Below, one piece after another: positions 1 through 32,000 of a DNA stretch of 32,000 bases. The notes below the pieces were generated by a model. That model was given only the letters and a program-made list of their open reading frames with translations. It searched no databases and was not told where the DNA came from. Location: positions 25,585-57,584 of the forward strand of contig JAQVTI010000004.1 in NCBI GenBank assembly GCA_028700115.1. Reading direction: 5' to 3'. Numbering within the stretch: the stretch's first letter is position 1; each line of letters begins with the position of its first letter. The translations under genes were made by a program, and so were the position numbers. Origin of the DNA: Candidatus Iainarchaeum sp. (GTDB taxonomy: Archaea; Iainarchaeota; Iainarchaeia; Iainarchaeales; CSSED10-239).

Positions 1-964
1 CAGTAGTAATAATTATTGCAGGTTCTGGGGTTCTTAAAATATCTTTTCTTGTTCTATGATTTGTTATTAATTCAGTTCTATCTAATGCTTTTTTAAAACT
101 TTTTAAATCATTTAAATATTCTTTATGATCTGCAAATATTCTACTTGCTTTTATCCCCATTCCATCTACATATATTGGCGCATTTATTTTATATTTATCT
201 AATAAAGCAATTAATTCTTGTGTTCTTTCAATTGCAAAAGCAGCTAAAATTACTTTGTGACCATTTTCTATGGTTTCTTTTATTTCAGAAATTAATTCTT
301 TTTCTAAATTTTCTCTTGATTTGTGATTTTTATTACCATAAGTTGATTCTGTAATTAATATATCTACTTGTGGGAGATTTCTATCAAATCCTTTAAATAA
401 AGTTGATTTTTCTGATCTTATATCTCCAGTATACATTATTTTTTTACCTTCTGTTTCTAAAATAGAGATAACACTTCCTGAGATATGTCCTGCATCATAA
501 AATGTTAATCTAGAATATTTTGATATTTCTATTGTTTCTCTTAAATTTAAATAAAATGCAGCTTTATTTGCAAATTTAATTTCATCTTTATTAAATGGTG
601 GTTCTTTGTCATCATATTTTGCAATTTTTAAAGTATCAAGCCATAATAAATTAGATAATTCTAAAGTAGCTTCTGTTAAAAAAAGATTTGGATCTCCTTT
701 TTTATATAGAGAAGGTATATCTCCAGAATGATCTAAATGTGCATGACTTAAAATTACTGCATCTAAATGTTCTTTTATTTTTAGAGGTTCTTCTGTATAT
801 TCTTCTTCGATTTTATATTTTTCTGATAAATTTTTATTTTTTTGGTTTTTAAATTTAGGATGTAATTTAAGACCATAATCAAAAAGTATATTTTCATTAT
901 CTGTTTTTATAAGAATACCACTTCTTCCTACTTCTTGACCAGCACCAAGGCATTTTAATTTCAT
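1..964 (-). CDS. beta-CASP / metallo-beta-lactamase-fold ribonuclease (archaeal CPSF-like); C-terminus runs off the window start
   Basis: Absent from the ORF track because no stop lies in the window. Reverse translation from the ATG at 964-962 gives MKLKCLGAGQEVGRSGILIKT. HAHLDH (HxHxDH) lies at about 745-728, followed by FYDAGHISGS, YTGDI and ITESTYG motifs typical of beta-CASP RNases. Confidence 0.8.
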   Translation of the reverse strand, partial: MKLKCLGAGQEVGRSGILIKTDNENILFDYGLKLHPKFKNQKNKNLSEKYKIEEEYTEEPLKIKEHLDAVILSHAHLDHSGDIPSLYKKGDPNLFLTEATLELSNLLWLDTLKIAKYDDKEPPFNKDEIKFANKAAFYLNLRETIEISKYSRLTFYDAGHISGSVISILETEGKKIMYTGDIRSEKSTLFKGFDRNLPQVDILITESTYGNKNHKSRENLEKELISEIKETIENGHKVILAAFAIERTQELIALLDKYKINAPIYVDGMGIKASRIFADHKEYLNDLKSFKKALDRTELITNHRTRKDILRTPEPAIIITT

Positions 965-1214
965 TTGAAATCACTTCCATTTTTATATTTATAATTATTA
1001 ATATATTTAATTTATTTTTTTAATTTATTTTTAAAAATTTAATTTATTATAATAATTTTTAGATTTTAATTTATTATAATTATAGTTTATAATAATATAT
1101 TATTAGTTTATTTTTTATTAATTATATTTATATTTTTAATATATATTCTAAAAGCAAAGTTAATAAATATCTATGTGTATATTATATTTATAATATTTGA
1201 ATATGTGTATATAT

Positions 1215-1838
1215 ATGGCTTTTTTAAATTTGAAAGACTCTTTTGATTTTTTAAATAAAAATAATATTAATACTTTAGCTTATACATTAATTTCTTCTAA
1301 AAAAGATTTAAAAAATTTTAAAGAATATCCATATGTTTTAAAATTAAGTTCTTCTTTATTACATAAAACTGAAAAAAAAGTTGTTTTTGTTAATTTAAAT
1401 AATAAAAAAGATTTAGAAAATTCATATGATTCTTTAAAAAAAGTAATTTTTAATGAAAAAATTAAAAAATATGATATTTTATTACAAAAACAAATTCCTG
1501 GAATAGAAATAATTATTGGTATAAAAGAAGATAAACAATTTGGGAAAGTTATTTTGTTTGGTTTTGGTGGTATATTTACAGAAGTTTTTAAAGATTCTTC
1601 AATTAAAATTTTACCTATTTCTAAAAAGGATTTAAATTTTTTATTTTCAGAAACTAAAATTGGGTCTATTTTAGAAAAAGGTTTTAGAAATAAAAAATAT
1701 CCTATTAAAGAACTTAAAGAAATGATTTATAATATTTCAAATCTTGCAATTAAATATAATATTAAAGAATTAGATATAAATCCATTAATAATTAATGAAA
1801 ATGGTTTATATATTGTAGATTCTAGAATATTATTATAA
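1215..1838 (+). CDS. ADP-forming acetyl-CoA synthetase beta-subunit-like ATP-grasp protein
   Basis: GIEIIIGIKEDKQFGKVILFGFGGIFTEVFKD and IKELDINPLI...VDSRI align along the whole length with ACD beta subunits. The ORF opens at 1197 (TTG), with ATGs at 1203 and 1215. A TATA-like box at about 1183-1193 favours 1215, so the start is uncertain. Confidence 0.65.
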   Translation: MAFLNLKDSFDFLNKNNINTLAYTLISSKKDLKNFKEYPYVLKLSSSLLHKTEKKVVFVNLNNKKDLENSYDSLKKVIFNEKIKKYDILLQKQIPGIEIIIGIKEDKQFGKVILFGFGGIFTEVFKDSSIKILPISKKDLNFLFSETKIGSILEKGFRNKKYPIKELKEMIYNISNLAIKYNIKELDINPLIINENGLYIVDSRILL

Positions 1839-2220
1839 ATTTAATAATTATTTGTTATAATTTAATTTATTTTTTTAAATAATTATTAAAGATGTTTTTG
1901 TTTTTATTTATTTTTTAAAATTTATCTTTGTTTTTTAAGAATATTTAATTAATTTATTTTTAGTTAATCTTGAAAAAAAAGATTATATTTATAAAAAATT
2001 TTTAGAAAATCTAAAATAAAATTGTAAACTAATTTATTTAATAAAATTAATTTAGTTAATTTATAAAAGTATTTTTTAAATTTAAAACTAAAATTTAGAA
2101 AATATTTTCTAATTTTTTTGATATTTTTTTTGTTTTTGTTGTTTTATTTAAATATAATAATTTTGGTAAAGTAGTAAAAAATATAAAAGAAACGATATAT
2201 AATTATTATATAAATTAAAT

Positions 2221-3144
2221 ATGGTAAAAAATATGCTTTATAATTTAGATATGCATACTCATTTAGGACCAAAAAAAGGGTCTGCAAAAACTTATTGGAA
2301 ATATATAAAAAAATCTAATTTAATTGGAACAGCTATTACTGAATATAATTATTTAAATCCAAAAAAAGCATATTATGATTTATTAGTTAGAAAACCAAAA
2401 GGAATGATTTTAATTCCTGGAATTAAAATTAAAACAGATTCTGGCGAGGTTTTAATTTATTCCCCAGATGATGATATTTATAATTATAGTTTATTATATG
2501 AAGATAATGTGTCTTTAAAAAGATTAATAGATTTTGCAAATAAAAAAAATTATCTAATTTCTATTGCCCACCCATTTGGATTAATATCTAATTCTGCATC
2601 ATATATTTTAGGTTTAGATAAATTAGAAAAATTAATTAAAGATAAAAAAATTGGTGTTGAAGCATATACTGGAACAATTGGTTATTTATATTATTATTTA
2701 TATGATTCTTTCTTTTTAAGAAAAATAAGATCTATTTTAGATTTTTTAGAAATAAAATCTTTTTTTAAAACAATTAAATTATCTAAATTAAGTGAATTTT
2801 TTACACATAAATTAGATCAAAAAAGTTATGATGTTGTATATAGATTTGAAGCAGCAATTAAACTTGGAAAAATTGCAAGTTATGTAACTGCTGGTTCAGG
2901 TAGTTATACTTTAGATGGTATTGGAAGTGGTATCTTAACTATGGATATACCTAAATACATTCTTGAAGAAACAGATTATATTAAACAAAACAAAGATTTA
3001 TTAAATAAAATAAGTAAGAAAAAAATAAAAGCTGTTGGACCTCCTGGGAAATATGATGATGATTTATTTCAGAGATCTACTGCTAGAAAAACAAAAATTA
3101 GAGCCTATAAAGATTTAATGTATCTTACAGAAAGATCTGTTTGA
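2221..3144 (+). CDS. PHP-domain metal-dependent phosphoesterase family protein
   Basis: N-terminal NLDMHTHL (DxHxH) and a later SIAHPFG motif, as in PHP-fold hydrolases. Confidence 0.5.
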   Translation: MVKNMLYNLDMHTHLGPKKGSAKTYWKYIKKSNLIGTAITEYNYLNPKKAYYDLLVRKPKGMILIPGIKIKTDSGEVLIYSPDDDIYNYSLLYEDNVSLKRLIDFANKKNYLISIAHPFGLISNSASYILGLDKLEKLIKDKKIGVEAYTGTIGYLYYYLYDSFFLRKIRSILDFLEIKSFFKTIKLSKLSEFFTHKLDQKSYDVVYRFEAAIKLGKIASYVTAGSGSYTLDGIGSGILTMDIPKYILEETDYIKQNKDLLNKISKKKIKAVGPPGKYDDDLFQRSTARKTKIRAYKDLMYLTERSV

Positions 3145-3153
3145 TTATTAAAT

Positions 3154-3837
3154 TTATTTTCCAAAATTTCTTTTAATATTTTTAAAATTTTTAATAATTT
3201 TATCTATATCTTTATTATTTATTTCTGGCCATAATTTTTTAAGAAAAACTAATTCTGAATAAATACATTCATATGTTAAAAATCCTGAAAGTCTTTTATA
3301 ATTTCCGGTTCTTACTATAATTTCAGGATCTATAAAATTTTTGTCATAAAGATATTTTGTAAAATTTTCTAAAGTTACTTTTTTAATATTTTTAGATATT
3401 ATTTTATTTACTGCATCAATTATTTCTTGTCTTCCACCATATCCAATACATAAATAAACTGTTAGTCTTGCATTTTTTTTTTTATTTTCAATTTCTTTTA
3501 ATTTTTTTTCTAATTTTTTTGGAATTATATTATAATTTCCTAATATTTTTATATTAATATCATAATTTTTAAATTTATCTTTAACATAAAATTTATCATC
3601 AAAAACTTTTACTAAATAATCTATTTCGTCTTTATTTCTATTTATATTTTCTGTAGATAATAAATAATAGCTAATTTGTTTAATTTCAGGATATTTATTA
3701 TAGATATAAATTGAGTTTTCAATTACTTTATCTGCTCCTTTTGAATATCCTTTATATAAATTAAATATTTTTTTTTTTGCAAATCTTCTATTTCCATCTG
3801 CAATAAAACCAATAGAATTTATTTTATTTTTCTCCAT
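3154..3837 (-). CDS. uppS: cis-prenyltransferase (undecaprenyl-diphosphate synthase family)
   Basis: IGFIADGNRRFAKKK (DGNRR[WF]A signature), GYGGRQEI and IVRTGNYKRLSGFL motifs; length 227 aa. Confidence 0.85.
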   Translation of the reverse strand: MEKNKINSIGFIADGNRRFAKKKIFNLYKGYSKGADKVIENSIYIYNKYPEIKQISYYLLSTENINRNKDEIDYLVKVFDDKFYVKDKFKNYDINIKILGNYNIIPKKLEKKLKEIENKKKNARLTVYLCIGYGGRQEIIDAVNKIISKNIKKVTLENFTKYLYDKNFIDPEIIVRTGNYKRLSGFLTYECIYSELVFLKKLWPEINNKDIDKIIKNFKNIKRNFGK

Positions 3838-3918
3838 AATTAATTCCTTTAAAAATTGTAAAATATAAAATATTTATAATCTATTATATTTATAATTGTT
3901 TTGTATATTTTTATAAAT

Positions 3919-4650
3919 ATGAATTTATTATATTTACCAATAATTATTATAACTATATTAATTTTAATAATAATTTCTATTCAAGATATTAAAAAAAGAG
4001 AAATTAATATATTTTATTTAATTTTTTTAGTGATTTTTAGTATTATTTATTTATGGGTTTTTATTTTTAAAAATGATTTAAATTTATGGTATTCTTATTT
4101 TTATCAATTAATAATTATTTTTGTATTTTTATTAATAATTTTTATATTAGGTAAACTAAGTAAATTTATATATATTGGAGAAGGAGATTTATATACTTTA
4201 TTTGCATTAAGTTTTACAAATATTTTCACTGAATTTTATATTTTAAGTATAATTATTTTATCTTTATTTATAACATTATTAATACCTTTATTTTTATTTA
4301 TATATAATTTATCTACATTTAATTTTCCAAAAAAACATGGTTTTTTTAAATCTATTATTTTAATGTTTTTAGGAATTAATATAAATATTAAAAAATTAAA
4401 TAACTTTTATTATTCTTTAGAAAAATTTTCCTTTAAAAATAATAAATTAAAATATATTATTTCTTTAAAACCAAATATATCTCCTGATAAAGAAATTAAA
4501 CAATTAAAAGCTTTTTCTAAAATACATAATATTAAGACAATATGGGTTTCTCCTTTAGTTCCTTTTGTAGTATCTATTACTTTAGCATATATTTTTATGT
4601 TTATTTTATCTTTTTATAATATTTTTAATATATTTATTTTCTTTTTATAG
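3919..4650 (+). CDS. archaeal prepilin/preflagellin peptidase (A24 family, FlaK/PibD-like)
   Basis: Polytopic membrane protein. The first catalytic Asp context is ISIQDIKKREI (D23 counted from the ATG at 3919) and the second is in YIGEGDLY (GxGD). An archaeal-type C-terminal extension is present. The ORF opens at 3901 (TTG) and the first ATG is at 3919. Confidence 0.75.
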   Translation: MNLLYLPIIIITILILIIISIQDIKKREINIFYLIFLVIFSIIYLWVFIFKNDLNLWYSYFYQLIIIFVFLLIIFILGKLSKFIYIGEGDLYTLFALSFTNIFTEFYILSIIILSLFITLLIPLFLFIYNLSTFNFPKKHGFFKSIILMFLGININIKKLNNFYYSLEKFSFKNNKLKYIISLKPNISPDKEIKQLKAFSKIHNIKTIWVSPLVPFVVSITLAYIFMFILSFYNIFNIFIFFL

Positions 4651-4767
4651 TTTTTTTTATTTTTAATAATTATTTTTAATAAGTTTAATTATAAACAAAA
4701 AATAGATATACTTTAAAAATTTAATGATTAATCATATAATATATTTAATTTAAAAATATATTTTAAT

Positions 4768-7599
4768 ATGGGTATTTTAGAAAAAATAGATATTATAGAT
4801 AAAAGAAATTCAATATCTACTAAAGATAATGTATCTAAATTATCTTTATTTGATAATATCTCAGAAAAGGATAGAAAAGTATATTCTATGGACTATACTA
4901 TAATTAAACCTTTATCAAAATTAGATGTTATTAATAAAAGTAATTTAGAAGTATCTTTAAAAAAAGATAATATTAATAATTATAATTTACCATTAGTTAT
5001 TCCTTCTGAAAAAATAATTTTTTCTAATAATTTACCATTAGTTATTCCTTCTGAAAAAATTGGTTTCTTAAATTCTAATTTTAAAGAATATATTAGTGTT
5101 TATAATAAATCTTTAAGTAAAAATAATTTTTTAAAAAAAAAAAATAAAAAAGAAAATTTAAATAATAATTATTTTATAACAGAAGAAGAACTTAAATCAA
5201 ATTTAAAATCTATAGCATATTTGTCTTTTTCTAAAGATAAATCTTCTATAAATAAGAAAACAAAATATCATTTTTCTAAAGATAATGTTGTTTCTGGAAT
5301 TAATTTTGATAAAAATAAAATTAAAGTAACAGAAGATATTGATGAGTTATTATCTGAATTAAATAAAAAGGCTTTAAATCTTGATAAAAAAGAAACTTTT
5401 TTAGAAGAATTTTCATTTTTAGAATCTAATCCAAAAGTTAATAAAATATCTTTAGATAATTATAAAATAAAACATCTTTATTCTAAAATAGACCAAATTT
5501 ATGAGAATATGGATAACTTAAATGTATTAGATCAAAGTTCTTTTTCTAAAAAAAATTTTATTAAAAATGATTTAAAAGATAAAAAAACAAATATAGAATC
5601 TAAAATAGGTATTTTTGAAGAAATTAAAGTCCCAGATATTTTTGTAATAAAAGATGATTCTAATAATTTAGAAGAAGTAATATCAAATGAATTTTCTAGT
5701 TATGAAAAGGATATTTCAAAAAAATCTACTATTCCTTTTTTTATATCTAAAGATAATGTATTAGATTTATCTGATGTTGTTTATAATTATATAAATAATT
5801 CTAAAAAAAATGCTTTTAATGATCCATCTAAAAAAATAAATATAAATTTAATATATAATAAAGCATTAAAAGATGATAATTATCTAAAAAATTTACTTTT
5901 AAATACAAAAAATACAACACAAATAAATAAAGAAAATGAAACTTTAAAAAATATTGAAAATAAATCAAAATTTTCTAAAAAGTCATTATTTAAAAATAAT
6001 ATTTTTAAAAAAGACAAATCTTTACAAGTTAATTTAAATGATTCTAATAAAAATTTAAATAATAAAAATTTAAATAATAAAAATTTAAATAATAAAAATA
6101 GATCTCAAAAATCAAATTATAAATTAAAGCCAAAATCAAATATAGATTATATTTTGCCAGTAAATGATTCTTCAAAAAATTTTGTAGTTAATAATTTTGA
6201 AAAGTCTATATCTCAAGATTTAATTTATTCTTTACCAATAAAAAATATAGATTTTTCTCAAAATAAAATTTATGAAAAATATTCTTTAGATGATTTTACT
6301 TTTGTAAATATTTATTTTGATAATTCTATAGGGCTTGTATATGATTTAATACAGCCAGAACTTAATAATAATCAACAAAAGTTATTTAATCAAATAAAAG
6401 ATATGTTTTATAATAATATAGATAAAGATTATTTTTATTTTAAAGGAGATTCTCATAAAATAAAAGAATATATTTCTAAAATATATGATGTTACTTTAAA
6501 TAAATTATCTTTTAAAATTAATTCTTTAGAAAGAAAACTTTTTTTAAAATTTATTCTTAGTGATTTTTCAGGTCTTGGTTTACTTTCAAGTTTATTAGAT
6601 GATTATAAAATTATTGAAATAAGTTGTAGTGGAGAAAATTCTTATTTATATGTGTATCATATAGAATATGGTCTTTTAAAAACAAATATTATATTTGAAG
6701 ATATTTTTAAATTAAATGAATTTGTTTTAAATCTTACAAAAAATATGGGGTTATATATTAGTTCTACAAATCCAATAATTGATGGATATCTCCCAAATGG
6801 TTATAAAGTAGAAGGAATTTATTCTACTGGAGATAGTAGTAGTAGAGGGTCTTCTTTTATTATTAAAAAATACTTGCAAAAATCAATAACTCCATGTGGT
6901 CTTGTAAATATAGGTGTTGGAATAAATGTTATTTTTGCATATTTTTGGCAAGCTATTGAAAATAAATATAAAATAATTATCACTGGAGAAGATGATAGTT
7001 TTATTATATATAATTCTATTGCTTTATTTTTCCCTCAAAAAAGAATTGTAAGTATACAAGATTATGATAAAATAATTTTACCACATAAAGAATGGGTTAA
7101 AAGAAAAGTATCTAAAAATGATGGGATTACAAAAAAAATATTAATTAATCAAACAAATTCTGAAAGACCAAATTATATAATACTTGATGTTTTTCAGAAA
7201 GATTTATTTAATTCTCAATGGTATAATATAGATTTATTTACTTGCCCTAAAAAAATACTTCCAGAAATAATAGAAAATCTAAATTCTGTTAATCAAAAAG
7301 CAATTATAATAGATATTAAGAGAATAAATTTTGGATATAGAGAATTAATAGAATTTAACACAGTTTTAGAAATTAATTCTAATCAAAAAAAAATATTTGA
7401 ATTTATTGTAAAAGATAAAGAATACCATGTAAATTTATTAAATTCTGATTTTAATATTATAGATATTAAAAATAAAGAGAAAGTTATAAATTGGTTATTA
7501 GAATCAAATATTTTTGATTATAAAGATTTTAATAATATTGTAAATGAATATTATATAGATAAAGATAATATTTTAAAAAAACTTGGAGTTGATAAATAA
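4768..7599 (+). CDS. FlaI/GspE-family secretion-ATPase homologue with degenerate nucleotide-binding motifs and a ~500-aa low-complexity N-terminal extension
   Basis: The C-terminal ~440 aa align with FlaI-type ATPases (IIEISCSG...YVYH..YG, NPIIDGYLPNG, SRGSSFIIKKY, AYFWQAIENKYKIIITG). The Walker A position reads GEDDSFIIY, Walker B reads RPNYIILDVFQKD, and the His box is absent. No GK[ST] occurs anywhere in the protein. Confidence 0.75.
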   Translation: MGILEKIDIIDKRNSISTKDNVSKLSLFDNISEKDRKVYSMDYTIIKPLSKLDVINKSNLEVSLKKDNINNYNLPLVIPSEKIIFSNNLPLVIPSEKIGFLNSNFKEYISVYNKSLSKNNFLKKKNKKENLNNNYFITEEELKSNLKSIAYLSFSKDKSSINKKTKYHFSKDNVVSGINFDKNKIKVTEDIDELLSELNKKALNLDKKETFLEEFSFLESNPKVNKISLDNYKIKHLYSKIDQIYENMDNLNVLDQSSFSKKNFIKNDLKDKKTNIESKIGIFEEIKVPDIFVIKDDSNNLEEVISNEFSSYEKDISKKSTIPFFISKDNVLDLSDVVYNYINNSKKNAFNDPSKKININLIYNKALKDDNYLKNLLLNTKNTTQINKENETLKNIENKSKFSKKSLFKNNIFKKDKSLQVNLNDSNKNLNNKNLNNKNLNNKNRSQKSNYKLKPKSNIDYILPVNDSSKNFVVNNFEKSISQDLIYSLPIKNIDFSQNKIYEKYSLDDFTFVNIYFDNSIGLVYDLIQPELNNNQQKLFNQIKDMFYNNIDKDYFYFKGDSHKIKEYISKIYDVTLNKLSFKINSLERKLFLKFILSDFSGLGLLSSLLDDYKIIEISCSGENSYLYVYHIEYGLLKTNIIFEDIFKLNEFVLNLTKNMGLYISSTNPIIDGYLPNGYKVEGIYSTGDSSSRGSSFIIKKYLQKSITPCGLVNIGVGINVIFAYFWQAIENKYKIIITGEDDSFIIYNSIALFFPQKRIVSIQDYDKIILPHKEWVKRKVSKNDGITKKILINQTNSERPNYIILDVFQKDLFNSQWYNIDLFTCPKKILPEIIENLNSVNQKAIIIDIKRINFGYRELIEFNTVLEINSNQKKIFEFIVKDKEYHVNLLNSDFNIIDIKNKEKVINWLLESNIFDYKDFNNIVNEYYIDKDNILKKLGVDK
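4983..5072 (+). repeat. 45-nt tandem duplication inside a CDS (NLPLVIPSEKI x2)
   Basis: The 33 nt taatttaccattagttattccttctgaaaaaat at 4983-5015 recur exactly at 5028-5060. Confidence 0.9.
6046..6099 (+). repeat. 15-nt tandem repeat aataaaaatttaaat, about 3.6 copies (NKNLN repeats) inside a CDS
   Basis: Exact copies at 6046-6060, 6061-6075 and 6076-6090, plus a partial copy to 6099. Confidence 0.9.
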
Positions 7600-8447
7600 T
7601 GTTTGGTAAAATATTATCACATATTTCTTTATTTTTATTTAAAGATATATTTATTAAATTACAAGATAATTTTAAAAATTTTTCAAAAGTTCTAAATTAT
7701 ATAAAAGTAAATGAAAATGCAGTATCTTATCTTTCAAATATTTTATTTATTTCTTTATTTTTAGTTATTGTTTTAGAGTTTATCTTTATATTTTTAATGG
7801 TTAAATTAAATATATATTTTAATATATTTAGTTTTTTTATAACTATATTTATATCATTTACAATTGGTTTAATGATTTTCTTAGTACTTTTTAAATTCCC
7901 ATATTATCTTTTAGATATAAAAAAAACAGAACTTGATATTGAATTTGAAAATAGTCTTAAACATTTATCTGTAATTTGTGATAATAAATTAAGTGTTTTA
8001 GATGTTTTAAGAATAATTATATCTATTGAAGATAATTATTTAATTTCTGAAAATACAAAAAAAATAATTACTAATTCTATAGATGATTTAAATTTAAAAA
8101 ATTCATTATTATATATTTCTGAAAATACCTTTTCAGAAATTGAAAAATTTTTTTTAATAAAATTAGTAGATGTTTTAGATAAGAAAGATAATTTAGAAGA
8201 TGTTGTTTTAAATTATTTAAATGAAATAGAATCTTCTAGAAAAGAATTAAGTGAACAAAGAAAAAGTAAAATAAATATTTTATTTCAAGTTAATATATTT
8301 ATTTTTTTAATTATAATAATATTATTAATTATAGTTTTTATAGTTCCAATAACTAATCAAACTATAAGACAATTATTAGGTTTTATTGCAATAATTCTTC
8401 CAATTATTGAATTTATTTTGATTTTAATTCTTTATAATAAAAATTAA
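7599..8447 (+). CDS. half-size FlaJ/TadB/TadC-like (T2SS-F type) pilus platform membrane protein
   Basis: N-terminal TM helices, a ~110-aa cytoplasmic helical domain (LKHLSVICDNKLSVLDVLRII...) and C-terminal TM helices. The start overlaps the upstream stop (TAATG at 7597-7601), which suggests coupling to the ATPase-like gene. Confidence 0.55.
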   Translation: MFGKILSHISLFLFKDIFIKLQDNFKNFSKVLNYIKVNENAVSYLSNILFISLFLVIVLEFIFIFLMVKLNIYFNIFSFFITIFISFTIGLMIFLVLFKFPYYLLDIKKTELDIEFENSLKHLSVICDNKLSVLDVLRIIISIEDNYLISENTKKIITNSIDDLNLKNSLLYISENTFSEIEKFFLIKLVDVLDKKDNLEDVVLNYLNEIESSRKELSEQRKSKINILFQVNIFIFLIIIILLIIVFIVPITNQTIRQLLGFIAIILPIIEFILILILYNKN

Positions 8448-8475
8448 AATATTTATTTAAATTTATATAAATTAA

Positions 8476-9612
8476 ATGAGAATTTTTATGGATAAAAAGA
8501 AATTTTTGAAAATAAATACTTTTATTTTAAAAAATGAATATCAATTATTAACTTTATCTGGATTTCTATCTGGGCTTTTAATTTTATTTATTACAAATAA
8601 ATTTTTTTTTAAAAGTGAACTTTATTATTTATTATTCTTTTTTGGAATTATAGTTTCTTTTTTTGGGTTTGTTTTAGAATATTTTATTAAAAAATATAAA
8701 ACTAAATCTTTAGAAAAAGTATTTAGTTATTTTTTATCTGATTTATCTAGAGATTATAAAAAAACAAAAAATCTATCATTATCTTTAATTAATATTTCTA
8801 ATTCAAATGTTTATAAGGGGATAGATAATGATATTAAAAAAATATCTAATAGAGTATCTTGGGGGGATAGTTTTGAAAATTCTTTAAAATGTTTGAATTT
8901 TTCTTTAGATAGTGATATTTTAAATCATACTTTAATATTATTTAATAATTTAAAAAATACTTCACTTTCTTTAGATCAGATTTTTTTAAAAATTTCAAAA
9001 GATATAAATCTCTTTAGAGAAGATAAACAAAAAAAAAGATATTTTAGTCATTTATTTAATTTATCTATTGTGTTTTTTATAGTTTTTATATTTGTTTTAC
9101 TTTATCTAGATATATTAATTGGAAGTAATTTTTTATGGTATAATTATTTAGATTCTATGAATAGAATATTTTTTGATAACTTTATATTATATATTGCAAT
9201 TGTTTTATCTTTTTTTACAGCTTTTGTTATAAGTACTATAAAAGATAATAAATTTGGGGGTTATCTGAAATATATTGGAATTTTTTTTATAATTATTATA
9301 ATTTTATTTCAAATTGTAATTCCAAAACCAGAAGCTCAAGAAGTTTTAATTAGTACTATTAATTATATGAATCTTGAAGATATAGATTATTTTTATTTAG
9401 AAAATATTATATCTATACAATCTTTAAGTTCCAAATATATTTCAGAAAATACAACTGTAGATAGAGTTTATTTTAAACCTTTAGATGTAAATTTGTGTAA
9501 AGATACTTCTTGTTTAGAATATACTATTTTAATTAAAGATGCTTCTTTTTTTAATTTTGAATTAATTAAAGTAGACAAAAATATAATTATTTTATATGAA
9601 TATAATTATTGA
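8476..9612 (+). CDS. second half-size FlaJ/TadB/TadC-like platform membrane protein with a C-terminal extracytoplasmic extension
   Basis: Same TM, cytoplasmic-domain, TM layout as the upstream gene, plus a ~85-aa Cys-containing tail. An alternative ATG lies at 8488. Confidence 0.5.
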   Translation: MRIFMDKKKFLKINTFILKNEYQLLTLSGFLSGLLILFITNKFFFKSELYYLLFFFGIIVSFFGFVLEYFIKKYKTKSLEKVFSYFLSDLSRDYKKTKNLSLSLINISNSNVYKGIDNDIKKISNRVSWGDSFENSLKCLNFSLDSDILNHTLILFNNLKNTSLSLDQIFLKISKDINLFREDKQKKRYFSHLFNLSIVFFIVFIFVLLYLDILIGSNFLWYNYLDSMNRIFFDNFILYIAIVLSFFTAFVISTIKDNKFGGYLKYIGIFFIIIIILFQIVIPKPEAQEVLISTINYMNLEDIDYFYLENIISIQSLSSKYISENTTVDRVYFKPLDVNLCKDTSCLEYTILIKDASFFNFELIKVDKNIIILYEYNY

Positions 9613-9649
9613 ATTTATAAATAAAATTATTTTAAAAAATTGAATTAAT

Positions 9650-9997
9650 ATGATTTATAAAATTGAAAAAAACAAAATTATTTTTAAAAAAATTAAACTC
9701 GCATTAAATCTTGGACAAATGAGAGGCTTAATGTTTTACCCAAGATCTAAATTTAATTTTGCATTAATTTTTGATAGAAGTTATGAAGACAAAATTAATT
9801 CTTCTCTTCATATGTTTTTTGTATTTTTTCCAATTGATGTTTTATTTTTAAATTCTAATAAAGAAATAGTTGATATTAAATTTAATTTTAGACCTTTTAG
9901 ATTTTATATTCCTAAAGAAAAAGCAAGATATGTTATTGAACTTCCTTGTTTAAAAAAAAATAAGCAATTAAAAATTAAACAAAAAGTTAATTGGTGA
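9650..9997 (+). CDS. DUF192 family protein
   Basis: MRGLMFYPR...LHMFFVFFPIDVLFLNSNKEIVDI...ARYVIELP matches the DUF192 pattern (GLM, Mxxxxx[PI]xD[IV]xF, YVLE). Confidence 0.6.
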   Translation: MIYKIEKNKIIFKKIKLALNLGQMRGLMFYPRSKFNFALIFDRSYEDKINSSLHMFFVFFPIDVLFLNSNKEIVDIKFNFRPFRFYIPKEKARYVIELPCLKKNKQLKIKQKVNW

Positions 9998-10087
9998 TTT
10001 TATAAGTTTATATAAATCTATTCCATTTTAACATTTTTTAAAATTTTTAAACTTTGCAAAGACTTTTAAATATTTTATATAATATTT

Positions 10088-10097
10088 TTTTATAAAT
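10088..10097 (+). promoter_or_regulatory. TATA-box-like element ttttataaat upstream of pilin gene 1
   Basis: The same 10-mer precedes all three pilin-like genes. It starts 27 nt (gene 1), 33 nt (gene 2) and 31 nt (gene 3) upstream of the ATG. Confidence 0.45.
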
Positions 10098-10114
10098 AGA
10101 GATTTAGATTTATT

Positions 10115-13100
10115 ATGATATATAATTTTAATAAAAAAATATCAATATCCCCATTAATTGCAGTAATTTTAATAATTTTAGTTGCATCAGTTTTAACTGG
10201 TGCAATTTTATCTTGGTCTAAATCCTCTATTAAAAATTCACTTTCAGATTCTTCTCAAATTTCTAATCAAAGTTTAAATATTTTAGAATGTAAGGATATT
10301 TATCTAAAAGTAGAGTCATTTACATATTATTCTGATTTAAATTATTTTAATTTACTTGTAACAAACACATCTAGTTATAAATTACAAAACCCACAAATAA
10401 CTATTTTAGGGATTGATAGTTTGGGAGAAGATATTAGACTTACAGGTAATTTTAATTCATCTTTAGATAAAGGAGAAACTAAAGTTTTTTCTACAAACTC
10501 AGTTGATTTTTATTTTTCTTTTCAAACACATGAAGTTTCTGATCTAAATTCAGATAATATTTCAGAAATTACATTTGTTTTTCAAACATGCCCTACAAAT
10601 ATTTTATATTTTAAAGATTGGGATATTATAGGTGCGATTGTAAGTGGTGAAACAACTCCAGTTGCTTTATTTGTTTTAGGTTTACATTATCTTTTTAATG
10701 AAGGAAGTGGAACTATTGTTAATGATTTATCTGATAATTCTTTAGATGGAGATTTAAATAGTGGTTTTTGGCAAACAAATGAAGTTGATATTAATTTTTT
10801 AAAATTAGATAATAGTTATAGGGATTCTTTAATAGTTGATGCAAATTTAAATGGTCTAGAAGATGATTCTGGATATAGTTATACTTTTACAAATTCAGGA
10901 TCTGTTGCTTCAATTAACCAAAATGGAGAGGCTATGGCTAGAGATTTTGATGGGGTTAGTGATTATTTAATAATTAATTCTCCAATTAAAGAAGATAAAT
11001 ATCCATTAACAGTTTCATTTTGGATAAATGCAGATTCATGGACTACAAATTATTATGCAGCAGGAGATTTATATTATTCTTGGCTTATAAATAAAAGGGA
11101 TAATGGTACAGATAGATGTTGGCAGTTTATGTTGTCTGATGGATATCCAAGAGTTGATATGTTTAATGATGCAGGAGATGGAATTGATGGAGATTTACAA
11201 TCTAATCAAATTATAACTTTAGAAGAATGGGTGCATATTCTTTTAACAACTGGAGGTCAAACAGGAGATTCTGCAAAAATATATCAAGATGGTGAATTAG
11301 TTTCTGAAGTAACTTTAACAGGAGATAGGCATTTAAGTTCAAGAGAAGTTGTAATTGGTGCTGCTGGTTGGTCTTTTGATTTATTTAATTTTGATGGAGA
11401 TATTTCTGATGTTAAGATTTGGAATAAAGAGCTTAGTGAAAGTGAAGTTAAAAGTGTGTATAATGAACAAAAATCAGATTATGTTACTTCAAATGATTCT
11501 AATAGTTTAGATTTGTCTGATGGGTTTACAATAAATGCATGGGTTAATACAAACAATTTAGATGAACAAACAATTGCTTCAAAAGAAAGTTTTAATACAA
11601 GTTTGTCTTCTGCAGATTTTGAAACATTTGATTTACAAACAATAAGTTCTAGTTATACTGGTTATTTTGATGAATATTTCGATGGGAGATATGTTTATTT
11701 TTTACCTTATCATAATGGATCTGTATATCATGATAAATTTTTTAGATATGATACTACAAAAGATTTTATTTCTTCTTCAAGTTATGAATTTTTTGATTTA
11801 AGTACAGTTAATTCAAAATGTACTGGATTTACAGGAATTTCTTCTGATGGTGATTATTTATATTTAAGTACCTATTCAGGAAGTATTAATGGATGTTTTT
11901 TAAAATATGATTTAAATTCTTCTTTTACATCTTCATCTAGTTATGAATTTATGGATTTAACTACTTTAGATTCTAGTTATAAAGGTTTATTTAGTAGTTT
12001 ATTTGATGGAAGATATGTTTATATGTTAGTATATAATAATGGTAGTTATACTGGTAAGATCATAAGATATGATACTTTATCTGATTTTACATCTTCATCT
12101 AGTTATATTGTTTTTGATTTATCTACAATTAATTCTTTGTATAAAGGATATGCTTCAATGATTTTTGATAATAGATATATTTATTTTATACCTTTTCATA
12201 ATGGAGTTAGACAGGGTAATTTTTTAAGGTATGATACATATGAATCTTTTACAGATTCATCAAGTTATGAATATTTTAATTTAGAAACTATAAATTCTAA
12301 TTATAAAGGATTTATTGGAGGTGTTTTTGATGGAACTTATGTTTATCTTGTGCCTTATACAAATGGTGATTATTTTTCAAGTGTTGTTAGATATGATACT
12401 TCTTTAGATTTTGATAATTCTAAAAGTTATTCTGTATTTGAATTAACTAATTTAAATTCAAATTATAAAGGATATAGAAGTGCTGTTTTTGATGGGAGAT
12501 ATGTTTATTTTGTGCCTCATAATAATGGATCCTATCATGGAAATTTAATAAAATATGATATTTCTAAAGATTTTTTAGAAAATTCTAGTTATTCTGTATT
12601 TGATACTTCTAGTTTAAATTCTGGTTTTAAAGGTTTTTTTGGTGGGCTTTATGATGGTAAATATTTATATTTGCAAGGTTATAGTGATCGATCTACTGGA
12701 ATTGTTGGAAGATATGATACTAGAGAAAATAATAATTTTAATTTTAAAATAAATTCATCTTCTCAAGATGGTATTAGTCAATCTAAACAAGGAATTAAAT
12801 TTAATTTAGATACAAATGAAGGTTATTATCAATTGTTTGATAATAATTATACTGAAACTGGTTGGCATATGTATTCTGCAAGTTATGATAATAATTTAAT
12901 GAAAATATATTATGATGGTAATCTTTCAAAAAGTAAACAAGTAAGTGGAGCTATAACTAGTACCATTTTAGATGATTTAATAATTGGAAAAACAAATACT
13001 GGTTTTTATGGACTTGATGGAAATATTTCTGATTTTAAAATATATGAAGAAGCTTTATCTGATGAAAATATTTCTGATTTATATGATCAAAATATAAATG

Positions 13101-13765
13101 ATTATCCTTCTAGTCCTTTTGGTTCACATCCAACTTTAGAAGAAGATTTAGTTTCTTATTATTCATTTGATGGAAACGCAGAAGATTCAAAAGGAACAAA
13201 TGATGGAATTTCTAATAGTGTTAATTATTCAACTATGAATGGAATAATAAATAGTGGTGCTGAATTTAATTCTAACAATGATAGTTATATTCAATATTCT
13301 TCAATAATAACTCCTAAAGGTGAAAAAAGTATTTCTATTTGGTTAAAAACTTCTCAAACTAGTTGGTGTAGTATTTTTAAAAATAATAGTGATGGTACTC
13401 AAAGTTATGGTGTTTCAATATATGGTTCTGGACATGTTGAACTTTCTCAAGCATCTTCAATTAAAGTTTTAGAAATTTCTCCTGTAGGTGATTTAAGAGA
13501 TGGAAATTGGCATCATTTAGTGTTTACTTGGGATGGAACTACTAATTCAGATACAGTTAAATTATATATTGATGGAATTTTAAATAATCAAAATACTGCA
13601 AATAATACTGAAACAGTAACTCCTTCATATAATTTAATTATAGGTAGATATACTAATGTTTATGATTATGATGGAGATATAGATGAAGTTGGTATTTGGG
13701 AAAGAGCTTTAACTCAAAAAGAAGTAATGGATATTTACAATCTTGGAAATGGGCTTTCTAGATAA
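10115..13765 (+). CDS. modular type IV pilin-like surface protein: class III signal peptide and pilin head, three LamG-like domains, 7 x ~54-aa repeat block
   Basis: N-terminus NKKIS/ISPLIAVILIILVASVLTGAILSW (archaeal Pilin_N type). Three LamG-type endings: FDGDISDVKIWNKELSESEV, LDGNISDFKIYEEALSDENI and YDGDIDEVGIWERALTQKEV. Confidence 0.75.
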   Translation: MIYNFNKKISISPLIAVILIILVASVLTGAILSWSKSSIKNSLSDSSQISNQSLNILECKDIYLKVESFTYYSDLNYFNLLVTNTSSYKLQNPQITILGIDSLGEDIRLTGNFNSSLDKGETKVFSTNSVDFYFSFQTHEVSDLNSDNISEITFVFQTCPTNILYFKDWDIIGAIVSGETTPVALFVLGLHYLFNEGSGTIVNDLSDNSLDGDLNSGFWQTNEVDINFLKLDNSYRDSLIVDANLNGLEDDSGYSYTFTNSGSVASINQNGEAMARDFDGVSDYLIINSPIKEDKYPLTVSFWINADSWTTNYYAAGDLYYSWLINKRDNGTDRCWQFMLSDGYPRVDMFNDAGDGIDGDLQSNQIITLEEWVHILLTTGGQTGDSAKIYQDGELVSEVTLTGDRHLSSREVVIGAAGWSFDLFNFDGDISDVKIWNKELSESEVKSVYNEQKSDYVTSNDSNSLDLSDGFTINAWVNTNNLDEQTIASKESFNTSLSSADFETFDLQTISSSYTGYFDEYFDGRYVYFLPYHNGSVYHDKFFRYDTTKDFISSSSYEFFDLSTVNSKCTGFTGISSDGDYLYLSTYSGSINGCFLKYDLNSSFTSSSSYEFMDLTTLDSSYKGLFSSLFDGRYVYMLVYNNGSYTGKIIRYDTLSDFTSSSSYIVFDLSTINSLYKGYASMIFDNRYIYFIPFHNGVRQGNFLRYDTYESFTDSSSYEYFNLETINSNYKGFIGGVFDGTYVYLVPYTNGDYFSSVVRYDTSLDFDNSKSYSVFELTNLNSNYKGYRSAVFDGRYVYFVPHNNGSYHGNLIKYDISKDFLENSSYSVFDTSSLNSGFKGFFGGLYDGKYLYLQGYSDRSTGIVGRYDTRENNNFNFKINSSSQDGISQSKQGIKFNLDTNEGYYQLFDNNYTETGWHMYSASYDNNLMKIYYDGNLSKSKQVSGAITSTILDDLIIGKTNTGFYGLDGNISDFKIYEEALSDENISDLYDQNINDYPSSPFGSHPTLEEDLVSYYSFDGNAEDSKGTNDGISNSVNYSTMNGIINSGAEFNSNNDSYIQYSSIITPKGEKSISIWLKTSQTSWCSIFKNNSDGTQSYGVSIYGSGHVELSQASSIKVLEISPVGDLRDGNWHHLVFTWDGTTNSDTVKLYIDGILNNQNTANNTETVTPSYNLIIGRYTNVYDYDGDIDEVGIWERALTQKEVMDIYNLGNGLSR
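11618..12727 (+). repeat. seven tandem ~54-aa (~162-nt) coding repeats, possibly a beta-propeller
   Basis: Units begin at aa 502, 557, 610, 664, 718, 772 and 826. Consensus: Y.xFDLxTxNSxYKGxxxxxFDGRYVYxVPxxNGxxxGxxxRYDTxxDFxxSSS. Confidence 0.8.
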
Positions 13766-13772
13766 AAATATA

Positions 13773-13782
13773 TTTTATAAAT
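13773..13782 (+). promoter_or_regulatory. TATA-box-like element ttttataaat upstream of pilin gene 2
   Basis: It lies inside a ~85-nt block (13766-13850) that is nearly identical to 15042-15125. Its centre is about 27 nt before the ATG at 13806, consistent with a leaderless or very short-leader mRNA. Confidence 0.5.
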
Positions 13783-13805
13783 ATTTTCTTTTATCTTAAT
13801 AGTAT

Positions 13806-15041
13806 ATGTTATATAAAGTTAAATCAAAAAAAGCAATTTCTCCTGTAATTGCAATTATTTTTATAGTTCTAATTGCAGCGATTTTAACTGGAGCTATGCT
13901 TTCTTGGTCTAAATCTTCAACTAAAGATAAATTAGAAATAACTTCTAAAGAATCAAGACAAATAGTTGATGATTTAACTTGTAGTGATATAGAATATTCA
14001 ATTGAAGATGTTGTAATTGATACTAGAACAAAAGATTTTAATTTTTTATTTTTTAATAATTCAACAATTAAACTTTATAACCCAAAGATAACTATTTTAG
14101 GAAAAAGTTTATCTGGTGAAGACTTAAGATTTGTTGGAGAGTTTAATTCTTCTATAGATAAAATGGAAAGTAAAACTTTTTCAACAACTTCTGATTTTAA
14201 TTATTCTTATCAATCTCATGAAACTGATCAATTAGATGTTGATTCAATTGAAGAAATTACAATTGTTTTTAATACATGTCCAAATAAAATATTTTTAATA
14301 GATACATATGAAACAATTACTTCTGCAGAACCATCTCCTTATTTTAGCGGGCATTCAACTTTAGATAATAATATAGTTGCATATTATTCATTTGATGGAA
14401 ATGCAGAAGATCAAGTTGGAACTTGTGATGGAACAGTTAGTGGTGCATTAAATAGTTCTAGTTATGGTTTAATTAATCAAGGTTATAGATTTGATGGGGA
14501 TTGGGATTATATTAATTTAGGAAAAAATAATGCAATTGAATCTTTATTTGATCCAGGAAATAGTTTTTCTATATCTTTTTGGATGTATTCTTTAGAGAAT
14601 GTAACTTCTAACTGGAGATGGGTTTTAAGTAAAGCATATACTTCTCATACACCTCCATATTATCAATTTGATTTTAAATTAAATAGTATTGGATCTATGT
14701 CTTCTGTACTTTATAATGATTCTGTATCTATTTATTTAGGAGATTCTGATTCTAGTTATGAAGAATATAATAATTGGAATTATGTTGTAATTACAGTTGA
14801 TTTAACTAATAATATATATAATATATATATTAATAATAATTTATTAGTAACAGATACTACTCCTGAAGGAACTTATACAAATTATGATACTGAACTTGCA
14901 ATTGGTAGAAATATTAAATTTAATAATAATTCAGTTTATGATTTTTATGGTTATATTGACGAAGTTGGAATTTGGGAAAGAGAATTAACCCAAGATGAAG
15001 TTTCTGCATTATATAACTCTGGAAATGGTCTTTCTAGATAA
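13806..15041 (+). CDS. modular type IV pilin-like surface protein: class III signal peptide and pilin head plus one LamG-like domain
   Basis: KSKKA/ISPVIAIIFIVLIAAILTGAMLSW; the head module is paralogous to genes 1 and 3. LamG features are YYSFDGNAED, FSISFWMY and YGYIDEVGIWERELTQDEV. Confidence 0.75.
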   Translation: MLYKVKSKKAISPVIAIIFIVLIAAILTGAMLSWSKSSTKDKLEITSKESRQIVDDLTCSDIEYSIEDVVIDTRTKDFNFLFFNNSTIKLYNPKITILGKSLSGEDLRFVGEFNSSIDKMESKTFSTTSDFNYSYQSHETDQLDVDSIEEITIVFNTCPNKIFLIDTYETITSAEPSPYFSGHSTLDNNIVAYYSFDGNAEDQVGTCDGTVSGALNSSSYGLINQGYRFDGDWDYINLGKNNAIESLFDPGNSFSISFWMYSLENVTSNWRWVLSKAYTSHTPPYYQFDFKLNSIGSMSSVLYNDSVSIYLGDSDSSYEEYNNWNYVVITVDLTNNIYNIYINNNLLVTDTTPEGTYTNYDTELAIGRNIKFNNNSVYDFYGYIDEVGIWERELTQDEVSALYNSGNGLSR

Positions 15042-15048
15042 TGATATA

Positions 15049-15058
15049 TTTTATAAAT
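15049..15058 (+). promoter_or_regulatory. TATA-box-like element ttttataaat upstream of pilin gene 3
   Basis: Same conserved cassette as at 13773-13782. Its centre is about 26 nt before the ATG at 15080. Confidence 0.5.
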
Positions 15059-15079
15059 GTTTTCTTTTATTTTATTATT

Positions 15080-17731
15080 ATGTTATGTAAAGTTAAATCA
15101 AAAAAAGCAATTTCTCCAATAATAGCAGTAATTTTAATTATTTTAATTGCATCTGTTTTAACTGGAGCTATTTTATCTTGGTCTAAATCTTCAACTAAAG
15201 AAAATATGGCTTTAACCTCTAAGGAGTCAAGAGAAATTGTAAGTGATTTAACTTGTAATGATTTAGTTTATTATATTGATTCTATAGATTTTAGATATGC
15301 AACAAATGATTTTACTTTTTTAATAGTAAATAATTCTTCACAAAAACTTTTTTTTCCAAAAATAACTGTTTTTGGAAAAACTTTATCTGGGGAAGATATT
15401 AAATGGGTTGGAGAGTTTGAAGATTATATAGATAAAGCACAAACTAAATCTTTTTTAACATCTTCTGAGAATTTCACATATACTTCTCAAACACATACAA
15501 CAAATATAGATGAAAATAGTTTAAGTGTAAATCTTGTTTTTCAAACATGTCCTAATAAAATTATAACAATTAATAGTTATGATGTTATTTATCCTGTTTG
15601 TGGAGATTCTTTATGTGAAGGAGATGAAACTTCTGAAAATTGTTATTCAGATTGTGGAAGTTGTGGGGATAGTGTTTGTTCTGCTCCTGATGAAAATTTA
15701 GATACTTGTGCAATTGATTGTGCGGTTTGTGGAGATGGCATTTGTTCTTCAAGTGTAGAAAACACAGCTTCATGTTTACAAGATTGTCCTCCTAATTATT
15801 TTTCTTCAACTTGGAATACAGCAACTACTGGATATGGTTCAAGTGCTTCTAATCAAATAAATCTTCCTTTAGTTTCAAGTGGAACTTATGATTTTAATGT
15901 AAATTGGGGAGATGGTTCAGTTTCACAGATTACTTCATATAATGATCCTGATAAAACACATACTTATGCTTCTTCAGGGATTTATGATGTGAATATGTGG
16001 GGAACTATTGAAGGTATTTCTTTTGAATATTCTAGTGATAGGTATAAATTAACTGAAATTTCTCAATGGGGAGATTTTAGTCCTAAAAATAGTAAATTTA
16101 GTTATTGTGAAAATTTAGATATTACAGCAACTGATATTTTGGATTTAACTGGAGTTACAAGATTAATTTGTTTTTTTTGTAATTGTTCAAGTTTAACTCA
16201 AATTCCAAATATAGACCAATGGGATGTTTCAAATATTACAGATATGTCTAGTTTGTTTGCTGGTACTTCTTTTAATCAAGATCTTTCTTCTTGGGATGTT
16301 TCAAATGTTACTGATATGTATGGGATGTTTTCAAATACAAATAATTTTAATCAACCTTTAAATAGCTGGGATGTTTCTAGTGTAACTGATATGGGATCTT
16401 TATTTTTAAATGCAGATGCTTTTAATCAACCTTTAAATAACTGGGATGTTTCTAATGTTACTAATATTAATAATATGTTTAATAATGCAGATGCTTTTAA
16501 TCAACCTTTAAATAATTGGGATACATCAAATGTAACTACACTATATGGAACTTTTGCTGAAACTTTAGCATTTAACCAATCTTTAAATGATTGGAATACA
16601 TCTAAAGTAACAACTTTTGAAAAAATGTTTTATGGAAGTGAATCTTTTAATGGTGCAGTTAATAATTGGGATACATCTAATGTGACTACCATGAATGGTA
16701 TGTTTCAAAATGCTTATGTTTTTAATCAACCTTTAAATGATTGGAATGTTTCAAATGTAACTAATATGGGTTATATGTTTAAAGAAGCATATGCTTTTAA
16801 TCAAGATTTAGATCAATGGGATATTTCTAGTTTAAGTAATATTTTTCAAATGTTTTCAGGAGCAATTAATTTTGATGGAAATATTTCAACATGGGATGTT
16901 TCAAATATAACTTATCTTGGTGATTTATTTAATTGTAATATATATAGTCAACATCTTGGTACTTTTATTACAGGTTGTCATTTTAATCAAGATATTTCTT
17001 CTTGGGATGTTTCAAATGTTACTAGTATGTCTGGTTTGTTTGAAAATCAAGTAGATTTTAATCAACCTTTAAATGATTGGGATGTTTCAAATGTAACTAA
17101 TTTGAGTGGTATGTTTAATGGTGCTAAATCTTTTAATCAACCTTTAAATGATTGGAATACTTCTAAAGTAACTAATATTAGACATATTTTTTATAATGCA
17201 AATTCATTTAATCAAGATTTAAATAATTGGGATACTTCAAATGTTTCAGATATGTCTTATGTGTTTATGATGGCTAATTTATTTAATGGAGATGTATCTA
17301 CATGGGATACTTCAAATGTAACTTCAATGGATTGGATGTTTTATTCTGCTGATTCATTTAATCAACCTTTAAATAATTGGGATACTTCTAAAGTTACTGA
17401 AATGGATTGGATGTTTTATTCTGCAGATAATTTTAATCAACCTTTAAATAACTGGGATGTTTCAAATGTAACTGATATGAGTTTTATGTTTAATGATGCT
17501 AAATCTTTTAATCAAGATATAGGTGATTGGAATACTTCTAAGGTTACTAATATGAATAGTATGTTTTATTCTTTAGATTATTTTAATCAAGATCTTTCTT
17601 CTTGGGATATTTCTAAAGTGACTTCTAGTTTTACTGCCTTTTTTTATGGAACTAGTGTGTCAGCAGCAAACTGTCAAGCAATGGCAACTGCTTGGGGAAA
17701 AACTTGTGCAGATTTAGGATGTACTTGTTAG
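15080..17731 (+). CDS. modular type IV pilin-like surface protein: class III signal peptide and pilin head, 3 CGDxxC Cys-rich repeats, DUF285/BspA-like repeat array
   Basis: MLCKVKSKKA/ISPIIAVILIILIASVLTGAILSW. The ORF opens at 15041, but the conserved promoter and 5' cassette shared with gene 2 place the start at 15080. Downstream are a VNWGDGS...HTY segment and then repeated FNQPLNNWDVSNVTxMxxMF units. Confidence 0.75.
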   Translation: MLCKVKSKKAISPIIAVILIILIASVLTGAILSWSKSSTKENMALTSKESREIVSDLTCNDLVYYIDSIDFRYATNDFTFLIVNNSSQKLFFPKITVFGKTLSGEDIKWVGEFEDYIDKAQTKSFLTSSENFTYTSQTHTTNIDENSLSVNLVFQTCPNKIITINSYDVIYPVCGDSLCEGDETSENCYSDCGSCGDSVCSAPDENLDTCAIDCAVCGDGICSSSVENTASCLQDCPPNYFSSTWNTATTGYGSSASNQINLPLVSSGTYDFNVNWGDGSVSQITSYNDPDKTHTYASSGIYDVNMWGTIEGISFEYSSDRYKLTEISQWGDFSPKNSKFSYCENLDITATDILDLTGVTRLICFFCNCSSLTQIPNIDQWDVSNITDMSSLFAGTSFNQDLSSWDVSNVTDMYGMFSNTNNFNQPLNSWDVSSVTDMGSLFLNADAFNQPLNNWDVSNVTNINNMFNNADAFNQPLNNWDTSNVTTLYGTFAETLAFNQSLNDWNTSKVTTFEKMFYGSESFNGAVNNWDTSNVTTMNGMFQNAYVFNQPLNDWNVSNVTNMGYMFKEAYAFNQDLDQWDISSLSNIFQMFSGAINFDGNISTWDVSNITYLGDLFNCNIYSQHLGTFITGCHFNQDISSWDVSNVTSMSGLFENQVDFNQPLNDWDVSNVTNLSGMFNGAKSFNQPLNDWNTSKVTNIRHIFYNANSFNQDLNNWDTSNVSDMSYVFMMANLFNGDVSTWDTSNVTSMDWMFYSADSFNQPLNNWDTSKVTEMDWMFYSADNFNQPLNNWDVSNVTDMSFMFNDAKSFNQDIGDWNTSKVTNMNSMFYSLDYFNQDLSSWDISKVTSSFTAFFYGTSVSAANCQAMATAWGKTCADLGCTC
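15599..15793 (+). repeat. three tandem ~21-22-aa Cys-rich coding repeats (CGDxxC-x7-8-C-x3-C)
   Basis: CGDSLCEGDETSENCYSDC, CGDSVCSAPDENLDTCAIDC and CGDGICSSSVENTASCLQDC. Confidence 0.8.
16201..17645 (+). repeat. about 19 tandem ~25-aa (~75-nt) DUF285-type coding repeats (bacterial surface protein 26-residue repeat)
   Basis: 19 occurrences of W[DN][VTI]S[NKS] spaced 24-25 aa apart, with one longer unit. Most carry an N-[VI]-T sequon. Confidence 0.85.
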
Positions 17732-17766
17732 AAATTAATTTGTTTTTCTAACATTTTTTTAATTTT
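17727..17766 (+). terminator. hairpin plus T-run terminator-like element after pilin gene 3
   Basis: Perfect 8-bp stem gttagaaa (17727-17734) with tttctaac (17745-17752) and a 10-nt loop, followed by attttttttaatttt. The stop codon sits in the stem. Confidence 0.45.
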
Positions 17767-18026
17767 ATTTCAGAAAGTAAAGACTATACCTTATATAAAC
17801 ATTTTCCTGGATAATATATATCGGTAAATCTATTACCTAATTTCACAAATCAAAAAAGGCAGAAAAGAGGAAGGCGAGAACAAACTGTCTTAATCTTTAT
17901 AAAATCTAGGCAGATCCCTGGATCTCCCTTTTCTCACTTTATTTAGGTTTTTTCCTACTATTTTTTATCTATTTATAAACTTTATCTTATATAATAATCT
18001 TTAATTATATTAAAATTATTTAAAAA

Positions 18027-18032
18027 AGGTGA
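18027..18032 (+). promoter_or_regulatory. Shine-Dalgarno-like aggtga upstream of the DUF4349 gene
   Basis: GGTG-containing motifs lie 3-5 nt before the ATGs at 18037, 19452, 21450 and 22108. Confidence 0.45.
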
Positions 18033-18036
18033 AAAT

Positions 18037-18918
18037 ATGAGTTTTAAAGAACAAACAAATAGATTAAAAGAAAACTGGTTTATTATTCTTTTAATTGTTG
18101 TGCTTTTATTTGTAATTGTTCCTTTTATCATAGGAATTGGTGGAATCACAAACTACTCAGCAAGAGATATGGTTGCATCATATGATCAAGGATTTACAAA
18201 TGAAGCAATGGGTAAATCTAGTTATTATTATGGAGAAACAGACTTTGCTCCTGAAATAACTGATAGAATTGTTACAATTTCTTCAAGTTTATCTTCTGAA
18301 GTAGAATACAAAGATTTTGAATCTAAGGAAAATGAATTTAAAGGAATTTTATCAGAATATGATACATTTATTTTAAATGAAAATGTATATGAATCAGGTT
18401 TTGGTAAAAAGAAATATATGAATGGTTCTTATACAATTAAAGTTAATTCAGAAGAATATTTAAATTTAGTAGATGAACTTAAAACTATTGGAGAAGTTAA
18501 AAGCTTTTCTGAAAATAAAGAAGATATAACAGGGAGTTATACAAATAAGAATATTGAATTAGAACTAGAAAAAGAAAAACTAAGAAAATATAATGAGTTA
18601 TATGATACTAATGATATTAGTATGGAAGACAAACTTGATTTAACAGATAAGATTTTCTATCAAGAAAGAAGAGTTAAATACTTAGAAGATTCAATAAACA
18701 ATATGGATAAGAGAGTAGAATATAGTACAATTAACTATTCTTTAAGAGAAAAACAATCAAGTTATGCAGACGTTATACTTGTTAAGTTTTCTGAACTGAT
18801 TAAAACTTTAGTGTCAAGTTTTAATGTCTTATTACACATTATTTTTGCAGTTGTGCCATTTGTAGTTTTAACACTTCTAATTGTATTATTTGCAAGAAGA
18901 CATAAGAAGAGAAGATAA
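18037..18918 (+). CDS. DUF4349-like membrane-anchored protein
   Basis: N-terminal TM helix, central coiled-coil segment (EDITGSYTNKNIELELEKEKLRKY...RVKYLEDSINNMDKRVEYSTINYSL) and C-terminal TM helix, as in DUF4349 proteins. Confidence 0.5.
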   Translation: MSFKEQTNRLKENWFIILLIVVLLFVIVPFIIGIGGITNYSARDMVASYDQGFTNEAMGKSSYYYGETDFAPEITDRIVTISSSLSSEVEYKDFESKENEFKGILSEYDTFILNENVYESGFGKKKYMNGSYTIKVNSEEYLNLVDELKTIGEVKSFSENKEDITGSYTNKNIELELEKEKLRKYNELYDTNDISMEDKLDLTDKIFYQERRVKYLEDSINNMDKRVEYSTINYSLREKQSSYADVILVKFSELIKTLVSSFNVLLHIIFAVVPFVVLTLLIVLFARRHKKRR

Positions 18919-18945
18919 TTCTTCTCTTTTTCTCCCTTTTTTTTT
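18904..18945 (+). terminator. hairpin plus T-run terminator-like element
   Basis: Stem aagagaag (18907-18914) with cttctctt (18921-18928), extendable by A-T and G-T pairs, then a T9 run at 18937-18945. Confidence 0.4.
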
Positions 18946-19267
18946 AAAAATAGTTTAAAGGCATACTATATGGTCTAGATGAAACATTATCTAAATCATT
19001 TTCTGCATTATTTATTTTAAGTTTTATAAAATTAGATAATTCTTTTTTGTTTTTTAAAATATATTCTTTATTTATTTTAGATTGTATTATTCCTACTTTA
19101 ATTTTTAGTTTTTTATTAATTTTTGTAATAACATATACTTGTAAATTATTTTCTTGTTCAATATATATATTTTCATCTAATTTTATTGTTTTTTTAGATT
19201 TTTTTAGTTTTTTTATATTTTTTTTTTCAATTTCTAAGTTATAAAAGCCTTTTATTTTTAAATTCAT
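18944..19267 (-). CDS. hypothetical small basic protein
   Basis: A 107-aa ORF convergent with the upstream gene. No recognisable motif. Coding status rests only on ORF length in an AT-rich background. Confidence 0.35.
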   Translation of the reverse strand: MNLKIKGFYNLEIEKKNIKKLKKSKKTIKLDENIYIEQENNLQVYVITKINKKLKIKVGIIQSKINKEYILKNKKELSNFIKLKINNAENDLDNVSSRPYSMPLNYF

Positions 19268-19451
19268 ATTTTATTCATCTCATATTAGTTTTAATTAAGA
19301 TTTATTATAGATAATTTCATTTATATACTTTTCTATATATATAATATTTATATTAAGCTAATTTTATAGCTATTTTTCTATAATTAAATATATTTAAAAT
19401 GTATATTTATTTATGATTAAATATTTTTAAGATAATATAAAGGTGAAATTT

Positions 19452-20150
19452 ATGGGACTTAGACCAGGACATTGTTACTGTAAGAAAGTAAAAAAAAGAG
19501 CATATACAAGATTTGCTAAAAAAGTTCATAAGAAAAACTTTGTTGGTGGTGTACCAGGACTTAAAATCAGACAATTCCATATGGGATTTGGAGATAGAGA
19601 GTATACACATGTTGTTCATTATGTAACTAAAGAAAAAATACAAATTAGAGATAATGCGCTAGAAGCTGTTAGAATTACAATTGTTAGACAATTAAACAAA
19701 AAGTTAACTCAACAAAATTATTATATGAAATTAAGAGTTACTCCTCAATTTTTCTTAAGAGAAAATAAACAGGCACAAGGAGCTCATGCGGACAGAATTC
19801 AACAAGGGATGAGTCAATGTCCTTTTGGTAAGGTTATTGGGAGATCTTCAAGAGTTAGACCTAATCAAAAGATTTTTAGTATTCTTTGTGATGAAGAATA
19901 TTTACAGATTGTAAAAGATCTTTTATCAAAAGTTGGATCTAAATTTCCTTGTAGTATGAGAATTGTTGCTGAAAAAAATACAGAAAATATAAAATCTGTT
20001 GGAACTACAAAGAAAAGAAGAAAATTACTTGCAATTGCAGAACAAGAAGCAAAAGAAGCAGATGAAAAAAAGCAAAAAGCAAAAGATGCTAAAAAAAATG
20101 TTAAAGGTGCAGTTAATACAAAAGATACAAAATCTGCTGCTAAAAAATAA
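19452..20150 (+). CDS. rpl10e: 50S ribosomal protein L10e (uL16) with a Lys/Ala/Glu-rich C-terminal tail
   Basis: MGLRPGHCY...AYTR...PGLKIRQFHMG is the L10e N-terminal signature. The SD-like aggtga at 19441-19446 makes the ATG at 19452 the likely start; the track start at 19443 is the GTG inside that SD. Confidence 0.85.
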   Translation: MGLRPGHCYCKKVKKRAYTRFAKKVHKKNFVGGVPGLKIRQFHMGFGDREYTHVVHYVTKEKIQIRDNALEAVRITIVRQLNKKLTQQNYYMKLRVTPQFFLRENKQAQGAHADRIQQGMSQCPFGKVIGRSSRVRPNQKIFSILCDEEYLQIVKDLLSKVGSKFPCSMRIVAEKNTENIKSVGTTKKRRKLLAIAEQEAKEADEKKQKAKDAKKNVKGAVNTKDTKSAAKK

Positions 20151-20158
20151 TTTTTTAA

Positions 20159-20195
20159 AAAGAAGATTTTTTTCTTCTTTATTTTTTTATTTTTA
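20159..20195 (+). terminator. hairpin plus T-run terminator-like element after rpl10e
   Basis: Stem aaagaaga (20159-20166) with tcttcttt (20173-20180) and a T6 loop, followed by atttttttattttt. Confidence 0.4.
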
Positions 20196-20220
20196 AAAAT
20201 TTTATTAAAAAGATGTTTTT

Positions 20221-21414
20221 ATGTATTTATTTTTACTTGGAAGAGATCCTTTTCTTTCAAAATTAGAAATTGCTATTTATTTAAATAAGCAAAATATTTC
20301 TTATTCTTTTATTTTACAAACTGAAAAATATTTAATCTTAGATTTTAATAAAGATTTAGATTTTAAAAAAATTATATATGATTTAGGAGGAATAACTAGA
20401 ATTGTAAAAATTTTAAAAAAATATAATTCTTCTAAAGATTTTGATAATAAATTTATTGATTTTATAGAATATATAGATAATAAATTTAATTTTTCTTTTT
20501 CATCAATAGATGCTTCTAAAGATTTAATGAATGAAATGGAATTTTTTTTAAAAGATTTTTTTAAAAAAGAAAAAATAAAAGCAGTATATAAAAAACCAAG
20601 AAAACATAGTGAAAAAGAAAAAAATTATATTGTAAATCCAGATAATTTTTATTCATGGAAATTAGATAAAAAAGGATTTGAATTATTTTTAATTGATTAT
20701 AAGAATATAATTTATGTTGGGCAAACTATAGCTTGTTTTAATTCTAATGATTTAAAATTTAAAGATAAAAATAGACCTTTAAAAAAAGAACTTTATGCAA
20801 CATCTTTTAGGCTTGTAAGAATTATGATTAATCTTTTAGGTTTAAAAGAAAATCAAACTTTTTATGATCCTTTTTGTGGTACAGGTACTTTTTTAATAGA
20901 AGGTCTTTTTTTAAAATATAATGTTATTGGTTCTGATAAAAGTTCTGAAATGTGTCAAATTTCTAAAGATAATTGTAATTGGATTATTAAAAATTTTAAT
21001 CTTTATAATAAAAATACCTTTAAAATAATTAATAGATCTTCAGATCAAATAAATTTTAAAGCAGATGGAGTTTGTTTTGAACCTTATATGGGTCCTTTTT
21101 TGAATAATTTGCCTAATGATTTTAGAGCAAAAAAAATTATATCTAATCTAAATGAACTTTATTTTAAAATTTTTGAGAATTTATCTAAAAATTTAAAAAA
21201 AGGATCAAAAGTTGTGTGTGTTTTACCTCAATTAAAAACTTTTGAAAAAACCACATATGATATAAATAAGAATGTTTATTTAGAAAATGGTTTTAAATTT
21301 TTGGATGTTTCTAAAATTGATGATAATATGCATTTAGAAAATCCTATATTTTATTCTACTCCAAAAAACAAATCTAAAATTAATAGATATATTTGTATTT
21401 TTGAAAAAATTTAA
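20221..21414 (+). CDS. Trm11/TrmG10-like SAM-dependent RNA (guanine-N2) methyltransferase family protein
   Basis: N-terminal LLGRDPFLSKLEI (Trm11-type start) and SAM motif I FYDPFCGTGTFLIEG. The motif IV position reads FEPYMG instead of the canonical DPPYG. Confidence 0.55.
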   Translation: MYLFLLGRDPFLSKLEIAIYLNKQNISYSFILQTEKYLILDFNKDLDFKKIIYDLGGITRIVKILKKYNSSKDFDNKFIDFIEYIDNKFNFSFSSIDASKDLMNEMEFFLKDFFKKEKIKAVYKKPRKHSEKEKNYIVNPDNFYSWKLDKKGFELFLIDYKNIIYVGQTIACFNSNDLKFKDKNRPLKKELYATSFRLVRIMINLLGLKENQTFYDPFCGTGTFLIEGLFLKYNVIGSDKSSEMCQISKDNCNWIIKNFNLYNKNTFKIINRSSDQINFKADGVCFEPYMGPFLNNLPNDFRAKKIISNLNELYFKIFENLSKNLKKGSKVVCVLPQLKTFEKTTYDINKNVYLENGFKFLDVSKIDDNMHLENPIFYSTPKNKSKINRYICIFEKI

Positions 21415-21449
21415 AATTTATAAAAATATTAAAAATGGTGGGGGGATTT

Positions 21450-21917
21450 ATGGAACAAACATTAATTATTTTTAAACCAGATTCATTAAATAGAGGTCTT
21501 GTAGGGGAAATTTTACATAGATTTGAAAGAAAAGGATTAAAACTTGTTGCTATGAAAATGATTTATTTAGATGATGATATTTTAGGTAGTCATTATTTTC
21601 ATTTAAAAGATAAAGCATTTTTTCCTGTATTAAAAAGATTTATGTCTTCAGCACCATCATTAGTAGCAGTTTTAGAAGGGGTTAATGCTGTAGAAGTTGT
21701 TAGATTTTTAGTAGGGTCTACTAAAGGGTATGAAGCTGATGCAGGAACAATTAGAGGAGATTATTCTATTTCTAGTCAATGTAATGTAGTTCATGCCTCT
21801 GACTCTAAAGTAAATGCAAATATTGAAATTTATAGATTTTTTAAAGAAGATGAAATTTTTTCATATGATAAAATTGATTTAGATTTTATTTATTCAGAAG
21901 ATGAAATTGAAAAATAA
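21450..21917 (+). CDS. ndk: nucleoside diphosphate kinase
   Basis: EQTLIIFKPD, GLVGEILHRFERKGLKLVAMK, GTIRGDY and NVVHASDS (active-site His). The SD-like ggtggggg precedes the ATG at 21450. The track start at 21435 adds 5 residues. Confidence 0.85.
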   Translation: MEQTLIIFKPDSLNRGLVGEILHRFERKGLKLVAMKMIYLDDDILGSHYFHLKDKAFFPVLKRFMSSAPSLVAVLEGVNAVEVVRFLVGSTKGYEADAGTIRGDYSISSQCNVVHASDSKVNANIEIYRFFKEDEIFSYDKIDLDFIYSEDEIEK

Positions 21918-21934
21918 TTTGATATTTTTTATAA

Positions 21935-22056
21935 TTTTATTATTTTTATAGATAAACAATAGTTTTATAAATCAAATTAATATTATATTTATATATTTTA
22001 TTATTTTTATAGATAAACAATAGTTTTATAAATCAAATTAATATTATATTTATATA
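21935..22056. repeat. perfect 61-bp tandem duplication in an intergenic region
   Basis: 21935-21995 is identical to 21996-22056. Each copy contains ttttataaat (21963-21972 and 22024-22033). Confidence 0.9.
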
Positions 22057-22107
22057 TTTTATATAATATTATAATATATTTAAAATATTAAAAAATGAGG
22101 TGGATAA

Positions 22108-22530
22108 ATGATTCCTTTATTAGCAATGAGTAATATGAATTTTGCTCCAATTTTAGGGATATTTGCAGCAATGGCATTTTTGGGAGTAATTCTTGGAATT
22201 GCAATGTATGTTTATATGGCTCTTGTTTGGCAAACTATTGCAAAAAAATTAAAATATAACAAACCATGGTTAGCATGGATACCTATAGCTAATTTCTTTT
22301 TATTACCAATTTTAGCTAAAAAAGAATGGGGATATGGGTTTTTATTTTTTATTCCAATAGTAAATATAGTATTTTTTATTATTTGGACATGGAAAATATA
22401 TGAAAGAAGAAACTTTCCTGGTTGGCTTTCATTAATACCTTTATTAAGTATTATTCCTTTAATTAATTTTTTGGTAATGCCTGCAGAATTAGTTGTTTTA
22501 GGAATTGTTGCTTGGTCAAAAAAGAAATAA
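22108..22530 (+). CDS. small multi-pass membrane protein (DUF5684-like pattern)
   Basis: Four predicted TM segments. KPWLAWIPIANFFLLPIL...FFIPIVNIVFFIIW resembles DUF5684-type proteins. SD-like gaggtgga at 22097-22104. Confidence 0.45.
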   Translation: MIPLLAMSNMNFAPILGIFAAMAFLGVILGIAMYVYMALVWQTIAKKLKYNKPWLAWIPIANFFLLPILAKKEWGYGFLFFIPIVNIVFFIIWTWKIYERRNFPGWLSLIPLLSIIPLINFLVMPAELVVLGIVAWSKKK

Positions 22531-22666
22531 GATTTTAAATAATTTTTTTTCTTTTCTTTTTTTTTATTTTTTTTATAATATTATAAATAAAAGAGTTTTT
22601 AAATATTATAATTATAAATATATAATATATTTAAAAAATTAGATATTTTAAAATAAGTTGATTTTT

Positions 22667-23275
22667 ATGAGAATTATTTCTAATATTAAAAAAAAATTTG
22701 ATCCATTAAAAAAAATACAATTAGAAGAAAGAACAAAAACTTCTGTTGAAAAAAGAATGATTTTAAAAAGATTTTATTCTAAACAAAAATATGGTTCTTT
22801 TAGAAAGATGAATAAAATTGATAAACTTAATCTTTTGTGTGATTTTTATTTCCAAGGTGTTAATTTATATAAAAAAGATAAAAGAATACAAAGTTATAAA
22901 CAAGCTTTAGAAAATTATTCTAAACAATTATTTTTAGAATATTTTAATAAAAAAAAATATCTTTCTGCAATAGAAATTTCTAAAAAATATTCTTTAAAAC
23001 CAGAGATATTTGATACTATTTTTATACAACATTTGCAATCTATGTTTTTAGAAAAAAAAGTAGATATTTTAAAAAATGATTTAAATTCAAAAAAAAAAGC
23101 TTTGAAAAAATATAATTTAATTAATAAAAATATTAAATCTTTTGAATTTATAAAAGAATATATAAATTATAATAAATTTGATAGTAATAAAATAAATAAT
23201 TATTTAAAAAATATATTAAATTATTTTAATAAAAATAAAGATATTTTACAGAGAGTTGCTTATGGAAGAAGTTAA
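22667..23275 (+). CDS. hypothetical Lys-rich helical protein
   Basis: ORF only, with no recognised motif. The first ATG is at 22667 and the track start at 22658 is TTG. The 3' end overlaps the next gene by 14 nt. Confidence 0.4.
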   Translation: MRIISNIKKKFDPLKKIQLEERTKTSVEKRMILKRFYSKQKYGSFRKMNKIDKLNLLCDFYFQGVNLYKKDKRIQSYKQALENYSKQLFLEYFNKKKYLSAIEISKKYSLKPEIFDTIFIQHLQSMFLEKKVDILKNDLNSKKKALKKYNLINKNIKSFEFIKEYINYNKFDSNKINNYLKNILNYFNKNKDILQRVAYGRS

Positions 23276-24032
23276 AAAATTTTATGATATTTATAATTAT
23301 CCTAATTTAAAATTATATACTTATAGACAAAAAAGAAATCATAAAAAATTAATTTTAAAAATATTATCATATATTAATTTTTCACCAAAGGATCTTAAAA
23401 ATAAAGATGTTTTAGATTTTGGATGTGGTACTGGAGATAAATCTATTTTCTTTGCAGAATATTTTGCAAATGTTACATCTATTGATTTTTCTAAAGGTCA
23501 GCTTTCTGTTTTAAATAAAAAAATTAAAGAAAACAATATCAAAAATATAACTGTTTATCAAAAAGATTTAATTAAAGATGATTTATGTTTTTTAAAAAAA
23601 TATGATATTATATTTTGTATTGGAGTATTACATCATACTGAAAATCCATATTTAGGTTTTGAAAAATTAACCAAATTATTAAAACCAAATGGTATTATTT
23701 TAATTGCTTTATATCATAGATATTCTAGAATTAGATTTAGAATTATCAGATTTTTTTTAAAAAATTTAATTTCAAAAGATTTTAATAAATTATATAAATG
23801 GTTTTTTTCTTCTAAAAAAACTTTTTTTTTAAGAAAAAATGTTTCTAAAAATACTTTATATGATAGATATATTGTTCCATATGAATCCTATCATTCTTTA
23901 AAAGAAGTAAAAAAATGGTTTTTTAAAAACAATATTTTTTTTTTAAAATGTTCTGAAAATGTGAAAGGTTTTGAGTTTTTTAAGATTTTTGAAAAAAAAA
24001 CTCTTTTTTTTGTATCTGGTATTAAAAAATAA
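23262..24032 (+). CDS. class I SAM-dependent methyltransferase
   Basis: Motif I VLDFGCGTGDKSIFFAE, then DIIFCIGVLHH and LKPNGIILIA. Confidence 0.7.
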   Translation: MEEVKKFYDIYNYPNLKLYTYRQKRNHKKLILKILSYINFSPKDLKNKDVLDFGCGTGDKSIFFAEYFANVTSIDFSKGQLSVLNKKIKENNIKNITVYQKDLIKDDLCFLKKYDIIFCIGVLHHTENPYLGFEKLTKLLKPNGIILIALYHRYSRIRFRIIRFFLKNLISKDFNKLYKWFFSSKKTFFLRKNVSKNTLYDRYIVPYESYHSLKEVKKWFFKNNIFFLKCSENVKGFEFFKIFEKKTLFFVSGIKK

Positions 24033-24187
24033 TATTTTTCTTGGTCATTTACTGTGTTTAAAAATATATATATATTTAAATAAATATATTATTAATGTGA
24101 AGTTAAATTTTTAAAAAGACGATAATTTGGCTTCAATTCCCTTCTTGGGATTATTATATAATTTCTTAAAAAAAGTTAAAAAAATAT

Positions 24188-24216
24188 AACCTAAGCTATA
24201 ATCATAGGCTTAGGTT
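24188..24216. terminator. 9-bp-stem hairpin flanked by T-runs on both strands (possible bidirectional terminator)
   Basis: aacctaagc (24188-24196) pairs with gcttaggtt (24208-24216) around an 11-nt loop. T-runs follow on both strands. The hairpin overlaps the last codons of the minus-strand gene. Confidence 0.35.
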
Positions 24217-24682
24217 TTTTTTGTGTTTCATCTAAAATTTTTTGTTTAATTGCACTAATATTTTCTTTATGGTCTTTTGAGTTTATTCCAAAATTAATGT
24301 TGTTTATTATTTTTAATTTAATTATAACTTCTTTATCTGCATGAGCTTTTAATAATACCCCACTAATTATATGGATTGGATCTTTTTCTATTGAAATATT
24401 TACATCTCCATAATAATCATCATTTACTTTATTAAATTCTCCAGAAACTTGTTTAATTCTAAGGCTTTCAGAATATATTCTTTGTCTTAAATTTCCTGCT
24501 CTGGATATTGCTATCCTTGTATCTTTTATATTTCCTTCTGCAGAAATTAAAATTGCTTTTTTAATTTGGTTTTCTTTAAAAGCAGTTTCTATACTTTTGA
24601 TAACTTCATCTCCATCATCTAAAATAATTGTTAAATAATTATCATTTTTTTCTTTAACATCTTGCATTTTACTTTTTATCAT
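24191..24682 (-). CDS. PPC/DUF296-like domain protein
   Basis: YLTIILDDGDEVIKSIETAFKENQIKKAILISAEGNI...VSGEF...GDVNISIEKDPIHIISGVLL follows the DUF296 (PPC) pattern. Confidence 0.4.
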   Translation of the reverse strand: MIKSKMQDVKEKNDNYLTIILDDGDEVIKSIETAFKENQIKKAILISAEGNIKDTRIAISRAGNLRQRIYSESLRIKQVSGEFNKVNDDYYGDVNISIEKDPIHIISGVLLKAHADKEVIIKLKIINNINFGINSKDHKENISAIKQKILDETQKKPKPMIIA

Positions 24683-24745
24683 ATAAATACCTTTTTATAT
24701 ATTTTTTAATATATAGATATATTATAGAATAGAAACATATTTAAA

Positions 24746-25663
24746 CTATTTTAGAATATGTTTTAGATTCTTTTTTTCAATATTTCTTTTAATTATTTCT
24801 TCTATTATATTTGTTATAGAAATTATTTTTATTTTTTTAGTTTTTTCATAATAGTTTGATATTGAATAAATTTCTTTAATTACAGAATTATTAATTAAGC
24901 TAATTGCTTTTTTATCAAAAATTCCATGAGTTACAATTGCATATATATCTTTTGCGCCTTTAAATGTTAAAAATTTAGAATAATTTATAATATTTTTTCC
25001 AGAATATATACTATCTGATATTATTAAAATATCTTTATTATTTACATTTCCTTTAATTTGAAAATTAATATTTCCATTTATTTCTTCTTTTATAGGAAAT
25101 ATAGTTTCTGTTTTTAATTTATTTGCAATTTCTGTTGATATTTCTTGCATTTCATAATCAATTGTTGATATTATTAAATTTTTATTTTCTTTAAAATTAT
25201 CATTTAATATTTTGGAAAATATATTTGTTATTGGAATATTGTATAATGGTATTTTAAAATAAAAAGATATTTTTGGGGAATAAAGTCCAAAAGTATATAT
25301 TTTATCAATATTTATATTTTCTAAAAGTCTTGAAAATAAATTAAAATTTAATTTATATTCTGTTTTATATTTTATTTTTGTATAAGGCATATATGAAGTT
25401 ATAAGATATATTTTTTCAGCACCCTCTTTTCTTAAAGCATCACATACAAACATTAATTCCATTATATATTCATTTACTGGGGGGATAATATTATATATTA
25501 AAAAAACTTTTTTATAATTTAAATAACTTTTAATATCAACACTTGTCTCATGTCCTTGTACATAACTTATATTCATTTCACCTATAGGAATATCTAATTT
25601 TTGAGAAATTGTATTTGCAATTGATCTTTCTTTATTTCCTGATATTATAATATATTCATCCAT
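24746..25663 (-). CDS. ribose-phosphate pyrophosphokinase (Prs) family homologue with degenerate catalytic motifs
   Basis: PVNEYIMELMFVCDALRKEGA and AIVTHGIF...INNSVIKEI align well with Prs. However, PYxxYARQDRK reads SYMPYTKIKYK, DLH reads GLY, and the PRPP loop DDxxDTGGT reads SDSIYSGKN. Confidence 0.55.
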   Translation of the reverse strand: MDEYIIISGNKERSIANTISQKLDIPIGEMNISYVQGHETSVDIKSYLNYKKVFLIYNIIPPVNEYIMELMFVCDALRKEGAEKIYLITSYMPYTKIKYKTEYKLNFNLFSRLLENINIDKIYTFGLYSPKISFYFKIPLYNIPITNIFSKILNDNFKENKNLIISTIDYEMQEISTEIANKLKTETIFPIKEEINGNINFQIKGNVNNKDILIISDSIYSGKNIINYSKFLTFKGAKDIYAIVTHGIFDKKAISLINNSVIKEIYSISNYYEKTKKIKIISITNIIEEIIKRNIEKKNLKHILK

Positions 25664-25799
25664 ATTTTTTCATAAGCTTTTTTCAAATAAATTATTTTTA
25701 TAAAAAACTAATATATTAAAGATAATAATATTTATATATGTTAGAGATTATCTAAATTGGCATATATTTTTAAATATTTATACATTAAATATATTTAGA

Positions 25800-27548
25800 A
25801 TGTATCTAAAATTAAAAAAAAAAGATATAAATGAAATTCCAAAACAAATTTTTACTAATTGTCCATATGGTTTTTCAAAAAAAGATATAAAAAAAGTTTT
25901 TGCATGTAAAAACTGTAAAGATGCACCTTGTCTTCATGCTTGTAAAAAAGGAGCAATTTATTTTTCTTCAAAAGGAATAATTTCAATCGATCCTGATAAA
26001 TGTGATGGTTGTGGGGAATGTGTAAAAGCATGTAAAGAAAATGCAATTATTTTAAAAAATAATAAAGCTTATAAATGTGATTTGTGTTCACAAATTTCAT
26101 TTGCAATGTATTGTTATAAAAATTATCCTGAATTTTTAGAACTTGTAGATAATCAATCTATAGATGATTCTTTAGAAATAATTAATAAAAATTTAGGATT
26201 TAAGATTATTGAACATAAAGATATTTTAAGGAATTTATCTAAAAATGTATATGAAAAAAAAGATTCTTCAAAAATTTATTTATTTAAACAAAATATATTA
26301 AGTGTAGATGAAATTGAAATAATTAATTCTGTTTTAGATAATTACAAAGAAAATAATAAAGATTTAAAAGATATTAGTGCAATTAAAATTAAAGAAGATT
26401 TAGAAAAAGAATTAATTGATTTTTGTTTTATAAATTCTTTAGAATTAGATTCTGATCAATTTAATTATATTCTTGAAACTATTTTTAATATTTTATATAA
26501 ATATGGACCTTTATCAGAAGCATTAGATGATTATGATCTTGAAGAAATTGTAATTTTAGATATTAATAAAGAAATATATGTTTATCATAAATATTATGGT
26601 TGGTTAATTAGTAATTTAGTTTATCTTTCAAAAGATCTTTTAAGAGAACTTATTAATAAATTATCTTGGTCTTCAAATAAATTTATAACTTTAAAAAATC
26701 CAATATTAAATACATACTTAGAAGATAATTCAAGAATGAATGCTGTAATTTCTCCTATTACAAATAATGTTAGTATAACTATAAGAAAATTTTCTGAAAA
26801 ACCATTTACTTTAAAAGATTTAATTTCTACAAAAACTATTTCTTTAGAAGCACTTGCTTTTTTAAGATTATGTTTTTTAACAGATTCAAATATTCTTGTT
26901 GTTGGGAATACAGGTTCTGGAAAAACAACTACATTAAATACACTTTTAAATTTTATTCCTTCTACAGAAAGATTTATTGTTGTTGAAGATGTTAGAGAGA
27001 TTAATTTTAAGGCTACTCATGTTGTAAATCTTTTGGTAAATGAAGATTTGTCAGTTACTCTTTCTGATTTAGTAATTAATACCTTAAGAATGAGACCAGA
27101 TAGAGTAATAATTGGAGAAATTAGATCTAAGACAGAAGTTATTTCTTTTATGGAATCAATACTTTGTGGTCAAGCAAAAGGAACATATTCTACATTTCAT
27201 TCAAATTCGTCATTAGAAAGTATTAGGCGAATAATGTCTTATGGTATTTTAGAATCTGATCTTTTATCTTTAGATATAATTATTAATCAAAAAAGATTTA
27301 ATAAATATACACAAGAAGGATATAAAGATATTAGGAAAATAATAGAAATTTGTGAAGTTGTTGATAAAAATGGAAAAATTTTTTTAAATATTTTATATAA
27401 ATATAATATTTTTAAAGATGTTTTAGAAAAAATAAATAATCCTATAAAATTAATGAATAAATTTAAATTTTCATTTGGGATTAAAAATATTAAAGAATAT
27501 GATAAATTATTTAAAGATAGTTGTAAGTTTATAGAAAATGAACTATAA
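25800..27548 (+). CDS. FlaI/VirB11/GspE-family secretion ATPase with an N-terminal Cys-rich 4Fe-4S ferredoxin-like domain
   Basis: Cys pattern C36-x2-C39-x4-C44-x3-C48 and C68-x2-C71-x2-C74-x3-C78, plus C93-x2-C96. Walker A is VVGNTGSGKTTTLN (26904-26930 encodes GNTGSGKTT), Walker B is RPDRVIIGEIR, and the His box is GTYSTFHSNS. Confidence 0.8.
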   Translation: MYLKLKKKDINEIPKQIFTNCPYGFSKKDIKKVFACKNCKDAPCLHACKKGAIYFSSKGIISIDPDKCDGCGECVKACKENAIILKNNKAYKCDLCSQISFAMYCYKNYPEFLELVDNQSIDDSLEIINKNLGFKIIEHKDILRNLSKNVYEKKDSSKIYLFKQNILSVDEIEIINSVLDNYKENNKDLKDISAIKIKEDLEKELIDFCFINSLELDSDQFNYILETIFNILYKYGPLSEALDDYDLEEIVILDINKEIYVYHKYYGWLISNLVYLSKDLLRELINKLSWSSNKFITLKNPILNTYLEDNSRMNAVISPITNNVSITIRKFSEKPFTLKDLISTKTISLEALAFLRLCFLTDSNILVVGNTGSGKTTTLNTLLNFIPSTERFIVVEDVREINFKATHVVNLLVNEDLSVTLSDLVINTLRMRPDRVIIGEIRSKTEVISFMESILCGQAKGTYSTFHSNSSLESIRRIMSYGILESDLLSLDIIINQKRFNKYTQEGYKDIRKIIEICEVVDKNGKIFLNILYKYNIFKDVLEKINNPIKLMNKFKFSFGIKNIKEYDKLFKDSCKFIENEL

Positions 27549-27646
27549 ATATATTTAAAAGCTTTTTAGATTATGATTTGATATATATTTAAAATTTTTA
27601 TAATAATATTATTTAGAAAATATATTATAATTTATATGGTAATTAT

Positions 27647-28798
27647 ATGAAATTAGAATTAATTGATTATATTAAATCAGAACGAAAGAAAAAAGTTGAA
27701 GATAAATATATTAAACAAGCTTTATATAATTATGGTTTTACGAAAAAAGAAATTGAAGATTCATTTAAATATATAAAAATAGAAGAAAGTAAATTATTAT
27801 TTAATTTAAAAAGTTCTTTTTCTAAAAATAACAATATAAAAAAAGATAATAATTCTAATTTAAAAGATAAAAATGATACTAAAATACAATTAGATAATAA
27901 TATTCAAAGTAATTTAAAAAAATCTAAATCTAAAAATCTAAAAAGAGAGAAAGATATTAAAATAGATAATAATTATTTAAAATTTAATAAAGATTCTTAT
28001 AGTATAAAATTTTTTTTAGTTTTATTGATTATTATAATTTTTGGGGTTTTATTATATTTTATTTTTATAAAAGAATTATTTCTATTTAATTCTTTAGAAA
28101 AAAATAGTAATTTTGAAATAGAATATATAAATTCATTTAATGATAATGTTTTTGTTTCTGGAAATATTAAAATAAGATCTTTAATAAATAGTTATGATTT
28201 TAATTATTCTGAAAAAATTATTTTAAAAAATATTTCTGAAACAGAATTTAAAAAATATTTTAAAGAATATTTAGAATTAAATATTTATTCTCAACCAATT
28301 ATTATTACAAAATATAATTCGGATTATAGGGATATTTTTAATATTTCAAAAAAGGATGAAAATATAGATTTTTTTAATAAAACTTATGAATTTAATGAAA
28401 TATTATATTCTTTAAAAGAAAAAGGTTTTGAAAAAGAAATTGAATTCATTTTAGATTCTAAAAATTTATTAAATAATTATCATTATTTATTAGAAATAGA
28501 ATATAATAATGTTATTTATAAAATTATTGAAATTATATTAAATAAAAATAATACTCTTTATATTAAAACTTATGATTTAAGAGGATATACAAAAAGTAAA
28601 GAATTAAATAGTTTTCAAGTTGTGGATTATGTTTTAAAAAATACAAATATATTAGATAGTTTGTTATTTAATATTACAAATATTGGAGAAGATTTTTGTG
28701 TAGATTTAGATGAAATTACATGTAAATCTAAAATTGGTTGTTTTCCAGAATATGAATTTGATATTTATGGAAATATGACTTATATTAATTGTAGATAA
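27647..28798 (+). CDS. hypothetical single-pass membrane protein (cytoplasmic Lys-rich N-terminus, extracytoplasmic C-terminal domain with 4 Cys at the end)
   Basis: One TM segment (FFLVLLIIIIFGVLLYFIFI) at about aa 124-146. No class III signal motif. It lies between the ATPase and the platform genes. Confidence 0.45.
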   Translation: MKLELIDYIKSERKKKVEDKYIKQALYNYGFTKKEIEDSFKYIKIEESKLLFNLKSSFSKNNNIKKDNNSNLKDKNDTKIQLDNNIQSNLKKSKSKNLKREKDIKIDNNYLKFNKDSYSIKFFLVLLIIIIFGVLLYFIFIKELFLFNSLEKNSNFEIEYINSFNDNVFVSGNIKIRSLINSYDFNYSEKIILKNISETEFKKYFKEYLELNIYSQPIIITKYNSDYRDIFNISKKDENIDFFNKTYEFNEILYSLKEKGFEKEIEFILDSKNLLNNYHYLLEIEYNNVIYKIIEIILNKNNTLYIKTYDLRGYTKSKELNSFQVVDYVLKNTNILDSLLFNITNIGEDFCVDLDEITCKSKIGCFPEYEFDIYGNMTYINCR

Positions 28799-28840
28799 TG
28801 TATTTATTTTAAAAAATATGATTTTTTATAGGTTAAAAAT

Positions 28841-29578
28841 ATGTTAGATTTTTCTTTTTTAAAAAAGCAAAAAAAAATAATTTTTCAATTTATAATTTCT
28901 TTTTTTATAATCTTTTTTATGTATCTTTGTTTTTCAATTTATTATGATTTTTTTAATATAAATTTTATAATATATATATTTTTTGCAACATTTTTAATGT
29001 TTTTTTCAATAAAATATTTTATAAAAAAAATAAAAGAACATAGTTATAATCAAAAAATAATTTCAGAAATTCCATTTTTTTTGATAAATATTTCTAATGA
29101 TTTAGAAAGAAATTTATCTTTAAAAACATGTCTTGAAAATAGAAGTGATAATACTATTATTGGTAAAAAAATTAGAACTGCATTAAATCTAGTTAAAAAT
29201 TATGGATTTACTTTAAATCAAGCATTATTAAAAGTTTCAAAAGAAAGTAAAGATTTAAGTGTTGTTTTTTATCAATTAGAAGATGTTTTTTCACTTGGGG
29301 GTAAAGATAGAGTTAGTTCTTTAAGAATTTTATGTGATTCTTTTATTGAAAAGCAAATGAATAATTTTAGAAGTTCTTCTTCTAAAATTAATTTTTTATC
29401 ATTAATATTTATTGTTTGTTCTGCAATTGTTCCTGCAATATTTTTGATTTTTACACTTGTAGGAAGTAATTTTTTAGCAATGTCTTTTAGTGCTTTTACA
29501 ATTATATTTTTTACTGTAATTATTTTTCCATTAATAGATATGTTTATTCTTTTGATTATGAAATCAAAATTTGTTTAG
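28841..29578 (+). CDS. half-size FlaJ/TadB/TadC-like platform membrane protein (locus 2)
   Basis: Two N-terminal TM helices, a cytoplasmic helical domain (IPFFLINISNDLERNLSLKTCLE...LNQALLKVS) and C-terminal TM helices. Confidence 0.5.
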   Translation: MLDFSFLKKQKKIIFQFIISFFIIFFMYLCFSIYYDFFNINFIIYIFFATFLMFFSIKYFIKKIKEHSYNQKIISEIPFFLINISNDLERNLSLKTCLENRSDNTIIGKKIRTALNLVKNYGFTLNQALLKVSKESKDLSVVFYQLEDVFSLGGKDRVSSLRILCDSFIEKQMNNFRSSSSKINFLSLIFIVCSAIVPAIFLIFTLVGSNFLAMSFSAFTIIFFTVIIFPLIDMFILLIMKSKFV

Positions 29579-29694
29579 ATTATAAAAATTTATTATAGGG
29601 TGATTTTATAAAAAAAATAAGTTTATTAAAGTTTTTTCAAAATATATTTTTTTATAAGACTAATTTAAATAGAAAGTTATATATTTTAGATTTT

Positions 29695-30513
29695 ATGATT
29701 TATTTTAAAGAACTAATTTTATTTATTTTATTTTCTCTTATTTTATTTTCTATTTTATTTTTTTTAAATATAAATATATTTTTAATATTAATAATTTTAT
29801 TTTGTTTATTTTTTGCATATATTATTTTAAAAGATATTTTTATAAAATATTTAAATGTTTTGAAAACAACTAAATTAGAAGAAGAATTAATTTTAGAATT
29901 ATTAAGGCTTTCATCATTACCTAAAGTAAATGATTTAAAGTTTATTATAGAAAAGTTAAGTAAATCAGATACTAAAATTTTGTCAAAAGAATTTATTTTA
30001 ATTTCTTCTAAAATTAAAAAAGGGCATTTAGCATCTTCTTCTTTAGATTTAATTAAGAATAAATATCATTCTAGATTTATTTCTAATTTTATAGATTTAT
30101 TAGAATTAATTGTAAAATCAGGAACTGTATCTATAAAAGATTTTAGAAATTTAGCAAATAATTTTTTAAAATCAAAAGAAATTATAAATGAACGAAAATC
30201 TATTCTCTTAATGCAAAAATATACTATTATTTTTGCAGGAGGAATAATTGTCCCAGCAATATTAGGTATTGTTGTTTCTTTAGTTTCAAAACTTTCTTCT
30301 TCTTTAGATATTACATTATTAGGGCTTAGTTCTAATTTAAATTTATATAATGTAAGTTATTATTGTTCAATTATATATATTATAGAATATATTATTATTT
30401 CTTCAATATATTTATCTTTTTTAGAAGATAATTCTAAAAAATTTGTAGTATATCTAGTTTTATTTTTACCAGTAAGTATTTTAATCTTTTTTACTCTTAA
30501 ATATTTAATTTAA
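29695..30513 (+). CDS. half-size FlaJ/TadB/TadC-like platform membrane protein (locus 2)
   Basis: Same topology as the other platform-like genes: TM helices, a ~120-aa cytoplasmic domain, then TM helices. Confidence 0.5.
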   Translation: MIYFKELILFILFSLILFSILFFLNINIFLILIILFCLFFAYIILKDIFIKYLNVLKTTKLEEELILELLRLSSLPKVNDLKFIIEKLSKSDTKILSKEFILISSKIKKGHLASSSLDLIKNKYHSRFISNFIDLLELIVKSGTVSIKDFRNLANNFLKSKEIINERKSILLMQKYTIIFAGGIIVPAILGIVVSLVSKLSSSLDITLLGLSSNLNLYNVSYYCSIIYIIEYIIISSIYLSFLEDNSKKFVVYLVLFLPVSILIFFTLKYLI

Positions 30514-30551
30514 TTTTTAGAATTAATATTTAATTTTTATAGTGACAAAAT

Positions 30552-31151
30552 ATGATTGAAGAAATATTACTCTTTTTTGATTTTTTTTTATCAAATATAA
30601 ATTATTTTAGTATTTTTTTTTTAATGTTAATTGAAAGTTCATTTATCCCATTTCCATCAGAATTAATTATGATACCTGCAGGATATCTTGCATTTAAAGG
30701 GAATTTAAATATATTTTTAGTAATTTTTTTTGGGATATTAGGATCTATTATTGGGGCTTTAATAAATTATTTTATTGGTAAATTTTTAGGGATCCATTTT
30801 ATTTTAAAAAAGAAAAAATTTTTATTTATAAATTTTAAAACTTTAAATAAATCTGAAATTTTTTTTAGAAAATATGGGAACATTACAACTTTTATAGGTA
30901 GATTAATACCTGCTGTTAGGCAATATATTTCTGTTCCTGCTGGTATTTTTAAAATGAATATTTCTAAATTTATATTGTATACTTTTTTTGGTTCTTTTAT
31001 ATGGAATGTATTTTTAGTTATTTTAGGTTTTTTTATAGGAGAAAGTATTTCTGCATCTATTATAAATATTTATAATCTTGTAATTTTAATTGTTTTAGGA
31101 ATTGTAATATTATTTGTATTTATTTTTTATATTTTTAAAAATAAAAGATAG
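30552..31151 (+). CDS. DedA/VTT (SNARE-associated) family membrane protein
   Basis: LIESSFIPFPSELIMIPAGYLA and FIGRLIPAVRQYISVPAGI are the two DedA signature segments. Confidence 0.75.
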   Translation: MIEEILLFFDFFLSNINYFSIFFLMLIESSFIPFPSELIMIPAGYLAFKGNLNIFLVIFFGILGSIIGALINYFIGKFLGIHFILKKKKFLFINFKTLNKSEIFFRKYGNITTFIGRLIPAVRQYISVPAGIFKMNISKFILYTFFGSFIWNVFLVILGFFIGESISASIINIYNLVILIVLGIVILFVFIFYIFKNKR

Positions 31152-31233
31152 TTTAAGACATCTATTTTTAAATGTTTTTGTATAAATATTTATTTATTAT
31201 ATATCTAGTTTTTAAAGTTTAATTTAACTTTTT

Positions 31234-31305
31234 GCCCTAGTAGTCTATCGGTTAGGATGCGACCCTGTCAAGGTCGCGGGACGGGTCCGACTCCCGTCTA
31301 GGGCG
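31234..31305 (+). tRNA. tRNA-Asp (anticodon GTC), 72 nt, no encoded CCA
   Basis: Hand-folded cloverleaf. Acceptor stem gccctag/ctagggc, anticodon stem cgacc/ggtcg with loop ctGTCaa, T stem acggg/cccgt. A T-run follows. Confidence 0.85.
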
Positions 31306-31425
31306 CTTTTTTTAATATTTTTATAAATACCTTTAAATACTTTTATCTACTTTAATATTTATAGTTAAAGCAATTTCTTTTTAATAATTTTAAAAATTAA
31401 ATGTTTTATCTGTTTAATGTATTTT

Positions 31426-31508
31426 GCAGAGGTGGCGGAGTGGTCAAACGCACTAGCCTGCTAAGCTAGAGTCTTTGGACTACACGGGTTCGAATCCCGT
31501 CCTCTGCG
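31426..31508 (+). tRNA. tRNA-Ser (anticodon GCT), type II with a long variable arm, 83 nt, no encoded CCA
   Basis: Acceptor stem gcagagg/cctctgc, anticodon stem ctagc/gctag with loop ctGCTaa, variable arm agtc-tttg-gact, T arm acggg-ttcgaat-cccgt. Confidence 0.85.
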
Positions 31509-32000
31509 TAACCGGTTTCGCTCGGTTAATGCGCAATGGTTGTAAGCAGTTGACACCCAATGGTAAGCAGTTTGCTGTAAGTAGCTTTAAACAGTGGCTT
31601 TATAACAAAAAGTTTGTAAAAGACTATGAAGTTGGATTAATTAACAAATTATCCTTATTATTTGTAAAAGAGCAAAAACATACGTATACTTTTTCTGAGC
31701 TATCTGATATAATTAAAATAAAATTAGAACAGATAAATGAAGACAAATATCTTAATAGATTAGTAAGACAGATCTTAAATTATTTGTTAGAAAGTGATAT
31801 TGTATCTGATAATGATGTGTCTTATATTAAAAAGAAATTAAAAACTAAGCAATATAATGCTGATAACTATGTACCTACAGACACTGAAATACAGAAAAAT
31901 CTTTCAAAGTTAACTACAAATAATAGATTAGTGTCATTAGTGTCATTAGTGTCGGGTGTAAGGAAGGTAGAATTGAACTATTTGATAAAGAACTTAAATA
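31509..32000 (+). mobile_element. probable left edge of a tRNA-Ser-integrated element (virus, plasmid or island)
   Basis: An integrase gene abuts the tRNA 3' end. The DNA after 31508 is visibly less AT-biased than the rest of the window. Confidence 0.5.
31529..32000 (+). CDS. tyrosine recombinase / integrase, N-terminal part (runs off the window end)
   Basis: Absent from the ORF track because no stop lies in the window. The frame is open from 31457 to 32000 with its first ATG at 31529. YVPTDTEIQKNL...LVSLVSGVRKVELNYLIKNL matches the start of the catalytic domain (xP[TS]xxEixxLl...xxTGxRxxELxxL), including the first catalytic Arg context. Confidence 0.6.
   Translation, partial: MRNGCKQLTPNGKQFAVSSFKQWLYNKKFVKDYEVGLINKLSLLFVKEQKHTYTFSELSDIIKIKLEQINEDKYLNRLVRQILNYLLESDIVSDNDVSYIKKKLKTKQYNADNYVPTDTEIQKNLSKLTTNNRLVSLVSLVSGVRKVELNYLIKNLN

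Follow-up and report, generated by a model that had tools for sequence, protein, structure and literature searches.

A candidate attachment pilus locus of the Iainarchaeia with modular pilins and a conserved pseudo-ATPase

The gene cluster described here is, in our judgement, probably one half of a lineage-specific type IV pilus (TFF) system of the Iainarchaeia, the half that processes and supplies the pilins, with the modular pilins encoded in a cassette. The FlaI/GspE2 homologue of 943 residues encoded in the cluster retains the fold of a secretion ATPase but lacks the P-loop, and is a conserved pseudo-ATPase. With large sugar- or protein-binding modules on its modular pilins, the cluster is a good candidate for an attachment device. 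We analysed a window of 32 kb, which is the whole stretch of DNA referred to below. The organism carries the NCBI name 'Candidatus ainarchaeum sp.' and has Ca. Forterrea among its relatives, and the Iainarchaeia are placed in the Diapherotrites, DPANN, so that an earlier, sequence-only reading of the window was right to call the organism DPANN-like. This Iainarchaeum sp. is a tiny, extremely AT-rich DPANN archaeon.

All genes of the cluster (3901-17731) lie on the same strand with intergenic gaps of -1 to 118 nt, and encode an A24 peptidase, a FlaI/GspE2-like protein, two half-size T2SSF proteins, a DUF192 protein and three consecutive large proteins of 1216, 411 and 883-896 residues (Table 1). 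The ORF positions and family matches confirm the gene order given by the sequence-only reading. A family scan of the 26 ORFs of at least 80 residues in the window returned no FlaH, FlaF, FlaG, FlaX or FlaCDE family, in agreement with the proposal of a pilus-type (TFF) cluster and not an archaellum. A DUF4349 membrane protein adjoins the pilin cassette. The spans 1178-11508, 11603-15541 and 13648-16438 are reproduced with 0-3 mismatches in two Logan runs and in GCA_028691725.1, and contain all three head-body junctions; that of pilin 1 is confirmed in GCA_028691725.1, while pilin 2 is identical in two Logan assemblies. An assembly artefact is ruled out by these independent assemblies, which match across the junctions.

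Table 1. Positions in the window of the genes and domains discussed in the text.
Feature	Position	Strand	Family match
Class III signal (prepilin) peptidase, A24B FlaK/PibD type	3901..4650	+	Arc_PepC_II
FlaI/GspE2-like protein, 943 aa	4768-7599	+	GspE2 (2OAP) 2e-39, FlaI (4IHQ) 9e-25
N/K-rich low-complexity N-terminal extension of the pseudo-ATPase, ~500 aa	4768..6267	+	no family match
FlaI/GspE2-fold domain pair without catalytic motifs (pseudo-ATPase)	6268..7599	+	2OAP, FlaI
Platform, half-size (TadB/TadC-like), copy a	7599..8447	+	T2SSF
Platform, half-size, copy b	8476..9612	+	T2SSF slightly below cutoff
DUF192 protein, conserved accessory gene, without signal peptide	9650..9997	+	PF02643
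Modular pilin 1, 1216 aa	10115..13765	+	LamG_3
Modular pilin 2, 411 aa	13806..15041	+	LamG_3 6e-18
Modular pilin 3, 883 aa	15080..17731	+	DUF285
Intact secretion ATPase with N-terminal 4Fe-4S domain	25800..27548	+	T2SSE, Fer4_6
Second split platform, 245 aa (28841-29578) and 272 aa (29695-30513)	28841..30513	+	T2SSF, hhalign

The peptidase (alternative ATG start at 3919) matches Arc_PepC_II with 44.6 bits (cutoff 29.9; 2e-11), while its matches to Peptidase_A24 (22.1 bits, cutoff 26.5) and to NCBIfam FlaK (8e-12, far under the equivalog cutoff) are below threshold. Both catalytic aspartates are kept, in 'SIQDIKKREI' and in the GxGD motif 'IGEGD', and the first of them is aligned in the match to the FlaK structure 3S0X (2e-6). 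Platform a passes the Pfam T2SSF cutoff of 25.2 with 30.1 bits (5e-7) and has a weak ArlJ/FlaJ match; platform b reaches 23.0 bits (8e-5) and carries an additional domain of ~100 residues beyond its last membrane segment. The DUF192 protein is recognized by PF02643 (42.8 bits, 5.8e-11) and PRK03760 (5e-25), and the literature searched contained no function for it.

The order A24, pseudo-ATPase, T2SSFa, T2SSFb, DUF192, pilin cassette, L10e, MTase, NDK is conserved (15 GTDB genomes plus metagenome loci), and at least 20 Iainarchaeia genomes share the synteny of the machinery. The peptidase lies upstream of the ATPase homologue in every relative whose contig reaches there, platform a is syntenic in all relatives and always followed by copy b, and the DUF192 gene follows copy b directly in every relative with a long enough contig. 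Synteny across relatives, which the sequence-only reading had named as a check, was thus found, as were pilin support for the three large proteins and T2SSF/T2SSE homology of the machinery.

The FlaI/GspE2-like protein does not match Pfam T2SSE, and its alignments to 2OAP and FlaI end at Walker B. Walker A is deleted ('GETASGKTT' to 'GEDDS--FI'), Walker B has lost its glutamate ('IIVGEVR' to 'IILDVFQ') and there is no His-box segment. Nevertheless, the fold is kept: a Foldseek search with an AF2 model (pLDDT 71.5) recovered 2OAP (2e-23, TMq 0.68) and FlaI (7e-20) over ~500 columns. The same losses are seen in 18 of the 18 homologues examined, at 44-51% identity, and dN/dS of the domain pair is 0.21; because of this shared loss and purifying selection we consider the protein a conserved pseudo-ATPase. 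Its extension, with an exact 15-nt tandem repeat of 3.7 copies at 6045-6099, is under relaxed selection (dN/dS 0.68), and among relatives the whole protein has between 791 and 1226 residues. Hence the label "FlaI-like" holds as a statement of homology, but judged by its sequence, with neither P-loop nor His box, the protein cannot be the pilus motor. Could the degenerate ATPase instead mark a decaying locus and the loss of the pilus in a reduced genome? The motif loss and the interrupted pilin genes of some relatives (a stop codon in Forterrea, a frameshift in locus L005) could be read in this way. However, this explanation is close to refuted, given the identical losses in the homologues, 76 invariant columns across the 16 that were aligned, a dN/dS like that of the platforms (0.22 for copy a, 0.23 for copy b) and the MTase (0.19), and ORFs that are all intact in the window and reproduced in independent assemblies.

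An ATPase with both motifs intact (Walker A 'GNTGSGKTT', Walker B 'IIGEIR') is encoded 8 kb downstream of the cluster, together with a second platform set; the sequence-only reading listed the machinery of the cluster correctly but left out this second set. The downstream ATPase matches T2SSE (1.3e-35) and Fer4_6 (1e-7), aligns to 2OAP over residues 122-571, and is the probable motor of the pilus. In this lineage only, a 383-residue membrane protein (27647-28798) separates it from platform copy c. Copy c matches platform a by hhalign (95% probability, E 2.8e-8) and copy d matches T2SSF (6e-5). BLASTP finds no similarity between the two platform sets, and the second is therefore not a recent duplicate of the first. 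In relatives the two sets are contiguous (L013) or set 2 lies 4.4 kb past NDK (L025, L026, L029), and in the loci examined it is never accompanied by a peptidase or pilins of its own.

The three large proteins share the N-terminus KK[A/S]-ISP[LVI]IA followed by a hydrophobic helix, and their heads are 42-57% identical over ~170 residues, with Trp-34, Cys-59 and Cys-158 invariant. Class III-type N-termini, as the sequence-only reading had proposed, are borne out by this shared motif and by TIGR02537 (arch_flag_Nterm), which only pilin 3 passes (20.4 bits, cutoff 20); Pilin_N stays under the Pfam cutoff in all three (E 0.008 for pilin 2, 0.0025 for pilin 3). An AF2 model of the pilin 2 head (pLDDT 85) resembles a lollipop, with a helix at residues 13-49 and an eight-stranded sandwich. 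Against PDB sequence profiles, the best four matches of the head are all archaeal type IV pilins (E 0.0016-0.0043). Foldseek matches to solved pilins are weak (E > 1e-3), and those spanning the N-terminal helix too include the pili of S. solfataricus and P. calidifontis. A head profile retrieved 83 proteins among 1.8 billion representatives, many of them stand-alone pilins of 163-179 residues and others fused to LamG, CBM, RCC1, PKD or CHB_HEX_C modules. The head, in which an Ig-like sandwich follows a long N-terminal helix, is a complete pilin.

In pilin 1 the head (residues 1-172, nt 10115-10630) precedes a LamG-like module (259-451), seven 54-residue repeats (497-870) and two further LamG-like modules (874-992 and 1008-1216), with LamG_3 matched in four stretches (1.7e-56). 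Pilin 2 has a head (1-171), a short linker and one LamG/ConA-like module (234-400). The ORF of pilin 3 opens at 15041 (896 residues), but the Met at 15080 is the more likely start, because 'MLCKVKSKKAISP' at that position parallels 'MLYKVKSKKAISP' of the 411-residue protein. Its head (1-170) is followed by three 22-residue Cys-rich repeats (173-236) and 19 DUF285 (BspA-like LRR) units at 381-866 (679 bits, 4.6e-208). A WGDGS/HTY segment of pilin 3 looks PKD-like by eye, with no Pfam match. As had been claimed, genuine pilin modules are joined here to LamG, repeat and DUF285 modules, and therefore adhesion is the obvious role. We infer that the ligands of the C-terminal modules are glycans or proteins carried by a host cell or substrate, and attachment to a host would be plausible.

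Repeats abound in the very large bodies, and N-glycosylation sequons occur in them at 1.7-2.6 per 100 residues. Together with an in-cluster ATPase homologue devoid of nucleotide-hydrolysis motifs and the neighbouring DUF4349 protein, these features would also suit a membrane-anchored coat of adhesins or S-layer-like proteins, in which signal and helix serve export and anchoring only, no filament is made, and the platform with the dead ATPase is a static assembly or a site for docking. We regard such a coat as improbable, since conserved linkage ties the cluster to an intact ATPase with its platform, the heads keep the full globular pilin domain and exist in stand-alone versions, and the machinery is under purifying selection comparable to that of housekeeping genes.

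Between DUF192 and L10e lies the pilin cassette, whose content is hypervariable. In relatives it ranges from nothing to small pilins or fusions of more than 900 residues; most hold at least one stand-alone pilin of the head family, whereas four lack any pilin, and pilins can therefore be encoded elsewhere. The closest relative (75-86% nucleotide identity) has a 172-residue pilin, P0005, in place of the 1216-residue fusion; the head of pilin 1 is 77% identical to this orthologue, and nucleotide collinearity ends at 10624. Pilin 3 is absent from that relative. Scanned in all six frames, the window has no further class III-type N-terminus, in line with the sequence-only reading that a small pilin is missing from the 32 kb. 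The orthologue in the closest relative means, however, that this absence is peculiar to the cassette of this genome and not to the system. The earlier idea that the apparatus does without a small pilin was drawn from 32 kb of one genome and is not supported by these comparisons.

A display made of the three fusions alone, comparable in spirit to the Sulfolobus bindosome, is unlikely in our view; its heads would form a short stalk or pseudopilus by polymerisation at the membrane, with a binding module on every subunit. It is unlikely, although less so than the coat. It draws on the lack of a small pilin in the window, on a head 1 that is fused here yet orthologous to a small pilin, on locus L026, where one 811-residue fusion is the sole cassette gene, and on the constraint on heads 1 and 2 (dN/dS 0.27 and 0.56, purifying to moderately constrained); assembly of SPIII-fused functional proteins by TFF machineries has also been discussed for archaea. 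Our view of this genome covers 32 kb only, however, and the stand-alone pilins and empty cassettes of relatives point the other way. The heads also keep the whole pilin domain, unlike bindosome substrates. Bodies of 700-1000 residues on every subunit would be sterically demanding, in agreement with the analogy of PilB modelling (PMC8179133).

In the pilus that we favour, the A24 peptidase would cut after KK[A/S] and the heads would insert into the pilus via their N-terminal helices. Following what has been proposed for bacterial modular pilins, they would probably be tip proteins or present at low stoichiometry. The shaft subunit would be either a small member of the family, with its gene beyond the window, or the heads. 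Subunits of 883-1216 residues may clash sterically in the filament body, and a tip position or non-filament display therefore remains. The downstream ATPase would supply the energy, a coupling of the two sets suggested by their linkage, while the dead paralogue could serve platform a/b as a scaffold, an adaptor or a regulator. Bodies that are swapped, fused or split where they join the heads may diversify the binding repertoire between close strains.

In Streptococcus sanguinis, the grafted module is of vWA type in PilB and a ConA-like lectin in PilC (Raynaud et al. 2021, PMC8179133), and bacterial modular pilins have been proposed as tip-located adhesins (PMC8179133). The proteins described here likewise combine a small N-terminal pilin module, a short linker and a grafted binding module, ConA/LamG-type lectins included, with genes beside the pilus machinery and highly diverse architectures. 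In contrast, their head is archaeal-type (KK[A/S]-ISP, Ig-like sandwich) and not IPR012902, their bodies are much larger (up to ~1040 residues, several modules), and all three cassette genes are modular, with no adjoining small pilin.

Split platforms occur in archaeal system 1/4A, DPANN included (Sivabalasarma & Albers 2026, bioRxiv 10.64898/2026.04.22.720090), and bacterial Tad systems also divide the platform in two. A two-gene platform with a dedicated peptidase is shared with TFF System 1 (the Epd pilus of Methanococcus maripaludis) and some 4A/4B loci (PMC4858521), as are many fast-evolving pilins and SPIII proteins with adhesin or sugar-binding domains. Makarova 2016 and the 2026 preprint describe neither an inactivated ATPase nor DUF192 for these systems. 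The peptidase here differs in being FlaK/PibD-like with Arc_PepC_II, and there are two ATPase/platform sets, one with a dead ATPase.

Substrates of the Sulfolobus bindosome (Bas) are not known to have more than a signal peptide with a short hydrophobic segment. Both systems pair large extracellular functional proteins bearing class III signals with a TFF ATPase and platform, but the cargo here has a full pilin globular domain and no substrate-binding-protein domain, and the BasE model gives the downstream ATPase 92 bits (cutoff 1000).

ArlH/FlaH of the archaellum (RecA/KaiC-type) and TadZ/CpaE of Tad systems (MinD/ParA-type) are non-catalytic partners of secretion ATPases. The pseudo-ATPase resembles them as a hydrolysis-deficient protein of P-loop fold that would accompany a motor or platform in an organising or regulating role. 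It differs in being a paralogue of the FlaI/GspE2 motor that keeps both domains, a case not described in the literature searched. In Haloferax volcanii, the PilB1-C1 and PilB3-C3 pairs reportedly act on one pilin set, and both PilB ATPases are active. Here, too, two ATPase/platform operons meet one pilin supply, but one of the two ATPases has no catalytic site. Duplicated ATPase/TadC pairs sharing one pilin set have been described (Makarova 2016, PMC4858521). Bacterial modular pilins and split-platform archaeal pilus systems such as Epd are the closest analogues of the locus.

All eight genes between positions 3901 and 17731 are encoded on the + strand, separated by -1 to 118 nt, and their order confirms a sequence-only reading that had described a pilus-type cluster running from an A24 GxGD peptidase through a FlaI-like protein, two half-size platform proteins and DUF192 to three large pilin-headed proteins. 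The peptidase carries the GxGD motif “IGEGD”, and in its alignment to the FlaK structure 3S0X the first catalytic Asp is matched in “SIQDIKKREI”. The Pfam assignments expected for the cluster were borne out for T2SSF in platform a (30.1 bits vs. a cutoff of 25.2), LamG_3, DUF285 and DUF192, but not for T2SSE, while platform b (23.0 bits, slightly under the T2SSF cutoff), Peptidase_A24 (22.1 bits, below the 26.5 cutoff) and Pilin_N remained below threshold. A class III signal peptidase and a T2SSF/FlaJ/TadC-family platform, both features of type IV pilus (TFF) systems, are present in the window. The view that this is a pilus and not an archaellum holds: none of the families FlaH/ArlH, FlaF/G, FlaX, FlaCDE or archaellins occurs among the window ORFs, and the absence of these accessory genes rules out an archaellum, the sole archaellum signals being weak ArlF/ArlG matches (E 0.05) to the hydrophobic start of the first protein's head.

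Features of the locus and of related loci (window nucleotide positions unless a protein or another locus is named)
Feature	Position	Strand	Remarks
307-aa protein	2221-3144		no Pfam match
Undecaprenyl-diphosphate synthase	3154-3837	opposite	
A24 peptidase	3901..	+	Arc_PepC_II above cutoff; 3S0X 2e-6
FlaI/GspE2 homologue (pseudo-ATPase), 943 aa	starts 4768	+	no Pfam T2SSE match
N-terminal extension of pseudo-ATPase	4768-6267	+	500 aa
Exact 15-nt x 3.7 repeat in extension	6045-6099		
Platforms a and b, half-size	after pseudo-ATPase	+	Pfam T2SSF
DUF192	between platform b and cassette	+	
Three modular proteins, 1216 / 411 / 896 aa	10115-17731	+	
Longer protein 3 start	15041-15079	+	13 codons, MIYFINVFFYFII
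DUF4349 membrane protein	18037-18918		1.9e-24
ATPase2, 582 aa	25800-27548		intact motifs; N-terminal 4Fe-4S ferredoxin-like domain
383-aa membrane protein	between ATPase2 and platforms c/d		no family; confined to this lineage
Platforms c and d, half-size	after 383-aa gene		T2SSF 6e-5 (one); hhalign to platform a 95% (other)
VTT/DedA-family membrane protein	30552-31151		
tRNA-Asp(GTC) and tRNA-Ser(GCT)	31234-31509		downstream of VTT/DedA gene
Protein 1 modules	residues 259-451; 497-870; 874-992, 1008-1216		LamG-like; seven 54-aa repeats; two LamG-like
Protein 2 body			one LamG_3 after 15-residue linker
Protein 3 body			three 22-aa CGDxxC...CxxDC repeats; WGDGS/HTY segment; 19 DUF285 units; Cys-rich tail
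In-frame TAA at junction	L010 14300-14320; L029 about 810-820		L026 counterpart about 826-832
CCTG site at junction	L005 15050-15070		

The heads of the three proteins, i.e. their first 170-172 residues, are 42-57% identical to one another. Two cysteines are invariant among them, and all three carry the motif KK[A/S]-ISP[LVI]IA and a hydrophobic helix. A six-frame scan finds no other class-III-like N-terminus in the 32 kb, so that these proteins are indeed the only visible substrates. For protein 3, the Met at 15080 is the most likely start of translation, giving 883 aa and an N-terminus, MLCKVKSKKAISP, that parallels that of protein 2, MLYKVKSKKAISP. The longest ORF opens further upstream and would overlap the gene for protein 2; this longer start is probably not used. 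Standard signatures recognize the heads poorly: TIGR02537 is passed by protein 3 alone (20.4 vs. a cutoff of 20), and Pilin_N matches proteins 2 and 3 below cutoff (E 0.0025-0.008) and protein 1 not at all. A word-indexed homologue search with head 2 returned no matches, and a profile search without word index returned 83 head relatives, 36 of them at <1e-10. These fall into stand-alone proteins of 163-179 aa, which end straight after the last strand, and fusions of up to 2867 aa with bodies containing LamG_3, CBM_4_9, RCC1, PKD or CHB_HEX_C.

An AlphaFold model of head 2, based on a 17-sequence alignment, consists of a helix (residues 13-49) followed by an eight-strand sandwich (pLDDT 85). 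Foldseek matches to this model are weak; those covering the helix include pilus subunits of S. solfataricus and P. calidifontis. In a sequence-profile search of the PDB, archaeal type IV pilins take the first four places (E 0.0016-0.0043). We conclude from sequence and model that the head should be a true archaeal pilin, specific to this lineage, which would make the three large proteins modular pilins. The definition of the latter (Raynaud et al. 2021) as a pilin module plus at least one domain foreign to pilus biology describes all three, although it originally relied on the bacterial IPR012902 signature, which is not applicable to the archaeal heads here. An alignment of heads and relatives shows four conserved cysteines in most stand-alone pilins of the family, which likely form two disulfides; the three window heads and the stand-alone orthologue in the closest related locus, L020, retain C59 and C158 alone. 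We considered whether losing the second pair distinguishes fused heads and rejected this, given that the fused head of L026 has four cysteines and the stand-alone L020 pilin (P0005) two. Because the latter shares the C59/C158-only pattern, the loss is lineage-specific and unrelated to fusion.

The bodies differ between the three proteins. In protein 1 the 54-aa repeats follow the pattern ...SSYxxFDL...YxGxxxxxFDGRYVYxxP...G...RYD, from which a propeller fold may be proposed. The WGDGS/HTY segment of protein 3 is PKD-like by eye and has no Pfam match. Could the fusions be assembly chimeras? All three head-body junctions are reproduced in independent assemblies with 0-3 mismatches, and we therefore regard the fusions as real. 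The window has 20.2% GC overall, a very low value for a stretch of archaeal genome, compared with 21% to 31% in the relatives. Its machinery genes lie at 13-19%, with the A24 peptidase reaching down to 12.7%, and the cassette, the slot between DUF192 and L10e, at 23-28%. This step could be taken as a sign that the cassette was acquired horizontally, a reading we reject: the housekeeping genes L10e (29.5%) and NDK (26.9%) are equally high, so that composition follows protein type.

A scan of the GTDB species representatives yielded 15 loci, all in Iainarchaeia/Diapherotrites MAGs, one of them the complete Ca. Forterrea multitransposorum genome, and across them the machinery order is kept rather than scattered: [ATP-grasp], 307-aa protein, A24, pseudo-ATPase, T2SSFa, T2SSFb, DUF192, [cassette], L10e, methyltransferase, NDK. 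The 307-aa protein, with a “DMHTHLGP” motif at its N-terminal end, lies directly upstream of the peptidase in relatives with sufficient contig (E 1e-106 to 1e-172); the undecaprenyl-diphosphate synthase gene stands between the two in this lineage and in L020. Directly 3' of the cassette lies the DUF4349 gene, a position kept in L020; in Forterrea-like genomes it is found downstream of set 2, the second machinery set, so that its link with the cassette is not a tight one.

The cassette itself varies. It is empty in four relatives (L014, L015, L016, L019), combines a large protein with one or two small pilins in L005 and L010, mixes small and large proteins in L022 and L024, and contains large proteins only in L011, L025 and L026. 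The L020 locus is collinear with the window at 75-86% nucleotide identity, and its stand-alone pilin of 172 aa shares 77% identity with head 1; alignment to the window ends at position 10624. It also has one 397-aa LamG pilin, and neither a counterpart of the 3.1-kb body 1 nor one of pilin 3. The dN/dS of the pilin 2 body is 0.98, a value for which orthology is uncertain, and the pilin bodies appear to evolve fast. The proposal of an adhesion apparatus built on pilins is supported in part: it agrees with the modular bodies, but the absence of a small pilin is not a trait of the system, as the cassettes of relatives hold stand-alone pilins.

Two events map to the head-body junction itself. In L026 the fusion, of 811 aa, is uninterrupted; L029 and L010 (the latter from Forterrea) are 93% identical to it in nucleotides and have one in-frame CAA to TAA change exactly at the junction, behind which the 643-codon body is still open. 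In L005 a frameshift separates a 178-aa pilin from a 766-aa body ORF and looks like a 4-nt duplication, that of the CCTGCCTG tetranucleotide: the site reads ATG CCTG CCTG AAA, and with one CCTG taken out, head and body are again in one frame (M P E I F F T D L V). Slipped-strand variation is a possible origin of this duplication. Recent inactivation of the adhesin part could explain the junction events; another possibility is that they mark sites of recoding, including readthrough, or of phase variation.

The FlaI-like assignment of the 943-aa protein held for homology and fold, but the motifs of an active motor are lost. The protein aligns to GspE2 and FlaI up to Walker B and no further. In place of Walker A “GETASGKTT” it has “GEDDS--FI”, with a two-residue deletion and neither Lys nor Thr; Walker B, “IIVGEVR”, has become “IILDVFQ” and lacks the Glu; and the His-box segment is absent. 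The P-loop deletion and the loss of the His box are common to 18/18 homologues examined. Since the P-loop lysine is an established requirement for ATPase activity in this superfamily and is missing here, it follows that the protein would have no ATPase activity. The combination of Walker A/B, Asp and His boxes typical of active secretion ATPases is found solely in ATPase2 of set 2.

The pseudo-ATPase is nevertheless not decaying, as judged from 76 invariant alignment columns (45-51% identity, 16 sequences), a domain dN/dS of 0.21 vs. the closest relative (0.22 and 0.23 for the platform genes) and the retained fold. A model built from 5 sequences (pLDDT 71.5) recovers full-length GspE2 in Foldseek at 2e-23 (TMq 0.68) and FlaI at 7e-20. 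The N/K-rich, low-complexity N-terminal extension has a relaxed dN/dS of 0.68 and contains a duplicated “NNLPLVIPSEKI” motif together with the exact repeat, and in relatives the whole protein is between 791 and 1226 aa long. A conserved dead motor paralogue, as these sequences suggest, would be unusual: literature searches found no naturally inactive PilB/FlaI paralogue and no such description for type IV filament systems.

Set 2, at window 25800-30513, contains neither peptidase nor pilins. A recent duplication is rejected as its origin, the platforms of the two sets having no BLASTP similarity, and the sets appear to be ancient paralogues. Their linkage is conserved: they are contiguous in L013, and in L025, L026 and L029 NDK is followed by set 2 after 4.4 kb.

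Iainarchaeia may possess a two-ring or two-platform pilus in which the dead FlaI paralogue owns the split platform, the peptidase and the cassette, and this set may be driven or gated by the separate Fe-S-containing ATPase set, which could then make the motor redox-sensitive. Independently of this, the pilin genes may switch from “small shaft pilin” to “giant adhesin” and back at the point where head meets body, an idea that derives from the Forterrea TAA, the L005 duplication and the uninterrupted fusions of the window and L026; if true, readthrough, frameshifting or phase variation could set the shaft:adhesin ratio from one gene. We consider these readings, the two-platform machine with a gated dead FlaI paralogue and the switching, improbable.

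How DPANN archaea recognize and attach to hosts or surfaces is largely a gap. The Iainarchaeia (Diapherotrites) have no cultured member, and whether they are free-living or symbiotic is debated (PMC5905446). The locus is a concrete candidate attachment device in this lineage, in which conserved machinery, including the pseudo-motor, is paired with strain-variable modules, lectin-like or made of leucine-rich repeats, that are carried by pilins. Ligand binding by these modules can be assayed with expressed protein, for which no culture of the organism is needed, and the pseudo-motor raises the question of whether motor paralogues are re-used as scaffolds. The annotation of the clade is directly improvable: NCBI lists the window proteins, derived from a MAG, as “hypothetical protein [Candidatus ainarchaeum sp.]”, and the two entries checked, the 943-aa protein and the 411-aa pilin, are “hypothetical” in the public record.

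Among known systems, the Sulfolobus-type bindosome combines SPIII substrate-binding proteins with BasE/BasF and does not match the window: Pfam finds no substrate-binding-protein domain in the three large proteins, and the BasE model scores 92 bits on ATPase2 vs. a cutoff of 1000. The machinery is similar to that of the archaeal systems with a split platform (System 1/Epd, some 4A/4B loci), which have been reported in DPANN (bioRxiv 10.64898/2026.04.22.720090). The two-gene platform of the Epd-like System 1 recurs in both sets; System 1 has an EppA-type peptidase, and that of the window is FlaK/PibD-like by best matches. Duplicated ATPase/TadC pairs with one common pilin set are known (PMC4858521). 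An inactivated ATPase or DUF192 is mentioned neither in that 2016 census (PMC4858521) nor in the 2026 preprint (bioRxiv 10.64898/2026.04.22.720090); two archaeal TFF surveys likewise contain no mention of a secretion ATPase with an Fe-S domain, pili are absent from the Forterrea genome paper, and a literature search for DUF192 in relation to pili found nothing relevant. That pilins can bear adhesin modules, the central concept here, is already established, and the closest functional analogues of the window fusions are the modular pilins of bacteria, which are widespread and diverse and include a ConA-like lectin pilin (PMC8179133). The modular-pilin concept is documented for bacteria, and the window fusions would extend it to archaea with unusually large cargo.

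What the first reader, a model, noticed from the sequence alone, without database searches (positions are those of the whole stretch)
6880..7300. FlaI-family protein with every nucleotide-binding motif degenerate (probable pseudo-ATPase) at the head of the pilin operon
The fold-defining segments are conserved: IEISCSG, YVYH..YG, NPIIDGYLPNG, RGSSFIIKKY and AYFWQAIENKYKIIITG. The Walker A site is GEDDSFIIY (6985-7011) instead of GxxGSGKTT. IEDxxEL is IQDYDKI. Walker B RPDxIxxGEIR is RPNYIILDVFQKD (7165-7203). The His box is gone. The paralogue at 25800 retains all four motifs, so this is a specific loss and not a lineage quirk. The protein cannot be expected to hydrolyse ATP. It may be a scaffold, a regulatory subunit or a partner in a mixed hexamer.
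Basis: seen in the sequence. Interest (0 to 1): 0.8.

Follow-up and report, generated by a model that had tools for sequence, protein, structure and literature searches.

The report
Conserved dead pilus ATPase in Iainarchaeota
A 943-residue protein in the pilus gene cluster of a tiny DPANN archaeon keeps the full shape of the motor ATPase that normally drives pilus assembly, has lost every residue needed to bind or split ATP, and is still strictly conserved across its phylum, so a supposedly universal motor has become a non-catalytic part.

Summary
ORF 4768-7599 (+) encodes 943 aa. Residues 501-943 are homologous to archaeal secretion ATPases (afGspE 2OAP, E 2.4e-39; FlaI, E 1e-24). An AlphaFold model (pLDDT 94) superposes on afGspE with TM 0.83. 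The P-loop is physically deleted: GK is missing and acidic residues replace it. The Asp-box Glu is Gln, the Walker B GE is D-x, the His box is deleted, and the conserved arginines are Lys or Ser. No P-loop exists anywhere else in the protein.

It is not a decaying gene. The same degenerate motifs occur in about 18 protein clusters and 17 species genomes of Candidatus Iainarchaeota. Gene order is fixed: prepilin peptidase, dead ATPase, two PilC-like platform genes, DUF192. dN/dS is 0.03-0.16, like ribosomal protein L10e. About 49 new family-specific residues are conserved, and a 350-690 aa N-terminal tail carries three conserved linear motifs unique to the family.

An intact ATPase fused to a ferredoxin domain, with its own platform genes, lies 10-18 kb downstream, or directly adjacent in one genome. 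The most likely role is a non-catalytic hexamer-type scaffold on the platform, with energy supplied in trans; that role is inferred, not shown. I found no description in the literature searched. I rate it a new variant of a known kind.

The parts
3901..4650 (+). Prepilin (class III signal) peptidase, the first gene of the cluster
   Evidence: Pfam Arc_PepC_II E 2.2e-11 and Peptidase_A24 E 2e-4. It sits directly upstream of the dead ATPase in 15 of the 17 related genome loci, in L001 and in L033.
4768..7599 (+). Whole gene of the catalytically dead GspE/FlaI-like protein (943 aa). It has no predicted transmembrane segment.
   Evidence: ORF. The start is supported by the conserved N-terminus M-x-x-L-K-K-I. 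It is identical to NCBI MDD3178318.1, 'hypothetical protein [Candidatus ainarchaeum sp.]'. The hydropathy scan finds no TM segment.
4768..6267 (+). N-terminal extension (aa 1-500). It is low-complexity and Lys/Asn/Ser-rich, has no known domain, and evolves faster than the rest.
   Evidence: No Pfam family. dN/dS is 0.2-0.8 against 0.03-0.16 for the rest of the protein. Length varies from 346 to 688 aa among members.
5338..5496 (+). Conserved linear motif block 1 (aa ~191-243): IDxLLxEL..KT...F.E.FSFL.D.PKV.KI....Y....LYSKID
   Evidence: Invariant L198, E213, S216, F217, P222 and L237 in alignment A3. The motifs occur only in proteins that lack Walker A, among 285 fetched.
5614..5658 (+). Conserved linear motif 2 (aa 283-297): EEIxVPDIxxIKDD
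   Evidence: Invariant P289 and D296. The motif is also present in the distant orthologue P0022 ('VEEINVPSLEVIKDEG').
6142..6165 (+). Conserved linear motif 3 (aa 459-466): DYILPxD
   Evidence: Invariant P464.
6268..6927 (+). N-terminal domain of the ATPase fold (aa 501-720). It is well conserved, but the two conserved arginines are Lys (K680, K700).
   Evidence: Aligns to afGspE residues 110-340 and FlaI residues 34-337. 21 of 27 canonical apolar/Gly/Pro columns are kept. R680 to K in 100% and R700 to K in 88% of members.
6928..7596 (+). RecA-like C-terminal domain (aa 721-943). The fold is retained but the catalytic site is erased.
   Evidence: AF2 pLDDT is 89-98 across the domain. Foldseek gives 2OAP TM 0.83 and FlaI TM 0.75 over about 490 columns. 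Only 5 of 29 canonical polar/charged columns are kept. The C-terminus gives a weak PilB3_C hit.
6985..7011 (+). Former Walker A: GEDDS--FIIY. The Gly-Lys pair is deleted and the site is acidic.
   Evidence: All 18 members carry the 2-3 residue deletion. In the model, strand 235-240 is followed by a helix starting at 242.
7054..7074 (+). Former Asp box: IQDYDKI. Glu is replaced by Gln in 100% of members, and the second Glu is lost.
   Evidence: E764Q; E768 variable.
7165..7203 (+). Former Walker B: RPNYIILDVFQKD. Gly is replaced by Asp in 89% of members. The catalytic Glu position is variable (Val here). The following Arg, Gly and Glu are lost.
7222..7245 (+). Site of the deleted His box. A 6-7 residue deletion sits after the family-specific W818-Y819.
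   Evidence: gap in all members; canonical H at 93% becomes variable.
7599..8447 (+). PilC-like platform protein, half 1 (282 aa). Its start overlaps the dead ATPase stop codon (TAATG).
   Evidence: Pfam T2SSF E 5e-7. Overlap shown, and the same overlap occurs in L033. Conserved neighbour. dN/dS 0.05-0.17.
8476..9612 (+). PilC-like platform protein, half 2 (378 aa)
   Evidence: Pfam T2SSF E 8e-5, just below the Pfam cut-off. Conserved neighbour. dN/dS 0.10-0.17.
9650..9997 (+). DUF192 protein, the invariant last gene of the conserved core
   Evidence: Pfam DUF192 E 6e-11. Present after the platform genes in all related loci long enough to show it.
10115..17731 (+). Three large pilin-like surface proteins carrying LamG or DUF285 domains. 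This is the variable cargo of the cluster.
   Evidence: Their N-termini read KKxISPxIAxI plus a hydrophobic helix. They give weak Pilin_N hits, E 0.003-0.01. Laminin_G_3 E 1.7e-56 and DUF285 E 5e-208. Pilin-like genes occupy this position in 7 related loci (L003-L005, L008, L009, L016, L028) and are absent in L012-L015 and L017-L019.
25800..27548 (+). Intact secretion ATPase with an N-terminal 2x[4Fe-4S] ferredoxin domain. It is the candidate energy source.
   Evidence: Pfam T2SSE E 1.3e-35 plus Fer4 families. Motifs are intact. The family is widespread in Iainarchaeota. It lies directly after DUF192 in L010 and in the same macro-synteny in L028-L030.
28841..30513 (+). Two platform-like membrane proteins of the second module (245 and 272 aa)
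   Evidence: T2SSF E 6e-5 for 29695-30513. Orthologues of both are annotated T2SSF in L029 and L031.

Best explanation
The gene encodes a pseudo-enzyme. It descends from an archaeal PilB/afGspE-type pilus assembly ATPase and keeps the complete two-domain fold, but it can no longer bind or hydrolyse ATP.

Shown:
- The phosphate-binding loop is deleted and replaced by acidic residues.
- The Asp-box and Walker B carboxylates, the His box and the conserved arginines are all substituted.
- The protein is nevertheless as strongly constrained as housekeeping genes across Candidatus Iainarchaeota.
- It has gained about 49 new family-specific conserved residues and a long tail with three conserved linear motifs.
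- It is always encoded between the prepilin peptidase and two PilC-like platform genes, and its stop codon overlaps the start of the first platform gene.

Inferred:
- It still assembles on the cytoplasmic face of its cognate platform, probably as a ring like its active relatives.
- It serves as a static scaffold or adaptor, and its disordered tail recruits partners through the linear motifs.
- Any energy needed to extract the pilin-like adhesins from the membrane comes in trans from the intact ferredoxin-fused ATPase module. That module is conserved 10-18 kb downstream and is fused to the cluster in one genome.

The confidence of 0.65 is for the whole statement. For the shown part alone (a conserved, selected, catalytically dead homologue) I would give about 0.9. 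For the inferred platform scaffold with energy supplied in trans I would give about 0.35.
For: Homology and fold:
- PDB phmmer gives 2OAP E 2.4e-39 and FlaI E 9e-25.
- The AF2 model has pLDDT 94.2 and pTM 0.90.
- Foldseek gives 2OAP TM 0.83 and FlaI TM 0.75.

Loss of the site:
- Motif columns in 18 members against canonical proteins.
- Column statistics: R680K, R700K, E764Q (100%), R798S, G807D, with E808, R810, E813, H827, R837 and R861 lost.
- Only 5 of 29 canonical polar columns are kept in the C-terminal domain.
- No P-loop anywhere in 14 full-length members.
- Pfam T2SSE is not matched.

Selection and breadth:
- A distinct cluster at 520-800 bits (plus one 223-aa fragment at 230 bits), with canonical proteins at 226 bits or less, in 1.84 billion representatives.
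- 17 species genomes, including the complete Forterrea genome.
- dN/dS 0.03-0.16 for both fold domains. Neighbours and L10e/NDK give 0.04-0.25.
- A distant orthologue, P0022, sits in the same gene order. Its catalytic residues are substituted but the deletions are not yet present.

Context:
- Fixed order peptidase / dead ATPase / platform a / platform b / DUF192.
- TAATG overlap with the first platform gene.
- The Fer4-ATPase module is adjacent in L010 and syntenic in L028-L030.
- The tail motifs occur only in proteins without Walker A.
Against: - No experiment or multimer model supports ring formation, platform binding, or cooperation with the ferredoxin-fused ATPase.
- The two modules share only 25% identity between their ATPase-like proteins. 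Their platform proteins show no significant similarity. They are therefore ancient and could be independent machines.
- In one MAG (L018) the dead ATPase is intact and constrained, but both platform genes are missing from the 21.5 kb held. That is awkward for an obligate platform partnership.
- The high-confidence model depended on an alignment in which 67 of 86 sequences are canonical ATPases. A 3-sequence alignment gave pLDDT 47.
- I could not count all ATPase genes in any complete genome, so another active ATPase of the same subfamily elsewhere is not excluded.
Confidence: 0.65

Rival explanations
1. It is a subunit of a mixed hexamer. Dead subunits alternate with the intact ferredoxin-fused ATPase (25800-27548) and tune or gate its activity, as inactive paralogues do in some other ring ATPases.
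For: Both genes are conserved in the same genomes and in conserved macro-synteny. In L010 they lie in one uninterrupted gene array. The overall fold is the same.
Against: Identity between the two is only 25% over about 200 residues, and they belong to different subfamilies. Each has its own pair of platform genes, and these are not detectably similar. The N-domain arginines that would be expected to complete a neighbour's site are Lys in the dead protein. Hetero-oligomerisation of such distant paralogues is not known in this superfamily (my own knowledge).
Confidence: 0.12
2. It has a function that no longer involves the pilus platform at all. Examples would be a cytoplasmic scaffold or a regulator that uses the tail motifs and the re-tooled former nucleotide pocket to bind another ligand or protein.
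For: About 49 new family-specific conserved residues cluster around the former active site: Q764, Q773, K774, S798, D807, F809, F814, W818, Y819. L018 keeps the gene but lacks the platform genes nearby. Pilin genes are absent from the locus in about half of the genomes.
Against: The gene sits between the peptidase and the platform genes in 16 of 17 genomes and in the distant L033. Its stop overlaps the platform gene's start. The structural (apolar/Gly/Pro) columns of the N-terminal domain are largely retained, 21 of 27.
Confidence: 0.15
3. It is still a nucleotide-dependent motor that uses a non-canonical site.
For: Several members keep a Glu at the catalytic Walker B position (D-E-F). Lys replaces the arginines conservatively.
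Against: The P-loop is physically absent and acidic. There is no P-loop elsewhere. The catalytic Glu position is V, N, Y, H, Q, D or E across members, and the window protein has Val. Five further phosphate- or water-coordinating residues are lost.
Confidence: 0.03
4. It is a decaying pseudogene or an annotation or assembly artefact.
For: Two metagenome contigs (L001, L002) show the gene split or frameshifted. NCBI calls it 'hypothetical protein'.
Against: The ORF is intact at 788-1226 aa in all 16 genome loci read (L003-L010, L012-L019) and in the window (L011 is too short a contig). dN/dS is 0.03-0.16, equal to the neighbours and to the ribosomal protein gene. The same substitutions are fixed family-wide.
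Confidence: 0.01

Closest known systems
afGspE, the Archaeoglobus fulgidus secretion ATPase (PDB 2OAP)
   Same: It is the best sequence match (E 2.4e-39) and the best fold match (TM 0.83, RMSD 3.9 A over about 490 columns). It has the same N-domain plus RecA-like C-domain and the same C-terminal helical end.
   Different: afGspE has intact Walker A, Asp box, Walker B and His box and was crystallised with AMP-PNP. The window protein has none of these. It also has about 35 fewer residues in the C-domain and a 500-aa N-terminal tail.
FlaI/ArlI, the archaellum motor ATPase (PDB 4IHQ/4II7; NCBIfam NF058587)
   Same: Same superfamily and fold (E 9e-25; TM 0.75).
   Different: It is not an orthologue: 130 bits against a 550-bit cut-off. 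No archaellin or ArlH/ArlJ-type context is present. FlaI is an active ATPase.
Haloferax PilB3-PilC3 and Methanococcus Epd-type ('system 1') pilus cores
   Same: The gene set is peptidase, ATPase-like gene and pilins with a Pilin_N-type N-terminus. There is a weak PilB3_C match at the C-terminus. Two separate platform genes are present, as described for system 1 in methanogens and DPANN (preprint 10.64898/2026.04.22.720090).
   Different: Those systems have a catalytically competent ATPase. Neither the 2016 census (PMC4858521) nor the 2026 preprint mentions inactive ATPases.
Non-catalytic or weakly catalytic partners of filament motors, such as ArlH/FlaH of the archaellum and TadZ/CpaE of Tad pili (named from my own knowledge, not tested here)
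   Same: They are analogous in logic: a nucleotide-fold protein that organises or regulates the machine rather than powering it.
   Different: They have different folds (KaiC/RecA-like and MinD/ParA-like) and still bind nucleotide. Here the motor ATPase itself has been converted and the site is deleted.

Membership tests
PilB/GspE/FlaI/VirB11 secretion ATPase superfamily (Pfam T2SSE, PF00437) | Significant sequence homology to members | tested here: met
   2OAP E 2.4e-39, FlaI E 9e-25, CpaF E 1.5e-5. NCBIfam FlaI model E 1e-37.
PilB/GspE/FlaI/VirB11 secretion ATPase superfamily (Pfam T2SSE, PF00437) | Match to the curated Pfam T2SSE model above its gathering score | tested here: not met
   No T2SSE hit at E<=1. 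The relatives P0001 and P0002 also carry no precomputed Pfam domain.
PilB/GspE/FlaI/VirB11 secretion ATPase superfamily (Pfam T2SSE, PF00437) | Two-domain fold (N-terminal domain plus RecA-like C-terminal domain) | tested here: met
   AF2 pLDDT 94.2. Foldseek TM 0.83 to 2OAP and 0.75 to 4IHQ. Caveat: the alignment was dominated by canonical members.
PilB/GspE/FlaI/VirB11 secretion ATPase superfamily (Pfam T2SSE, PF00437) | Walker A P-loop GxxGxGK[ST] | tested here: not met
   GEDDS--FI. Gly-Lys is deleted in all 18 members and there is no P-loop elsewhere.
PilB/GspE/FlaI/VirB11 secretion ATPase superfamily (Pfam T2SSE, PF00437) | Asp box (IEDxxEL) acidic residues | tested here: not met
   E764Q in 100% of members and E768 lost.
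PilB/GspE/FlaI/VirB11 secretion ATPase superfamily (Pfam T2SSE, PF00437) | Walker B with catalytic Glu (hhhhGE) | tested here: not met
   G807D. Position 808 is Val in the window protein and variable in the family.
PilB/GspE/FlaI/VirB11 secretion ATPase superfamily (Pfam T2SSE, PF00437) | His box | tested here: not met
   A 6-7 residue deletion, with the His position variable.
PilB/GspE/FlaI/VirB11 secretion ATPase superfamily (Pfam T2SSE, PF00437) | Genomic association with a PilC/GspF-type platform and a prepilin peptidase | tested here: met
PilB/GspE/FlaI/VirB11 secretion ATPase superfamily (Pfam T2SSE, PF00437) | Hexameric ring and ATP hydrolysis | not testable with these tools
   No multimer prediction and no assay were available.
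FlaI/ArlI orthologous group (archaellum motor) | Score above the NCBIfam NF058587 equivalog cut-off, and archaellum gene context | tested here: not met
   130 bits against 550. The neighbours are a peptidase, split platform genes, DUF192 and pilin-like adhesins.
Pseudo-enzyme (catalytically dead homologue retained by selection) | Loss of catalytic residues together with purifying selection and conservation across species | tested here: met
   (loss). (dN/dS 0.03-0.16, like the neighbours). (about 18 clusters, 17 genomes, fixed synteny).

The most novel reading that the evidence does not exclude
Iainarchaeota build or anchor their pilin-like adhesins with a type IV filament core whose own motor has been converted into a permanently locked ring. 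The acidic residues that replaced the P-loop and Walker B (D742, D743, D807) would pair with the lysines that replaced the arginine fingers (K680, K700). That pairing would mimic the nucleotide-bound closed state without nucleotide. The dead ring would act as a static stator or adaptor that recruits partners through its tail motifs. The ferredoxin-fused ATPase module would supply redox-gated energy in trans. This would be the first type IV filament machine with a division of labour between a dead ATPase ring and a live one.
Probability: 0.2. Interest if true: 0.85.

Novelty: new variant of a known kind. Interest (0 to 1): 0.62.

Why it matters
An active hexameric ATPase is treated as one of the four universal core parts of every type IV filament machine. 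That view covers pili, archaella, type II secretion and competence systems, and it is restated in the 2026 census preprint. Here a whole archaeal phylum keeps a dead copy of that ATPase in its main pilus cluster, under selection as strong as on ribosomal proteins.

This raises three points:
- The ATPase scaffold has a function separable from catalysis.
- Automated annotation over-calls a motor. JGI labels relatives 'VirB11/archaellum biosynthesis ATPase'.
- It poses a concrete question about how DPANN cells, which may depend on surface contact, power or anchor giant pilin-like adhesins.

The protein is small enough for recombinant tests.

Tried and rejected
- The first homologue search with the single protein returned only 3 hits, because low-complexity words saturated the prefilter. 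The full HMMER scan with a 3-sequence profile solved this.
- The first AF2 run with 3 sequences gave an unusable model, pLDDT 47. It was redone with 86 sequences.
- A search with the distant degenerate orthologue P0022 returned only canonical ATPases, so no second dead clade was found.
- The AFDB fold library was not available.
- Model coordinates are not exposed, so the salt-bridge 'nucleotide mimic' idea could not be checked.
- Platform proteins of the two modules show no significant pairwise similarity. A recent whole-module duplication is therefore rejected.
- The other proteins in the hit list that lack my Walker A regex turned out to be fragments, intein-containing ATPases (P0056, P0119, P0122), or only mildly deviant (P0094; P0111 has GK to GR and GE to GD). 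They are not members of this family.
- Literature searches found no description of an inactive ATPase of this superfamily in archaea.
Full report
**What is there**

The window is extremely AT-rich, 13-28% GC. The protein is identical to NCBI MDD3178318.1, 'hypothetical protein [Candidatus ainarchaeum sp.]'. Relatives come from Candidatus Iainarchaeota (Diapherotrites, DPANN), including the complete genome of Candidatus Forterrea multitransposorum.

**Homology and fold**

- Residues 501-943 match the archaeal secretion ATPase afGspE (PDB 2OAP, E 2.4e-39), FlaI (E 9e-25) and, weakly, CpaF.
- The NCBIfam FlaI model scores 130 bits, far below its 550-bit equivalog cut-off.
- Pfam's T2SSE model does not match at all. 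Only a weak PilB3_C hit at the extreme C-terminus appears.
- With an 86-sequence alignment, AlphaFold2 gives pLDDT 94.2 and pTM 0.90.
- Foldseek places the model on afGspE (TM 0.83, RMSD 3.9 A over about 490 columns) and on FlaI (TM 0.75).
- A caveat applies. 67 of the 86 sequences are canonical ATPases, and a 3-sequence alignment gave pLDDT 47.
- The protein is therefore a genuine member of the superfamily by descent and fold. It is closer to afGspE/PilB3-type pilus ATPases than to FlaI.

**The catalytic site is erased**

The table gives the state of each catalytic element.

| Element | Canonical | Window protein and family |
|---|---|---|
| Walker A | GTATGKTS | GEDDS--FI; a 2-3 residue deletion removes Gly-Lys in all 18 family sequences |
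| Asp box | IEDTxEL | IQDYDKI; the first Glu is Gln in 100% of members and the second is lost |
| Walker B | hhhhGEVRGxE | IILDVFQKD; Gly to Asp in 89%; the catalytic Glu position is V/N/E/D/Y/H/Q |
| His box | GHxGxxTxHA | removed by a 6-7 residue deletion |

- In the model, the strand KIIITG runs almost directly into the following helix, so no phosphate-binding loop remains.
- Every conserved arginine of the canonical proteins is replaced: R680K, R700K, R798S, and R810, R837 and R861 lost.
- In the C-terminal domain only 5 of 29 canonical polar or charged columns survive, against 13 of 30 apolar ones.
- In the N-terminal domain 21 of 27 apolar columns survive.
- No [AG]x4GK[ST] exists anywhere in 14 full-length members.

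**It is not decaying**

- A profile search of 1.84 billion representative proteins finds a sharply separated group. 16 hits, including the window protein, score 520-800 bits. A 223-aa fragment (P0019) scores 230 bits. The best protein outside the family scores 226 bits.
- All members carry the same degenerate motifs.
- Seventeen species-level genomes carry the gene. All 16 genome loci long enough to read (L003-L010, L012-L019) hold an intact ORF of 788-1226 aa.
- Nei-Gojobori dN/dS between the closest pairs is 0.04-0.16 over the C-terminal 445 residues.
- Split by region, dN/dS is 0.03-0.16 for the dead RecA-like domain, 0.05-0.13 for the N-domain and 0.2-0.8 for the N-terminal tail.
- The neighbouring platform genes give 0.05-0.17, ribosomal protein L10e gives 0.08-0.13 and NDK gives 0.05-0.07.
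- About 49 positions are conserved in the family but differ from canonical proteins. Many surround the former site: Q764, Q773, K774, S798, D807, F809, F814, W818, Y819.
- This pattern indicates re-tooling of the domain rather than relaxed selection.
- A distant orthologue, P0022, lies in the same gene order: UPP synthase, peptidase, P0022, two platform genes.
- P0022 has its catalytic residues substituted but not yet deleted. This suggests that substitution came first and the deletions followed.

- The first 500 residues form a low-complexity tail with no known domain.
- Tail length varies from 346 to 688 aa among members.
- Three short blocks in the tail are conserved:
  - FSFLxDxPKVxKI...NLYSKID
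  - EEIxVPDIxxIKDD
  - DYILPxD
- Among 285 proteins fetched, these motifs occur only in proteins that lack Walker A.

**Context**

- The conserved core is prepilin peptidase (3901-4650), the dead ATPase, two PilC-like half-size platform genes (7599-8447 and 8476-9612) and DUF192 (9650-9997).
- That order is fixed in the related genomes.
- The dead ATPase stop codon overlaps the first platform gene's start (TAATG). The same overlap is seen in L033.
- Three giant pilin-like proteins with LamG or DUF285 domains follow in the window.
- This cargo is variable and is absent from the locus in about half of the genomes.
- The gene is therefore the second gene of the cluster, not its head.

**The intact paralogue**

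- ORF 25800-27548 has all four motifs and an N-terminal 2x[4Fe-4S] ferredoxin domain.
- It is only 25% identical to the dead protein and belongs to a different subfamily.
- It is followed by its own two platform-like genes.
- This module is widespread in Iainarchaeota.
- It lies in the same macro-synteny in L028-L030 and directly after DUF192 in L010.
- The platform proteins of the two modules are not detectably similar, so the modules diverged long ago.

**Mechanism**

What is shown:
- The protein is catalytically dead and, by prediction, structurally intact.
- It is strongly selected and locked into the peptidase-platform gene cluster.

What is inferred:
- It still docks on its platform, probably as a ring, and acts as a scaffold or adaptor whose tail motifs recruit partners.
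- The ferredoxin-fused ATPase supplies any energy in trans.

Rivals:
- A mixed hexamer with the live ATPase is less likely, given the 25% identity and the separate platforms.
- A platform-independent function is hinted at by L018, where the platform genes are missing nearby.
- Residual non-canonical catalysis is very unlikely.
- A pseudogene is refuted.

I could not run multimer prediction, read model coordinates, or count ATPase genes in a complete genome.

**Comparison with what is known, and novelty**

- The 2016 census of archaeal type IV pili (PMC4858521) contains no mention of Walker motifs or inactivation.
- The 2026 preprint on archaeal TFF machineries describes DPANN 'system 1' loci with two platform genes and treats the ATPase as a universal energy-providing core. 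It does not mention inactive ATPases.
- Searches for pseudo-ATPase, degenerate Walker A or catalytically inactive PilB/GspE found nothing comparable.
- Public annotation calls the protein either 'hypothetical' or an ATPase.
- I therefore rate it a new variant of a known kind: a phylum-wide pseudo-enzyme derived from the type IV filament motor.

**Verdict**

- The functional role remains an inference.
- Interest is 0.62.

Noticed in passing
window 25800-27548: An intact secretion ATPase is fused to an N-terminal 2x[4Fe-4S] ferredoxin domain. The same architecture occurs in dozens of Iainarchaeota and other DPANN protein clusters. The Aap pilus of Sulfolobales has a separate Fe-S protein (AapX) of unknown function, so this fusion may point to a redox-linked control of pilus ATPases.
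   Followed up: partly
window 10115-17731: Three large proteins (1216, 411 and about 880 aa) have nearly identical archaeal pilin-type N-termini (KKxISPxIAxI plus a hydrophobic helix). They also carry LamG or sevenfold DUF285 domains. GC in this stretch is 23-28%, against 13-19% in the flanks.
   Followed up: partly
window 15041-15082: The mechanical ORF start at 15041 adds a hydrophobic leader (MIYFINVFFYFIIM) before the pilin-type signal. The real start is probably the Met at 15080, which precedes the conserved CKVKSKKAISP segment at about 15083.
   Followed up: no
window about 4980-5060 and 6040-6090; P0012: The tail of the dead ATPase contains tandem repeats: 'NLPLVIPSEKI' twice and 'NKNLN' three times. 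P0012 has about eight copies of 'PQELPIVI' at the corresponding place, so this is a repeat-expansion hotspot.
   Followed up: no
L018 9002-11922: In one MAG the dead ATPase is followed directly by DUF192. Both platform genes are absent from the 21.5 kb held, yet the ATPase-like gene is intact and constrained.
   Followed up: partly
L010 4173-14110: In one genome the two modules form a single array: peptidase, dead ATPase, two platform genes, DUF192, ferredoxin-ATPase, two platform genes, VTT. The L10e-MTase-NDK block has moved upstream.
   Followed up: partly
window 9650-9997 and all related loci: A DUF192 (COG1430) gene is an invariant member of the cluster, directly after the platform genes. 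Its role in a pilus locus is not described in the papers read.
   Followed up: no
window 27647-28798: A 383-aa protein with no Pfam match and one hydrophobic segment sits between the live ATPase and its platform genes. A 327-aa gene occupies the same slot in L029/L030. The slot is empty in L010, L028 and L031.
   Followed up: no
P0056, P0119, P0122, P0111 (canonical relatives): Three archaeal ATPases carry an intein inserted in the P-loop right after GTATGK. P0111 has Walker A GK to GR and Walker B GE to GD, and may be another, milder, inactivated ATPase.
   Followed up: no
window 31234-31306 and 31425-31509: tRNA-Asp (GTC) and tRNA-Ser (GCT) genes, which explain the higher GC at the window's end.
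   Followed up: yes

Follow-up and report, generated by a model that had tools for sequence, protein, structure and literature searches.

A shared pilin-like head module carries unrelated lectin- and adhesin-type cargo in an Iainarchaeota archaeon

Results

Three tandem genes share a head and differ in cargo

Analysis of a 32,000-nucleotide stretch of DNA (the window) from a DPANN (Iainarchaeota) archaeon uncovered three tandem genes, P1, P2, and P3, whose products probably belong to the archaeal type IV pilin family and have a carrier module in common; we infer their cleavage and polymerisation. [quoted passage not shown] The open reading frames on the + strand agree with those of a preliminary description of this DNA. 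For P3, comparison with homologues favours a start at 15080 (MLCKVKSKKAISP) over the first ATG, which lies at 15041. The features of the three genes are as follows.

10115-13765, + strand: predicted modular pilin P1, 1216 aa; head, LamG1, LamG2 (split by repeats), and LamG3
10115-10624, + strand: P1 head module; leader, hydrophobic helix, and beta-sandwich with Cys59 and Cys159
10115-10144, + strand: P1 leader MIYNFNKKIS, at the start of the P1 head
11582-12721, + strand: seven tandem 53-54-aa repeats of P1 (residues 490-869), nested inside the second LamG
13277-13726, + strand: P1 LamG3 (residues 1055-1204), the top-scoring Laminin_G_3 stretch (Pfam PF13385)
13806-15041, + strand: predicted modular pilin P2, 411 aa; head, linker of ~15 aa, and one LamG
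13806-14315, + strand: P2 head, from the alignment
about 14505-15005, + strand: P2 LamG domain (Laminin_G_3)
15080-17731, + strand: predicted modular pilin P3, 883 aa from 15080; head, Cys repeats, PKD/PamR-like domain, and PARCEL/DUF285 repeats
15080-15589, + strand: P3 head, from the alignment
15599-15787, + strand: three 4-Cys repeats of P3
15818-16003, + strand: PKD/PamR-like domain of P3
16220-17677, + strand: 19 PARCEL/DUF285 25-aa repeats of P3

The common N-terminal module of ~170 aa, hereafter the head, aligns across the three proteins at 40-57% identity with one or two single-residue gaps (45% and 40% to P1; 49-57% to P2). Pairwise BLASTP E-values between the heads range from 5e-28 to 6e-51, placing the similarity well past chance level, and a head HMM matches P1 at E 1e-49. 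SWSKSS, Cys59 (within ILECKDI, LTCSDI, or LTCNDL), and Cys158 (TCP) are each found in P1, P2, and P3 as first reported, while the NPxITILG motif ascribed to all three is exact in P1 and P2 only and reads FPKITVFG in P3. The head boundary proposed at window position 10624 coincides both with the point where nucleotide homology to a syntenic relative (locus L001) ends and with the position where cargo-less family members finish.

A disulfide between the two cysteines had been suggested, and the pair is indeed invariant in 41 sequences; C59, N84, and C158 are each invariant among these family members. Of a second Cys pair, 21 sequences have both residues and 11 have neither, and no sequence has just one. 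The carrier beta-sandwich (~110 aa) is predicted to be disulfide-bonded. The invariant Asn84 (N-x-S) was also considered as a conserved N-glycosylation site. This reading was rejected as unsupported, since that column is N-x-G in the wider pilin family and N-P-S/T in 4 of 32 heads.

Past the head the cargo is unrelated between the proteins, in line with the preliminary description: three LamG domains with a repeat block in P1, a single LamG in P2, and Cys-rich repeats with a DUF285 array in P3. Linkers from head to cargo are ~15 aa or absent, P3 passing directly into its Cys-rich repeats. Pfam places Laminin_G_3 on four stretches of P1 (PF13385, E 1.7e-56), which we read as three domains, the second split by the seven 53-54-aa repeats. 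LamG-like sequence flanks this block on both sides, and an (R/K)YD(T/L/I) motif recurs within it every 53-54 residues; the block possibly folds as a seven-bladed propeller. The repeats of P3 match DUF285 (Pfam E 5e-208), with further NCBIfam matches to PARCEL and PamR-like models.

The head is found with and without cargo across a wider family

An exhaustive HMM search (E<1e-10) was used to define the head family, giving 41 representatives (~40 clusters at 50% identity). A word-indexed homologue search was insensitive (two, then one matches), and a genome-collection scan with a five-sequence alignment returned a single locus. The head lies at the N-terminus in 40 of the 41 representatives, the other being an N-terminally truncated fragment. 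Modularity, first claimed from the window, extends through this family, with 15 of 40 representatives consisting of the head only and 25 carrying diverse lectin or adhesin cargo of 90 to >3000 aa. The cargo census by HMM that the preliminary description had proposed recovered >10 distinct cargo families behind the same head, including CHB_HEX_C_1, RCC1, CBM_4_9, Glug, and PKD domains in relatives, DUF2341 in locus L006, and PF13385 and PF03382/PARCEL in the window. Head-only forms could in principle be truncations at contig ends, but this was rejected because they have natural ends 0-7 residues past the matched head region and two of them lie in intact loci.

Close relatives differ by the presence or absence of cargo. 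Between the window and L001, a 3.1-kb cargo indel falls exactly at the head boundary, where the P1 head is 77% identical to its head-only orthologue (P0001); heads of the two loci are 62-77% identical and their LamG cargo 35%. In a second pair of relatives, with heads 98% identical, a 3.25-kb cargo deletion again sits at the head boundary and a 3′ remnant of the cargo is retained. The deletion junction falls within ~10 nt of microhomology located at the final Cys-Asp codons of the head.

These data bear on whether the genes are simply tandem paralogues with diverged C-termini, or an assembly or annotation artefact, without true module exchange. The tandem arrangement and head identities of just 40-57% are compatible with such an origin, as is the homology of the last P1 LamG to the P2 LamG (BLASTP), which share the ending GNGLSR. 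However, LamG and DUF285 are unrelated folds, one head is attached to >10 cargo families, and the exact boundary indels occur in two independent pairs of relatives. Against an artefact, long intact reading frames are improbable by chance at ~25% GC, and P2, which is identical to NCBI MDD3975928.1, a MAG protein labelled Candidatus Iainarchaeum sp., recurs in independent assemblies. We therefore regard this explanation as highly improbable, the least credible of those considered here. At the level of sequence, the comparisons instead show the head to be an evolutionarily autonomous unit that also exists as a free-standing predicted pilin of ~170 aa, the cargo to be swapped or lost at the head boundary among close relatives, and divergence to be faster in cargo than in head. 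Together these properties suggest that binding specificity is tuned by the cargo set.

The head resembles archaeal type IV pilins

The view that the head is a pilin is supported by its signal, a structural model, profile homology, and genomic context. P2 and P3 begin with MLxKVKSKKA|ISPxIA followed by 22 hydrophobic residues, a class III-type pattern. The corresponding site in P1, KKIS|ISP, in which Ser occupies -1 and Ile -2, is less canonical than KKA|ISP; class III cleavage requires G/A/S at -1 (PMC4371748). A leader with a predicted cleavage site ahead of the hydrophobic stretch is what would be expected of an archaeal class III signal. Curated pilin models detect the family unevenly. Against a TIGR02537 cut-off of 20 bits, the orthologue P0001 scores 25.9 and P3 18.1 bits, an UpsA model gives E 2e-5 in the NCBIfam scan, and Pilin_N (PF07790) scores 15.3-17.3 bits on the window proteins, under its curated cut-off of 25.2. 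Among the 41 family members Pilin_N matches 4, and among 58 related small proteins it matches 22, with E-values down to 1e-6.

AlphaFold modelling, named in the preliminary description as a check, gave for the P2 head (AF2, 32-sequence alignment, pLDDT 90.1) an N-terminal hydrophobic helix at residues 12-50 (39 residues) followed by a beta-sandwich at 64-171. In the model, the head thus has the long helix and subsequent beta-sandwich of archaeal type IV pilins. The pilin-like fold that had been anticipated holds as far as helix and sandwich are concerned, but the sandwich is of the archaeal Ig-like type and not the bacterial alpha-beta roll. Foldseek searches with the model returned no significant match (best E 2e-3 to 6e-3), with many generic Ig-like domains among the hits; the top full-length match was the Pyrobaculum pilin 8fk7 (159 columns, TM 0.36-0.54, E 6e-3, not significant).

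In the PDB, the head profile hits archaeal type IV pilins almost exclusively, with marginal direct E-values of 6e-4 to 3e-2 that mostly reflect the helix, and the mature N-termini of 8rey_M and Iho670 line up with the ISP of the head. Over 150 columns, the head profile aligns with a family of ~150-aa stand-alone archaeal pilins (hhalign probability 99.8%, E 1e-28), which in turn matches solved subunits: Pyrobaculum 8fk7 at E 1.3e-16, 8rey at 7e-8, and Iho670 5kyh at 3e-5. The head is therefore homologous to filament-forming type IV subunits, through a link that is transitive via the small archaeal pilins.

An ordinary Sec signal anchor or signal peptide joined to an Ig-like spacer of surface paralogues, with no relation to type IV systems, would account for the sub-threshold scores of the window proteins, for the prevalence of generic Ig-like sandwiches in the fold search, and for LSWS|K, which loosely fits the -3/-1 rule of signal peptidase I. 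It would leave unexplained the K-K-A-I-S-P motif ahead of a 22-residue hydrophobic stretch that extends into a 39-residue helix, the near absence of anything but archaeal pilins among PDB matches of the profile, the homology to small pilins over the full length, and the linkage to prepilin peptidase and platform genes kept in four loci. We consider it very unlikely.

Secretion genes upstream and a second system downstream

The pilin genes are associated with genes for a prepilin peptidase, a secretion-ATPase homologue whose P-loop is degenerate, and a platform protein. The relevant features of the window are listed below.

3901-4650, + strand: FlaK/PibD-type archaeal prepilin (class III signal) peptidase (Pfam Arc_PepC_II, 44.6 bits)
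4768-7599, + strand: FlaI/GspE-family secretion-ATPase homologue; long K/N-rich N-terminal extension, degenerate P-loop
7599-8447, + strand: platform protein half 1, T2SSF/FlaJ-like (Pfam T2SSF E 5e-7; ArlJ/FlaJ E 2e-4)
8476-9612, + strand: platform protein half 2, T2SSF-like (Pfam T2SSF E 8e-5, sub-threshold)
9650-9997, + strand: DUF192 protein directly 5′ of the pilin genes (Pfam DUF192 E 6e-11)
25800-27548, + strand: second secretion ATPase, 4Fe-4S ferredoxin plus T2SSE (Pfam T2SSE E 1e-35, with Fer4)
28841-30513, + strand: two membrane proteins, at 28841-29578 and 29695-30513 (T2SSF E 6e-5 for the latter)

The order of peptidase, ATPase homologue, two platform halves, and DUF192 gene 5′ of the pilins is kept in L001, L005, and L009, as is the position of platform half 2, and a DUF192 gene occupies the equivalent place in L001, L002, L005, and L010. 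The peptidase also matches Peptidase_A24 weakly, FlaK in NCBIfam (E 8e-12), and the FlaK structure 3S0X (E 2e-6), and contains both the first catalytic Asp context (SIQDIKKRE) and the GEGD (GxGD) motif. The C-terminal 460 aa of the ATPase homologue align with 2OAP (E 1e-39) and FlaI 4IHQ (E 4e-25). This protein has GEDDSF in place of the Walker A GETASGKTT and has lost the Walker B Glu, and both losses recur in all four orthologues inspected (window, L001, L005, and L009). Assembly would therefore need another ATPase. The ferredoxin-containing ATPase, 8 kb downstream of the pilins, has intact Walker A and B motifs (GNTGSGKTT and PDRVIIGEIRS), and it is possible that it energises the pilins in trans. 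The membrane protein pair at 28841-30513 looks like the split platform of this second system, and no pilin-family open reading frame was found near it.

Display without a filament must be weighed at this point. The proteins could be class III-processed and held by the alpha-1 helix as an anchor, or enter a short envelope assembly resembling the Sulfolobus bindosome, with the head serving as a stalk. The predicted inactivity of the operon ATPase homologue is consistent with this, and large class III proteins have a precedent in the subunits of the bindosome (PMC4371748). Every pilin gene in the window carries cargo (240-1040 aa), and two HMMs and a motif scan found no cargo-less pilin, and hence no small subunit, within the 32 kb. 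In addition, L009 encodes an FGE-sulfatase protein that has the pilin helix only, without the head. Against this, P1-P3 keep a full pilin globular domain homologous to solved filament subunits, unlike bindosome proteins; head-only paralogues and orthologues in related loci are candidate shaft subunits; and an intact secretion ATPase is encoded downstream. Non-filamentous display is an appreciable minority possibility, and we favour assembly into a type IV filament.

Discussion

Proposed mechanism and significance

Under the favoured reading, the precursors would be inserted through Sec, and the adjacent FlaK/PibD-type peptidase would cleave between Ala/Ser and Ile (KKA|ISP), as alignment to mature pilins indicates. 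With the alpha-1 helix freed, the head would join a type IV pilus or a short pseudopilus, or would prime its assembly; the base of this filament would presumably be the split platform protein whose two genes lie upstream. Placing the head in a filament would hold the cargo at a distance from the cell, where the lectin or adhesin domains may bind surfaces or glycans, with a host cell as the most plausible target. The adhesive role is proposed from the domain families (lectin, CBM, and PARCEL).

More speculatively, the locus may represent a lineage-specific DPANN (Iainarchaeota-type) scaffold on which cassettes of up to ~3 kaa are exchanged at the strain level as a host or surface switch, with the operon ATPase homologue acting as a pseudo-enzyme and assembly depending on the ferredoxin-fused ATPase or on a non-canonical route; we put this forward tentatively, as conceivable rather than probable.

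DPANN archaea are believed to rely on attaching physically to host cells, by means of molecules that are mostly not known. A survey of DPANN genomes found pilus machinery without annotatable pilins and assumed that LamG surface proteins are exported by ordinary Sec (PMC9563170). The locus described here provides candidate DPANN pilins and ties LamG, CBM, and PARCEL adhesins directly to type IV filament machinery. The modular pilins are a likely tool for host-cell attachment, and the presence or absence of cargo behind heads that are 98% identical offers a testable handle on possible changes in the binding specificity of these symbionts. Searches of the literature did not turn up any account of modular pilins as such in archaea.

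Comparison with known systems

Solved archaeal pilins (Pyrobaculum calidifontis 8fk7 and 8rey; haloarchaeal PilA 8gi2, 9myg, and 8fj5; Ignicoccus Iho670 5kyh and 3j1r) share the N-terminal motif and helix, and homology runs through the beta-sandwich via the small-pilin family. Those subunits are 135-165 aa long (303 aa for Iho670) with no recognised foreign domain, whereas P1-P3 carry cargo.

In the Sulfolobus bindosome, sugar-binding proteins have class III signals and are assembled by BasEF, a non-pilus use of the machinery (PMC4371748). Large extracellular binding proteins, class III signals, and an ATPase/platform pair are common to both systems. Bindosome subunits are, however, ABC substrate-binding proteins without a pilin globular domain, whereas P1-P3 have a full head. 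No substrate-binding protein families were found in Pfam scans of the window proteins and the family cargo, so the direct fusion of a class III signal to a substrate-binding protein that defines bindosome-type proteins is absent from P1-P3.

Archaeal systems with two platform genes have been published and reported in DPANN (bioRxiv 10.64898/2026.04.22.720090; Makarova et al. 2016, PMC4858521). Like the present locus, the archaeal TFF 'system 1'/Epd-type loci and the DPANN variants of subsystem 4A described there bring together a peptidase, an ATPase homologue, and a pair of platform genes. The peptidase here is of FlaK/PibD type and not EppA, and no intact P-loop is left in the ATPase homologue. 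The passages searched in the two reports describe neither the ~170-aa head family nor its cargo repertoire.

TafC of haloarchaeal Tat-fimbriae is an archaeal filament-associated LamG protein, in a fimbrial system (Tafi) that is Tat-dependent and not a type IV filament (PMC11821415). The LamG domains of P1 and P2 resemble that of TafC (NF052521; E 3e-15 and 4e-10), but the scores fall far under the family cut-off (56 vs 410 bits) and the proteins have no head in common.

The closest parallel is with bacterial modular pilins, such as those of Streptococcus sanguinis, in which PilB combines a pilin with vWA and PilC a pilin with a ConA-like lectin (Raynaud et al. 2021, PMC8179133; Shahin et al. 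2023, PMC9934059). Both groups consist of an N-terminal pilin module, a short linker, and an autonomous binding domain; both have PF13385/ConA-like lectins among their most frequent modules; and in both, several such proteins are encoded beside pilus machinery and filament-displayed adhesion is proposed. The signal here is the archaeal KKA|ISP, and the bacterial N-methylation motif (IPR012902; G|F/M-x-x-x-E with Glu5) is absent, the sequence reading KKA|ISPVIA; bacterial N_methyl families are likewise missing from the Pfam and NCBIfam scans of the window proteins. An Ig-like beta-sandwich with conserved predicted disulfides takes the place of the alpha-beta roll, and cargo in the family exceeds 3000 aa, whereas the largest multi-domain case named in the bacterial survey has 860 residues. 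That survey searched IPR012902 alone and does not mention archaea (PMC8179133). Lacking this motif, the present proteins are an archaeal analogue that falls outside the set surveyed. The bacterial parallel drawn in the preliminary description is thus best restated as an archaeal (Iainarchaeota) variant of the same principle, extending module-on-pilin design, which had been documented in bacteria (PMC8179133), to archaeal proteins whose pilin domain has a different structure.

Three tandem genes share a head and differ in their cargo

Three consecutive open reading frames on the forward strand (P1, P2 and P3) each begin with a ~170-residue "head" followed by a differing C-terminal "cargo":

10115-13765, + strand, P1, ORF of 1216 aa
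13806-15041, + strand, P2, ORF of 411 aa
15041/15080-17731, + strand, P3, ORF of 896/883 aa

The proteins can be aligned nearly gap-free over their first ~170 residues (identity 40-45% to P1 and 49-57% to P2; pairwise BLASTP E 5e-28 to 6e-51), confirming that the shared head noted in a preliminary description is real and correctly placed. Among the motifs listed there, SWSKSS, Cys59, the GED motif and TCP with Cys158 were recovered in all three, while NPxITILG is exact in P1 and P2 only. The claimed divergence past the head also stands, as domain content beyond residue ~172 is unrelated among the three proteins. The P1 cargo has Laminin_G_3 matches in four stretches, which we read as three domains; seven 53-54-aa repeats (residues 490-869), covered by no Pfam family, split the second. 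LamG-like sequence is found both before residue 490 and after 870 (residues ~455-990, window 11477-13084), and the repeats appear to be nested within a LamG domain. P2 carries a single Laminin_G_3 domain, and P3 contains three 4-Cys repeats, a PKD/PamR-like stretch, and 19 PARCEL/DUF285 repeats of 25 residues. The first ATG of P3 (15041) overlaps the P2 stop codon and would prepend 13 hydrophobic residues (MIYFINVFFYFII) to MLCKVKSKKA; homologues indicate that the true start is probably 15080, with this conserved sequence.

P2 is identical to MDD3975928.1 at NCBI, a MAG protein labelled 'Candidatus ainarchaeum sp.', a label that we infer to mean Iainarchaeum (phylum Iainarchaeota, DPANN kingdom Nanobdellati). 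Consistent with this assignment, the window encodes an archaeal L10e and an archaeal-type peptidase, and its genes are tiny and AT-rich. The window is very AT-rich (GC 14-27%), with 25-27% GC over positions 10000-19000, where the three pilin genes lie, versus 14-20% for most flanking DNA. This rise could reflect either the Gly/Ser/Asp/Thr-rich composition of the cargo or a foreign cargo origin.

The head is related to archaeal type IV pilins

The head N-terminus, (M)LxKVKSKKA-ISPxIAxIxIxLIAxxLTGAxLSW, is of class III type, with a short basic leader, a small residue, and 22 hydrophobic residues. The window proteins score just below the thresholds of curated models (Pilin_N 15-17 bits, cut-off 25.2; TIGR02537 18.1 bits, cut-off 20), and P0001, a head-only orthologue 77% identical to the P1 head, exceeds the TIGR02537 cut-off (25.9 bits) and matches the Sulfolobus pilin UpsA (E 2e-5). 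When a profile of 32 head sequences was searched against all PDB sequences, the five best matches were archaeal type IV pilins (9myg, 8gi2, 8fk7, 8rey, and 8fj5), and Iho670 was also recovered. Because in 8rey_M and Iho670 the deposited mature N-terminus lines up with the Ile of ISP, cleavage is predicted at KKA↓ISP, in agreement with the archaeal class III rule of G/A/S at -1 and with haloarchaeal RA↓VS sites (PMC4371748). An ordinary Sec anchor is poorly supported.

An exhaustive HMM search with the head across 1.84 billion representatives returned 222 matches, 41 of them strong (E<1e-10) and the remainder mostly proteins of ~150 aa. In an alignment of 58 of these small proteins, Pilin_N matches 22 and Arch_flagellin 7. 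The head profile aligns to this set over 150 columns (probability 99.8%, E 1e-28), covering the Cys, the Asn, and the C-terminal CP motif, although the set was itself drawn from head-profile matches and is a non-independent sample. The matches of this set to solved pili do not depend on that selection: E is 1.3e-16 to 8fk7 over positions 2-132, 7e-8 to 8rey, about 9e-6 to 8fj5 and 9myg, and 3e-5 to Iho670. On sequence homology, the head is a member of the archaeal type IV pilin superfamily.

Modelling of the head, proposed as a check in the preliminary description, gave a mediocre AF2 model with five sequences (pLDDT 73) and a better one with 32 (pLDDT 90.1, pTM 0.70), in which an unbroken N-terminal helix (12-50) is followed by a beta-sandwich (64-171). 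Archaeal pilins and archaellins share this layout of a long helix and a beta-sandwich. Foldseek comparison of the model with the PDB gave no significant match and many generic Ig-like sandwiches; the best full-length alignment was to the Pyrobaculum type IV pilus subunit 8fk7 (rank 2, E 6e-3, 159 columns). Cys59 and Cys158 are invariant across 41 sequences. A further two Cys occur together in 21 heads and are both missing from 11, with no head having just one of them; heads almost always contain 2 or 4 Cys. These patterns support the suggestion that the head is disulfide-stabilised.

Cargo varies between relatives at the head boundary

Searching with a head HMM for the cargo repertoire, as had been suggested, located the head at the N-terminus (residues 1 to ~175) in 40 of the 41 strong representatives, the last (P0042) being an N-terminally truncated fragment. 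Fifteen of the 40 are free heads of 163-179 aa, ending 0-7 residues past the matched region, and the other 25 carry diverse cargo of 96 to 2694 extra residues. Laminin_G_3 (12 members) and CHB_HEX_C_1/Fn3_assoc (9) are joined by Glug, PKD, RCC1, NHL, CBM_4_9, CBM_5_12, Fibrinogen_C, Gly_rich_2, and PT-HINT. Head genes are in tandem in all loci examined. Locus L006 (1-22167, JGI 3300029959 contig) encodes a row of three giants: the first of 3356 aa, with CHB_HEX_C_1/Fn3_assoc and a PilY-like DUF2341 domain, and others of 2867 aa and, with RCC1 repeats, 1063 aa. These far exceed the 860-residue modular pilin singled out in a bacterial survey (PMC8179133).

The related locus L001 is syntenic with the window at 75-86% nucleotide identity. 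Homology covers the P1 head, ends at window 10624, and restarts ~10 nt before the P1 stop codon, continuing into the intergenic region before P2; the L001 orthologue of P1 is a 172-aa head-only protein in which the 3.1-kb cargo is absent. L001 has no DUF285 pilin. In a second case, P0005 (head-only, 174 aa, in three NCBI MAGs) and P0154 (1295 aa; head, LamG, and CBM_4_9) have heads 98% identical (167/170) and the same flanking genes. The junction falls in a shared AAA(T)TGTGAT, which encodes Cys-Asp where the head ends and again close to the C-terminus of the cargo. Because ~30 codons from the 3' end of the cargo gene persist downstream of the new stop codon in the P0005 locus, this head-only form arose by cargo deletion. 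Mere paralogue divergence is poorly supported beside such gain and loss at the boundary. Protein identity between window and L001 is 73-91% for flanking proteins, 62-77% for heads, and 35% for LamG cargo; the carrier is conserved and the cargo is replaced or fast-diverging. Elsewhere, where window-L001 homology breaks (around window 24151-24169), L001 18992-19528 holds genes of 89 aa and 85 aa, the latter with a weak ParE-toxin match, probably a small toxin-antitoxin insertion.

The heads are linked to an assembly operon with a degenerate ATPase homologue

Five genes lie directly upstream of P1 on the same strand:

3901-4650, + strand, FlaK/PibD-type prepilin peptidase (Arc_PepC_II, FlaK 3S0X; first catalytic Asp context and GEGD kept)
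4768-7599, + strand, FlaI/GspE homologue, 943 aa (2OAP E 1e-39)
7599-8447, + strand, T2SSF-like membrane protein
8476-9612, + strand, T2SSF-like membrane protein
9650-9997, + strand, DUF192 protein

The same gene order, followed by head-family genes, occurs in three related loci (L001/L002, L005, and L009/L010). A pair of platform genes is characteristic of archaeal TFF system 1 and some DPANN loci (bioRxiv 10.64898/2026.04.22.720090; PMC4858521). The DUF192 (COG1430) gene keeps its place after the platform genes and ahead of the first pilin gene in the window, L001, L005, and L010 (split into two ORFs in L010); Makarova et al. 2016 (PMC4858521), searched for DUF192 and COG1430, makes no mention of a role for it in type IV filament loci.

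At Walker A, the operon ATPase homologue reads GEDDSF instead of GETASGKTT, and the Walker B Glu is missing. Both are lost in 4/4 orthologues examined (window 4768-7599, L001 4892-7579, L005 4575-7514, L009 2061-4955), which read GEDDSF, GDDDNF, GDNDSF, and GNDDSY versus GxxGSGKTT and keep the remaining fold. Therefore, this FlaI/GspE-family protein is probably not an ATPase, and since the loss is conserved over four diverged orthologues it looks like a conserved pseudo-ATPase. In the window protein, the N-terminus is further extended by ~480 K/N-rich residues that include short repeats: two copies of NLPLVIPSEKI and successive NKNLN units.

A second secretion ATPase 8 kb downstream (25800-27548) begins with a 4Fe-4S ferredoxin domain and keeps both Walker motifs, A and B, intact. 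Beside it, 27647-28798 encodes a single-pass membrane protein of 383 aa, and 28841-29578 and 29695-30513 encode two more membrane proteins (the second T2SSF-like) that together look like another split platform. Window 25800-30513 is a second type IV filament-like machinery, with no pilin-family gene adjacent; that its ATPase energises the pilin system is speculation.

Proposed display and comparison with known systems

The precursor would be inserted via Sec and cleaved by the adjacent peptidase at A↓I, after which the alpha-1 helix may let the protein enter, or prime, a type IV pilus or pseudopilus assembled on the split platform. The displayed lectin/adhesin modules would then mediate attachment, and the DPANN lifestyle makes a host cell the probable target. 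If the analogy with S. sanguinis PilB and PilC holds (PMC8179133, PMC9934059), bulky modular subunits may sit at the tip and cargo-less heads form the shaft; genes for the latter are present in related loci, with none in the 32-kb window. The main rival is that the proteins are class III-processed but remain membrane-anchored in a bindosome-like display, a reading that arises because the operon ATPase homologue lacks Walker A and the Walker B Glu. In its favour, a 455-aa protein with a weak FGE-sulfatase match, encoded between two head-only pilin genes at L009 8283-9650, has the class III signal and alpha-1 helix only (HMM positions 4-49), without the beta-sandwich, a bindosome-like arrangement from the same lineage. 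Bindosome subunits lack a pilin domain, whereas the head proteins carry one.

No paper on archaeal modular pilins as such emerged from literature searches, and the head family, its cargo repertoire, and strain-level cargo indels are undescribed in excerpts of bioRxiv 10.64898/2026.04.22.720090 and PMC4858521. One DPANN study sought pilins, found none, and put LamG proteins down to Sec secretion (PMC9563170). The present system bears on DPANN attachment biology, offers unusually clean evidence of cargo swapping, and places an odd pseudo-ATPase in an assembly operon. P1-P3 would work like bacterial modular pilins in function but fall outside that set, because they lack the IPR012902 motif and their globular fold is different. 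The modular-pilin principle invoked in the preliminary description is supported here in a new, archaeal variant, in which the head is an archaeal pilin homologue and cargo is swapped at its boundary.

Follow-up and report, generated by a model that had tools for sequence, protein, structure and literature searches.

For archaeal type IV pilus (T4P) loci, Makarova et al. (2016, PMC4858521) suggested that large ConA-like (DUF2341) proteins act as tip adhesins similar to PilY1. DPANN archaea show an expansion of LamG proteins, some of which are tied to T4P loci (Golyshina et al. 2017, PMC5498576). The archaeal protein analysed here, P0001, resembles the PilY1/PilC tip adhesins and their DUF2341 analogues in being large, in belonging to a T4P locus as a non-core member, and in combining lectin-type with propeller domains. 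The comparison is one of possible working mode and not of membership: P0001 is devoid of DUF2341, and while PilY1/PilC is a separate protein, the cargo of P0001 is fused directly to a pilin-like head. PilC/PilY1 was absent from the Pfam matches of P0001 and from its top 50 Foldseek PDB matches, and no sequence relation was found.

Insertion of one compact domain into another also has precedents. In integrin alpha, the I-domain is inserted in a beta-propeller, and the sialidase of Vibrio cholerae contains an inserted lectin domain. As in these proteins, P0001 would place a compact domain in a loop of another so that the pair makes a rigid unit, but the polarity is reversed, in that the small lectin jelly-roll (150 aa) is the host and receives the large propeller as its guest. 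Both folds and the nesting of domains are already known, and neither a new fold nor a new mechanism is described here. What is new is a Kelch-like seven-bladed family for which there is no Pfam or NCBIfam model, together with a conserved guest-in-LamG architecture; a non-exhaustive literature search found no description of a LamG module with an inserted propeller.

Organization of the P0001 gene

P0001 is encoded on the + strand at positions 10115..13765 of the window, by which we mean the whole stretch of 32,000 nucleotides that was analysed. The protein (1216 aa) consists of a pilin-like head, a first LamG domain (LamG1), a second one split by a propeller (LamG2) and a third one (LamG3); all features given below lie on the same strand. 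The type-IV-pilin-like head (10115..10639, aa 1-175) combines a basic N-terminus, the hydrophobic helix 'ISPLIAVILIILVA' and a globular part of ~130 aa. LamG1 (10949..11452, aa 279-446) is an unsplit Laminin_G_3 domain covering positions 1-151 of the PF13385 profile (E 1.7e-19), and LamG3 (13277..13726, aa 1055-1204) is likewise unsplit (E 1.3e-23). LamG2 is in 2 pieces. The N-terminal piece (11477..11590, aa 455-492, DYVTSNDSNSLDLSDGFTINAWVNTNNLDEQTIASKES) holds two core jelly-roll strands, and the C-terminal piece (12728..13084, aa 872-990) holds ten jelly-roll strands followed by a helix. When three HMMs are applied (blade, LamG N-piece and LamG C-piece), the architecture of P0001 reads NC-N[7]C-NC. 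The region 11498-13084, to which the first-pass annotation had drawn attention, corresponds exactly to aa 462-990 of this reading frame.

Seven repeats of a distinct family, probably a remote relative of Kelch

The first-pass annotation had claimed seven regular repeats of ~54 aa, and seven tandem units of 53-54 aa were indeed found at aa 503-871. They correspond to the seven blades of the beta-propeller insert (11621..12727), which is supported by the blade HMM, by AlphaFold2 and by fold matches. The blades lie at 11621-11779 (blade 1, aa 503-555), 11786-11938 (blade 2, aa 558-608), 11948-12100 (blade 3, aa 612-662), 12110-12262 (blade 4, aa 666-716), 12272-12421 (blade 5, aa 720-769), 12431-12580 (blade 6, aa 773-822) and 12593-12727 (blade 7, aa 827-871). 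Mean pairwise identity among the units is 46% (range 32-61%). As a guard against circularity, the blade HMM was made solely from units of other proteins; each unit of P0001 matched it with an iE of 2.6e-16 to 5.7e-27, while 200 shuffles of the repeat region gave 0 matches at iE <= 0.01. This confirms that the seven repeats of P0001 are real.

We also looked for known families among the repeats. The repeat block (the 381 aa between the LamG2 matches) matched no Pfam family even at E <= 10, including the repeat models of WD40, NHL, YVTN, PQQ, FG-GAP and RCC1, and no NCBIfam model at E <= 1. Sequence searches of the PDB with the repeat and with a profile of the module left the propeller unmatched, the solved structures matching the LamG C-piece only. 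In addition, family members made almost entirely of blades (P0003, P0004, P0005, P0007 and P0009) had no precomputed Pfam domain in a table that contains very recent accessions, and the sources consulted held no specific name for this propeller family.

Structure and profile comparisons nonetheless revealed a remote likeness. Foldseek against the PDB returned generic propellers only, the best compact matches being designed and natural propellers of the Kelch type (SAKe6, Plasmodium K13 and Keap1; TM 0.65-0.69, identity 11-16%) as well as WD40 proteins, the latter as generic fold matches. Foldseek against BFVD gave the same generic-propeller picture, and in neither database did the whole nested unit find a match (TMq <= 0.44). 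We then compared, profile against profile, the aligned propellers with an alignment of genuine Kelch domains that lie elsewhere in proteins of the family. In this comparison, hhalign gave a probability of 87.6% (E 3.5e-6), against 0.2% for each of the two controls (the reversed Kelch alignment and the LamG C-piece). The motifs were in register, GavFDGRYVYFvP facing ggkiYviGG and vlRYDT..SW facing vevYDp..W. The first-pass annotation did not recognise the repeat as a named family, which holds as far as Pfam is concerned, where no Kelch, YVTN or NHL model matched, but it has to be qualified by the remote likeness to Kelch seen with hhalign and Foldseek. We regard the repeat as a distinct family, lacking a Pfam or NCBIfam model, and probably as a remote Kelch-type relative.

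Like those of Kelch propellers, the blades of the P0001 family are four-stranded and ~50 residues long. Kelch, however, carries a GG doublet where the P0001 family has F-x-P, and the latter possesses additional invariant FDGR and RYDT motifs; moreover, the matched Kelch propellers are mostly six-bladed, whereas the P0001 family is seven-bladed. The blade consensus of the family reads Y-s-x-F-D...G-F-x-G-a-v-F-D-G-R-Y-V-Y-F-v-P...G-x-v-l-R-Y-D-T-x-x-x-F, so that the family can be told by its seven blades together with the signature FDGRYxYFxP ... RYDT ... F. The polar residues D, G, R, Y, D and T are conserved alike in every blade, a pattern that could reflect structural contacts or multivalent binding. 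Kelch matches reported by Pfam in homologues fall in regions apart from the repeat.

A propeller predicted to interrupt a single LamG domain

On the native sequence, Pfam lists the N-piece and the C-piece of LamG2 separately, aa 455-488 matching positions 5-38 of the PF13385 profile (E 2.8e-4, 21.5 bits) and aa 886-987 matching positions 54-151 (E 4.3e-14, 53.4 bits). The opening strands of a LamG domain had been proposed at aa ~462-495 and its remainder from aa ~872 onwards, in good agreement with these matches and with a C-piece spanning aa 872-990. LamG2 departs from the Laminin_G_3 profile in that a domain of 380 aa separates profile positions ~38 and ~54. After in silico excision of aa 493-871, the remaining 175 aa were joined and run against Pfam. 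Results showed a single unbroken PF13385 match, in which residues 7-162 correspond to profile positions 3-151 of 151, with a score of 79.9 bits (E 2.8e-22) against a gathering cutoff of 27.6 bits; once the insert is removed, LamG2 matches the profile end to end. The C-piece alone, in a profile search, resembled LamG/LNS/pentraxin-type domains of PDB chains, for example 4qvs, pappalysin and neurexin.

For aa 447-1000, AlphaFold2 was supplied with 36 aligned homologues and gave a model with a mean pLDDT of 91.1 and a pTM of 0.92. The propeller part comprises 28 strands in 7 groups of 4. In the jelly-roll, 2-3 strands precede the propeller, while ten strands and a helix come after it. The N-piece was modelled as a short strand (model residues 11-13) and two long ones (25-33 and 39-47) with pLDDT of 83-93, the two long strands reaching 87-93. 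Linkers are very short, with 8 residues leading into the propeller and 1 residue leading out. From pLDDT, pTM and the profile match, we infer that the N-piece and the C-piece pair in one jelly-roll.

The same junction was found in other proteins. Among 53 split homologues, which span many bacterial and several archaeal phyla, 47 have an N-piece that ends at position 106-107 of its HMM, 48 have a C-piece whose match to its own HMM begins at positions 1-4, and 48 have exactly seven blades. Judged from these HMM coordinates, the insert is at one conserved LamG position, apparently the same hairpin, across phyla. That the propeller is independent and lies between two distinct LamG domains, each partly degraded, with nothing split, is hardly credible despite the separate listing of the two pieces by Pfam, considering that an N-piece of just 38 aa (profile 5-38) cannot be a LamG domain by itself, that the C-piece covers only profile positions 54-151 while the joined sequence gives a gap-free match to 3-151 with a higher score, that the junction is conserved among the 53 proteins, and that the N-piece is modelled at pLDDT 87-93 within a whole model of pTM 0.92. 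Excision, the AlphaFold2 model, the conserved junction and the shortness of the N-piece thus all back the first-pass proposal that a LamG jelly-roll is split and has a 7-bladed propeller nested in it.

According to this nested arrangement, aa 455-990 would form one rigid two-domain unit, made of a single LamG (concanavalin-A-like) jelly-roll with a propeller of ~380 aa as its guest. The insertion point would be one beta-hairpin, between the strand ending in '...IASKES' and the strand 'FNFKINS'. As a closed propeller brings its own ends together, it would fit into a hairpin loop and leave the host fold unbroken, and the very short linkers would hold the two domains in a fixed geometry. LamG2 of P0001 starts at position 58 of the 107-position N-piece HMM, whereas the match starts within the first ten positions in 34 of the 53 split homologues, which means that P0001 is without ~50 N-terminal residues, corresponding to two strands. 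The jelly-roll of its LamG2 may therefore be incomplete or completed by something else.

Size and distribution of the propeller family

With just the repeat block as query, an exhaustive HMMER search revealed a propeller family of at least 1923 clusters (50% identity) at E <= 1e-3; at E <= 1e-30, 872 clusters were left. Relatives are encoded by 456 loci when one genome per species is considered (185,579 species). The search with aa 455-1000 returned 219 proteins, many of them covering 94-99% of the query. The near-full-length module was found in bacteria (Nitrospirae, Latescibacterota, Lentisphaeria, Planctomycetota, Gemmatimonadota, Verrucomicrobia and CPR bacteria) and in archaea (Thermoplasmata, Aenigmatarchaeota, Micrarchaeota, Nanoarchaeia and Undinarchaeota).

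We classed 233 family proteins with the three HMMs (blade and the two LamG pieces). A single free group of 7 blades was present in 114 of them and the N-[7 blades]-C arrangement in ~50, while other family proteins contained blades in multiples of 7, up to ~50. Propellers of this family are thus found on their own, in tandem arrays and, at one conserved site, within LamG. A family of this size lends itself to curation and to the solving of a structure. The recurrence of a 380-aa propeller inside a 150-aa jelly-roll also makes a useful case for the evolution of domain insertions, and domain-parsing software now reports only half a LamG domain for the nested module.

Genome context of P0001

Upstream of P0001, on the same strand, the window encodes an A24 prepilin peptidase with an archaeal C-terminal domain (3901-4650), a PilB/FlaI-like protein (4768-7599), two T2SSF platform proteins (7599-8447 and 8476-9612) and a DUF192 protein (9650-9997). 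Downstream, also on the + strand, are two paralogues with a pilin-like head, one with LamG cargo (13806-15041) and the other with an array of DUF285 repeats (15041-17731). The head of P0001 (aa 1-175) is 49% and 43% identical to those of the two paralogues, and the heads of all three genes have in common a basic N-terminus and a hydrophobic helix with the motif ISP[LVI]IA. The predicted prepilin cleavage region reads KKIS-ISPLIA in P0001 and KKA-ISPVIA in the paralogues, P0001 having a 2-aa insertion relative to them. The Pilin_N family of Pfam gave a weak match (E 0.13) on the neighbouring paralogue and no match on P0001. Given the pilin-like head and the pilus-assembly genes upstream (prepilin peptidase, ATPase-like protein, platform proteins), display on a pilus (or its tip) or as a membrane-anchored surface protein is the most likely fate of P0001. 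We infer surface display on these grounds, with the LamG2-propeller unit as the middle one of the cargo domains that follow the type-IV-pilin-like head.

The G+C content of the window is 14-27%. The assembly has a size of 0.96 Mb and an estimated completeness of 89%, and the genome encodes an archaeal-type L10e. The propeller is present once in this genome and was found in none of the 40 relatives searched, whose completeness is 59-99% and which share with it the genus (6), the family (15) or the order (19). The pilin-like head, on its own, was found in 18 of 21 other genomes of the same archaeal family, mostly in short ORFs of ~150-200 aa, to which the head of P0001 is 26-37% identical. As the propeller was not found in the 40 relatives, this cargo is specific to the lineage and probably came by horizontal transfer; the best homologues share 36-52% identity, so that a donor cannot be named.

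A putative binding unit of the cell surface

We also examined the partners of the module. Homologues carry fn3, PKD, TIG, Calx-beta, dockerin, a T9SS tail, Peptidase_S8/S74 and PG_binding, all of them extracellular, surface or secreted types, and they start with signal peptides or N-terminal membrane anchors. DUF2341 accompanies the split LamG in many bacterial homologues. Two bacterial loci with DUF2341 plus a split LamG were looked at, one adjoining genes for a TonB-dependent receptor and an OMP (outer-membrane barrel) and the other a gene for a GHL10-like hydrolase. The surface-type partners, the signal peptides and these two loci, together with the published work on DUF2341 and on the LamG proteins of DPANN archaea, support a binding or adhesion unit. 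Once exposed at the surface, the unit would bind an external ligand, for instance a glycan or a polymer on the surface of a host or substrate.

A catalytic propeller acting on sugars, in the manner of Kelch-type galactose oxidase or NanM mutarotase, of sialidase-like enzymes or of lyases, with LamG as a carbohydrate-binding module, would be in line with the remote Kelch-type relation, with the presence of trans-sialidases (propeller plus lectin domain) among the weaker Foldseek matches, and with the GHL10-like gene that adjoins one bacterial homologue. We consider it improbable, however, since no enzyme family was matched in Pfam or NCBIfam, since conservation of the same residues in all seven blades, and throughout the family, is typical of structural or multivalent-binding repeats and not of a single active site, and since arrays of up to ~50 blades occur in fibre-like proteins. 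A surface-displayed module for binding or adhesion, and not a catalytic one, is the more likely reading.

The propeller could also be mainly architectural, a rigid bead or spacer that lengthens a surface fibre or sheath and has no specific ligand. In sequence, the nearest propellers (48-52% identity) belong to long, fibre-like proteins that carry GIGT-type repeats. Several proteins of the family have a Peptidase_S74 chaperone domain at their end, as is typical for fibres, and tandem arrays of 2-7 propellers occur in the family. All this fits a structural role. On the other hand, LamG and Kelch-type propellers are classic binding scaffolds, and the nested form is also found in short secreted proteins of 670-760 aa that have no fibre parts, one of them near a TonB-dependent receptor, making a purely architectural role rather unlikely in our opinion.

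We regard as likely the proposal as a whole, namely that LamG and propeller make a rigid unit, displayed on the surface or on a pilus, which binds an external ligand. More tentatively, and with less chance of being right than wrong, the module might be an undescribed, ancient and horizontally mobile ligand-recognition unit of prokaryotic surfaces, acting here as the specificity determinant of a T4P tip that recognises the host. With its pilin-like head and a putative binding module peculiar to its lineage, P0001 is a candidate, open to testing, for host recognition by a DPANN symbiont.

Origin of the nesting

An orthologue with an empty site, that is an unsplit LamG2, was not found in the 21 other genomes of the archaeal family, in which only the pilin head is conserved. 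We built a FastTree tree of 273 propeller domains, on which the 'split' state is scattered and needs 19 changes, compared with ~41 when the labels were shuffled; the assignment of domains to the split or unsplit class rests on custom HMMs. On this tree, whose branches are long, the propeller of P0001 groups among free propellers of the fibre type. In a tree of LamG C-pieces, which has long branches and only 12 unsplit outgroups, the closest neighbours of the split piece of P0001 are other split C-pieces, and neither LamG1 nor LamG3 of the same protein. As a separate observation on the family, some of its proteins contain a further propeller, of the Kelch type, nested within the first one.

Nested and giant architectures in the propeller family

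On the native sequences, Pfam matched every split member, that is, every protein in which a Laminin_G_3 (PF13385) jelly-roll is interrupted by the seven-bladed propeller, only over the C-terminal two-thirds of the Laminin_G_3 profile (positions ~54-151). As only this part of the domain is seen, automated annotation reports a truncated LamG and the nesting is therefore missed.

The split-LamG proteins P0063, P0069, P0071, P0086, P0096 and P0107 carry a bona fide Kelch domain between propeller blades 2 and 3, identified by Pfam Kelch_1 and related models and by phmmer (E values of 1e-15 to 1e-31 against the Kelch region of P0054); in P0063, Kelch inserts occupy two sites within the propeller. 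The LamG insert reaches 663-946 aa in these Kelch-bearing homologues, compared to the usual ~380, and a three-level nesting, with Kelch inside the family propeller and the propeller inside LamG, is possible in the six of them.

The propeller family also includes giant proteins of 2000-4400 aa (P0122-P0129 and P0002-P0006), each with 2-7 family propellers in succession (14 to ~50 blades). The linkers between the propellers are ~100 aa long and show the motifs 'NNGGFGGG' and 'NVGIGT'. Several of them end in a C-terminal Peptidase_S74 intramolecular-chaperone domain, a feature shared with fibre proteins.

Particular features of the target gene and its paralogues

In the target protein (P0001), LamG1 passes directly into the 'DYVTS' strand of LamG2 (junction at window 11453-11500, aa 447-462). 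LamG2 lacks the first ~50 residues, corresponding to the two strands 'LVxWWxFD...GxAxxFDG' that are present in most homologous split LamG domains; this short start might be the scar of a fusion or of a deletion, or else a truncation that is tolerated.

In the region where cleavage of a class III signal peptide is predicted, the target (window 10133-10160) has KKIS-ISPLIA and both downstream paralogues (13827-13850 and 15098-15125) have KKA-ISP[VI]IA; the two-residue insertion falls exactly where the prepilin peptidase would be expected to cut. Across window 10001-18000, which covers the three cargo genes with the pilin-like head, the G+C content is 25-27%, most of the remaining window being at 14-18%, a difference consistent with the cargo domains being of foreign origin, or with their richness in Gly and Asp.

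Bacterial loci carrying the module

Two bacterial homologues of the module have gene neighbourhoods that suggest a role in substrate capture. In a Latescibacterota genome (L051:2566-7668), a two-component system precedes the homologue, and an OMP barrel and a TonB-dependent receptor follow it. In a Lentisphaeria genome (L058:1086-6026), the homologue has a GHL10-like hydrolase on one side and a ceramidase-like gene on the other.

What the first reader, a model, noticed from the sequence alone, without database searches (positions are those of the whole stretch)
25905..26087. Ferredoxin-like poly-Cys domain fused to the N-terminus of the motif-intact pilus ATPase
The first 105 residues contain 11 Cys. 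They are arranged C-x2-C-x4-C-x3-C (aa 36-48), C-x2-C-x2-C-x3-C (aa 68-78, the canonical 4Fe-4S motif CDGCGECVKAC) and C-x2-C (aa 93-96). A full FlaI/VirB11-type ATPase with intact Walker A, Walker B and His box follows. I do not know of a characterised secretion or pilus ATPase carrying an Fe-S domain. If real, it would couple pilus assembly to redox or oxygen status, or use the clusters structurally.
Basis: partly seen in the sequence, partly recalled or inferred. Interest (0 to 1): 0.8.

Follow-up and report, generated by a model that had tools for sequence, protein, structure and literature searches.

The report
Iron-sulfur domain fused to pilus ATPase
A tiny symbiotic-type (DPANN) archaeon encodes a pilus-assembly motor ATPase whose front end is a ferredoxin-like module predicted to hold three iron-sulfur clusters; about 30 related archaeal lineages share this fusion, no paper I found describes it, and it hints that pilus building depends on the cell's redox, oxygen or iron state.

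Summary
ORF 25800-27548 (+, 582 aa) is a FlaI/GspE2/TadA-type ATPase with intact motifs. Its first ~112 residues carry 12 cysteines (not 11), all invariant across 40 relatives.

The domain is not a simple ferredoxin. It is the four-cluster HycB/PsrB/NarH-type module missing exactly the four ligands of one terminal cluster, so it predicts 3x[4Fe-4S]. Relatives carry 16, 12 or 8 Cys, and every loss removes one complete ligand set. That argues for real clusters rather than disulfides or zinc.

The fusion occurs in about 30 clusters at 50% identity out of 1.84 billion representatives. All named members are DPANN (Iainarchaeota, Micrarchaeota, Undinarchaeales). Two TadC-like genes always follow. 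No redox enzyme is conserved nearby, and domain-less sister ATPases exist.

Best reading: an accessory Fe-S input module that makes pilus assembly depend on cluster integrity or redox state. A purely structural role is nearly as likely; an electron wire is less likely. I found no publication describing it, though annotation pipelines already label it. Function is untested. It is a new variant of a known kind, of moderate to high interest.

The parts
25800..27548 (+). Whole gene: Fe-S domain plus FlaI/GspE2/TadA-type pilus assembly ATPase (582 aa)
   Evidence: ORF. It is 100% identical to the NCBI MAG protein 'ATPase, T2SS/T4P/T4SS family [Candidatus ainarchaeum sp.]'. The AF2 model has mean pLDDT 90.7.
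25800..26135 (+). N-terminal four-cluster-type ferredoxin-like domain (aa 1-112), predicted to bind 3x[4Fe-4S]
   Evidence: Fer4_6 and Fer4 pass their gathering scores. phmmer against PDB gives 9mqx_E 8.6e-12 and PsrB 2e-9. The AF2 N-domain model has pLDDT 93.2, and Foldseek matches WOR5-beta, AOR Fe-S subunits, PsrB, HycB3/4, FdnH and NarH. All 12 Cys are invariant in 40 homologues.
25860..25862 (+). C21 (followed by P22): the only surviving Cys of group I. Predicted fourth ligand of the FS2-equivalent cluster, together with C93, C96 and C105.
   Evidence: Alignments A1 and A3 place it on group-I Cys4 'CP' of the 16-Cys relatives. NarH C26 ligates FS2 together with C244, C247 and C259.
25905..25943 (+). 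Cys group II: C36, C39, C44 (FS3-equivalent, completed by C78) and C48 (fourth ligand of the FS4-equivalent)
   Evidence: phmmer aligns query 35-96 to NarH 183-247. NarH ligand table.
26001..26033 (+). Cys group III, CDGCGECVKAC: C68, C71, C74 (FS4-equivalent, completed by C48) and C78 (fourth ligand of the FS3-equivalent)
   Evidence: Fer4 and Fer4_6 hits at aa 60-83.
26076..26126 (+). Cys group IV: K92-C93-D-L-C96 ... C105 (FS2-equivalent). Y109 replaces the fourth Cys, which in 16-Cys relatives completes the lost FS1-equivalent cluster.
   Evidence: Window CYKNYP against relatives' CxxxCP. KCDLC is the most conserved motif of the domain, and this is the only cluster kept in every variant type.
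26136..26684 (+). Linker with the conserved LG[WF] motif (G133), followed by the FlaI-like N-terminal domain (aa 113-295)
   Evidence: NCBIfam FlaI model aligns from aa 176. Fold matches to afGspE 2OAP and FlaI 4IHQ. G133 is nearly invariant.
26685..27545 (+). ATPase core (aa 296-582): Walker A 26904-26930, Asp box 26970-26990, Walker B 27084-27125, His box 27192-27203
   Evidence: T2SSE 1.3e-35; invariant motif residues; motif coordinates.
27647..28798 (+). 383-aa gene of unknown function between the ATPase and the platform genes, with no family hit. It is absent at this position in the syntenic relatives L085 and L086.
28841..29578 (+). First TadC/FlaJ-like membrane platform protein (245 aa). 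It has no Pfam hit of its own; the call rests on position.
   Evidence: It is hydrophobic. The gene at the equivalent position in relatives hits T2SSF.
29695..30513 (+). Second TadC/T2SSF-like membrane platform protein (272 aa)
   Evidence: T2SSF 6.4e-5, slightly below the gathering score. An ATPase followed by two T2SSF genes is the conserved operon core in L001, L085, L087, L088, L091, L093 and L095, and partly in L086 where one of the pair has no Pfam hit.

Best explanation
Identity (high confidence, about 0.9). The gene encodes the assembly ATPase of a Tad/FlaI-like archaeal type IV pilus system. Its N-terminus is a genuine iron-sulfur domain of the four-cluster HycB/PsrB/NarH-beta type. 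It has lost one terminal cluster and should bind three [4Fe-4S] clusters:
- C36, C39, C44 + C78
- C68, C71, C74 + C48
- C93, C96, C105 + C21

Mechanism (inferred, about 0.4). The Fe-S domain is an accessory N-terminal input module, not part of the motor. When its clusters are intact, and possibly depending on their oxidation state set by the cell's ferredoxin pool, the domain is folded and permits productive hexamer or platform engagement. Oxidative cluster damage, iron or sulfur limitation, or a change in redox state would alter or unfold it and so down-regulate pilus assembly. In a strictly fermentative, ferredoxin-based DPANN cell, this would tie surface-filament production to anoxia and energy status.

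Shown: the domain's identity, the ligand pattern, its conservation, the operon context and its dispensability in sister proteins. Inferred: cluster occupancy, and any effect on ATPase activity.
For: Domain identity:
- Fer4 and Fer4_6 pass their gathering scores.
- NCBIfam aligns the region to AegA, YgfT, NrfC, DmsB and DsrO.
- phmmer and profile searches against PDB hit 9mqx_E, PsrB, HycB3/4, FdnH, NarH and MvhB.
- The confident AF2 N-domain model (pLDDT 93.2) matches the same Fe-S subunits by Foldseek, with TMq up to 0.71.

Real clusters:
- All 12 Cys are invariant in 40 homologues at 34-78% identity.
- Against the published NarH ligand map, every family variant has lost whole ligand sets only.
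- Window type (12 Cys): lost I-1,2,3 + IV-4 = FS1.
- P0011 and P0014 (8 Cys): additionally lost II-1,2,3 + III-4 = FS3.
- P0112-P0116 (12 Cys): lost FS4.
- In the regex count, 48 sequences lack both FS1 features and 32 have both. The 9 mixed rows were mis-parses or N-terminal truncations on inspection, so none is truly discordant.

Pilus ATPase:
- T2SSE 1.3e-35 with intact motifs.
- Fold matches afGspE, FlaI and CpaF.
- Two TadC/T2SSF genes follow directly in every locus examined.

Accessory or regulatory role:
- Domain-less sister ATPases are interspersed in the core tree.
- Three of them were checked and have no upstream Fe-S remnant.
- Cluster number varies between 2 and 4, and the 8-Cys type keeps two non-adjacent clusters, so a continuous wire is not required.
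- No redox enzyme is conserved nearby.
- The host lineages are ferredoxin-dependent fermenters without an electron transport chain (PMC8561730).

From established knowledge: N-terminal extensions of T4P/T2SS ATPases are the usual site of regulatory or partner-binding modules, for example the MshE N-domain that binds c-di-GMP and the GspE N1 domain that binds GspL.
Against: - There is no biochemical evidence that clusters are bound or that they affect the ATPase.
- Known Fe-S sensors such as FNR and NreB use one cluster, not a three- or four-cluster chain. Retaining 12-16 ligands over deep divergence looks more like a wire or a structural scaffold.
- The only well-characterised ferredoxin-domain-plus-mechanochemical-ATPase fusion, ABCE1, uses its clusters structurally.
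- The NJ tree is a quick distance tree, so the number of independent losses is approximate.
Confidence: 0.42

Rival explanations
1. Purely structural Fe-S module, as in ABCE1. The clusters are redox-inert and only rigidify a docking domain that binds the TadC-like platform, an accessory protein or the neighbouring protomer. There is no sensing function beyond needing Fe-S biogenesis.
For: - The 8-Cys variant keeps two non-adjacent clusters, so electron flow along the chain is not required.
- Cluster number varies and either end of the chain can be lost.
- No redox partner is conserved nearby.
- There is a precedent in ABCE1/Rli1, whose N-terminal di-cluster ferredoxin-like domain acts mechanically (established knowledge; papers listed).
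- One population encodes the domain as a separate ORF overlapping the ATPase gene, which fits a stably bound subunit.
Against: - A structural domain essential for docking would not be expected to be lost repeatedly while the same two-TadC operon persists.
- Any solvent-exposed [4Fe-4S] fold in an anaerobe is sensitive to oxygen and iron in practice, so the line between this and the sensor model is thin.
Confidence: 0.3
2. Electron-transfer wire. The three- or four-cluster chain moves electrons between the cytoplasmic ferredoxin pool and an acceptor or donor at the pilus machine. This could be a redox step in pilin or adhesin maturation, or electron exchange with a host through the filament.
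For: - The domain is homologous in sequence and fold to dedicated electron-transfer subunits: PsrB, NarH, FdnH, HycB, WOR5-beta and MvhB.
- In the window type the three retained clusters (FS2-FS3-FS4 equivalents) form a contiguous chain.
- The cluster that faces the membrane subunit in the respiratory enzymes (FS4) is kept in most members.
Against: - No cofactor-bearing partner (haem, flavin, molybdopterin or hydrogenase) is conserved in any of the loci examined.
- The TadC-like platform proteins have no known redox cofactors.
- The 8-Cys lineage breaks the chain.
- Either terminal cluster can be lost in different lineages.
- The whole domain is dispensable in sister proteins.
Confidence: 0.13
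3. The Cys-rich N-terminus binds zinc or forms disulfides rather than Fe-S clusters. This is the interpretation Makarova et al. 2016 gave for other Cys-rich archaeal T4P ATPase N-termini.
For: Makarova et al. proposed disulfide bridges for the C-rich N-terminal regions of subclade 4F (MA1299-like) and 4D (PAE2119-like) ATPases. Bacterial GspE and PilB carry a tetracysteine zinc site (established knowledge).
Against: - The canonical CxxCxxCxxxC(P) spacing, Fer4 HMM hits above threshold, and profile and fold matches exclusively to [4Fe-4S] proteins.
- Losses across the family remove exactly the inter-motif ligand sets that the ferredoxin cross-ligation scheme predicts. Neither a disulfide nor a zinc-ribbon model predicts that.
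- The domain is cytoplasmic in an anaerobe.
Confidence: 0.03
4. Decaying relic. The domain is an evolutionary leftover with no current role in this organism.
For: One cluster is already lost in this clade and two in a nested sub-lineage. Some relatives have lost the whole domain. The genome is extremely reduced and AT-rich, at 20.2% GC.
Against: All 12 remaining Cys are strictly conserved across the roughly 44-leaf clade despite 20% GC and divergence down to about 48% identity, with the Cys codons intact. The domain models with pLDDT 93.
Confidence: 0.05

Closest known systems
Archaeal secretion-superfamily ATPases FlaI/ArlI (PDB 4IHQ, 4II7) and Archaeoglobus GspE2 (PDB 2OAP); bacterial TadA/CpaF (PDB 8RJF)
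   Same: The ATPase body is the same: an N-terminal domain plus a RecA-like C-terminal domain with Walker A, Asp box, Walker B and His box. These are the top fold matches (Foldseek E 1e-30 to 1e-34, TM 0.65-0.76 normalised to the target). The gene is operonic with TadC/FlaJ-like platform genes.
   Different: None of these carries an Fe-S domain. The window protein has about 112 extra N-terminal residues with 12 Cys. It scores far below the NCBIfam FlaI equivalog cut-off (157.6 vs 550) and has no archaellum genes nearby, so it is not an archaellum motor.
Four-cluster ferredoxin-like electron-transfer subunits: PsrB/NrfC (2VPW_B), NarH (1Q16_B), FdnH (1KQF_B), HycB3/4 of HDCR (7QV7), WOR5 small subunit (6X6U_B), AOR Fe-S subunit (9MQX_E/G)
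   Same: The arrangement of Cys groups and the cross-ligation scheme are the same. There is sequence similarity (E 8.6e-12 to 1e-6) and fold similarity (TMq 0.45-0.71).
   Different: Those proteins are subunits of oxidoreductases and sit beside catalytic or membrane redox subunits. Here the domain is fused to a non-redox motor ATPase, no such partner is encoded nearby, and one terminal cluster (the FS1 equivalent) is missing.
ABCE1 / Rli1 (ribosome recycling factor)
   Same: The concept is the same: an N-terminal ferredoxin-like multi-[4Fe-4S] domain fused to a mechanochemical, non-redox ATPase. This is an analogy drawn from established knowledge; relevant papers are listed.
   Different: The ATPase class is different (twin ABC vs the hexameric secretion superfamily). 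ABCE1 has two clusters rather than three or four. Its domain is universally conserved and essential, whereas here it is lineage-restricted and repeatedly lost. There is no evidence of common origin for the fusion.
Cys-rich N-terminal regions of archaeal T4P ATPases noted by Makarova, Koonin and Albers 2016 (subclade 4F MA1299-like, arCOG01818; subclade 4D PAE2119-like, arCOG05558)
   Same: A Cys-rich extension at the N-terminus of an archaeal type IV pilus ATPase, and loci with two TadC genes.
   Different: The authors interpreted the cysteines as disulfide-forming and stated that they are not conserved in the halobacterial and nanoarchaeal orthologues. The exhaustive profile search returned no methanogen members among its top 150 hits. 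Whether MA1299's region is Fer4-like could not be tested here.

Membership tests
Secretion-superfamily (T2SSE / FlaI / GspE2 / TadA) ATPase | Pfam T2SSE match above the gathering score | tested here: met
   123.2 bits against a cut-off of 24.9, aa 296-501.
Secretion-superfamily (T2SSE / FlaI / GspE2 / TadA) ATPase | Walker A, Asp box, Walker B (catalytic Glu) and His box all intact | tested here: met
   GNTGSGKTT 369-377, RFIVVED 391-397, LRMRPDRVIIGEIR 429-442, TFHS 465-468. The key residues are invariant in 40 homologues.
Secretion-superfamily (T2SSE / FlaI / GspE2 / TadA) ATPase | Two-domain fold (N-terminal domain plus RecA-like C-terminal domain) matching solved members | tested here: met
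   The AF2 model (pLDDT 90.7) matches 2OAP, 4IHQ/4II7 and 8RJF at Foldseek E 1e-30 to 1e-34.
Secretion-superfamily (T2SSE / FlaI / GspE2 / TadA) ATPase | Genomic linkage to a polytopic platform protein (TadB/C, FlaJ, PilC; Pfam T2SSF) | tested here: met
   Two TadC-like genes lie downstream in the window (28841-29578; 29695-30513, T2SSF 6.4e-5) and in all related loci examined.
Secretion-superfamily (T2SSE / FlaI / GspE2 / TadA) ATPase | Hexameric, ATP-hydrolysing, and required for filament assembly | not testable with these tools
   Needs biochemistry or genetics.
Archaellum motor ATPase FlaI/ArlI (NCBIfam NF058587 equivalog) | Score above the equivalog cut-off, and archaellum operon context (FlaB/ArlB, FlaH, FlaG/F, FlaJ) | tested here: not met
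   157.6 bits against a cut-off of 550. No archaellin, FlaH or FlaF/G was found in the window.
VirB11 / TrbB conjugative T4SS ATPase | Score above the TIGR02788 or TIGR02782 cut-offs, and T4SS context | tested here: not met
   158.5 vs 249.95 and 130.5 vs 304.55. There are no T4SS genes nearby.
Four-cluster ferredoxin-like domain (HycB / PsrB / NrfC / DmsB / NarH-beta type; Pfam Fer4_11 and relatives) | Fer4-type HMM match above the gathering score | tested here: met
   Fer4_6 scores 31.8 against 25 and Fer4 29.5 against 21.1. Fer4_11 scores 25.6 against 26.2, marginally below for the window protein, but it is recorded for many relatives.
Four-cluster ferredoxin-like domain (HycB / PsrB / NrfC / DmsB / NarH-beta type; Pfam Fer4_11 and relatives) | Four Cys groups (16 Cys) ligating four clusters by the cross-ligation scheme | tested here: not met
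   The window protein has 12 Cys. Groups II and III are complete, group I is reduced to Cys4, and group IV lacks Cys4 (Y109). That gives three complete ligand sets with the FS1 equivalent absent. The 16-Cys form is present in more distant family members. The protein is therefore a truncated derivative, not a canonical member.
Four-cluster ferredoxin-like domain (HycB / PsrB / NrfC / DmsB / NarH-beta type; Pfam Fer4_11 and relatives) | Fold match to solved members | tested here: met
   The N-domain model (pLDDT 93.2) matches 6X6U_B at TMq 0.71 and 9MQX_E/G at 0.60, and also 2VPW_B, 7QV7_A/B and 1KQF_B. All have probability 1.00.
Four-cluster ferredoxin-like domain (HycB / PsrB / NrfC / DmsB / NarH-beta type; Pfam Fer4_11 and relatives) | Functions as the electron-transfer subunit of an oxidoreductase complex, with catalytic or membrane redox partners encoded alongside | tested here: not met
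   No molybdopterin, hydrogenase, haem or flavin partner is conserved in the window or in the related loci examined.
Four-cluster ferredoxin-like domain (HycB / PsrB / NrfC / DmsB / NarH-beta type; Pfam Fer4_11 and relatives) | Actual [4Fe-4S] occupancy | not testable with these tools
   Needs anaerobic purification followed by UV-vis, EPR and Fe/S analysis. Model coordinates were not exposed, so S-S geometry could not be measured.
Makarova et al. 2016 subclade 4F 'MA1299-like' C-rich T4P ATPases (arCOG01818) | Orthology to MA1299, with a homologous C-rich N-terminal region | tested here: inconclusive
   The MA1299 sequence could not be retrieved. The exhaustive profile search (aa 1-300) listed no methanogen full-length members among its best 150, and all named hits were DPANN. 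The paper states that the cysteines are not conserved in nanoarchaeal orthologues.

The most novel reading that the evidence does not exclude
The Fe-S chain is a working electron conduit attached to a pilus motor. Either ATP hydrolysis or hexamer state is gated by electron occupancy, giving a redox-gated nanomachine. Or the machine passes electrons between the ferredoxin pool of an electron-transport-chain-less DPANN cell and its filament or host, which would be a previously unknown route for symbiont-host redox exchange.
Probability: 0.1. Interest if true: 0.9.

Novelty: new variant of a known kind. Interest (0 to 1): 0.62.

Why it matters
Type IV pilus, archaellum and secretion ATPases are intensively studied, and their N-terminal extensions are where regulation enters: c-di-GMP, partner proteins or lipids. 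I know of no characterised case with an iron-sulfur input, and I found none in the held literature.

DPANN archaea depend on surface filaments to attach to hosts, and they are ferredoxin-based fermenters without respiratory chains. A multi-cluster Fe-S module on what appears to be the only motif-intact pilus ATPase in this 32-kb window would therefore give a direct, testable link between cellular redox, oxygen or iron status and host attachment.

The family also offers a natural series with four, three, two or no clusters, plus one possible split-gene form. That series is well suited to structure-function work. The result also corrects the default 'disulfide' reading that has been given to Cys-rich N-termini of archaeal pilus ATPases, at least for this family.

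Tried and rejected
1. The first genome-contig scan failed because the alignment's first sequence was a 160-aa truncation. None of the 14 archaeal loci I inspected had a Cys-rich N-terminus, so that route gave no taxonomic spread.
2. Model coordinates are not exposed, so I could not measure Cys S-S distances. I substituted residue-level alignment to NarH and PsrB plus a published ligand table.
4. I tested whether domain-less sister ATPases are really split genes with an upstream ferredoxin ORF. I rejected this for P0141, P0157 and P0110, which have no Fe-S ORF or remnant in any forward frame upstream.
5. The split-gene locus L091/L092 looked like independent confirmation but is a single population (1 mismatch in 9 kb). 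The break could be a 1-nt indel in a G-run, so I give it little weight. A homologue search with the 125-aa ORF found only itself.
6. A strict regex search for class III signal peptides next to the Fer4-ATPase found none. Pilin-like N-termini are present only on the three large proteins at 10115-17731.
7. Six literature searches with different wordings found no description of an Fe-S-bearing pilus or secretion ATPase. The library covers open-access papers only.
8. I considered a gene-fusion or assembly artefact and rejected it. The ORF is continuous, M1 and the MYLK start are conserved, and the fusion is seen in NCBI, JGI, ENA and Logan assemblies.
Full report
THE OBSERVATION

The window is extremely AT-rich (20.2% GC) and archaeal, with ribosomal L10e and an archaeal-type A24 prepilin peptidase. 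ORF 25800-27548 (+) encodes 582 aa. It is identical to an NCBI MAG protein annotated 'ATPase, T2SS/T4P/T4SS family [Candidatus ainarchaeum sp.]', a DPANN archaeon.

The count is off by one: the first 105 residues hold 12 Cys (C21, 36, 39, 44, 48, 68, 71, 74, 78, 93, 96, 105). That compares with 5 Cys in the remaining 477 residues and a 0.87% background in the other window ORFs (binomial p = 1.7e-10).

Pfam gives T2SSE at 123 bits, and Fer4_6 and Fer4 above their gathering scores. Fer4_11 is marginally below. Walker A, Asp box, Walker B and His box are intact and invariant across homologues.

WHAT THE N-TERMINAL DOMAIN IS

NCBIfam aligns aa 14-124 to the Fe-S beta subunits and domains of AegA, YgfT, NrfC, DmsB, DsrO, FdhB and TtrB.

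Sequence search of solved structures with aa 1-123 hits the following:
- an AOR-complex Fe-S subunit (9MQX_E, 8.6e-12)
- Thermus PsrB (2VPW_B, 2e-9)
- HycB4 and FdnH
- NarH, with query 35-96 aligned to NarH 183-247

A family profile reaches MvhB polyferredoxin at 1.5e-34. An AlphaFold model of aa 1-122 built on 31 family sequences is confident (pLDDT 93.2, pTM 0.84). Its Foldseek matches are exclusively such subunits: WOR5 small subunit at TMq 0.71, 9MQX_E/G at 0.60, and PsrB, HycB3/4, FdnH, EbdB and NarH.

More distant family members carry the full 16-Cys layout:

| Group | Pattern |
|---|---|
| I | CxxCxxCxxxCP |
| II | CxxCx4-6CxxxC |
| III | CxxCxxCxxxCP |
| IV | CxxCx2-8CxxxCP |

The published NarH ligand table (PMC5338063) gives:

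| Cluster | NarH ligands | Cys groups |
|---|---|---|
| FS1 | C16, C19, C22 + C263 | I-1,2,3 + IV-4 |
| FS2 | C244, C247, C259 + C26 | IV-1,2,3 + I-4 |
| FS3 | C184, C187, C192 + C227 | II-1,2,3 + III-4 |
| FS4 | C217, C223 + C196 | III-1,3 + II-4 (3Fe-4S) |

The clusters sit in two domains, FS1:FS2 and FS3:FS4 (PMC8301774). Mapped onto the window protein:

| Equivalent cluster | Window ligands |
|---|---|
| FS3 | C36, C39, C44 + C78 |
| FS4 | C68, C71, C74 + C48 |
| FS2 | C93, C96, C105 + C21 (followed by P22) |
| FS1 | absent: group-I Cys1-3 are missing and group-IV Cys4 is Y109 (CYKNYP vs CxxxCP) |

The prediction is therefore three [4Fe-4S] clusters forming a contiguous FS2-FS3-FS4 chain.

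EVIDENCE THAT THE CYSTEINES ARE REAL CLUSTER LIGANDS

All 12 Cys are invariant in 40 homologues at 34-78% identity. More tellingly, every variant in the family has lost only complete ligand sets, which span different motifs:
- Window type (12 Cys): lost FS1.
- P0011 and P0014 (8 Cys): additionally lost group-II Cys1-3 and group-III Cys4, which is FS3.
- P0112-P0116, from Micrarchaeota (12 Cys): lost group-III Cys1-3 plus one fourth-position Cys, which is FS4.

In my regex count, 48 sequences lack both FS1 features and 32 have both. The 9 mixed rows turned out on inspection to be mis-parses or N-terminally truncated entries, so I count no true discordance. Only the ferredoxin cross-ligation scheme predicts this pattern. 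Disulfide or zinc-ribbon models do not.

The FS2 equivalent (the KCDLC motif plus the group-I 'CP') is the only cluster retained in every type.

THE ATPASE AND ITS LOCUS

The full-length model (pLDDT 90.7) matches archaeal GspE (2OAP), FlaI (4IHQ, 4II7) and TadA/CpaF (8RJF) at E 1e-30 to 1e-34. It scores far below the NCBIfam equivalog cut-offs for FlaI and VirB11, and no archaellum or T4SS genes are nearby. So it is a Tad/FlaI-like pilus assembly ATPase, not an archaellum motor.

Downstream on the same strand lie a 383-aa gene with no family hit, then two TadC/T2SSF-like membrane proteins. In related loci the two TadC-like genes follow the ATPase directly, often with overlapping stop and start codons. 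This holds for L001, L085, L087, L088, L091, L093 and L095, and for L086 where one of the pair has no Pfam hit. L085 and L086 are syntenic with the window: PCC and PRPP synthase upstream, a VTT-domain gene downstream. No redox enzyme is conserved in any neighbourhood.

The window holds a second T4P gene set at 3901-9612: an A24 peptidase, a 943-aa ATPase paralogue and two T2SSF genes. The paralogue has lost Walker A (ITGEDDS--FIIYN in place of GxxGSGKTT) and the LRMRPDR/Walker B region. The Fe-S-fused enzyme is therefore the only motif-intact T4P ATPase in these 32 kb.

DISTRIBUTION

Most of the 120 closest database clusters carry precomputed Fer4 plus T2SSE domains. JGI even names some 'Flp pilus assembly CpaF family ATPase/ferredoxin'.

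I ran an exhaustive HMM search of 1.84 billion 50%-identity representatives with a profile of aa 1-300. It gave 70 hits at E <= 1e-30. About 30 representatives carry both the N-domain and an ATPase core. Named members are Iainarchaeota/Diapherotrites, Micrarchaeota/Micrarchaeia and Undinarchaeales, which are all DPANN.

A neighbour-joining tree of 176 ATPase cores puts the window's 12-Cys type in one clade of about 44 leaves. The 8-Cys type is nested inside it, which fits sequential loss of FS1 and then FS3. Elsewhere, 16-Cys and domain-less ATPases are interspersed as sister pairs. I checked three domain-less sisters. None has an Fe-S ORF or remnant upstream, and each starts just before the conserved LG[WF] linker motif. 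The domain is accessory and has been lost repeatedly.

One population (L091/L092) encodes the 16-Cys domain as a separate 125-aa ORF that overlaps a 425-aa ATPase ORF by 19 nt. A Shine-Dalgarno-like GGAGAGG precedes the second ATG. The two assemblies differ by only 1 nt in 9 kb, and the break could be a 1-nt indel in a G-run. I treat this as suggestive only.

MECHANISM

Shown:
- The domain's identity, ligand pattern and conservation.
- Its fusion to an intact pilus ATPase within a TadC operon.
- Variable cluster number, and dispensability in sister proteins.

Inferred, best reading (about 0.4): the domain is an accessory N-terminal input module whose cluster integrity or oxidation state conditions ATPase function. 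That would couple pilus assembly to anoxia, iron-sulfur supply and the ferredoxin pool. Three points favour this:
- In other T4P/T2SS ATPases the N-terminal position is where regulatory modules sit (established knowledge: MshE-N and GspE-N1).
- The domain has been lost repeatedly.
- The host lineages have a ferredoxin-based fermentative physiology without an electron transport chain (PMC8561730).

Rivals:
- A purely structural role like ABCE1's is nearly as likely (about 0.3). The 8-Cys lineage, which keeps two non-adjacent clusters, supports it.
- A true electron wire is possible (about 0.13). The homology to dedicated wires and the contiguous three-cluster chain favour it. The lack of any conserved redox partner, the broken chain in one lineage and the loss of either end in different lineages count against it.
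- Zinc or disulfide binding (about 0.03) and a decaying relic (about 0.05) are unlikely.

COMPARISON WITH WHAT IS KNOWN, AND NOVELTY

The ATPase body is an ordinary member of the FlaI/GspE2/TadA group. The N-domain is a truncated derivative of the four-cluster beta-subunit family. It fails the canonical 16-Cys feature and the oxidoreductase-partner feature, so I do not file it as a canonical member of that family.

Six literature searches found no paper describing an Fe-S-bearing pilus or secretion ATPase. DPANN genome papers only list 'type IV pili (FlaIJK)'. Makarova, Koonin and Albers 2016 noted Cys-rich N-terminal regions on subclade 4F (MA1299-like) and 4D (PAE2119-like) ATPases. They proposed disulfides and added that the cysteines are not conserved in nanoarchaeal orthologues. 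I could not test whether those regions are homologous to this domain.

The fusion is therefore recurrent and auto-annotated, but apparently undescribed and uncharacterised. I rate it a new variant of a known kind.

VERDICT

Interest is 0.62. A pilus specialist would be surprised by a three- or four-cluster Fe-S module on the assembly ATPase, and the natural series of four, three, two and no clusters makes the question directly testable. Function is unproven, and the architecture is already visible in databases.

Noticed in passing
window 4768-7599 (+): A 943-aa paralogue of the pilus ATPase with degenerate catalytic motifs. The Walker A position reads ITGEDDS--FIIYN instead of GxxGSGKTT, and LRMRPDR has become SERPNY. 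Its only Pfam hit is PilB3_C. It sits in a second T4P gene set with an A24 prepilin peptidase (3901-4650) and two T2SSF genes (7599-8447, 8476-9612). It is probably a pseudo-ATPase, and the Fe-S-fused enzyme may have to power both gene sets.
   Followed up: partly
window 10115-13765, 13806-15041, 15041-17731 (+): Three large tandem proteins (1216, 411 and 896 aa) all begin with K-K-(A)-I-S-P-[LVI]-I-A-[VI]-I plus a hydrophobic stretch ending ILSWSKSS. That is an archaeal class III (type IV pilin-like) signal. They carry Laminin_G_3 or seven DUF285 repeats, so they look like pilin-headed adhesins next to the first T4P gene set.
   Followed up: partly
window 27647-28798 (+): A 383-aa Lys/Asn-rich ORF with one hydrophobic segment and no family hit sits between the ATPase and the TadC-like genes. 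It is present in the NCBI contig L083 but absent at this position in the syntenic relatives L085 and L086, so it appears to be a lineage-specific insertion into the operon.
   Followed up: partly
L091 5001-6637 (and L092): A split form of the fusion. A stand-alone 125-aa 16-Cys ferredoxin ORF overlaps by 19 nt a 425-aa T2SSE ATPase ORF, with the break right after the conserved ILGW motif and a GGAGAGG Shine-Dalgarno-like motif before the second ATG. It is either a genuine two-subunit version or a 1-nt indel in a G-run. Only one population is represented (1 mismatch in 9 kb between the two assemblies).
   Followed up: partly
window 9650-9997 (+); L087 5838-6143; L091 4653-4958; L095 2006-2371: A small DUF192 (COG1430) gene recurs immediately next to DPANN type IV pilus loci, between T4P gene sets or just upstream of the ATPase. 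It may be an unrecognised accessory component.
   Followed up: no
L087, L088, L091, L095 (downstream of the TadC genes): A PAC2 (proteasome assembly chaperone-like) gene follows the ATPase-TadC-TadC module in several 16-Cys and domain-less loci. A Flavin_Reduct gene comes after it in L087 and L091. The window's clade has a VTT-domain membrane protein at that position instead (30552-31151).
   Followed up: no
whole window: Base composition is extreme at 20.2% GC. All 12 ligand cysteines use the TGT codon.
   Followed up: yes
P0200 / P0228 (Micrarchaeota, 715-733 aa) and P0149 (Undinarchaeales, 648-701 aa): These are longer variants of the fusion. They have about 100 extra residues between the Fe-S domain and the ATPase core, or before the Fe-S domain (in P0149 the N-domain match begins at residue 88). 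In P0200 and P0228 my Walker A regex did not match. I did not examine them further.
   Followed up: no

Follow-up and report, generated by a model that had tools for sequence, protein, structure and literature searches.

A pilin-less, putative Tad/Epd-like assembly core with a predicted iron–sulphur domain on its motor in Candidatus Iainarchaeum sp.

Gene content and organization of locus 2

The window analysed here is a 32,000-nucleotide stretch of the genome of Candidatus Iainarchaeum sp., a DPANN archaeon with ∼21% GC and a genome size of about 1 Mb. It contains two pilus-related loci, hereafter locus 1 and locus 2 (Table 1). Locus 2 (25800–30513) consists of a secretion ATPase, a single-pass membrane protein and two half-size platform genes; an earlier note made from the letters of this DNA had described the same content, and the open reading frames lie where it placed them.

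Table 1. Features of locus 1, locus 2 and their flanks, with positions in the window
Feature	Position	Strand	Basis
UppS (cis-prenyltransferase) homologue, conserved upstream neighbour of locus 1	3154..3837	-	Synteny
Locus 1 prepilin peptidase, FlaK/PibD-type	3901..4650	+	PF06847 2.2e-11; PF01478 weak
Locus 1 pseudo-ATPase, 943 aa	4768..7599	+	Motif alignment; afGspE match
Locus 1 platform half A	7599-8447	+	PF00482 5.2e-07
Locus 1 platform half B	8476-9612	+	PF00482 8.3e-05
DUF192 gene, last of the conserved locus 1 core	9650..9997	+	PF02643 5.8e-11
Three giant pilin-headed proteins, ...ISP(L/V/I)IA... class III signal type	10115..17731	+	Signal type
Prs-like gene, divergent, upstream of locus 2	24746..25663	-	Synteny
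Locus 2 motor, PilT/VirB11-type secretion ATPase (582 aa)	25800..27548	+	PF00437 match and motifs
Predicted N-terminal iron–sulphur domain of the locus 2 ATPase, residues ~21-105	~25860-26114	+	Fer4, Fer4_6
Single-pass membrane protein, 383 aa	27647..28798	+	Translation; no family match
Locus 2 platform half A' (TadB/EpdJ-like, 245 aa)	28841..29578	+	Profile–profile comparison
Locus 2 platform half B' (TadC/EpdK-like, 272 aa)	29695..30513	+	Weak PF00482; hhalign
DedA/VTT-family membrane protein (UptA-like)	30552..31151	+	PF09335 9.3e-21; NF052604 2.5e-31, below cut-off

The locus 2 ATPase matches the T2SSE family (PF00437) in a Pfam profile search (1.3e-35, 123.2 bits; cut-off 24.9). Its four catalytic motifs are intact (i.e. 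GNTGSGKTT, VVEDVRE, RPDRVIIGEIR and TFHSNS), as expected of the active-looking enzyme that the earlier note described, and the Walker A, Asp box, Walker B and His box are nearly invariant across its family (21 aligned sequences). Scores for more specific families fall below their cut-offs: 157.6 bits for the FlaI/ArlI equivalog NF058587 (cut-off 550), 158.5 bits for VirB11 TIGR02788 (249.95) and 139.3 bits for the TadA family TIGR03819 (373.15). Among solved structures the nearest by sequence are afGspE (1.3e-42), CpaF (3.5e-36) and FlaI (4e-30); Foldseek concurs, with afGspE at 4.6e-31 and CpaF also among the fold matches, and the nearest non-archaeal relatives are bacterial CpaF-like genes.

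The N-terminal domain of this ATPase matches Fer4 (29.5 bits; cut-off 21.1) and Fer4_6 (31.8 bits; cut-off 25). It contains the CxxCxxCxxxC-type motifs of a 4Fe–4S dicluster ferredoxin-type domain, and its 12 Cys are invariant in nine sequences. We therefore designate it a predicted iron–sulphur domain. The earlier note made no mention of it, and a literature search found no description of an iron–sulphur domain on a pilus motor.

The 383-aa protein has one hydrophobic segment (about residues 123–145, read from the translation) and no Pfam or NCBIfam match. Its sole homologue among 5.8 billion proteins is encoded on a sister contig with 50% identity, and among the relatives inspected only one has the gene at the matching position; it is missing there from genomes G004, G011, G002, G009, G015, G018, G010, G014 and G007 and from other contigs. 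The protein is a lineage-specific ORFan between the ATPase and platform genes and not a conserved part of the cassette. A DedA gene directly follows the locus 2 halves in these same nine genomes and in several metagenomic contigs, and is a conserved downstream neighbour of locus 2 family-wide. The Prs-like gene is likewise retained beside locus 2 across genera g1, g2 and g4.

The two half-size platform genes, recognised as such in the earlier note, are T2SSF-like. Half B' matches PF00482 weakly (6.4e-05, 23.4 bits, just below the cut-off of 25.2). Half A' has no Pfam match; its family profile aligns by hhalign with half B' (98.8% probability) and with the T2SSF-positive half A of the C40 locus, a further pilus locus of this genome on contig C40 (98.5%). 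The same comparison gives 98.8% between half B' and C40 half B. An ATPase and two platform paralogues are thus encoded together at locus 2, as in Tad/Epd-like systems, without class III pilins and a prepilin peptidase of their own in cis. No A24 peptidase match was found in locus 2 by Pfam search, and no class III signal-like start was found in 25600–31500, either in a scan of ORFs of at least 40 aa, which recovered 2/3 of the locus 1 pilins as a positive control, or on inspection of the N-termini of ORFs of at least 30 aa. Both searches bear out the earlier description of a locus lacking both kinds of gene.

Locus 1 and the other pilus modules of the genome

Locus 1, as previously noted, does encode a prepilin peptidase and pilins, the latter as three giant pilin-headed proteins. 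Its ATPase paralogue, which has a long low-complexity N-terminal extension, was said to be motif-dead, and this holds in 12/12 aligned orthologues: the Walker A GxxGxGKT, the Walker B Glu and the His-box His are all missing, and the Asp-box Glu is replaced by Gln. A distant homologue in G037 has the same losses but retains the Asp-box Glu. The best solved match of the pseudo-ATPase is again afGspE (1e-39 by sequence).

Pilus genes occupy at least seven loci of the genome and comprise five of the PilB family, five sets of platform genes and two for peptidases. Three further ATPases are intact besides that of locus 2, and two further loci combine a platform and pilins without an ATPase. Class III pilins or prepilin peptidases are encoded in the C40 locus, locus 1, C26, C25 and C33. 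The C40 locus is complete and Epd/Tad-like, with ...KGQ-type pilins and an A24 (EppA-like) peptidase, and its half A matches PF00482 at 9.5e-17. The best own-genome match of the locus 2 ATPase is the C40 ATPase (1.6e-63, 39% identity), and the hhalign comparisons above pair the platform halves likewise. By homology, locus 2 is a paralogue of the C40 locus.

Homology places locus 1 elsewhere, as a paralogue of a different module made up of an active ATPase on contig C38 (G000:C38:82693-84654) and the platform and pilins of contig C26. The active C38-type ATPases form the sister clade of the pseudo-ATPases (SH-aLRT 98), a placement that is less certain because of the long pseudo-ATPase branch, and the locus 1 halves A and B match C26 halves A and B by hhalign (77% and 96.5%). 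The C38-type ATPase adjoins a C26-type half A in G037, where the contig edge follows, and both C26-type halves in G065. The earlier note had suggested pairing the ATPases and platform halves of the two loci; this pairing yields no match between them, the counterpart of locus 2 being C40 and that of locus 1 being C38/C26.

A possible, if tentative, explanation is that the C38-type sister ATPase serves locus 1, and that locus 2 has no functional relation to it, the closeness of the two loci being historical. Locus 1 would then be a duplicate of the C38 ATPase and C26 platform that turned into a non-catalytic scaffold for adhesin pilins. The sister relationship, the matching halves and the C38–C26 adjacency all favour this, as does distribution: the C38-type ATPase, the C26-type platform, the ...ISPLIA pilins and locus 1 share a narrow range (families f1, f17 and f24) and are jointly missing in G007. 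However, the C38-type ATPase is already paired with its cognate C26 platform, locus 1 was not seen beside a C38-type ATPase in any genome, and the long branch weakens the placement on which this explanation draws.

Distribution of locus 2 and locus 1

The locus 2 sequences (i.e. ATPase and two halves) of seven families group in a single clade (100% support). When E-values are set against the range of the paralogues, nearly all of the 41 sampled genomes (20 families) have a likely orthologue. In six other families the locus 2-type ATPase and two-halves genes lie together, with one intervening gene in G030 and the first half not resolved in G039, and no recognizable pilin lies within about 8 kb of the cassette. 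Across the order, pilins in cis are very rare for this cassette. Pilins of the locus 1 type were detected in 35/196 genomes of the order, by a profile that may overlook divergent pilins of other families. The locus 1 pseudo-ATPase was detected in about 21/196. Locus 1 and pilins of this type are thus restricted to between one and three families; locus 2 is much older than either and much more widely distributed. Co-occurrence of the two loci, which the earlier note had proposed to test, does not exceed what shared ancestry explains in these counts.

The scarcity of pilins in cis could also mean that locus 2 is a Tad-like export or uptake device needing no pilins (e.g. for DNA, a large surface protein or S-layer handling). 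In the six other families its conserved neighbours are a PAC2-family gene and a protein of 1100–1500 aa, whose G037 copy has a signal-like N-terminus, and in G036 and G022 the stretch just upstream encodes a protein of ∼650 aa that has a hydrophobic segment near its N-terminus. We consider such a device very unlikely. The genomes do encode class III signal proteins and two prepilin peptidases, and the closest paralogue of locus 2, C40, is a canonical pilin-bearing locus. To our knowledge, all characterised machines of the type IV filament superfamily that combine an ATPase with T2SSF proteins handle class III signal proteins, which also counts against it.

Individual genomes separate the two loci. 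G007 retains only locus 2 and a C40-type locus, and has no locus 1, C38-type ATPase or ...ISPLIA-type pilins; the other within-family gaps (G012, G019 and G020) are compatible with incompleteness, unlike that in G007. The locus 2 ATPase of G002 is disrupted by a frameshift and a nonsense codon and has lost a conserved Cys, with locus 1 and its pilins intact. G015 has kept the pseudo-ATPase and lost the locus 1 platform halves. Two patterns that would have told against the earlier proposal were not seen among relatives, i.e. locus 1 in a genome lacking every intact ATPase, and locus 2 consistently linked to its own pilin set.

Synteny of the two loci

In G011 (L039) and in the JGI metagenomic contig L161, both loci form one contiguous co-directional cluster in the order peptidase, dead ATPase, two halves, DUF192, iron–sulphur ATPase, two halves and DedA. 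This contiguous arrangement looks ancestral. In G030 the gene that immediately precedes the locus 2-type ATPase is DUF192; in G039 one small ORF separates the two, and in G022 and G031 they lie within 4–5 kb of each other. UppS is also near the cassette in these four genomes. Because these genes lie beside or near the locus 2-type ATPase in other families, locus 1 was apparently inserted immediately beside locus 2. The loci are linked within 12–21 kb in three genus g1 genomes, and lie on different contigs in near-complete genus g4 assemblies (e.g. G015, in 5 contigs, and G009). Genes headed by ...ISPLIA-type pilins flank locus 2 in G016/L159, G009 and L157, in genomes with 18–36 such genes; a rough estimate of the probability of chance proximity is ∼0.2–0.4. 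Wherever both were detected, the pseudo-ATPase is accompanied by the iron–sulphur-fused locus 2 ATPase.

These patterns fit the proposal that loci 1 and 2 are halves of one machine, in which the iron–sulphur ATPase would hydrolyse ATP for the dead locus 1 ATPase, docked on the locus 1 platform or joined with the pseudo-ATPase in mixed rings, so as to assemble the giant adhesin pilins. The contiguity, the apparent insertion, the g1 linkage, the company of the two ATPases wherever both were detected and the flanking pilin-headed genes all speak for it. On the other side, locus 2 owns a platform pair and in most of the order occurs without locus 1, and the ATPase and halves of locus 1 are paralogous to another module, the active ATPase of which occurs in all genomes that have locus 1. 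Three other ATPases are intact and two platform–pilin loci of this genome are themselves ATPase-less. The separate g4 contigs, the broken G002 motor beside an intact locus 1, the lack of the whole locus 1 set in G007, and the persistence of the pseudo-ATPase without its platform halves in G015 add to these difficulties. A single machine therefore seems unlikely to us. Slightly less likely is a reading in which the two loci, derived from one supercluster, remain a composite with a redox-gated iron–sulphur ATPase as the sole motor for a dead-PilB-ring platform. The interdependence of the loci proposed in the earlier note draws support from their contiguity in two relatives, and has against it the greater age of locus 2, the different paralogy, G007 and G002.

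Comparison with known systems

Like EpdL/EpdJ/EpdK and TadA(CpaF)/TadB/TadC, locus 2 combines one PilT/VirB11-family ATPase with two half-size platform paralogues. In Methanococcus maripaludis, EpdL is encoded with the co-regulated platform paralogues EpdJ and EpdK, both of which are required (PMC4371748); the likeness of locus 2 to Epd is drawn from this published description. Unlike the Epd/Tad core, the locus 2 ATPase has the 12-Cys iron–sulphur domain, and accessory Tad genes, pilins and peptidase are missing in cis. The iron–sulphur domain is also absent from afGspE (Archaeoglobus fulgidus, PDB 2OAP), the best match of both the locus 2 ATPase and the pseudo-ATPase; its P-loop is present, in contrast to the aligned position of the pseudo-ATPase.

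In archaea the ATPase/tadC locus is often duplicated without a pilin locus; the copies probably share pilins, and paralogous operons may differ in regulation (Makarova, Koonin and Albers 2016, PMC4858521). Locus 2 stands in the same relation to the complete C40 locus as these pilin-less duplicates of Euryarchaeota do to theirs. It differs in that the pilin-less copy is here the more universally conserved one, with two platform halves, and in that its ATPase has an iron–sulphur domain, of which PMC4858521 makes no mention ('ferredoxin' occurs 0 times); that survey covers Nanoarchaeota only among DPANN.

More than one ATPase-fold protein per platform is familiar from the archaellum (ArlI and ArlH) and from type IVa pili, where PilB, PilT and PilU share PilC. 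ArlH is KaiC-like and not a PilB paralogue, and both PilT and PilU have catalytic activity. A literature search found no motif-dead paralogue of the PilB family that is retained in a pilus locus.

Proposed role of locus 2 and its implications

Our preferred reading, to which we give a probability of roughly 0.55, is that locus 2 is an ancient, self-contained Tad/Epd-like core that is substrate-less in cis, acts in trans and is independent of locus 1. Its parts would be an ATPase hexamer of the PilT/VirB11 family and two half-size platform proteins that form a TadB/TadC-like pair, as a cassette that is probably ancient in this archaeal order and has no substrates of its own. Lacking its own pilin genes, locus 2 would have to act on proteins from elsewhere, presumably class III signal proteins whose genes and processing enzymes belong to other loci. 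This agrees with the second possibility raised in the earlier note, that locus 2 serves pilins encoded elsewhere, which is well supported by the order-wide retention of the cassette without pilins or peptidase in cis. By homology, the nearest partner set would be the ...KGQ-type pilins and EppA-like peptidase of the C40 locus. By position, the ...ISPLIA-type adhesin pilins may be a second partner set in this family, and the three giant pilin-headed proteins beside locus 1 are candidate trans substrates of locus 2. Against independence from locus 1, the contiguity in G011 and L161, the g1 linkage and the flanking ...ISPLIA pilins would suit a closer tie to locus 1 substrates, and the proposed substrates of locus 2 are assigned by homology or position only.

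The iron–sulphur domain probably makes the locus 2 motor respond to redox state, oxygen or iron, which would make locus 2 an alternative motor under different regulation. On this reading, locus 2 works independently of locus 1. Because its own ATPase is dead, locus 1 must draw on an active one, and that of locus 2 is only one among several candidates.

DPANN archaea are thought to need contact with other cells, and the leading candidates for their attachment devices are type IV filaments. Predicting what these cells assemble requires knowing which motor serves which pilins. Our results provide a testable wiring diagram with two module classes, (i) locus 2 with C40 and (ii) locus 1 with C38/C26, which includes both an order-wide motor without cis substrates and a long-lived dead motor. 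If the composite machine were true, redox or iron state would switch the display of the giant adhesin pilins and, with it, attachment to a host or surface. An iron–sulphur domain on a pilus motor would link redox state directly to surface filaments at the protein level.

Gene content of locus 2

The window (G000:C1:25585-57584; GC ∼13–28%) comes from a host genome assembly (G000) of 965 kb in 47 contigs that is 89% complete. The content that an earlier note had read from the sequence for locus 2, i.e. an active-looking ATPase, a single-pass membrane protein and two half-size platform proteins without peptidase or class III signals, is borne out by open reading frames, motifs and profiles (see the table). 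All four catalytic motifs of the ATPase are intact and nearly invariant among 21 family members. Only the second platform half reaches PF00482, below the cut-off, and profile-profile comparison (hhalign) suggests that both halves are T2SSF-type: the first (A') matches half A of the T2SSF-positive pair on contig C40 of G000 at 98.5%, and the second (B') matches half B at 98.8%. Neither an A24 peptidase nor an N-terminus resembling a class III signal was detected in locus 2 by Pfam, ORF and N-terminus scans. A scan for bacterial-type promoters and terminators returned 74 sites against 65 expected, which is uninformative for an archaeal sequence of 20% GC. The Prs-like gene that lies divergently upstream is a conserved neighbour in three genera.

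Positions of the features discussed, in the window, in the host genome G000 and in related genomes
Feature	Position	Orientation	Remarks
UppS	window 3154-3837	-	
Pseudo-ATPase of locus 1	window 4768-7599		
Prs-like gene	window 24746-25663	-	
Locus 2 ATPase, PilT/VirB11-type	window 25800-27548	co-directional with other locus 2 ORFs	582 aa; PF00437, 1.3e-35
Locus 2 383-aa protein	window 27647-28798	co-directional	one hydrophobic segment, ∼residues 123-145; no family match
Locus 2 platform half, first	window 28841-29578	co-directional	T2SSF-type by profile-profile comparison
Locus 2 platform half, second	window 29695-30513	co-directional	PF00482, 23.4 bits (cut-off 25.2)
DedA/UptA-like gene	window 30552-31151	+	
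tRNA-Asp and tRNA-Ser, then an open frame	window 31234-32000		beyond 3' side of locus 2
Further intact T2SSE ATPase	C40:49328-51268		
Further intact T2SSE ATPase	C38:82693-84654		
Further intact T2SSE ATPase	C38:160508-162817		divergent, 769 aa
C26 platform-plus-pilin locus	C26:14648-18008		ATPase-less locus
PAC2 and large-protein entry, G000	C25:14305-19296, C26:1823-2620		
∼465-aa T2SSE ATPase type	G004:C1:316349-317299		example from a relative
Locus 2 ATPase of G007 (L021 / L166)	G007:C12 2296-4134		four Cys gone
Locus 2 ATPase of G002 (L040)	G002:C2 ∼6830-8590	minus	damaged
Locus 1 genes kept in G015 (L053)	G015:C4 7955-11689		peptidase, pseudo-ATPase, DUF192
C38-type ATPase with both halves (L164)	G065:C31 2544-6871		
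C38-type ATPase with C26-type half A (L068)	G037:C8		contig edge cuts off the rest
∼650-aa protein (L049)	G036:C1 5520-7460		
∼650-aa protein (L048)	G022:C3 5833-7821		

The locus 2 ATPase and its iron–sulphur domain

The locus 2 machine belongs to the PilT/VirB11 ATPase family and probably the T2SSF family, and lies outside the FlaI, VirB11 and TadA equivalogs; the nearest relatives of its ATPase in both sequence and fold are afGspE (2OAP), CpaF and FlaI. A ferredoxin-like domain occupies residues ∼21–105 of the ATPase, with both Fer4 and Fer4_6 over cut-off. Its 12 Cys residues are invariant in nine aligned sequences, in a pattern that would fit two classical clusters and possibly a third. 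In the related genome G007, four of these Cys are gone and the other eight are present; the four are presumably exactly those that bind one of the two clusters, if the topology is that of a classical dicluster ferredoxin. This loss supports the predicted iron–sulphur assignment, short of proof. G007 is also the only family member in which all three of locus 1, a C38-type ATPase and ...ISPLIA pilins are absent.

The AlphaFold model (pLDDT 76.8, falling to 54–61 at residues ∼91–120, i.e. the end of the iron–sulphur domain and the linker) confirms the predicted motor fold and does not reliably place the iron–sulphur domain. The fusion is patchy, with an estimated ∼41 of 196 genomes when matches in ATPase-sized frames (∼440–670 aa) are counted, and its names in public databases are automatic ones (e.g. 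'CpaF family ATPase/ferredoxin'). In a profile scan of contigs with the ATPase alignment, most matches were distant DPANN or bacterial CpaF-like loci, and close relatives were not among them.

Conservation of the cassette across the order

Full-length orthologues of the iron–sulphur ATPase (48–63% identity) occur in 18 of the 21 genomes of the window's family. In every case inspected (G004, G011, G002, G009, G015, G018, G010, G014, G007 and several metagenomic contigs) the ATPase is followed by two platform halves and then a DedA/VTT gene. The 383-aa protein has a single homologue among 5.8 billion proteins searched, on a sister contig (50% identity; the ATPase there is 77% identical), and is missing from all other orthologous cassettes inspected. 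It is a fast-evolving ORFan outside the conserved cassette. We considered it as a core accessory or a disguised pilin and rejected both because its hydrophobic segment begins around residue 123, it has a single homologue and most orthologous cassettes lack it.

Locus 2-type cassettes are order-wide, and the sequences of seven families fall in one clade. Likely orthologues of the ATPase, called by E-values well above the paralogue range, are present in nearly all of 41 sampled genomes from 20 families, the best match lying in the paralogue range in two. The ...ISPLIA pilin head is found in three families only (35/196 genomes), and members of the window's family with matches carry 4–36 such pilin genes each. 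G007 (84% complete) contains locus 2 and a C40-type locus. Together, the order-wide occurrence of locus 2 and the absence of locus 1 from G007 indicate that locus 2 is older than locus 1 and independent of it. Apart from G007, co-occurrence within the family is uninformative: both loci are nearly universal there, and the gaps fit genomes of 80–85% completeness.

The converse situation is approached in G002, a genome of the same genus, in whose assembly the locus 2 ATPase gene is frameshifted near residue 165, is interrupted by a nonsense codon in the His-box and lacks a conserved Cys; the first platform half also seems to have lost its start. These ATPase lesions reflect either a young pseudogene or an assembly error. 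Locus 1 and its adjoining pilins are intact in G002, which indicates that locus 1 can persist alongside a damaged locus 2 ATPase.

Origin of the two loci

The earlier note also held that the ATPase paralogue of locus 1 is motif-dead, and this proves correct. The protein lacks Walker A, the Glu of the Asp-box, the Glu of Walker B and the His of the His-box, as do 12/12 aligned orthologues; these remain 37–50% identical to the window's copy, and it is thus a conserved pseudo-ATPase. It occurs in G037 and, within the window's family, in 19 of 21 genomes, while the G065 match to the same search is an active C38-type ATPase. G015 retains the peptidase, pseudo-ATPase and DUF192 gene, and the locus 1 halves are nowhere in its 5-contig assembly, so the dead ATPase is kept there without its platform.

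G000 encodes several other pilus-type systems. The C40 locus is complete: besides an ATPase, two platform halves and an A24 peptidase of 374 aa, it encodes about six small proteins whose class III signals are of the ...KGQ/KAQ type. Two further loci are ATPase-less, i.e. the C26 locus with two halves and three small ...ISPLIA-type pilins, and the C25 locus, in which pilin-like genes accompany the gene for a FlaJ-like protein of 746 aa. Locus 1 is thus not alone in lacking an active motor. Most relatives have a ∼465-aa T2SSE ATPase type that is missing from G000, which has the divergent 769-aa ATPase in its place.

A maximum-likelihood tree of 39 ATPases supports the locus 2 clade at 100% and places it on the same side as the C40-type clade (SH-aLRT 98 for the split, with the branching order there unresolved). 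The pseudo-ATPases group as sister to the C38-type clade (SH-aLRT 98), a placement to be read with some caution given the long branches. The locus 1 halves A and B match those of the C26 locus (77% and 96.5%, respectively), and C38-type active ATPases adjoin C26-type half A in G037 and both halves in G065. The C38 ATPase (C38:82693-84654) and the C26 platform-plus-pilin locus are thus one system split over two G000 contigs. The pairing of the halves, the ATPase tree and this adjacency identify locus 1 as a paralogous copy, with a dead ATPase, of the C38/C26 module, and locus 2 as a paralogue, without pilins, of the Epd/Tad-like C40 module. Paired homology therefore joins each locus to a different module, and not the two loci to each other.

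With three other intact ATPases in G000, energy for locus 1 need not come from locus 2. The sister C38-type paralogue is one candidate motor for locus 1, and the locus 2 ATPase is another. In a third candidate reading, the dead ring is a static scaffold and locus 1 has no active motor at all.

Linkage between loci 1 and 2

Loci 1 and 2 are joined in a single co-directional cluster in G011 (L039) and a JGI contig (L161), in the order peptidase, pseudo-ATPase, two halves, DUF192, iron–sulphur ATPase, two halves and DedA. In genus g1 they share a contig, 12–21 kb apart; in genus g4 they occupy different contigs, even where the assembly comprises just five. Among families that lack locus 1, DUF192 immediately precedes the locus 2-type ATPase in G030, lies upstream of it with one small ORF in between in G039, and is within 4–5 kb of it in G022 and G031; UppS is near the cassette in all four. 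In G037, as in the window's family, UppS is the immediate neighbour of locus 1. The last gene of locus 1 in the window's family is DUF192; in G037 the platform genes are not followed by one. The simplest history would be an insertion of locus 1 directly beside locus 2, with UppS on one side and DUF192 on the other, and a later separation of the two loci in most lineages.

The inferred ancestral supercluster is bracketed by UppS, upstream of locus 1, and the DedA/UptA-like gene, downstream of locus 2, both of which belong to polyprenyl-phosphate carrier lipid metabolism. This is a hint that pilus assembly may be tied to the recycling of glycan carriers (e.g. for pilin N-glycosylation).

In some relatives locus 2 has pilin-headed genes at its flanks, numbering five in G016/L159, one in G009 and two in L157. 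We rejected this as strong evidence for shared substrates, because with 18–36 such genes per genome chance proximity is likely. The ...ISPLIA pilins are more consistently associated with the DUF192 gene of locus 1: in six genomes, from three genera, they follow it in the same orientation.

In six other families (L045–L050: G037, G031, G039, G022, G036 and G030) a PAC2-family gene and a protein of 1100–1500 aa lie beside the cassette. The large protein has no Pfam match, shows a signal-like N-terminus in the G037 copy and may be an S-layer-like partner; its G000 homologue adjoins the ATPase-less C25 locus. In G036 and G022 a ∼650-aa protein is encoded just upstream of the locus 2-type ATPase. 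The N-terminus of the G036 copy resembles a class III signal (...KKG, then a hydrophobic stretch), and the protein is a possible cis substrate in these lineages.

Proposed role of the cassette

The interpretation in the earlier note is partly supported. Its alternative that locus 2 serves pilins encoded elsewhere is well supported by a cassette that, across the order, almost always lacks pilins in cis. The other alternative, that the two loci are interdependent, with the locus 2 ATPase powering assembly of locus 1 substrates, is less likely. Contiguity in G011 and L161 speaks for it, but locus 2 is older and independent, and locus 1 is intact in G002 despite a damaged locus 2 ATPase, which weakens the case that locus 1 draws its power from locus 2 specifically. 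Neither split pilus systems nor ATPase/platform loci without pilins are new. Our literature searches found no description of (i) the iron–sulphur fusion, with nothing relevant on such a domain in FlaI, CpaF or TadA; (ii) order-wide conservation of a substrate-less motor cassette; or (iii) ancestral juxtaposition of such a cassette with a dead-motor locus. Searches for DUF192 with pili and for Diapherotrites pili likewise returned nothing relevant.

Duplication of archaeal ATPase/TadC loci often leaves out the pilins, and the copies probably draw on shared pilin sets but differ in regulation (PMC4858521). In Methanococcus maripaludis, EpdJ and EpdK are two platform paralogues with which EpdL works (PMC4371748). 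Action of locus 2 in trans fits both. By analogy with afGspE, CpaF and FlaI, the locus 2 ATPase would be a hexamer docked to its TadB/TadC-like pair from the cytoplasmic side, driving processed class III proteins from the membrane into a filament. A cassette without substrates in cis must act in trans. By homology its default substrates would be C40-type pilins; by position, in the window's family, they may include locus 1-type adhesin pilins. The iron–sulphur domain would be the obvious candidate for differing regulation of the motor.

What the first reader, a model, noticed from the sequence alone, without database searches (positions are those of the whole stretch)
31426..32000. Integrase gene abutting tRNA-Ser, with its reading frame open through the 3' half of the tRNA
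A tyrosine-recombinase ORF starts 21 nt after the tRNA-Ser discriminator base (ATG 31529). The same frame is stop-free back to 31457, that is from the anticodon arm to the 3' end of the tRNA. Base composition also becomes less AT-biased after 31508. This fits integration of a mobile element at the tRNA 3' end. The open frame across the att-like region is also compatible with an SSV-type integrase gene that is split by its own integration; this is speculative, because an intact ATG exists. The ORF contains a 9-nt triplication ttagtgtca/ttagtgtca/ttagtgtcg (31928-31954, LVSLVSLVS) just before the catalytic Arg segment.
Basis: partly seen in the sequence, partly recalled or inferred. Interest (0 to 1): 0.6.

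Follow-up and report, generated by a model that had tools for sequence, protein, structure and literature searches.

The report
Self-split integrase at tRNA-Ser junction
This is the left end of a ~15-kb mobile element that inserted into a serine-tRNA gene of a tiny DPANN archaeon and cut its own integrase gene in two, a mechanism already known from heat-loving archaea and here seen in a host group where I found no published description.

Summary

- **Contig path.** The window ends at a contig end. Unique 127-nt overlaps continue it as C1 to C44 to C18(-).
- **attR.** About 15.1 kb downstream lies a 54-55-nt direct repeat of the tRNA-Ser(GCT) 3' part. It is not a tRNA.
- **Int(N).** An 80-codon ORF with a CcdA-like ribbon-helix-helix start reads into attR in the same phase as the window's integrase frame.
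- **Rebuilt gene.** Joining the halves through att gives a 362-aa ORF. It is collinear with unsplit homologs.
- **Family.** The catalytic half is Pfam PF16795, the SSV1 family, with the R/K/KxxR/R/Y set.
- **The ATG.** In 30 metagenome loci and 5 related genomes the homologous frame also starts inside a co-directional tRNA, usually with no ATG after it. The ATG at 31529 is seen only in this copy and its closest relative.
- **The 9-nt triplication.** It is real, but it is a homogenised stretch of a conserved helix of unchanged length, not an insertion.

The mechanism is known ("suicidal" integrases). The host group (Iainarchaeota-like DPANN) is not described in the literature I could search. 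This scan had already found the same thing, including the attR end of this very element.

The parts
31425..31509 (+). tRNA-Ser(GCT), an intact hybrid gene (attL). The 5' part is host DNA; the 3' part from about 31455-31476 onward is supplied by the element. It is the only Ser-GCT tRNA in the assembly.
   Evidence: ARAGORN. In the 93%-identical relative L044 the 3' half is identical while the 5' half differs.
31455..31508 (+). attL core. This 54-nt stretch is repeated at attR (C18:28990-29043, minus strand). It starts 5 nt before the anticodon and ends at the discriminator base. The mismatches to attR are at 31476, 31477 and 31484, plus 31509 just outside.
31455..31475 (+). Inferred strand-exchange region (anticodon stem-loop). 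These 21 nt are identical in attL and attR and lie 5' of all the mismatches that sort as element-type (attL) versus host-type (attR).
   Evidence: this is an inference
31457..32000 (+). int(C), the larger half of the split integrase gene. The frame runs out of the tRNA and continues off-window to C44:501, about 306 codons from 31457. The window holds the att-encoded linker, the central domain and the first catalytic residue.
31510..31527 (+). Short inverted repeat (AACCG-N8-CGGTT) directly after the tRNA. It lies in a 42-nt segment (in own sequence; 21 nt in L042 and L061) that two other Ser-GCT relatives (L052, L073) lack. Its function is unknown.
31529..31531 (+). Incidental ATG. In the rebuilt gene it is an internal Met. 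It is shared only with L044; it is ACG in L042 and L061 and absent in L050, L052, L066 and L073.
31542..31562 (+). 21-nt in-frame tandem duplication (7 codons) in the linker. It is shared only with L044.
31928..31954 (+). 9-nt unit x3 (LVS LVS LVS). It is a homogenised version of the conserved helix LxYLxYLxSG before the catalytic Arg, with the same length as in homologs. It is shared with L042 and L044. L052 has a 2-copy variant.
31961..31963 (+). Codon of the first catalytic Arg (SGVRKVE). It aligns with an invariant column and with SSV1 R211 by family position.

Best explanation
The region is attL of a ~15.1-kb integrated element. The element's tyrosine integrase is of the SSV type (type I, 'suicidal').

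**In the free circular element (inferred).** The integrase gene is one 362-codon ORF with four parts:
- a CcdA-like ribbon-helix-helix N-terminal module;
- a linker whose DNA is attP, identical to the 3' 54 nt of the host tRNA-Ser(GCT);
- a central domain;
- a PF16795 catalytic domain.

**The integration event.** Recombination between attP and the tRNA gene, with strand exchange inferred in the anticodon stem-loop, inserted the element. It rebuilt an intact tRNA from host 5' and element 3' sequence. It also cut the integrase gene in two:
- int(C) runs out of the tRNA at the window's end;
- int(N), 57 own codons, lies 15 kb away and reads into the leftover host tRNA 3' half (attR).

**Shown by sequence:** the two att copies, the in-phase halves, the family membership, and the same layout in many relatives.

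**Inferred:** the circular form, the crossover position, and that the split gene is inactive, so that excision needs an integrase supplied in trans or by a remaining free copy, as published for this family.
For: - **Contig path.** The joins C1(+) to C44(+) to C18(-) rest on unique 127-nt overlaps.
- **attR.** It is a partial tRNA copy, 51/55 identical.
- **In-phase int(N).** The int frame stays open for 57 codons upstream of attR, back to an ATG.
- **Rebuilt protein.** The fused 362-aa protein is collinear end to end with unsplit homologs.
- **Family.** PF16795 at E 1.3e-27 and phrog_5127 at E 1e-30; the phrog profile is 355 positions long, which fits the fused length and not int(C) alone. The best PDB matches are the SSV1 integrase C-domain entries 4DKS, 3VCF and 3UXU, with KxxR and the Tyr aligned. 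R30, K64, K104, R107, R130 and Y140 are invariant.
- **Relatives, int(C).** Copies sit after tRNA-Thr or tRNA-Met with no ATG.
- **Relatives, int(N).** Cognate int(N) ORFs read into the matching tRNA fragments and give the same peptide.
- **Halves on one contig.** Both halves lie on a single contig in G010:C7 and in L074.
- **Metagenome loci.** The frame starts inside a co-directional tRNA in 30 of 63 loci.
- **Host-type versus element-type bases.** They sort as predicted.
- **No element in a relative.** G003 has nothing between tRNA-Ser and the neighbouring gene.
- **RHH module.** It matches CcdA (PDB 2ADL, E 1.7e-5; Pfam CcdA in 7 of 8 members). It is shared with Int-pT26-2 (hhalign probability 93.8%).
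Against: - The element spans three contigs. The joins are inferred from end overlaps, not from reads.
- Own synteny with the G003 'empty site' is imperfect. The neighbouring gene is inverted there and nothing further along is conserved.
- Two Tyr positions of the helix before the catalytic Arg (the first conserved across the family) are Ser in this copy, so this copy's activity is uncertain.
Confidence: 0.93

Rival explanations
1. It is an ordinary (type II, pNOB8- or lambda-like) integrase. On this reading the gene is complete, starts at ATG 31529 and lies beside but outside att. The open frame through the tRNA and the ORF before attR would be coincidences.
For: - An ATG exists 21 nt after the discriminator base.
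- The open stretch through the tRNA alone has roughly a 1-in-3 chance.
Against: - The ATG is not conserved even among tRNA-Ser(GCT)-targeting relatives.
- Most homologs have no start codon after the tRNA.
- An in-phase int(N) with a conserved RHH module is present here and in at least 4 other elements.
- Unsplit homologs carry that module N-terminally.
- The domain is PF16795, not PF00589 with a SAM-like N-domain.
Confidence: 0.03
2. The split integrase is correctly identified, but this copy is a dead fossil. On this reading it was inherited vertically, its halves are drifting pseudogenes and it can no longer move.
For: - After integration both halves are pseudogenes by design (PMC8371274, PMC7253208).
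- Two Tyr positions of the helix before the catalytic Arg (the first conserved across the family) are Ser here.
- A 95%-identical relative (L042) already carries an 11-nt duplication that shifts the frame.
- A 21-nt duplication sits in the linker.
Against: - Both halves are free of stops, and all six catalytic residues are kept.
- L044 has the same integrase, LVS triplet and 21-nt duplication (94.7% aa identity). Yet it sits beside a left flank with no DNA or protein similarity to ours. This argues for recent horizontal movement of this variant.
Confidence: 0.3
3. It is an assembly artefact. On this reading attR and int(N) on C18 belong to a different element or strain, and the true continuation of the window is something else.
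For: - The contig breaks inside int(C).
- The genome holds other SSV-type remnants on C7, C10, C20 and C23.
Against: - The overlaps are exact and unique at both ends of C44.
- attR is the Ser-GCT 3' half, and no other Ser-GCT tRNA exists in the assembly.
- Phase and peptide match across att.
- The other remnants target tRNA-Thr.
Confidence: 0.03

Closest known systems
Int-pT26-2, the suicidal integrase of Thermococcus sp. 26/2 plasmid pT26-2 (GU056179, gene t26-1; Badel et al. 2020, PMC7253208)
   Same: - It has a PF16795-type catalytic domain (tblastn E 2e-10).
- attP lies inside the gene and corresponds to the 3' part of a tRNA starting near the anticodon (51 bp there, 54 here).
- The N-terminal CcdA-like RHH module is shared (hhalign probability 93.8%, E 1.8e-7), followed by an att-encoded linker.
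   Different: - Identity is only about 28% over 80% of the catalytic half.
[quoted passage not shown] Here and in 30 related loci they are co-directional.
- The host here is a small, 21% G+C DPANN archaeon, not a hyperthermophile.
SSV1/SSV2 integrases of Sulfolobales fuselloviruses (type I archaeal integrases; PDB 3VCF, 4DKS, 3UXU)
   Same: - They belong to the same Pfam family.
- The KxxR and nucleophile Tyr are aligned.
- Identity is 27-33% over the catalytic domain.
- The gene is partitioned into a short int(N) and a long int(C) by integration into a tRNA gene.
   Different: - The first 100 residues of SSV2 Int and of Aeropyrum globular virus 1 Int show no match to the RHH profile.
- The element here carries no recognisable fusellovirus genes.
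pNOB8-type (type II) archaeal integrases and XerA
   Same: They are tyrosine recombinases, and type II integrases also target tRNA genes.
   Different: - Their att site lies outside the gene, and they have the PF00589 domain with a SAM-like N-domain (PMC8371274).
- XerA is a core chromosomal gene. The gene here is PF16795, split, and present in only 7 of 41 related genomes.

Membership tests
SSV-type (type I, 'suicidal') archaeal integrases | Catalytic domain of Pfam Phage_integr_3 (PF16795), the domain that the review PMC8371274 assigns to the SSV, pTN3-like and pT26-2-like suicidal families | tested here: met
   E 1.3e-27 and 97 bits against a cut-off of 27, covering profile positions 4-160 of 161; phrog_5127 integrase at E 1e-30
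SSV-type (type I, 'suicidal') archaeal integrases | Active-site set R...K...KxxR...R...Y (SSV1 R211, K278, R281, Y314) | tested here: met
   IKYCRKW and HYLS align to SSV1 IKYFRKF and HYVS. R30, K64, K104, R107, R130 and Y140 are invariant in 17 sequences.
SSV-type (type I, 'suicidal') archaeal integrases | attP lies inside the integrase ORF, so that integration leaves int(C) at one end and int(N) at the other, joinable in frame through att | tested here: met
   int(N) is in phase for 57 codons before attR. The 362-aa fusion is collinear with unsplit homologs. The same layout occurs in G001, G006, G010 and L074.
SSV-type (type I, 'suicidal') archaeal integrases | att is the 3' part of a tRNA gene, present as a direct repeat at both ends, and the tRNA is restored | tested here: met
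   A 55-nt repeat, 51/55 identical; attL is a full tRNA and attR is not
SSV-type (type I, 'suicidal') archaeal integrases | Site-specific integration and excision catalysed by the full-length protein | not testable with these tools
   This needs an in vitro recombination assay, or junction reads.
pT26-2-like integrase family (criterion in PMC8371274: at least 30% identity over at least 60% of the protein) | Sequence identity threshold to family members | tested here: inconclusive
   28.4% identity over 80% of the catalytic half by tblastn. The N-terminal module is related. Full-length clustering was not run.
pNOB8-type (type II) integrases / XerA | att site outside an intact gene; PF00589 with a SAM-like N-terminal domain; for XerA, a core chromosomal gene | tested here: not met
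   No PF00589 hit; att lies inside the gene; the gene is present in 7 of 41 related genomes

The most novel reading that the evidence does not exclude
The split may not be fully 'suicidal' in this lineage. After integration, the 80-aa Int(N) would remain a stand-alone ribbon-helix-helix DNA-binding protein. It is still the last gene of its three-gene operon and could act as a regulator or as an att-binding factor. The lineage-specific ATG at 31529, placed just after a tRNA that has lost its T-run terminator, would let Int(C) be made by read-through from the tRNA promoter. The two pieces, or Int(C) alone at low efficiency, could then support excision without a helper.
Probability: 0.08. Interest if true: 0.7.

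Novelty: new member of a known kind. Interest (0 to 1): 0.4.

Why it matters
- **Host range of the mechanism.** Self-splitting integrases have been described and discussed as a trait of hyperthermophilic archaea and their viruses and plasmids (PMC7253208). In the phage and plasmid collections searched here, every hit was to such hosts.
- **What is new here.** The same design is common in small, AT-rich, Iainarchaeota-type DPANN archaea: 7 of 41 related genomes and dozens of metagenome loci, targeting at least seven tRNA species. So the paradoxical design is not tied to high temperature.
- **Practical value.** It gives a marker (a start-less PF16795 frame running out of a tRNA) for delimiting mobile elements in DPANN genomes, whose mobilome is almost unknown.
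- **For this genome.** It delimits a 15-kb element that carries a type III restriction-modification system.
- **Limits.** The mechanism itself is textbook. This scan has already reported it several times, including the other end of this element.

Tried and rejected
1. **IMG/VR viral contigs.** Neither the catalytic half nor a 7-sequence alignment found a relative. I therefore could not show a free viral form of a close relative.
4. **Direct family scans of int(N).** Alone they gave only sub-threshold CcdA hits (E 0.03-0.08). The RHH assignment rests on the 8-member profile.
5. **Whether the RHH module is general to the SSV family.** It was not found in SSV2 Int or in Aeropyrum globular virus 1 Int.
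6. **Clean empty-site synteny.** G003 has the same neighbouring gene 88 nt after tRNA-Ser, but inverted, and nothing further along is conserved.
   - G002 and G005 have other DNA after their tRNA-Ser, which I did not resolve.
7. **The 9-nt triplication as an insertion.** I rejected this, because homologs have the same length at that helix.
8. **A core XerA.** I rejected this on patchy distribution and Pfam family.
9. **Element type.** I could not classify the element as virus or plasmid. No capsid or known replication family was recognised.

Full report
**1. What is in the window**

- ARAGORN finds tRNA-Asp(GTC) at 31234-31306 and tRNA-Ser(GCT) at 31425-31509.
- The + frame that contains ATG 31529 has its last stop (TAG) at 31454-31456. 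It is open from 31457 to the last base of the window.
- The other two + frames each have a stop in the tRNA 3' half. Being open through the tRNA is therefore about a one-in-three event and proves nothing alone.
- G+C rises from 0.199 before the tRNAs to 0.281 after 31510. About 7% of host windows of that size are as G+C-rich.

**2. Extending the contig**

- The window is C1:25585-57584 of a 0.96-Mb, 47-contig, 21-23% G+C genome, and it ends at the contig end.
- Exact 127-nt end overlaps give one unique path: C1(+) to C44(+) to C18(-).
- On that path, 15.1 kb downstream, lies a 55-nt copy of the tRNA-Ser 3' part. It is 51/55 identical, runs from 5 nt before the anticodon to the discriminator, and sits at C18:28990-29043 on the minus strand.
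- This copy is preceded by unrelated sequence and followed by a T-run. ARAGORN does not call a tRNA there.
The element is about 15.1 kb long.

**3. The integrase is split**

- I joined the DNA before attR to attL in a script. The integrase frame then stays open for 57 more codons, back to an ATG.
- In the integrated state that ORF is 80 codons long (C18 locus L010:2971-3213, minus strand). It reads through attR into the host flank.
- The rebuilt gene is 362 codons. Its product aligns end to end with unsplit homologs from metagenomes: an N-terminal module, a variable linker, a central domain and a catalytic domain.
- The catalytic half (C44:1-498) matches three references:
  - Pfam PF16795 'archaeal phage integrase', E 1.3e-27, over the full profile;
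  - phrog_5127, E 1e-30, at profile positions 196-351 of 355; this profile length fits the fused protein and not int(C) alone;
  - the SSV1 integrase C-domain structures 4DKS, 3VCF and 3UXU, with the KxxR motif and the nucleophile Tyr aligned.
- R30, K64, K104, R107, R130 and Y140 (C44 numbering) are invariant across 17 family members. Only the first Arg (31961-31963) lies inside the window.

**4. The same layout recurs**

*Related genomes.*
- Seven of 41 related genomes, including this one, hold a PF16795 gene.
- In G001, G002, G006, G010, G014 and on this genome's own contig C7, the frame runs out of a tRNA (Thr-GGT or Met-CAT), or begins at a contig end with tRNA-derived peptide, usually with no ATG after it.
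- Homologs of int(N) in G001, G006 and G010 each read into a partial tRNA fragment. Each gives the same peptide as the start of the cognate int(C).
- In G010, int(C) and int(N) lie on one contig and one strand, about 8 kb apart.

*Metagenome loci.*
- Of 63 metagenome loci examined, 30 have the frame starting inside a co-directional tRNA. The targets are Ser-GCT, Ser-GGA, Thr-GGT, Met-CAT, Arg-CCT, Asp-GTC and Val-TAC. Two more distant loci have an antiparallel tRNA-Cys.
- L074 carries a complete 4.8-kb element with an in-phase, RHH-type int(N) on a single contig.
- Several proteins and loci (P0009, P0024, P0025, P0030, P0086, P0090, L093, L112) are unsplit. They show the T-loop-encoded peptide in the linker.

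**5. The ATG and the small repeats**

- Six other loci are integrated in tRNA-Ser(GCT). Only L044 (93% nt identity) shares the ATG. L042 and L061 have ACG there, and L050, L052, L066 and L073 lack the segment altogether. The ATG is therefore incidental.
- At the triplet, homologs read L-x-Y-L-x-Y-L-x-S-G with the same length. L073 still shows the imperfect ancestral 9-nt periodicity.
- This copy, L042 and L044 have it homogenised to LVS LVS LVS. L052 has only two units.
- The triplication is therefore real, but it is a slippage- or conversion-prone stretch of a conserved helix and not an insertion. It replaces two Tyr with Ser.
- A 21-nt in-frame duplication (about 31542-31562) is shared only with L044.
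- L042 has an 11-nt duplication that breaks the frame.

**6. Which part of the tRNA is whose**

- attL and attR differ at 31476, 31477 and 31484, and just outside at 31509. The first 21 nt of the repeat are identical.
- *Host-type bases.* Same-genus genomes with a T-run after the tRNA have the attR-type bases at 31476-77 and the attR-type trailer.
- *Element-type bases.* L044 has a different tRNA 5' half but a 3' half identical to this genome's attL.
- This fits strand exchange within 31455-31475, the anticodon stem-loop, with the element supplying the tRNA 3' end. This step is an inference.
- The hybrid gene is the only Ser-GCT tRNA in the assembly, so it must work.

**7. Mobility**

- L044's int(C) is 94.7% identical in protein to this one. 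Its 6-kb left flank has no DNA or protein similarity to this genome's left flank, apart from a tRNA-Asp 3.6 kb away. This suggests recent horizontal spread of this very variant.
- G003 has no element between its tRNA-Ser and a homolog of this genome's right-flank gene, which lies 88 nt away. That gene is inverted relative to ours, however.

**8. The N-terminal module**

- A profile of eight int(N) starts hits the ribbon-helix-helix part of CcdA (PDB 2ADL, E 1.7e-5) and Pfam CcdA in 7 of 8 members.
- The profile matches the N-terminus of Int-pT26-2 (hhalign probability 93.8%).
- It does not match the first 100 residues of SSV2 Int or Aeropyrum globular virus 1 Int.
- Published work places multimerisation in the N-terminal part of SSV integrases (PMC8371274), which is consistent with an RHH dimer module. 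That link is my inference.

**9. The element's cargo**

- It carries a type III restriction-modification pair:
  - Mod, with PF01555, E 9e-36;
  - Res, with PF04851 and helicase domains.
- It also carries a four-helix-bundle '23S rRNA IVP' protein, a winged-helix-like regulator, a 531-aa P-loop protein and several membrane proteins.
- No capsid or known replication family was recognised. Whether it is a virus or a plasmid is open.
- int is the last gene of a three-gene operon and overlaps the preceding ORF by 26 nt.

**10. Host and literature**

- A same-genus genome is titled 'Candidatus Iainarchaeum archaeon'. Earlier notes of this scan call the host an Iainarchaeota DPANN archaeon.
- In the phage and plasmid collections, every hit is to viruses or plasmids of Sulfolobales, Thermococcales, Aeropyrum or Archaeoglobus, at about 30% identity.
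- The mechanism is described in PMC7253208 and PMC8371274. The review PMC8371274 contains no mention of DPANN.
- No paper in the library combines 'SSV-type integrase' with DPANN or with DPANN phylum names.
- This scan has already reported the same mechanism in DPANN genomes several times. That includes the attR end of this very element, finding e1-2517440. I reached the same result independently before reading it.

**11. Verdict**

- It is a clean new member of a known kind in an undescribed host group.

Noticed in passing
C18 locus L010:9593-13399 (minus strand), off-window: The element carries a type III restriction-modification pair. Mod is 513 aa (PF01555) and Res is 754 aa (PF04851 plus helicase domains). 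It is probably the element's cargo or an addiction module.
   Followed up: partly
G000 contigs C7:40-925, C23:288-557, C10:3156-3317 (contig end), C20:9995-10177: The same 0.96-Mb genome holds further SSV-type remnants.
- C7 has an int(C) running out of tRNA-Thr(GGT).
- C23 has an RHH-type int(N) reading into a different tRNA-Thr 3' fragment.
- C10 has a second int(N) start at a contig end.
- C20 has an int(C) tail at a contig end.
There are therefore at least two more elements.
   Followed up: partly
L042:148-760 (metagenome contig Ga0172382_10224675): This 95%-identical copy of attL-int(C) has an 11-nt tandem duplication that shifts the frame. It is an example of the split half decaying after integration.
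   Followed up: partly
L052 (metagenome contig Ga0114934_10026770), aligned to window 31928-31954: This relative has two units instead of three of the 9-nt LVS repeat. The stretch therefore varies in copy number, which might also explain why the assembly breaks just after it at window 32000.
   Followed up: no
G010:C7 (L022), int(N)/attR end: Here the repeat shared by the two ends extends beyond the tRNA into integrase coding sequence (peptide ISNSGQQFAVSGFK appears in both halves). That is longer than a simple att core. I have no explanation for it.
   Followed up: no
G003:C79:7374-7929 and G005:C42:5558-8679: The homolog of the gene right of attR sits next to tRNA-Ser(GCT) in both relatives, but inverted relative to this genome. 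G005 also has 2.35 kb between its tRNA-Ser and a 46-nt partial tRNA repeat, with no PF16795 gene; this may be a decayed or different element.
   Followed up: partly
window 31234-31306: tRNA-Asp(GTC) lies 118 nt upstream of tRNA-Ser. tRNA-Asp(GTC) is itself a target of this integrase family in metagenome loci L060, L064 and L065. In L044 the two tRNAs are 3.6 kb apart.
   Followed up: no
metagenome loci L058, L071, L080 (proteins P0001, P0003): These are close homologs (63-70% identity in the catalytic half). Their N-terminal region has neither an RHH module nor a tRNA-like linker, and no tRNA is adjacent. They may be a sub-lineage with a different target or architecture.
   Followed up: no
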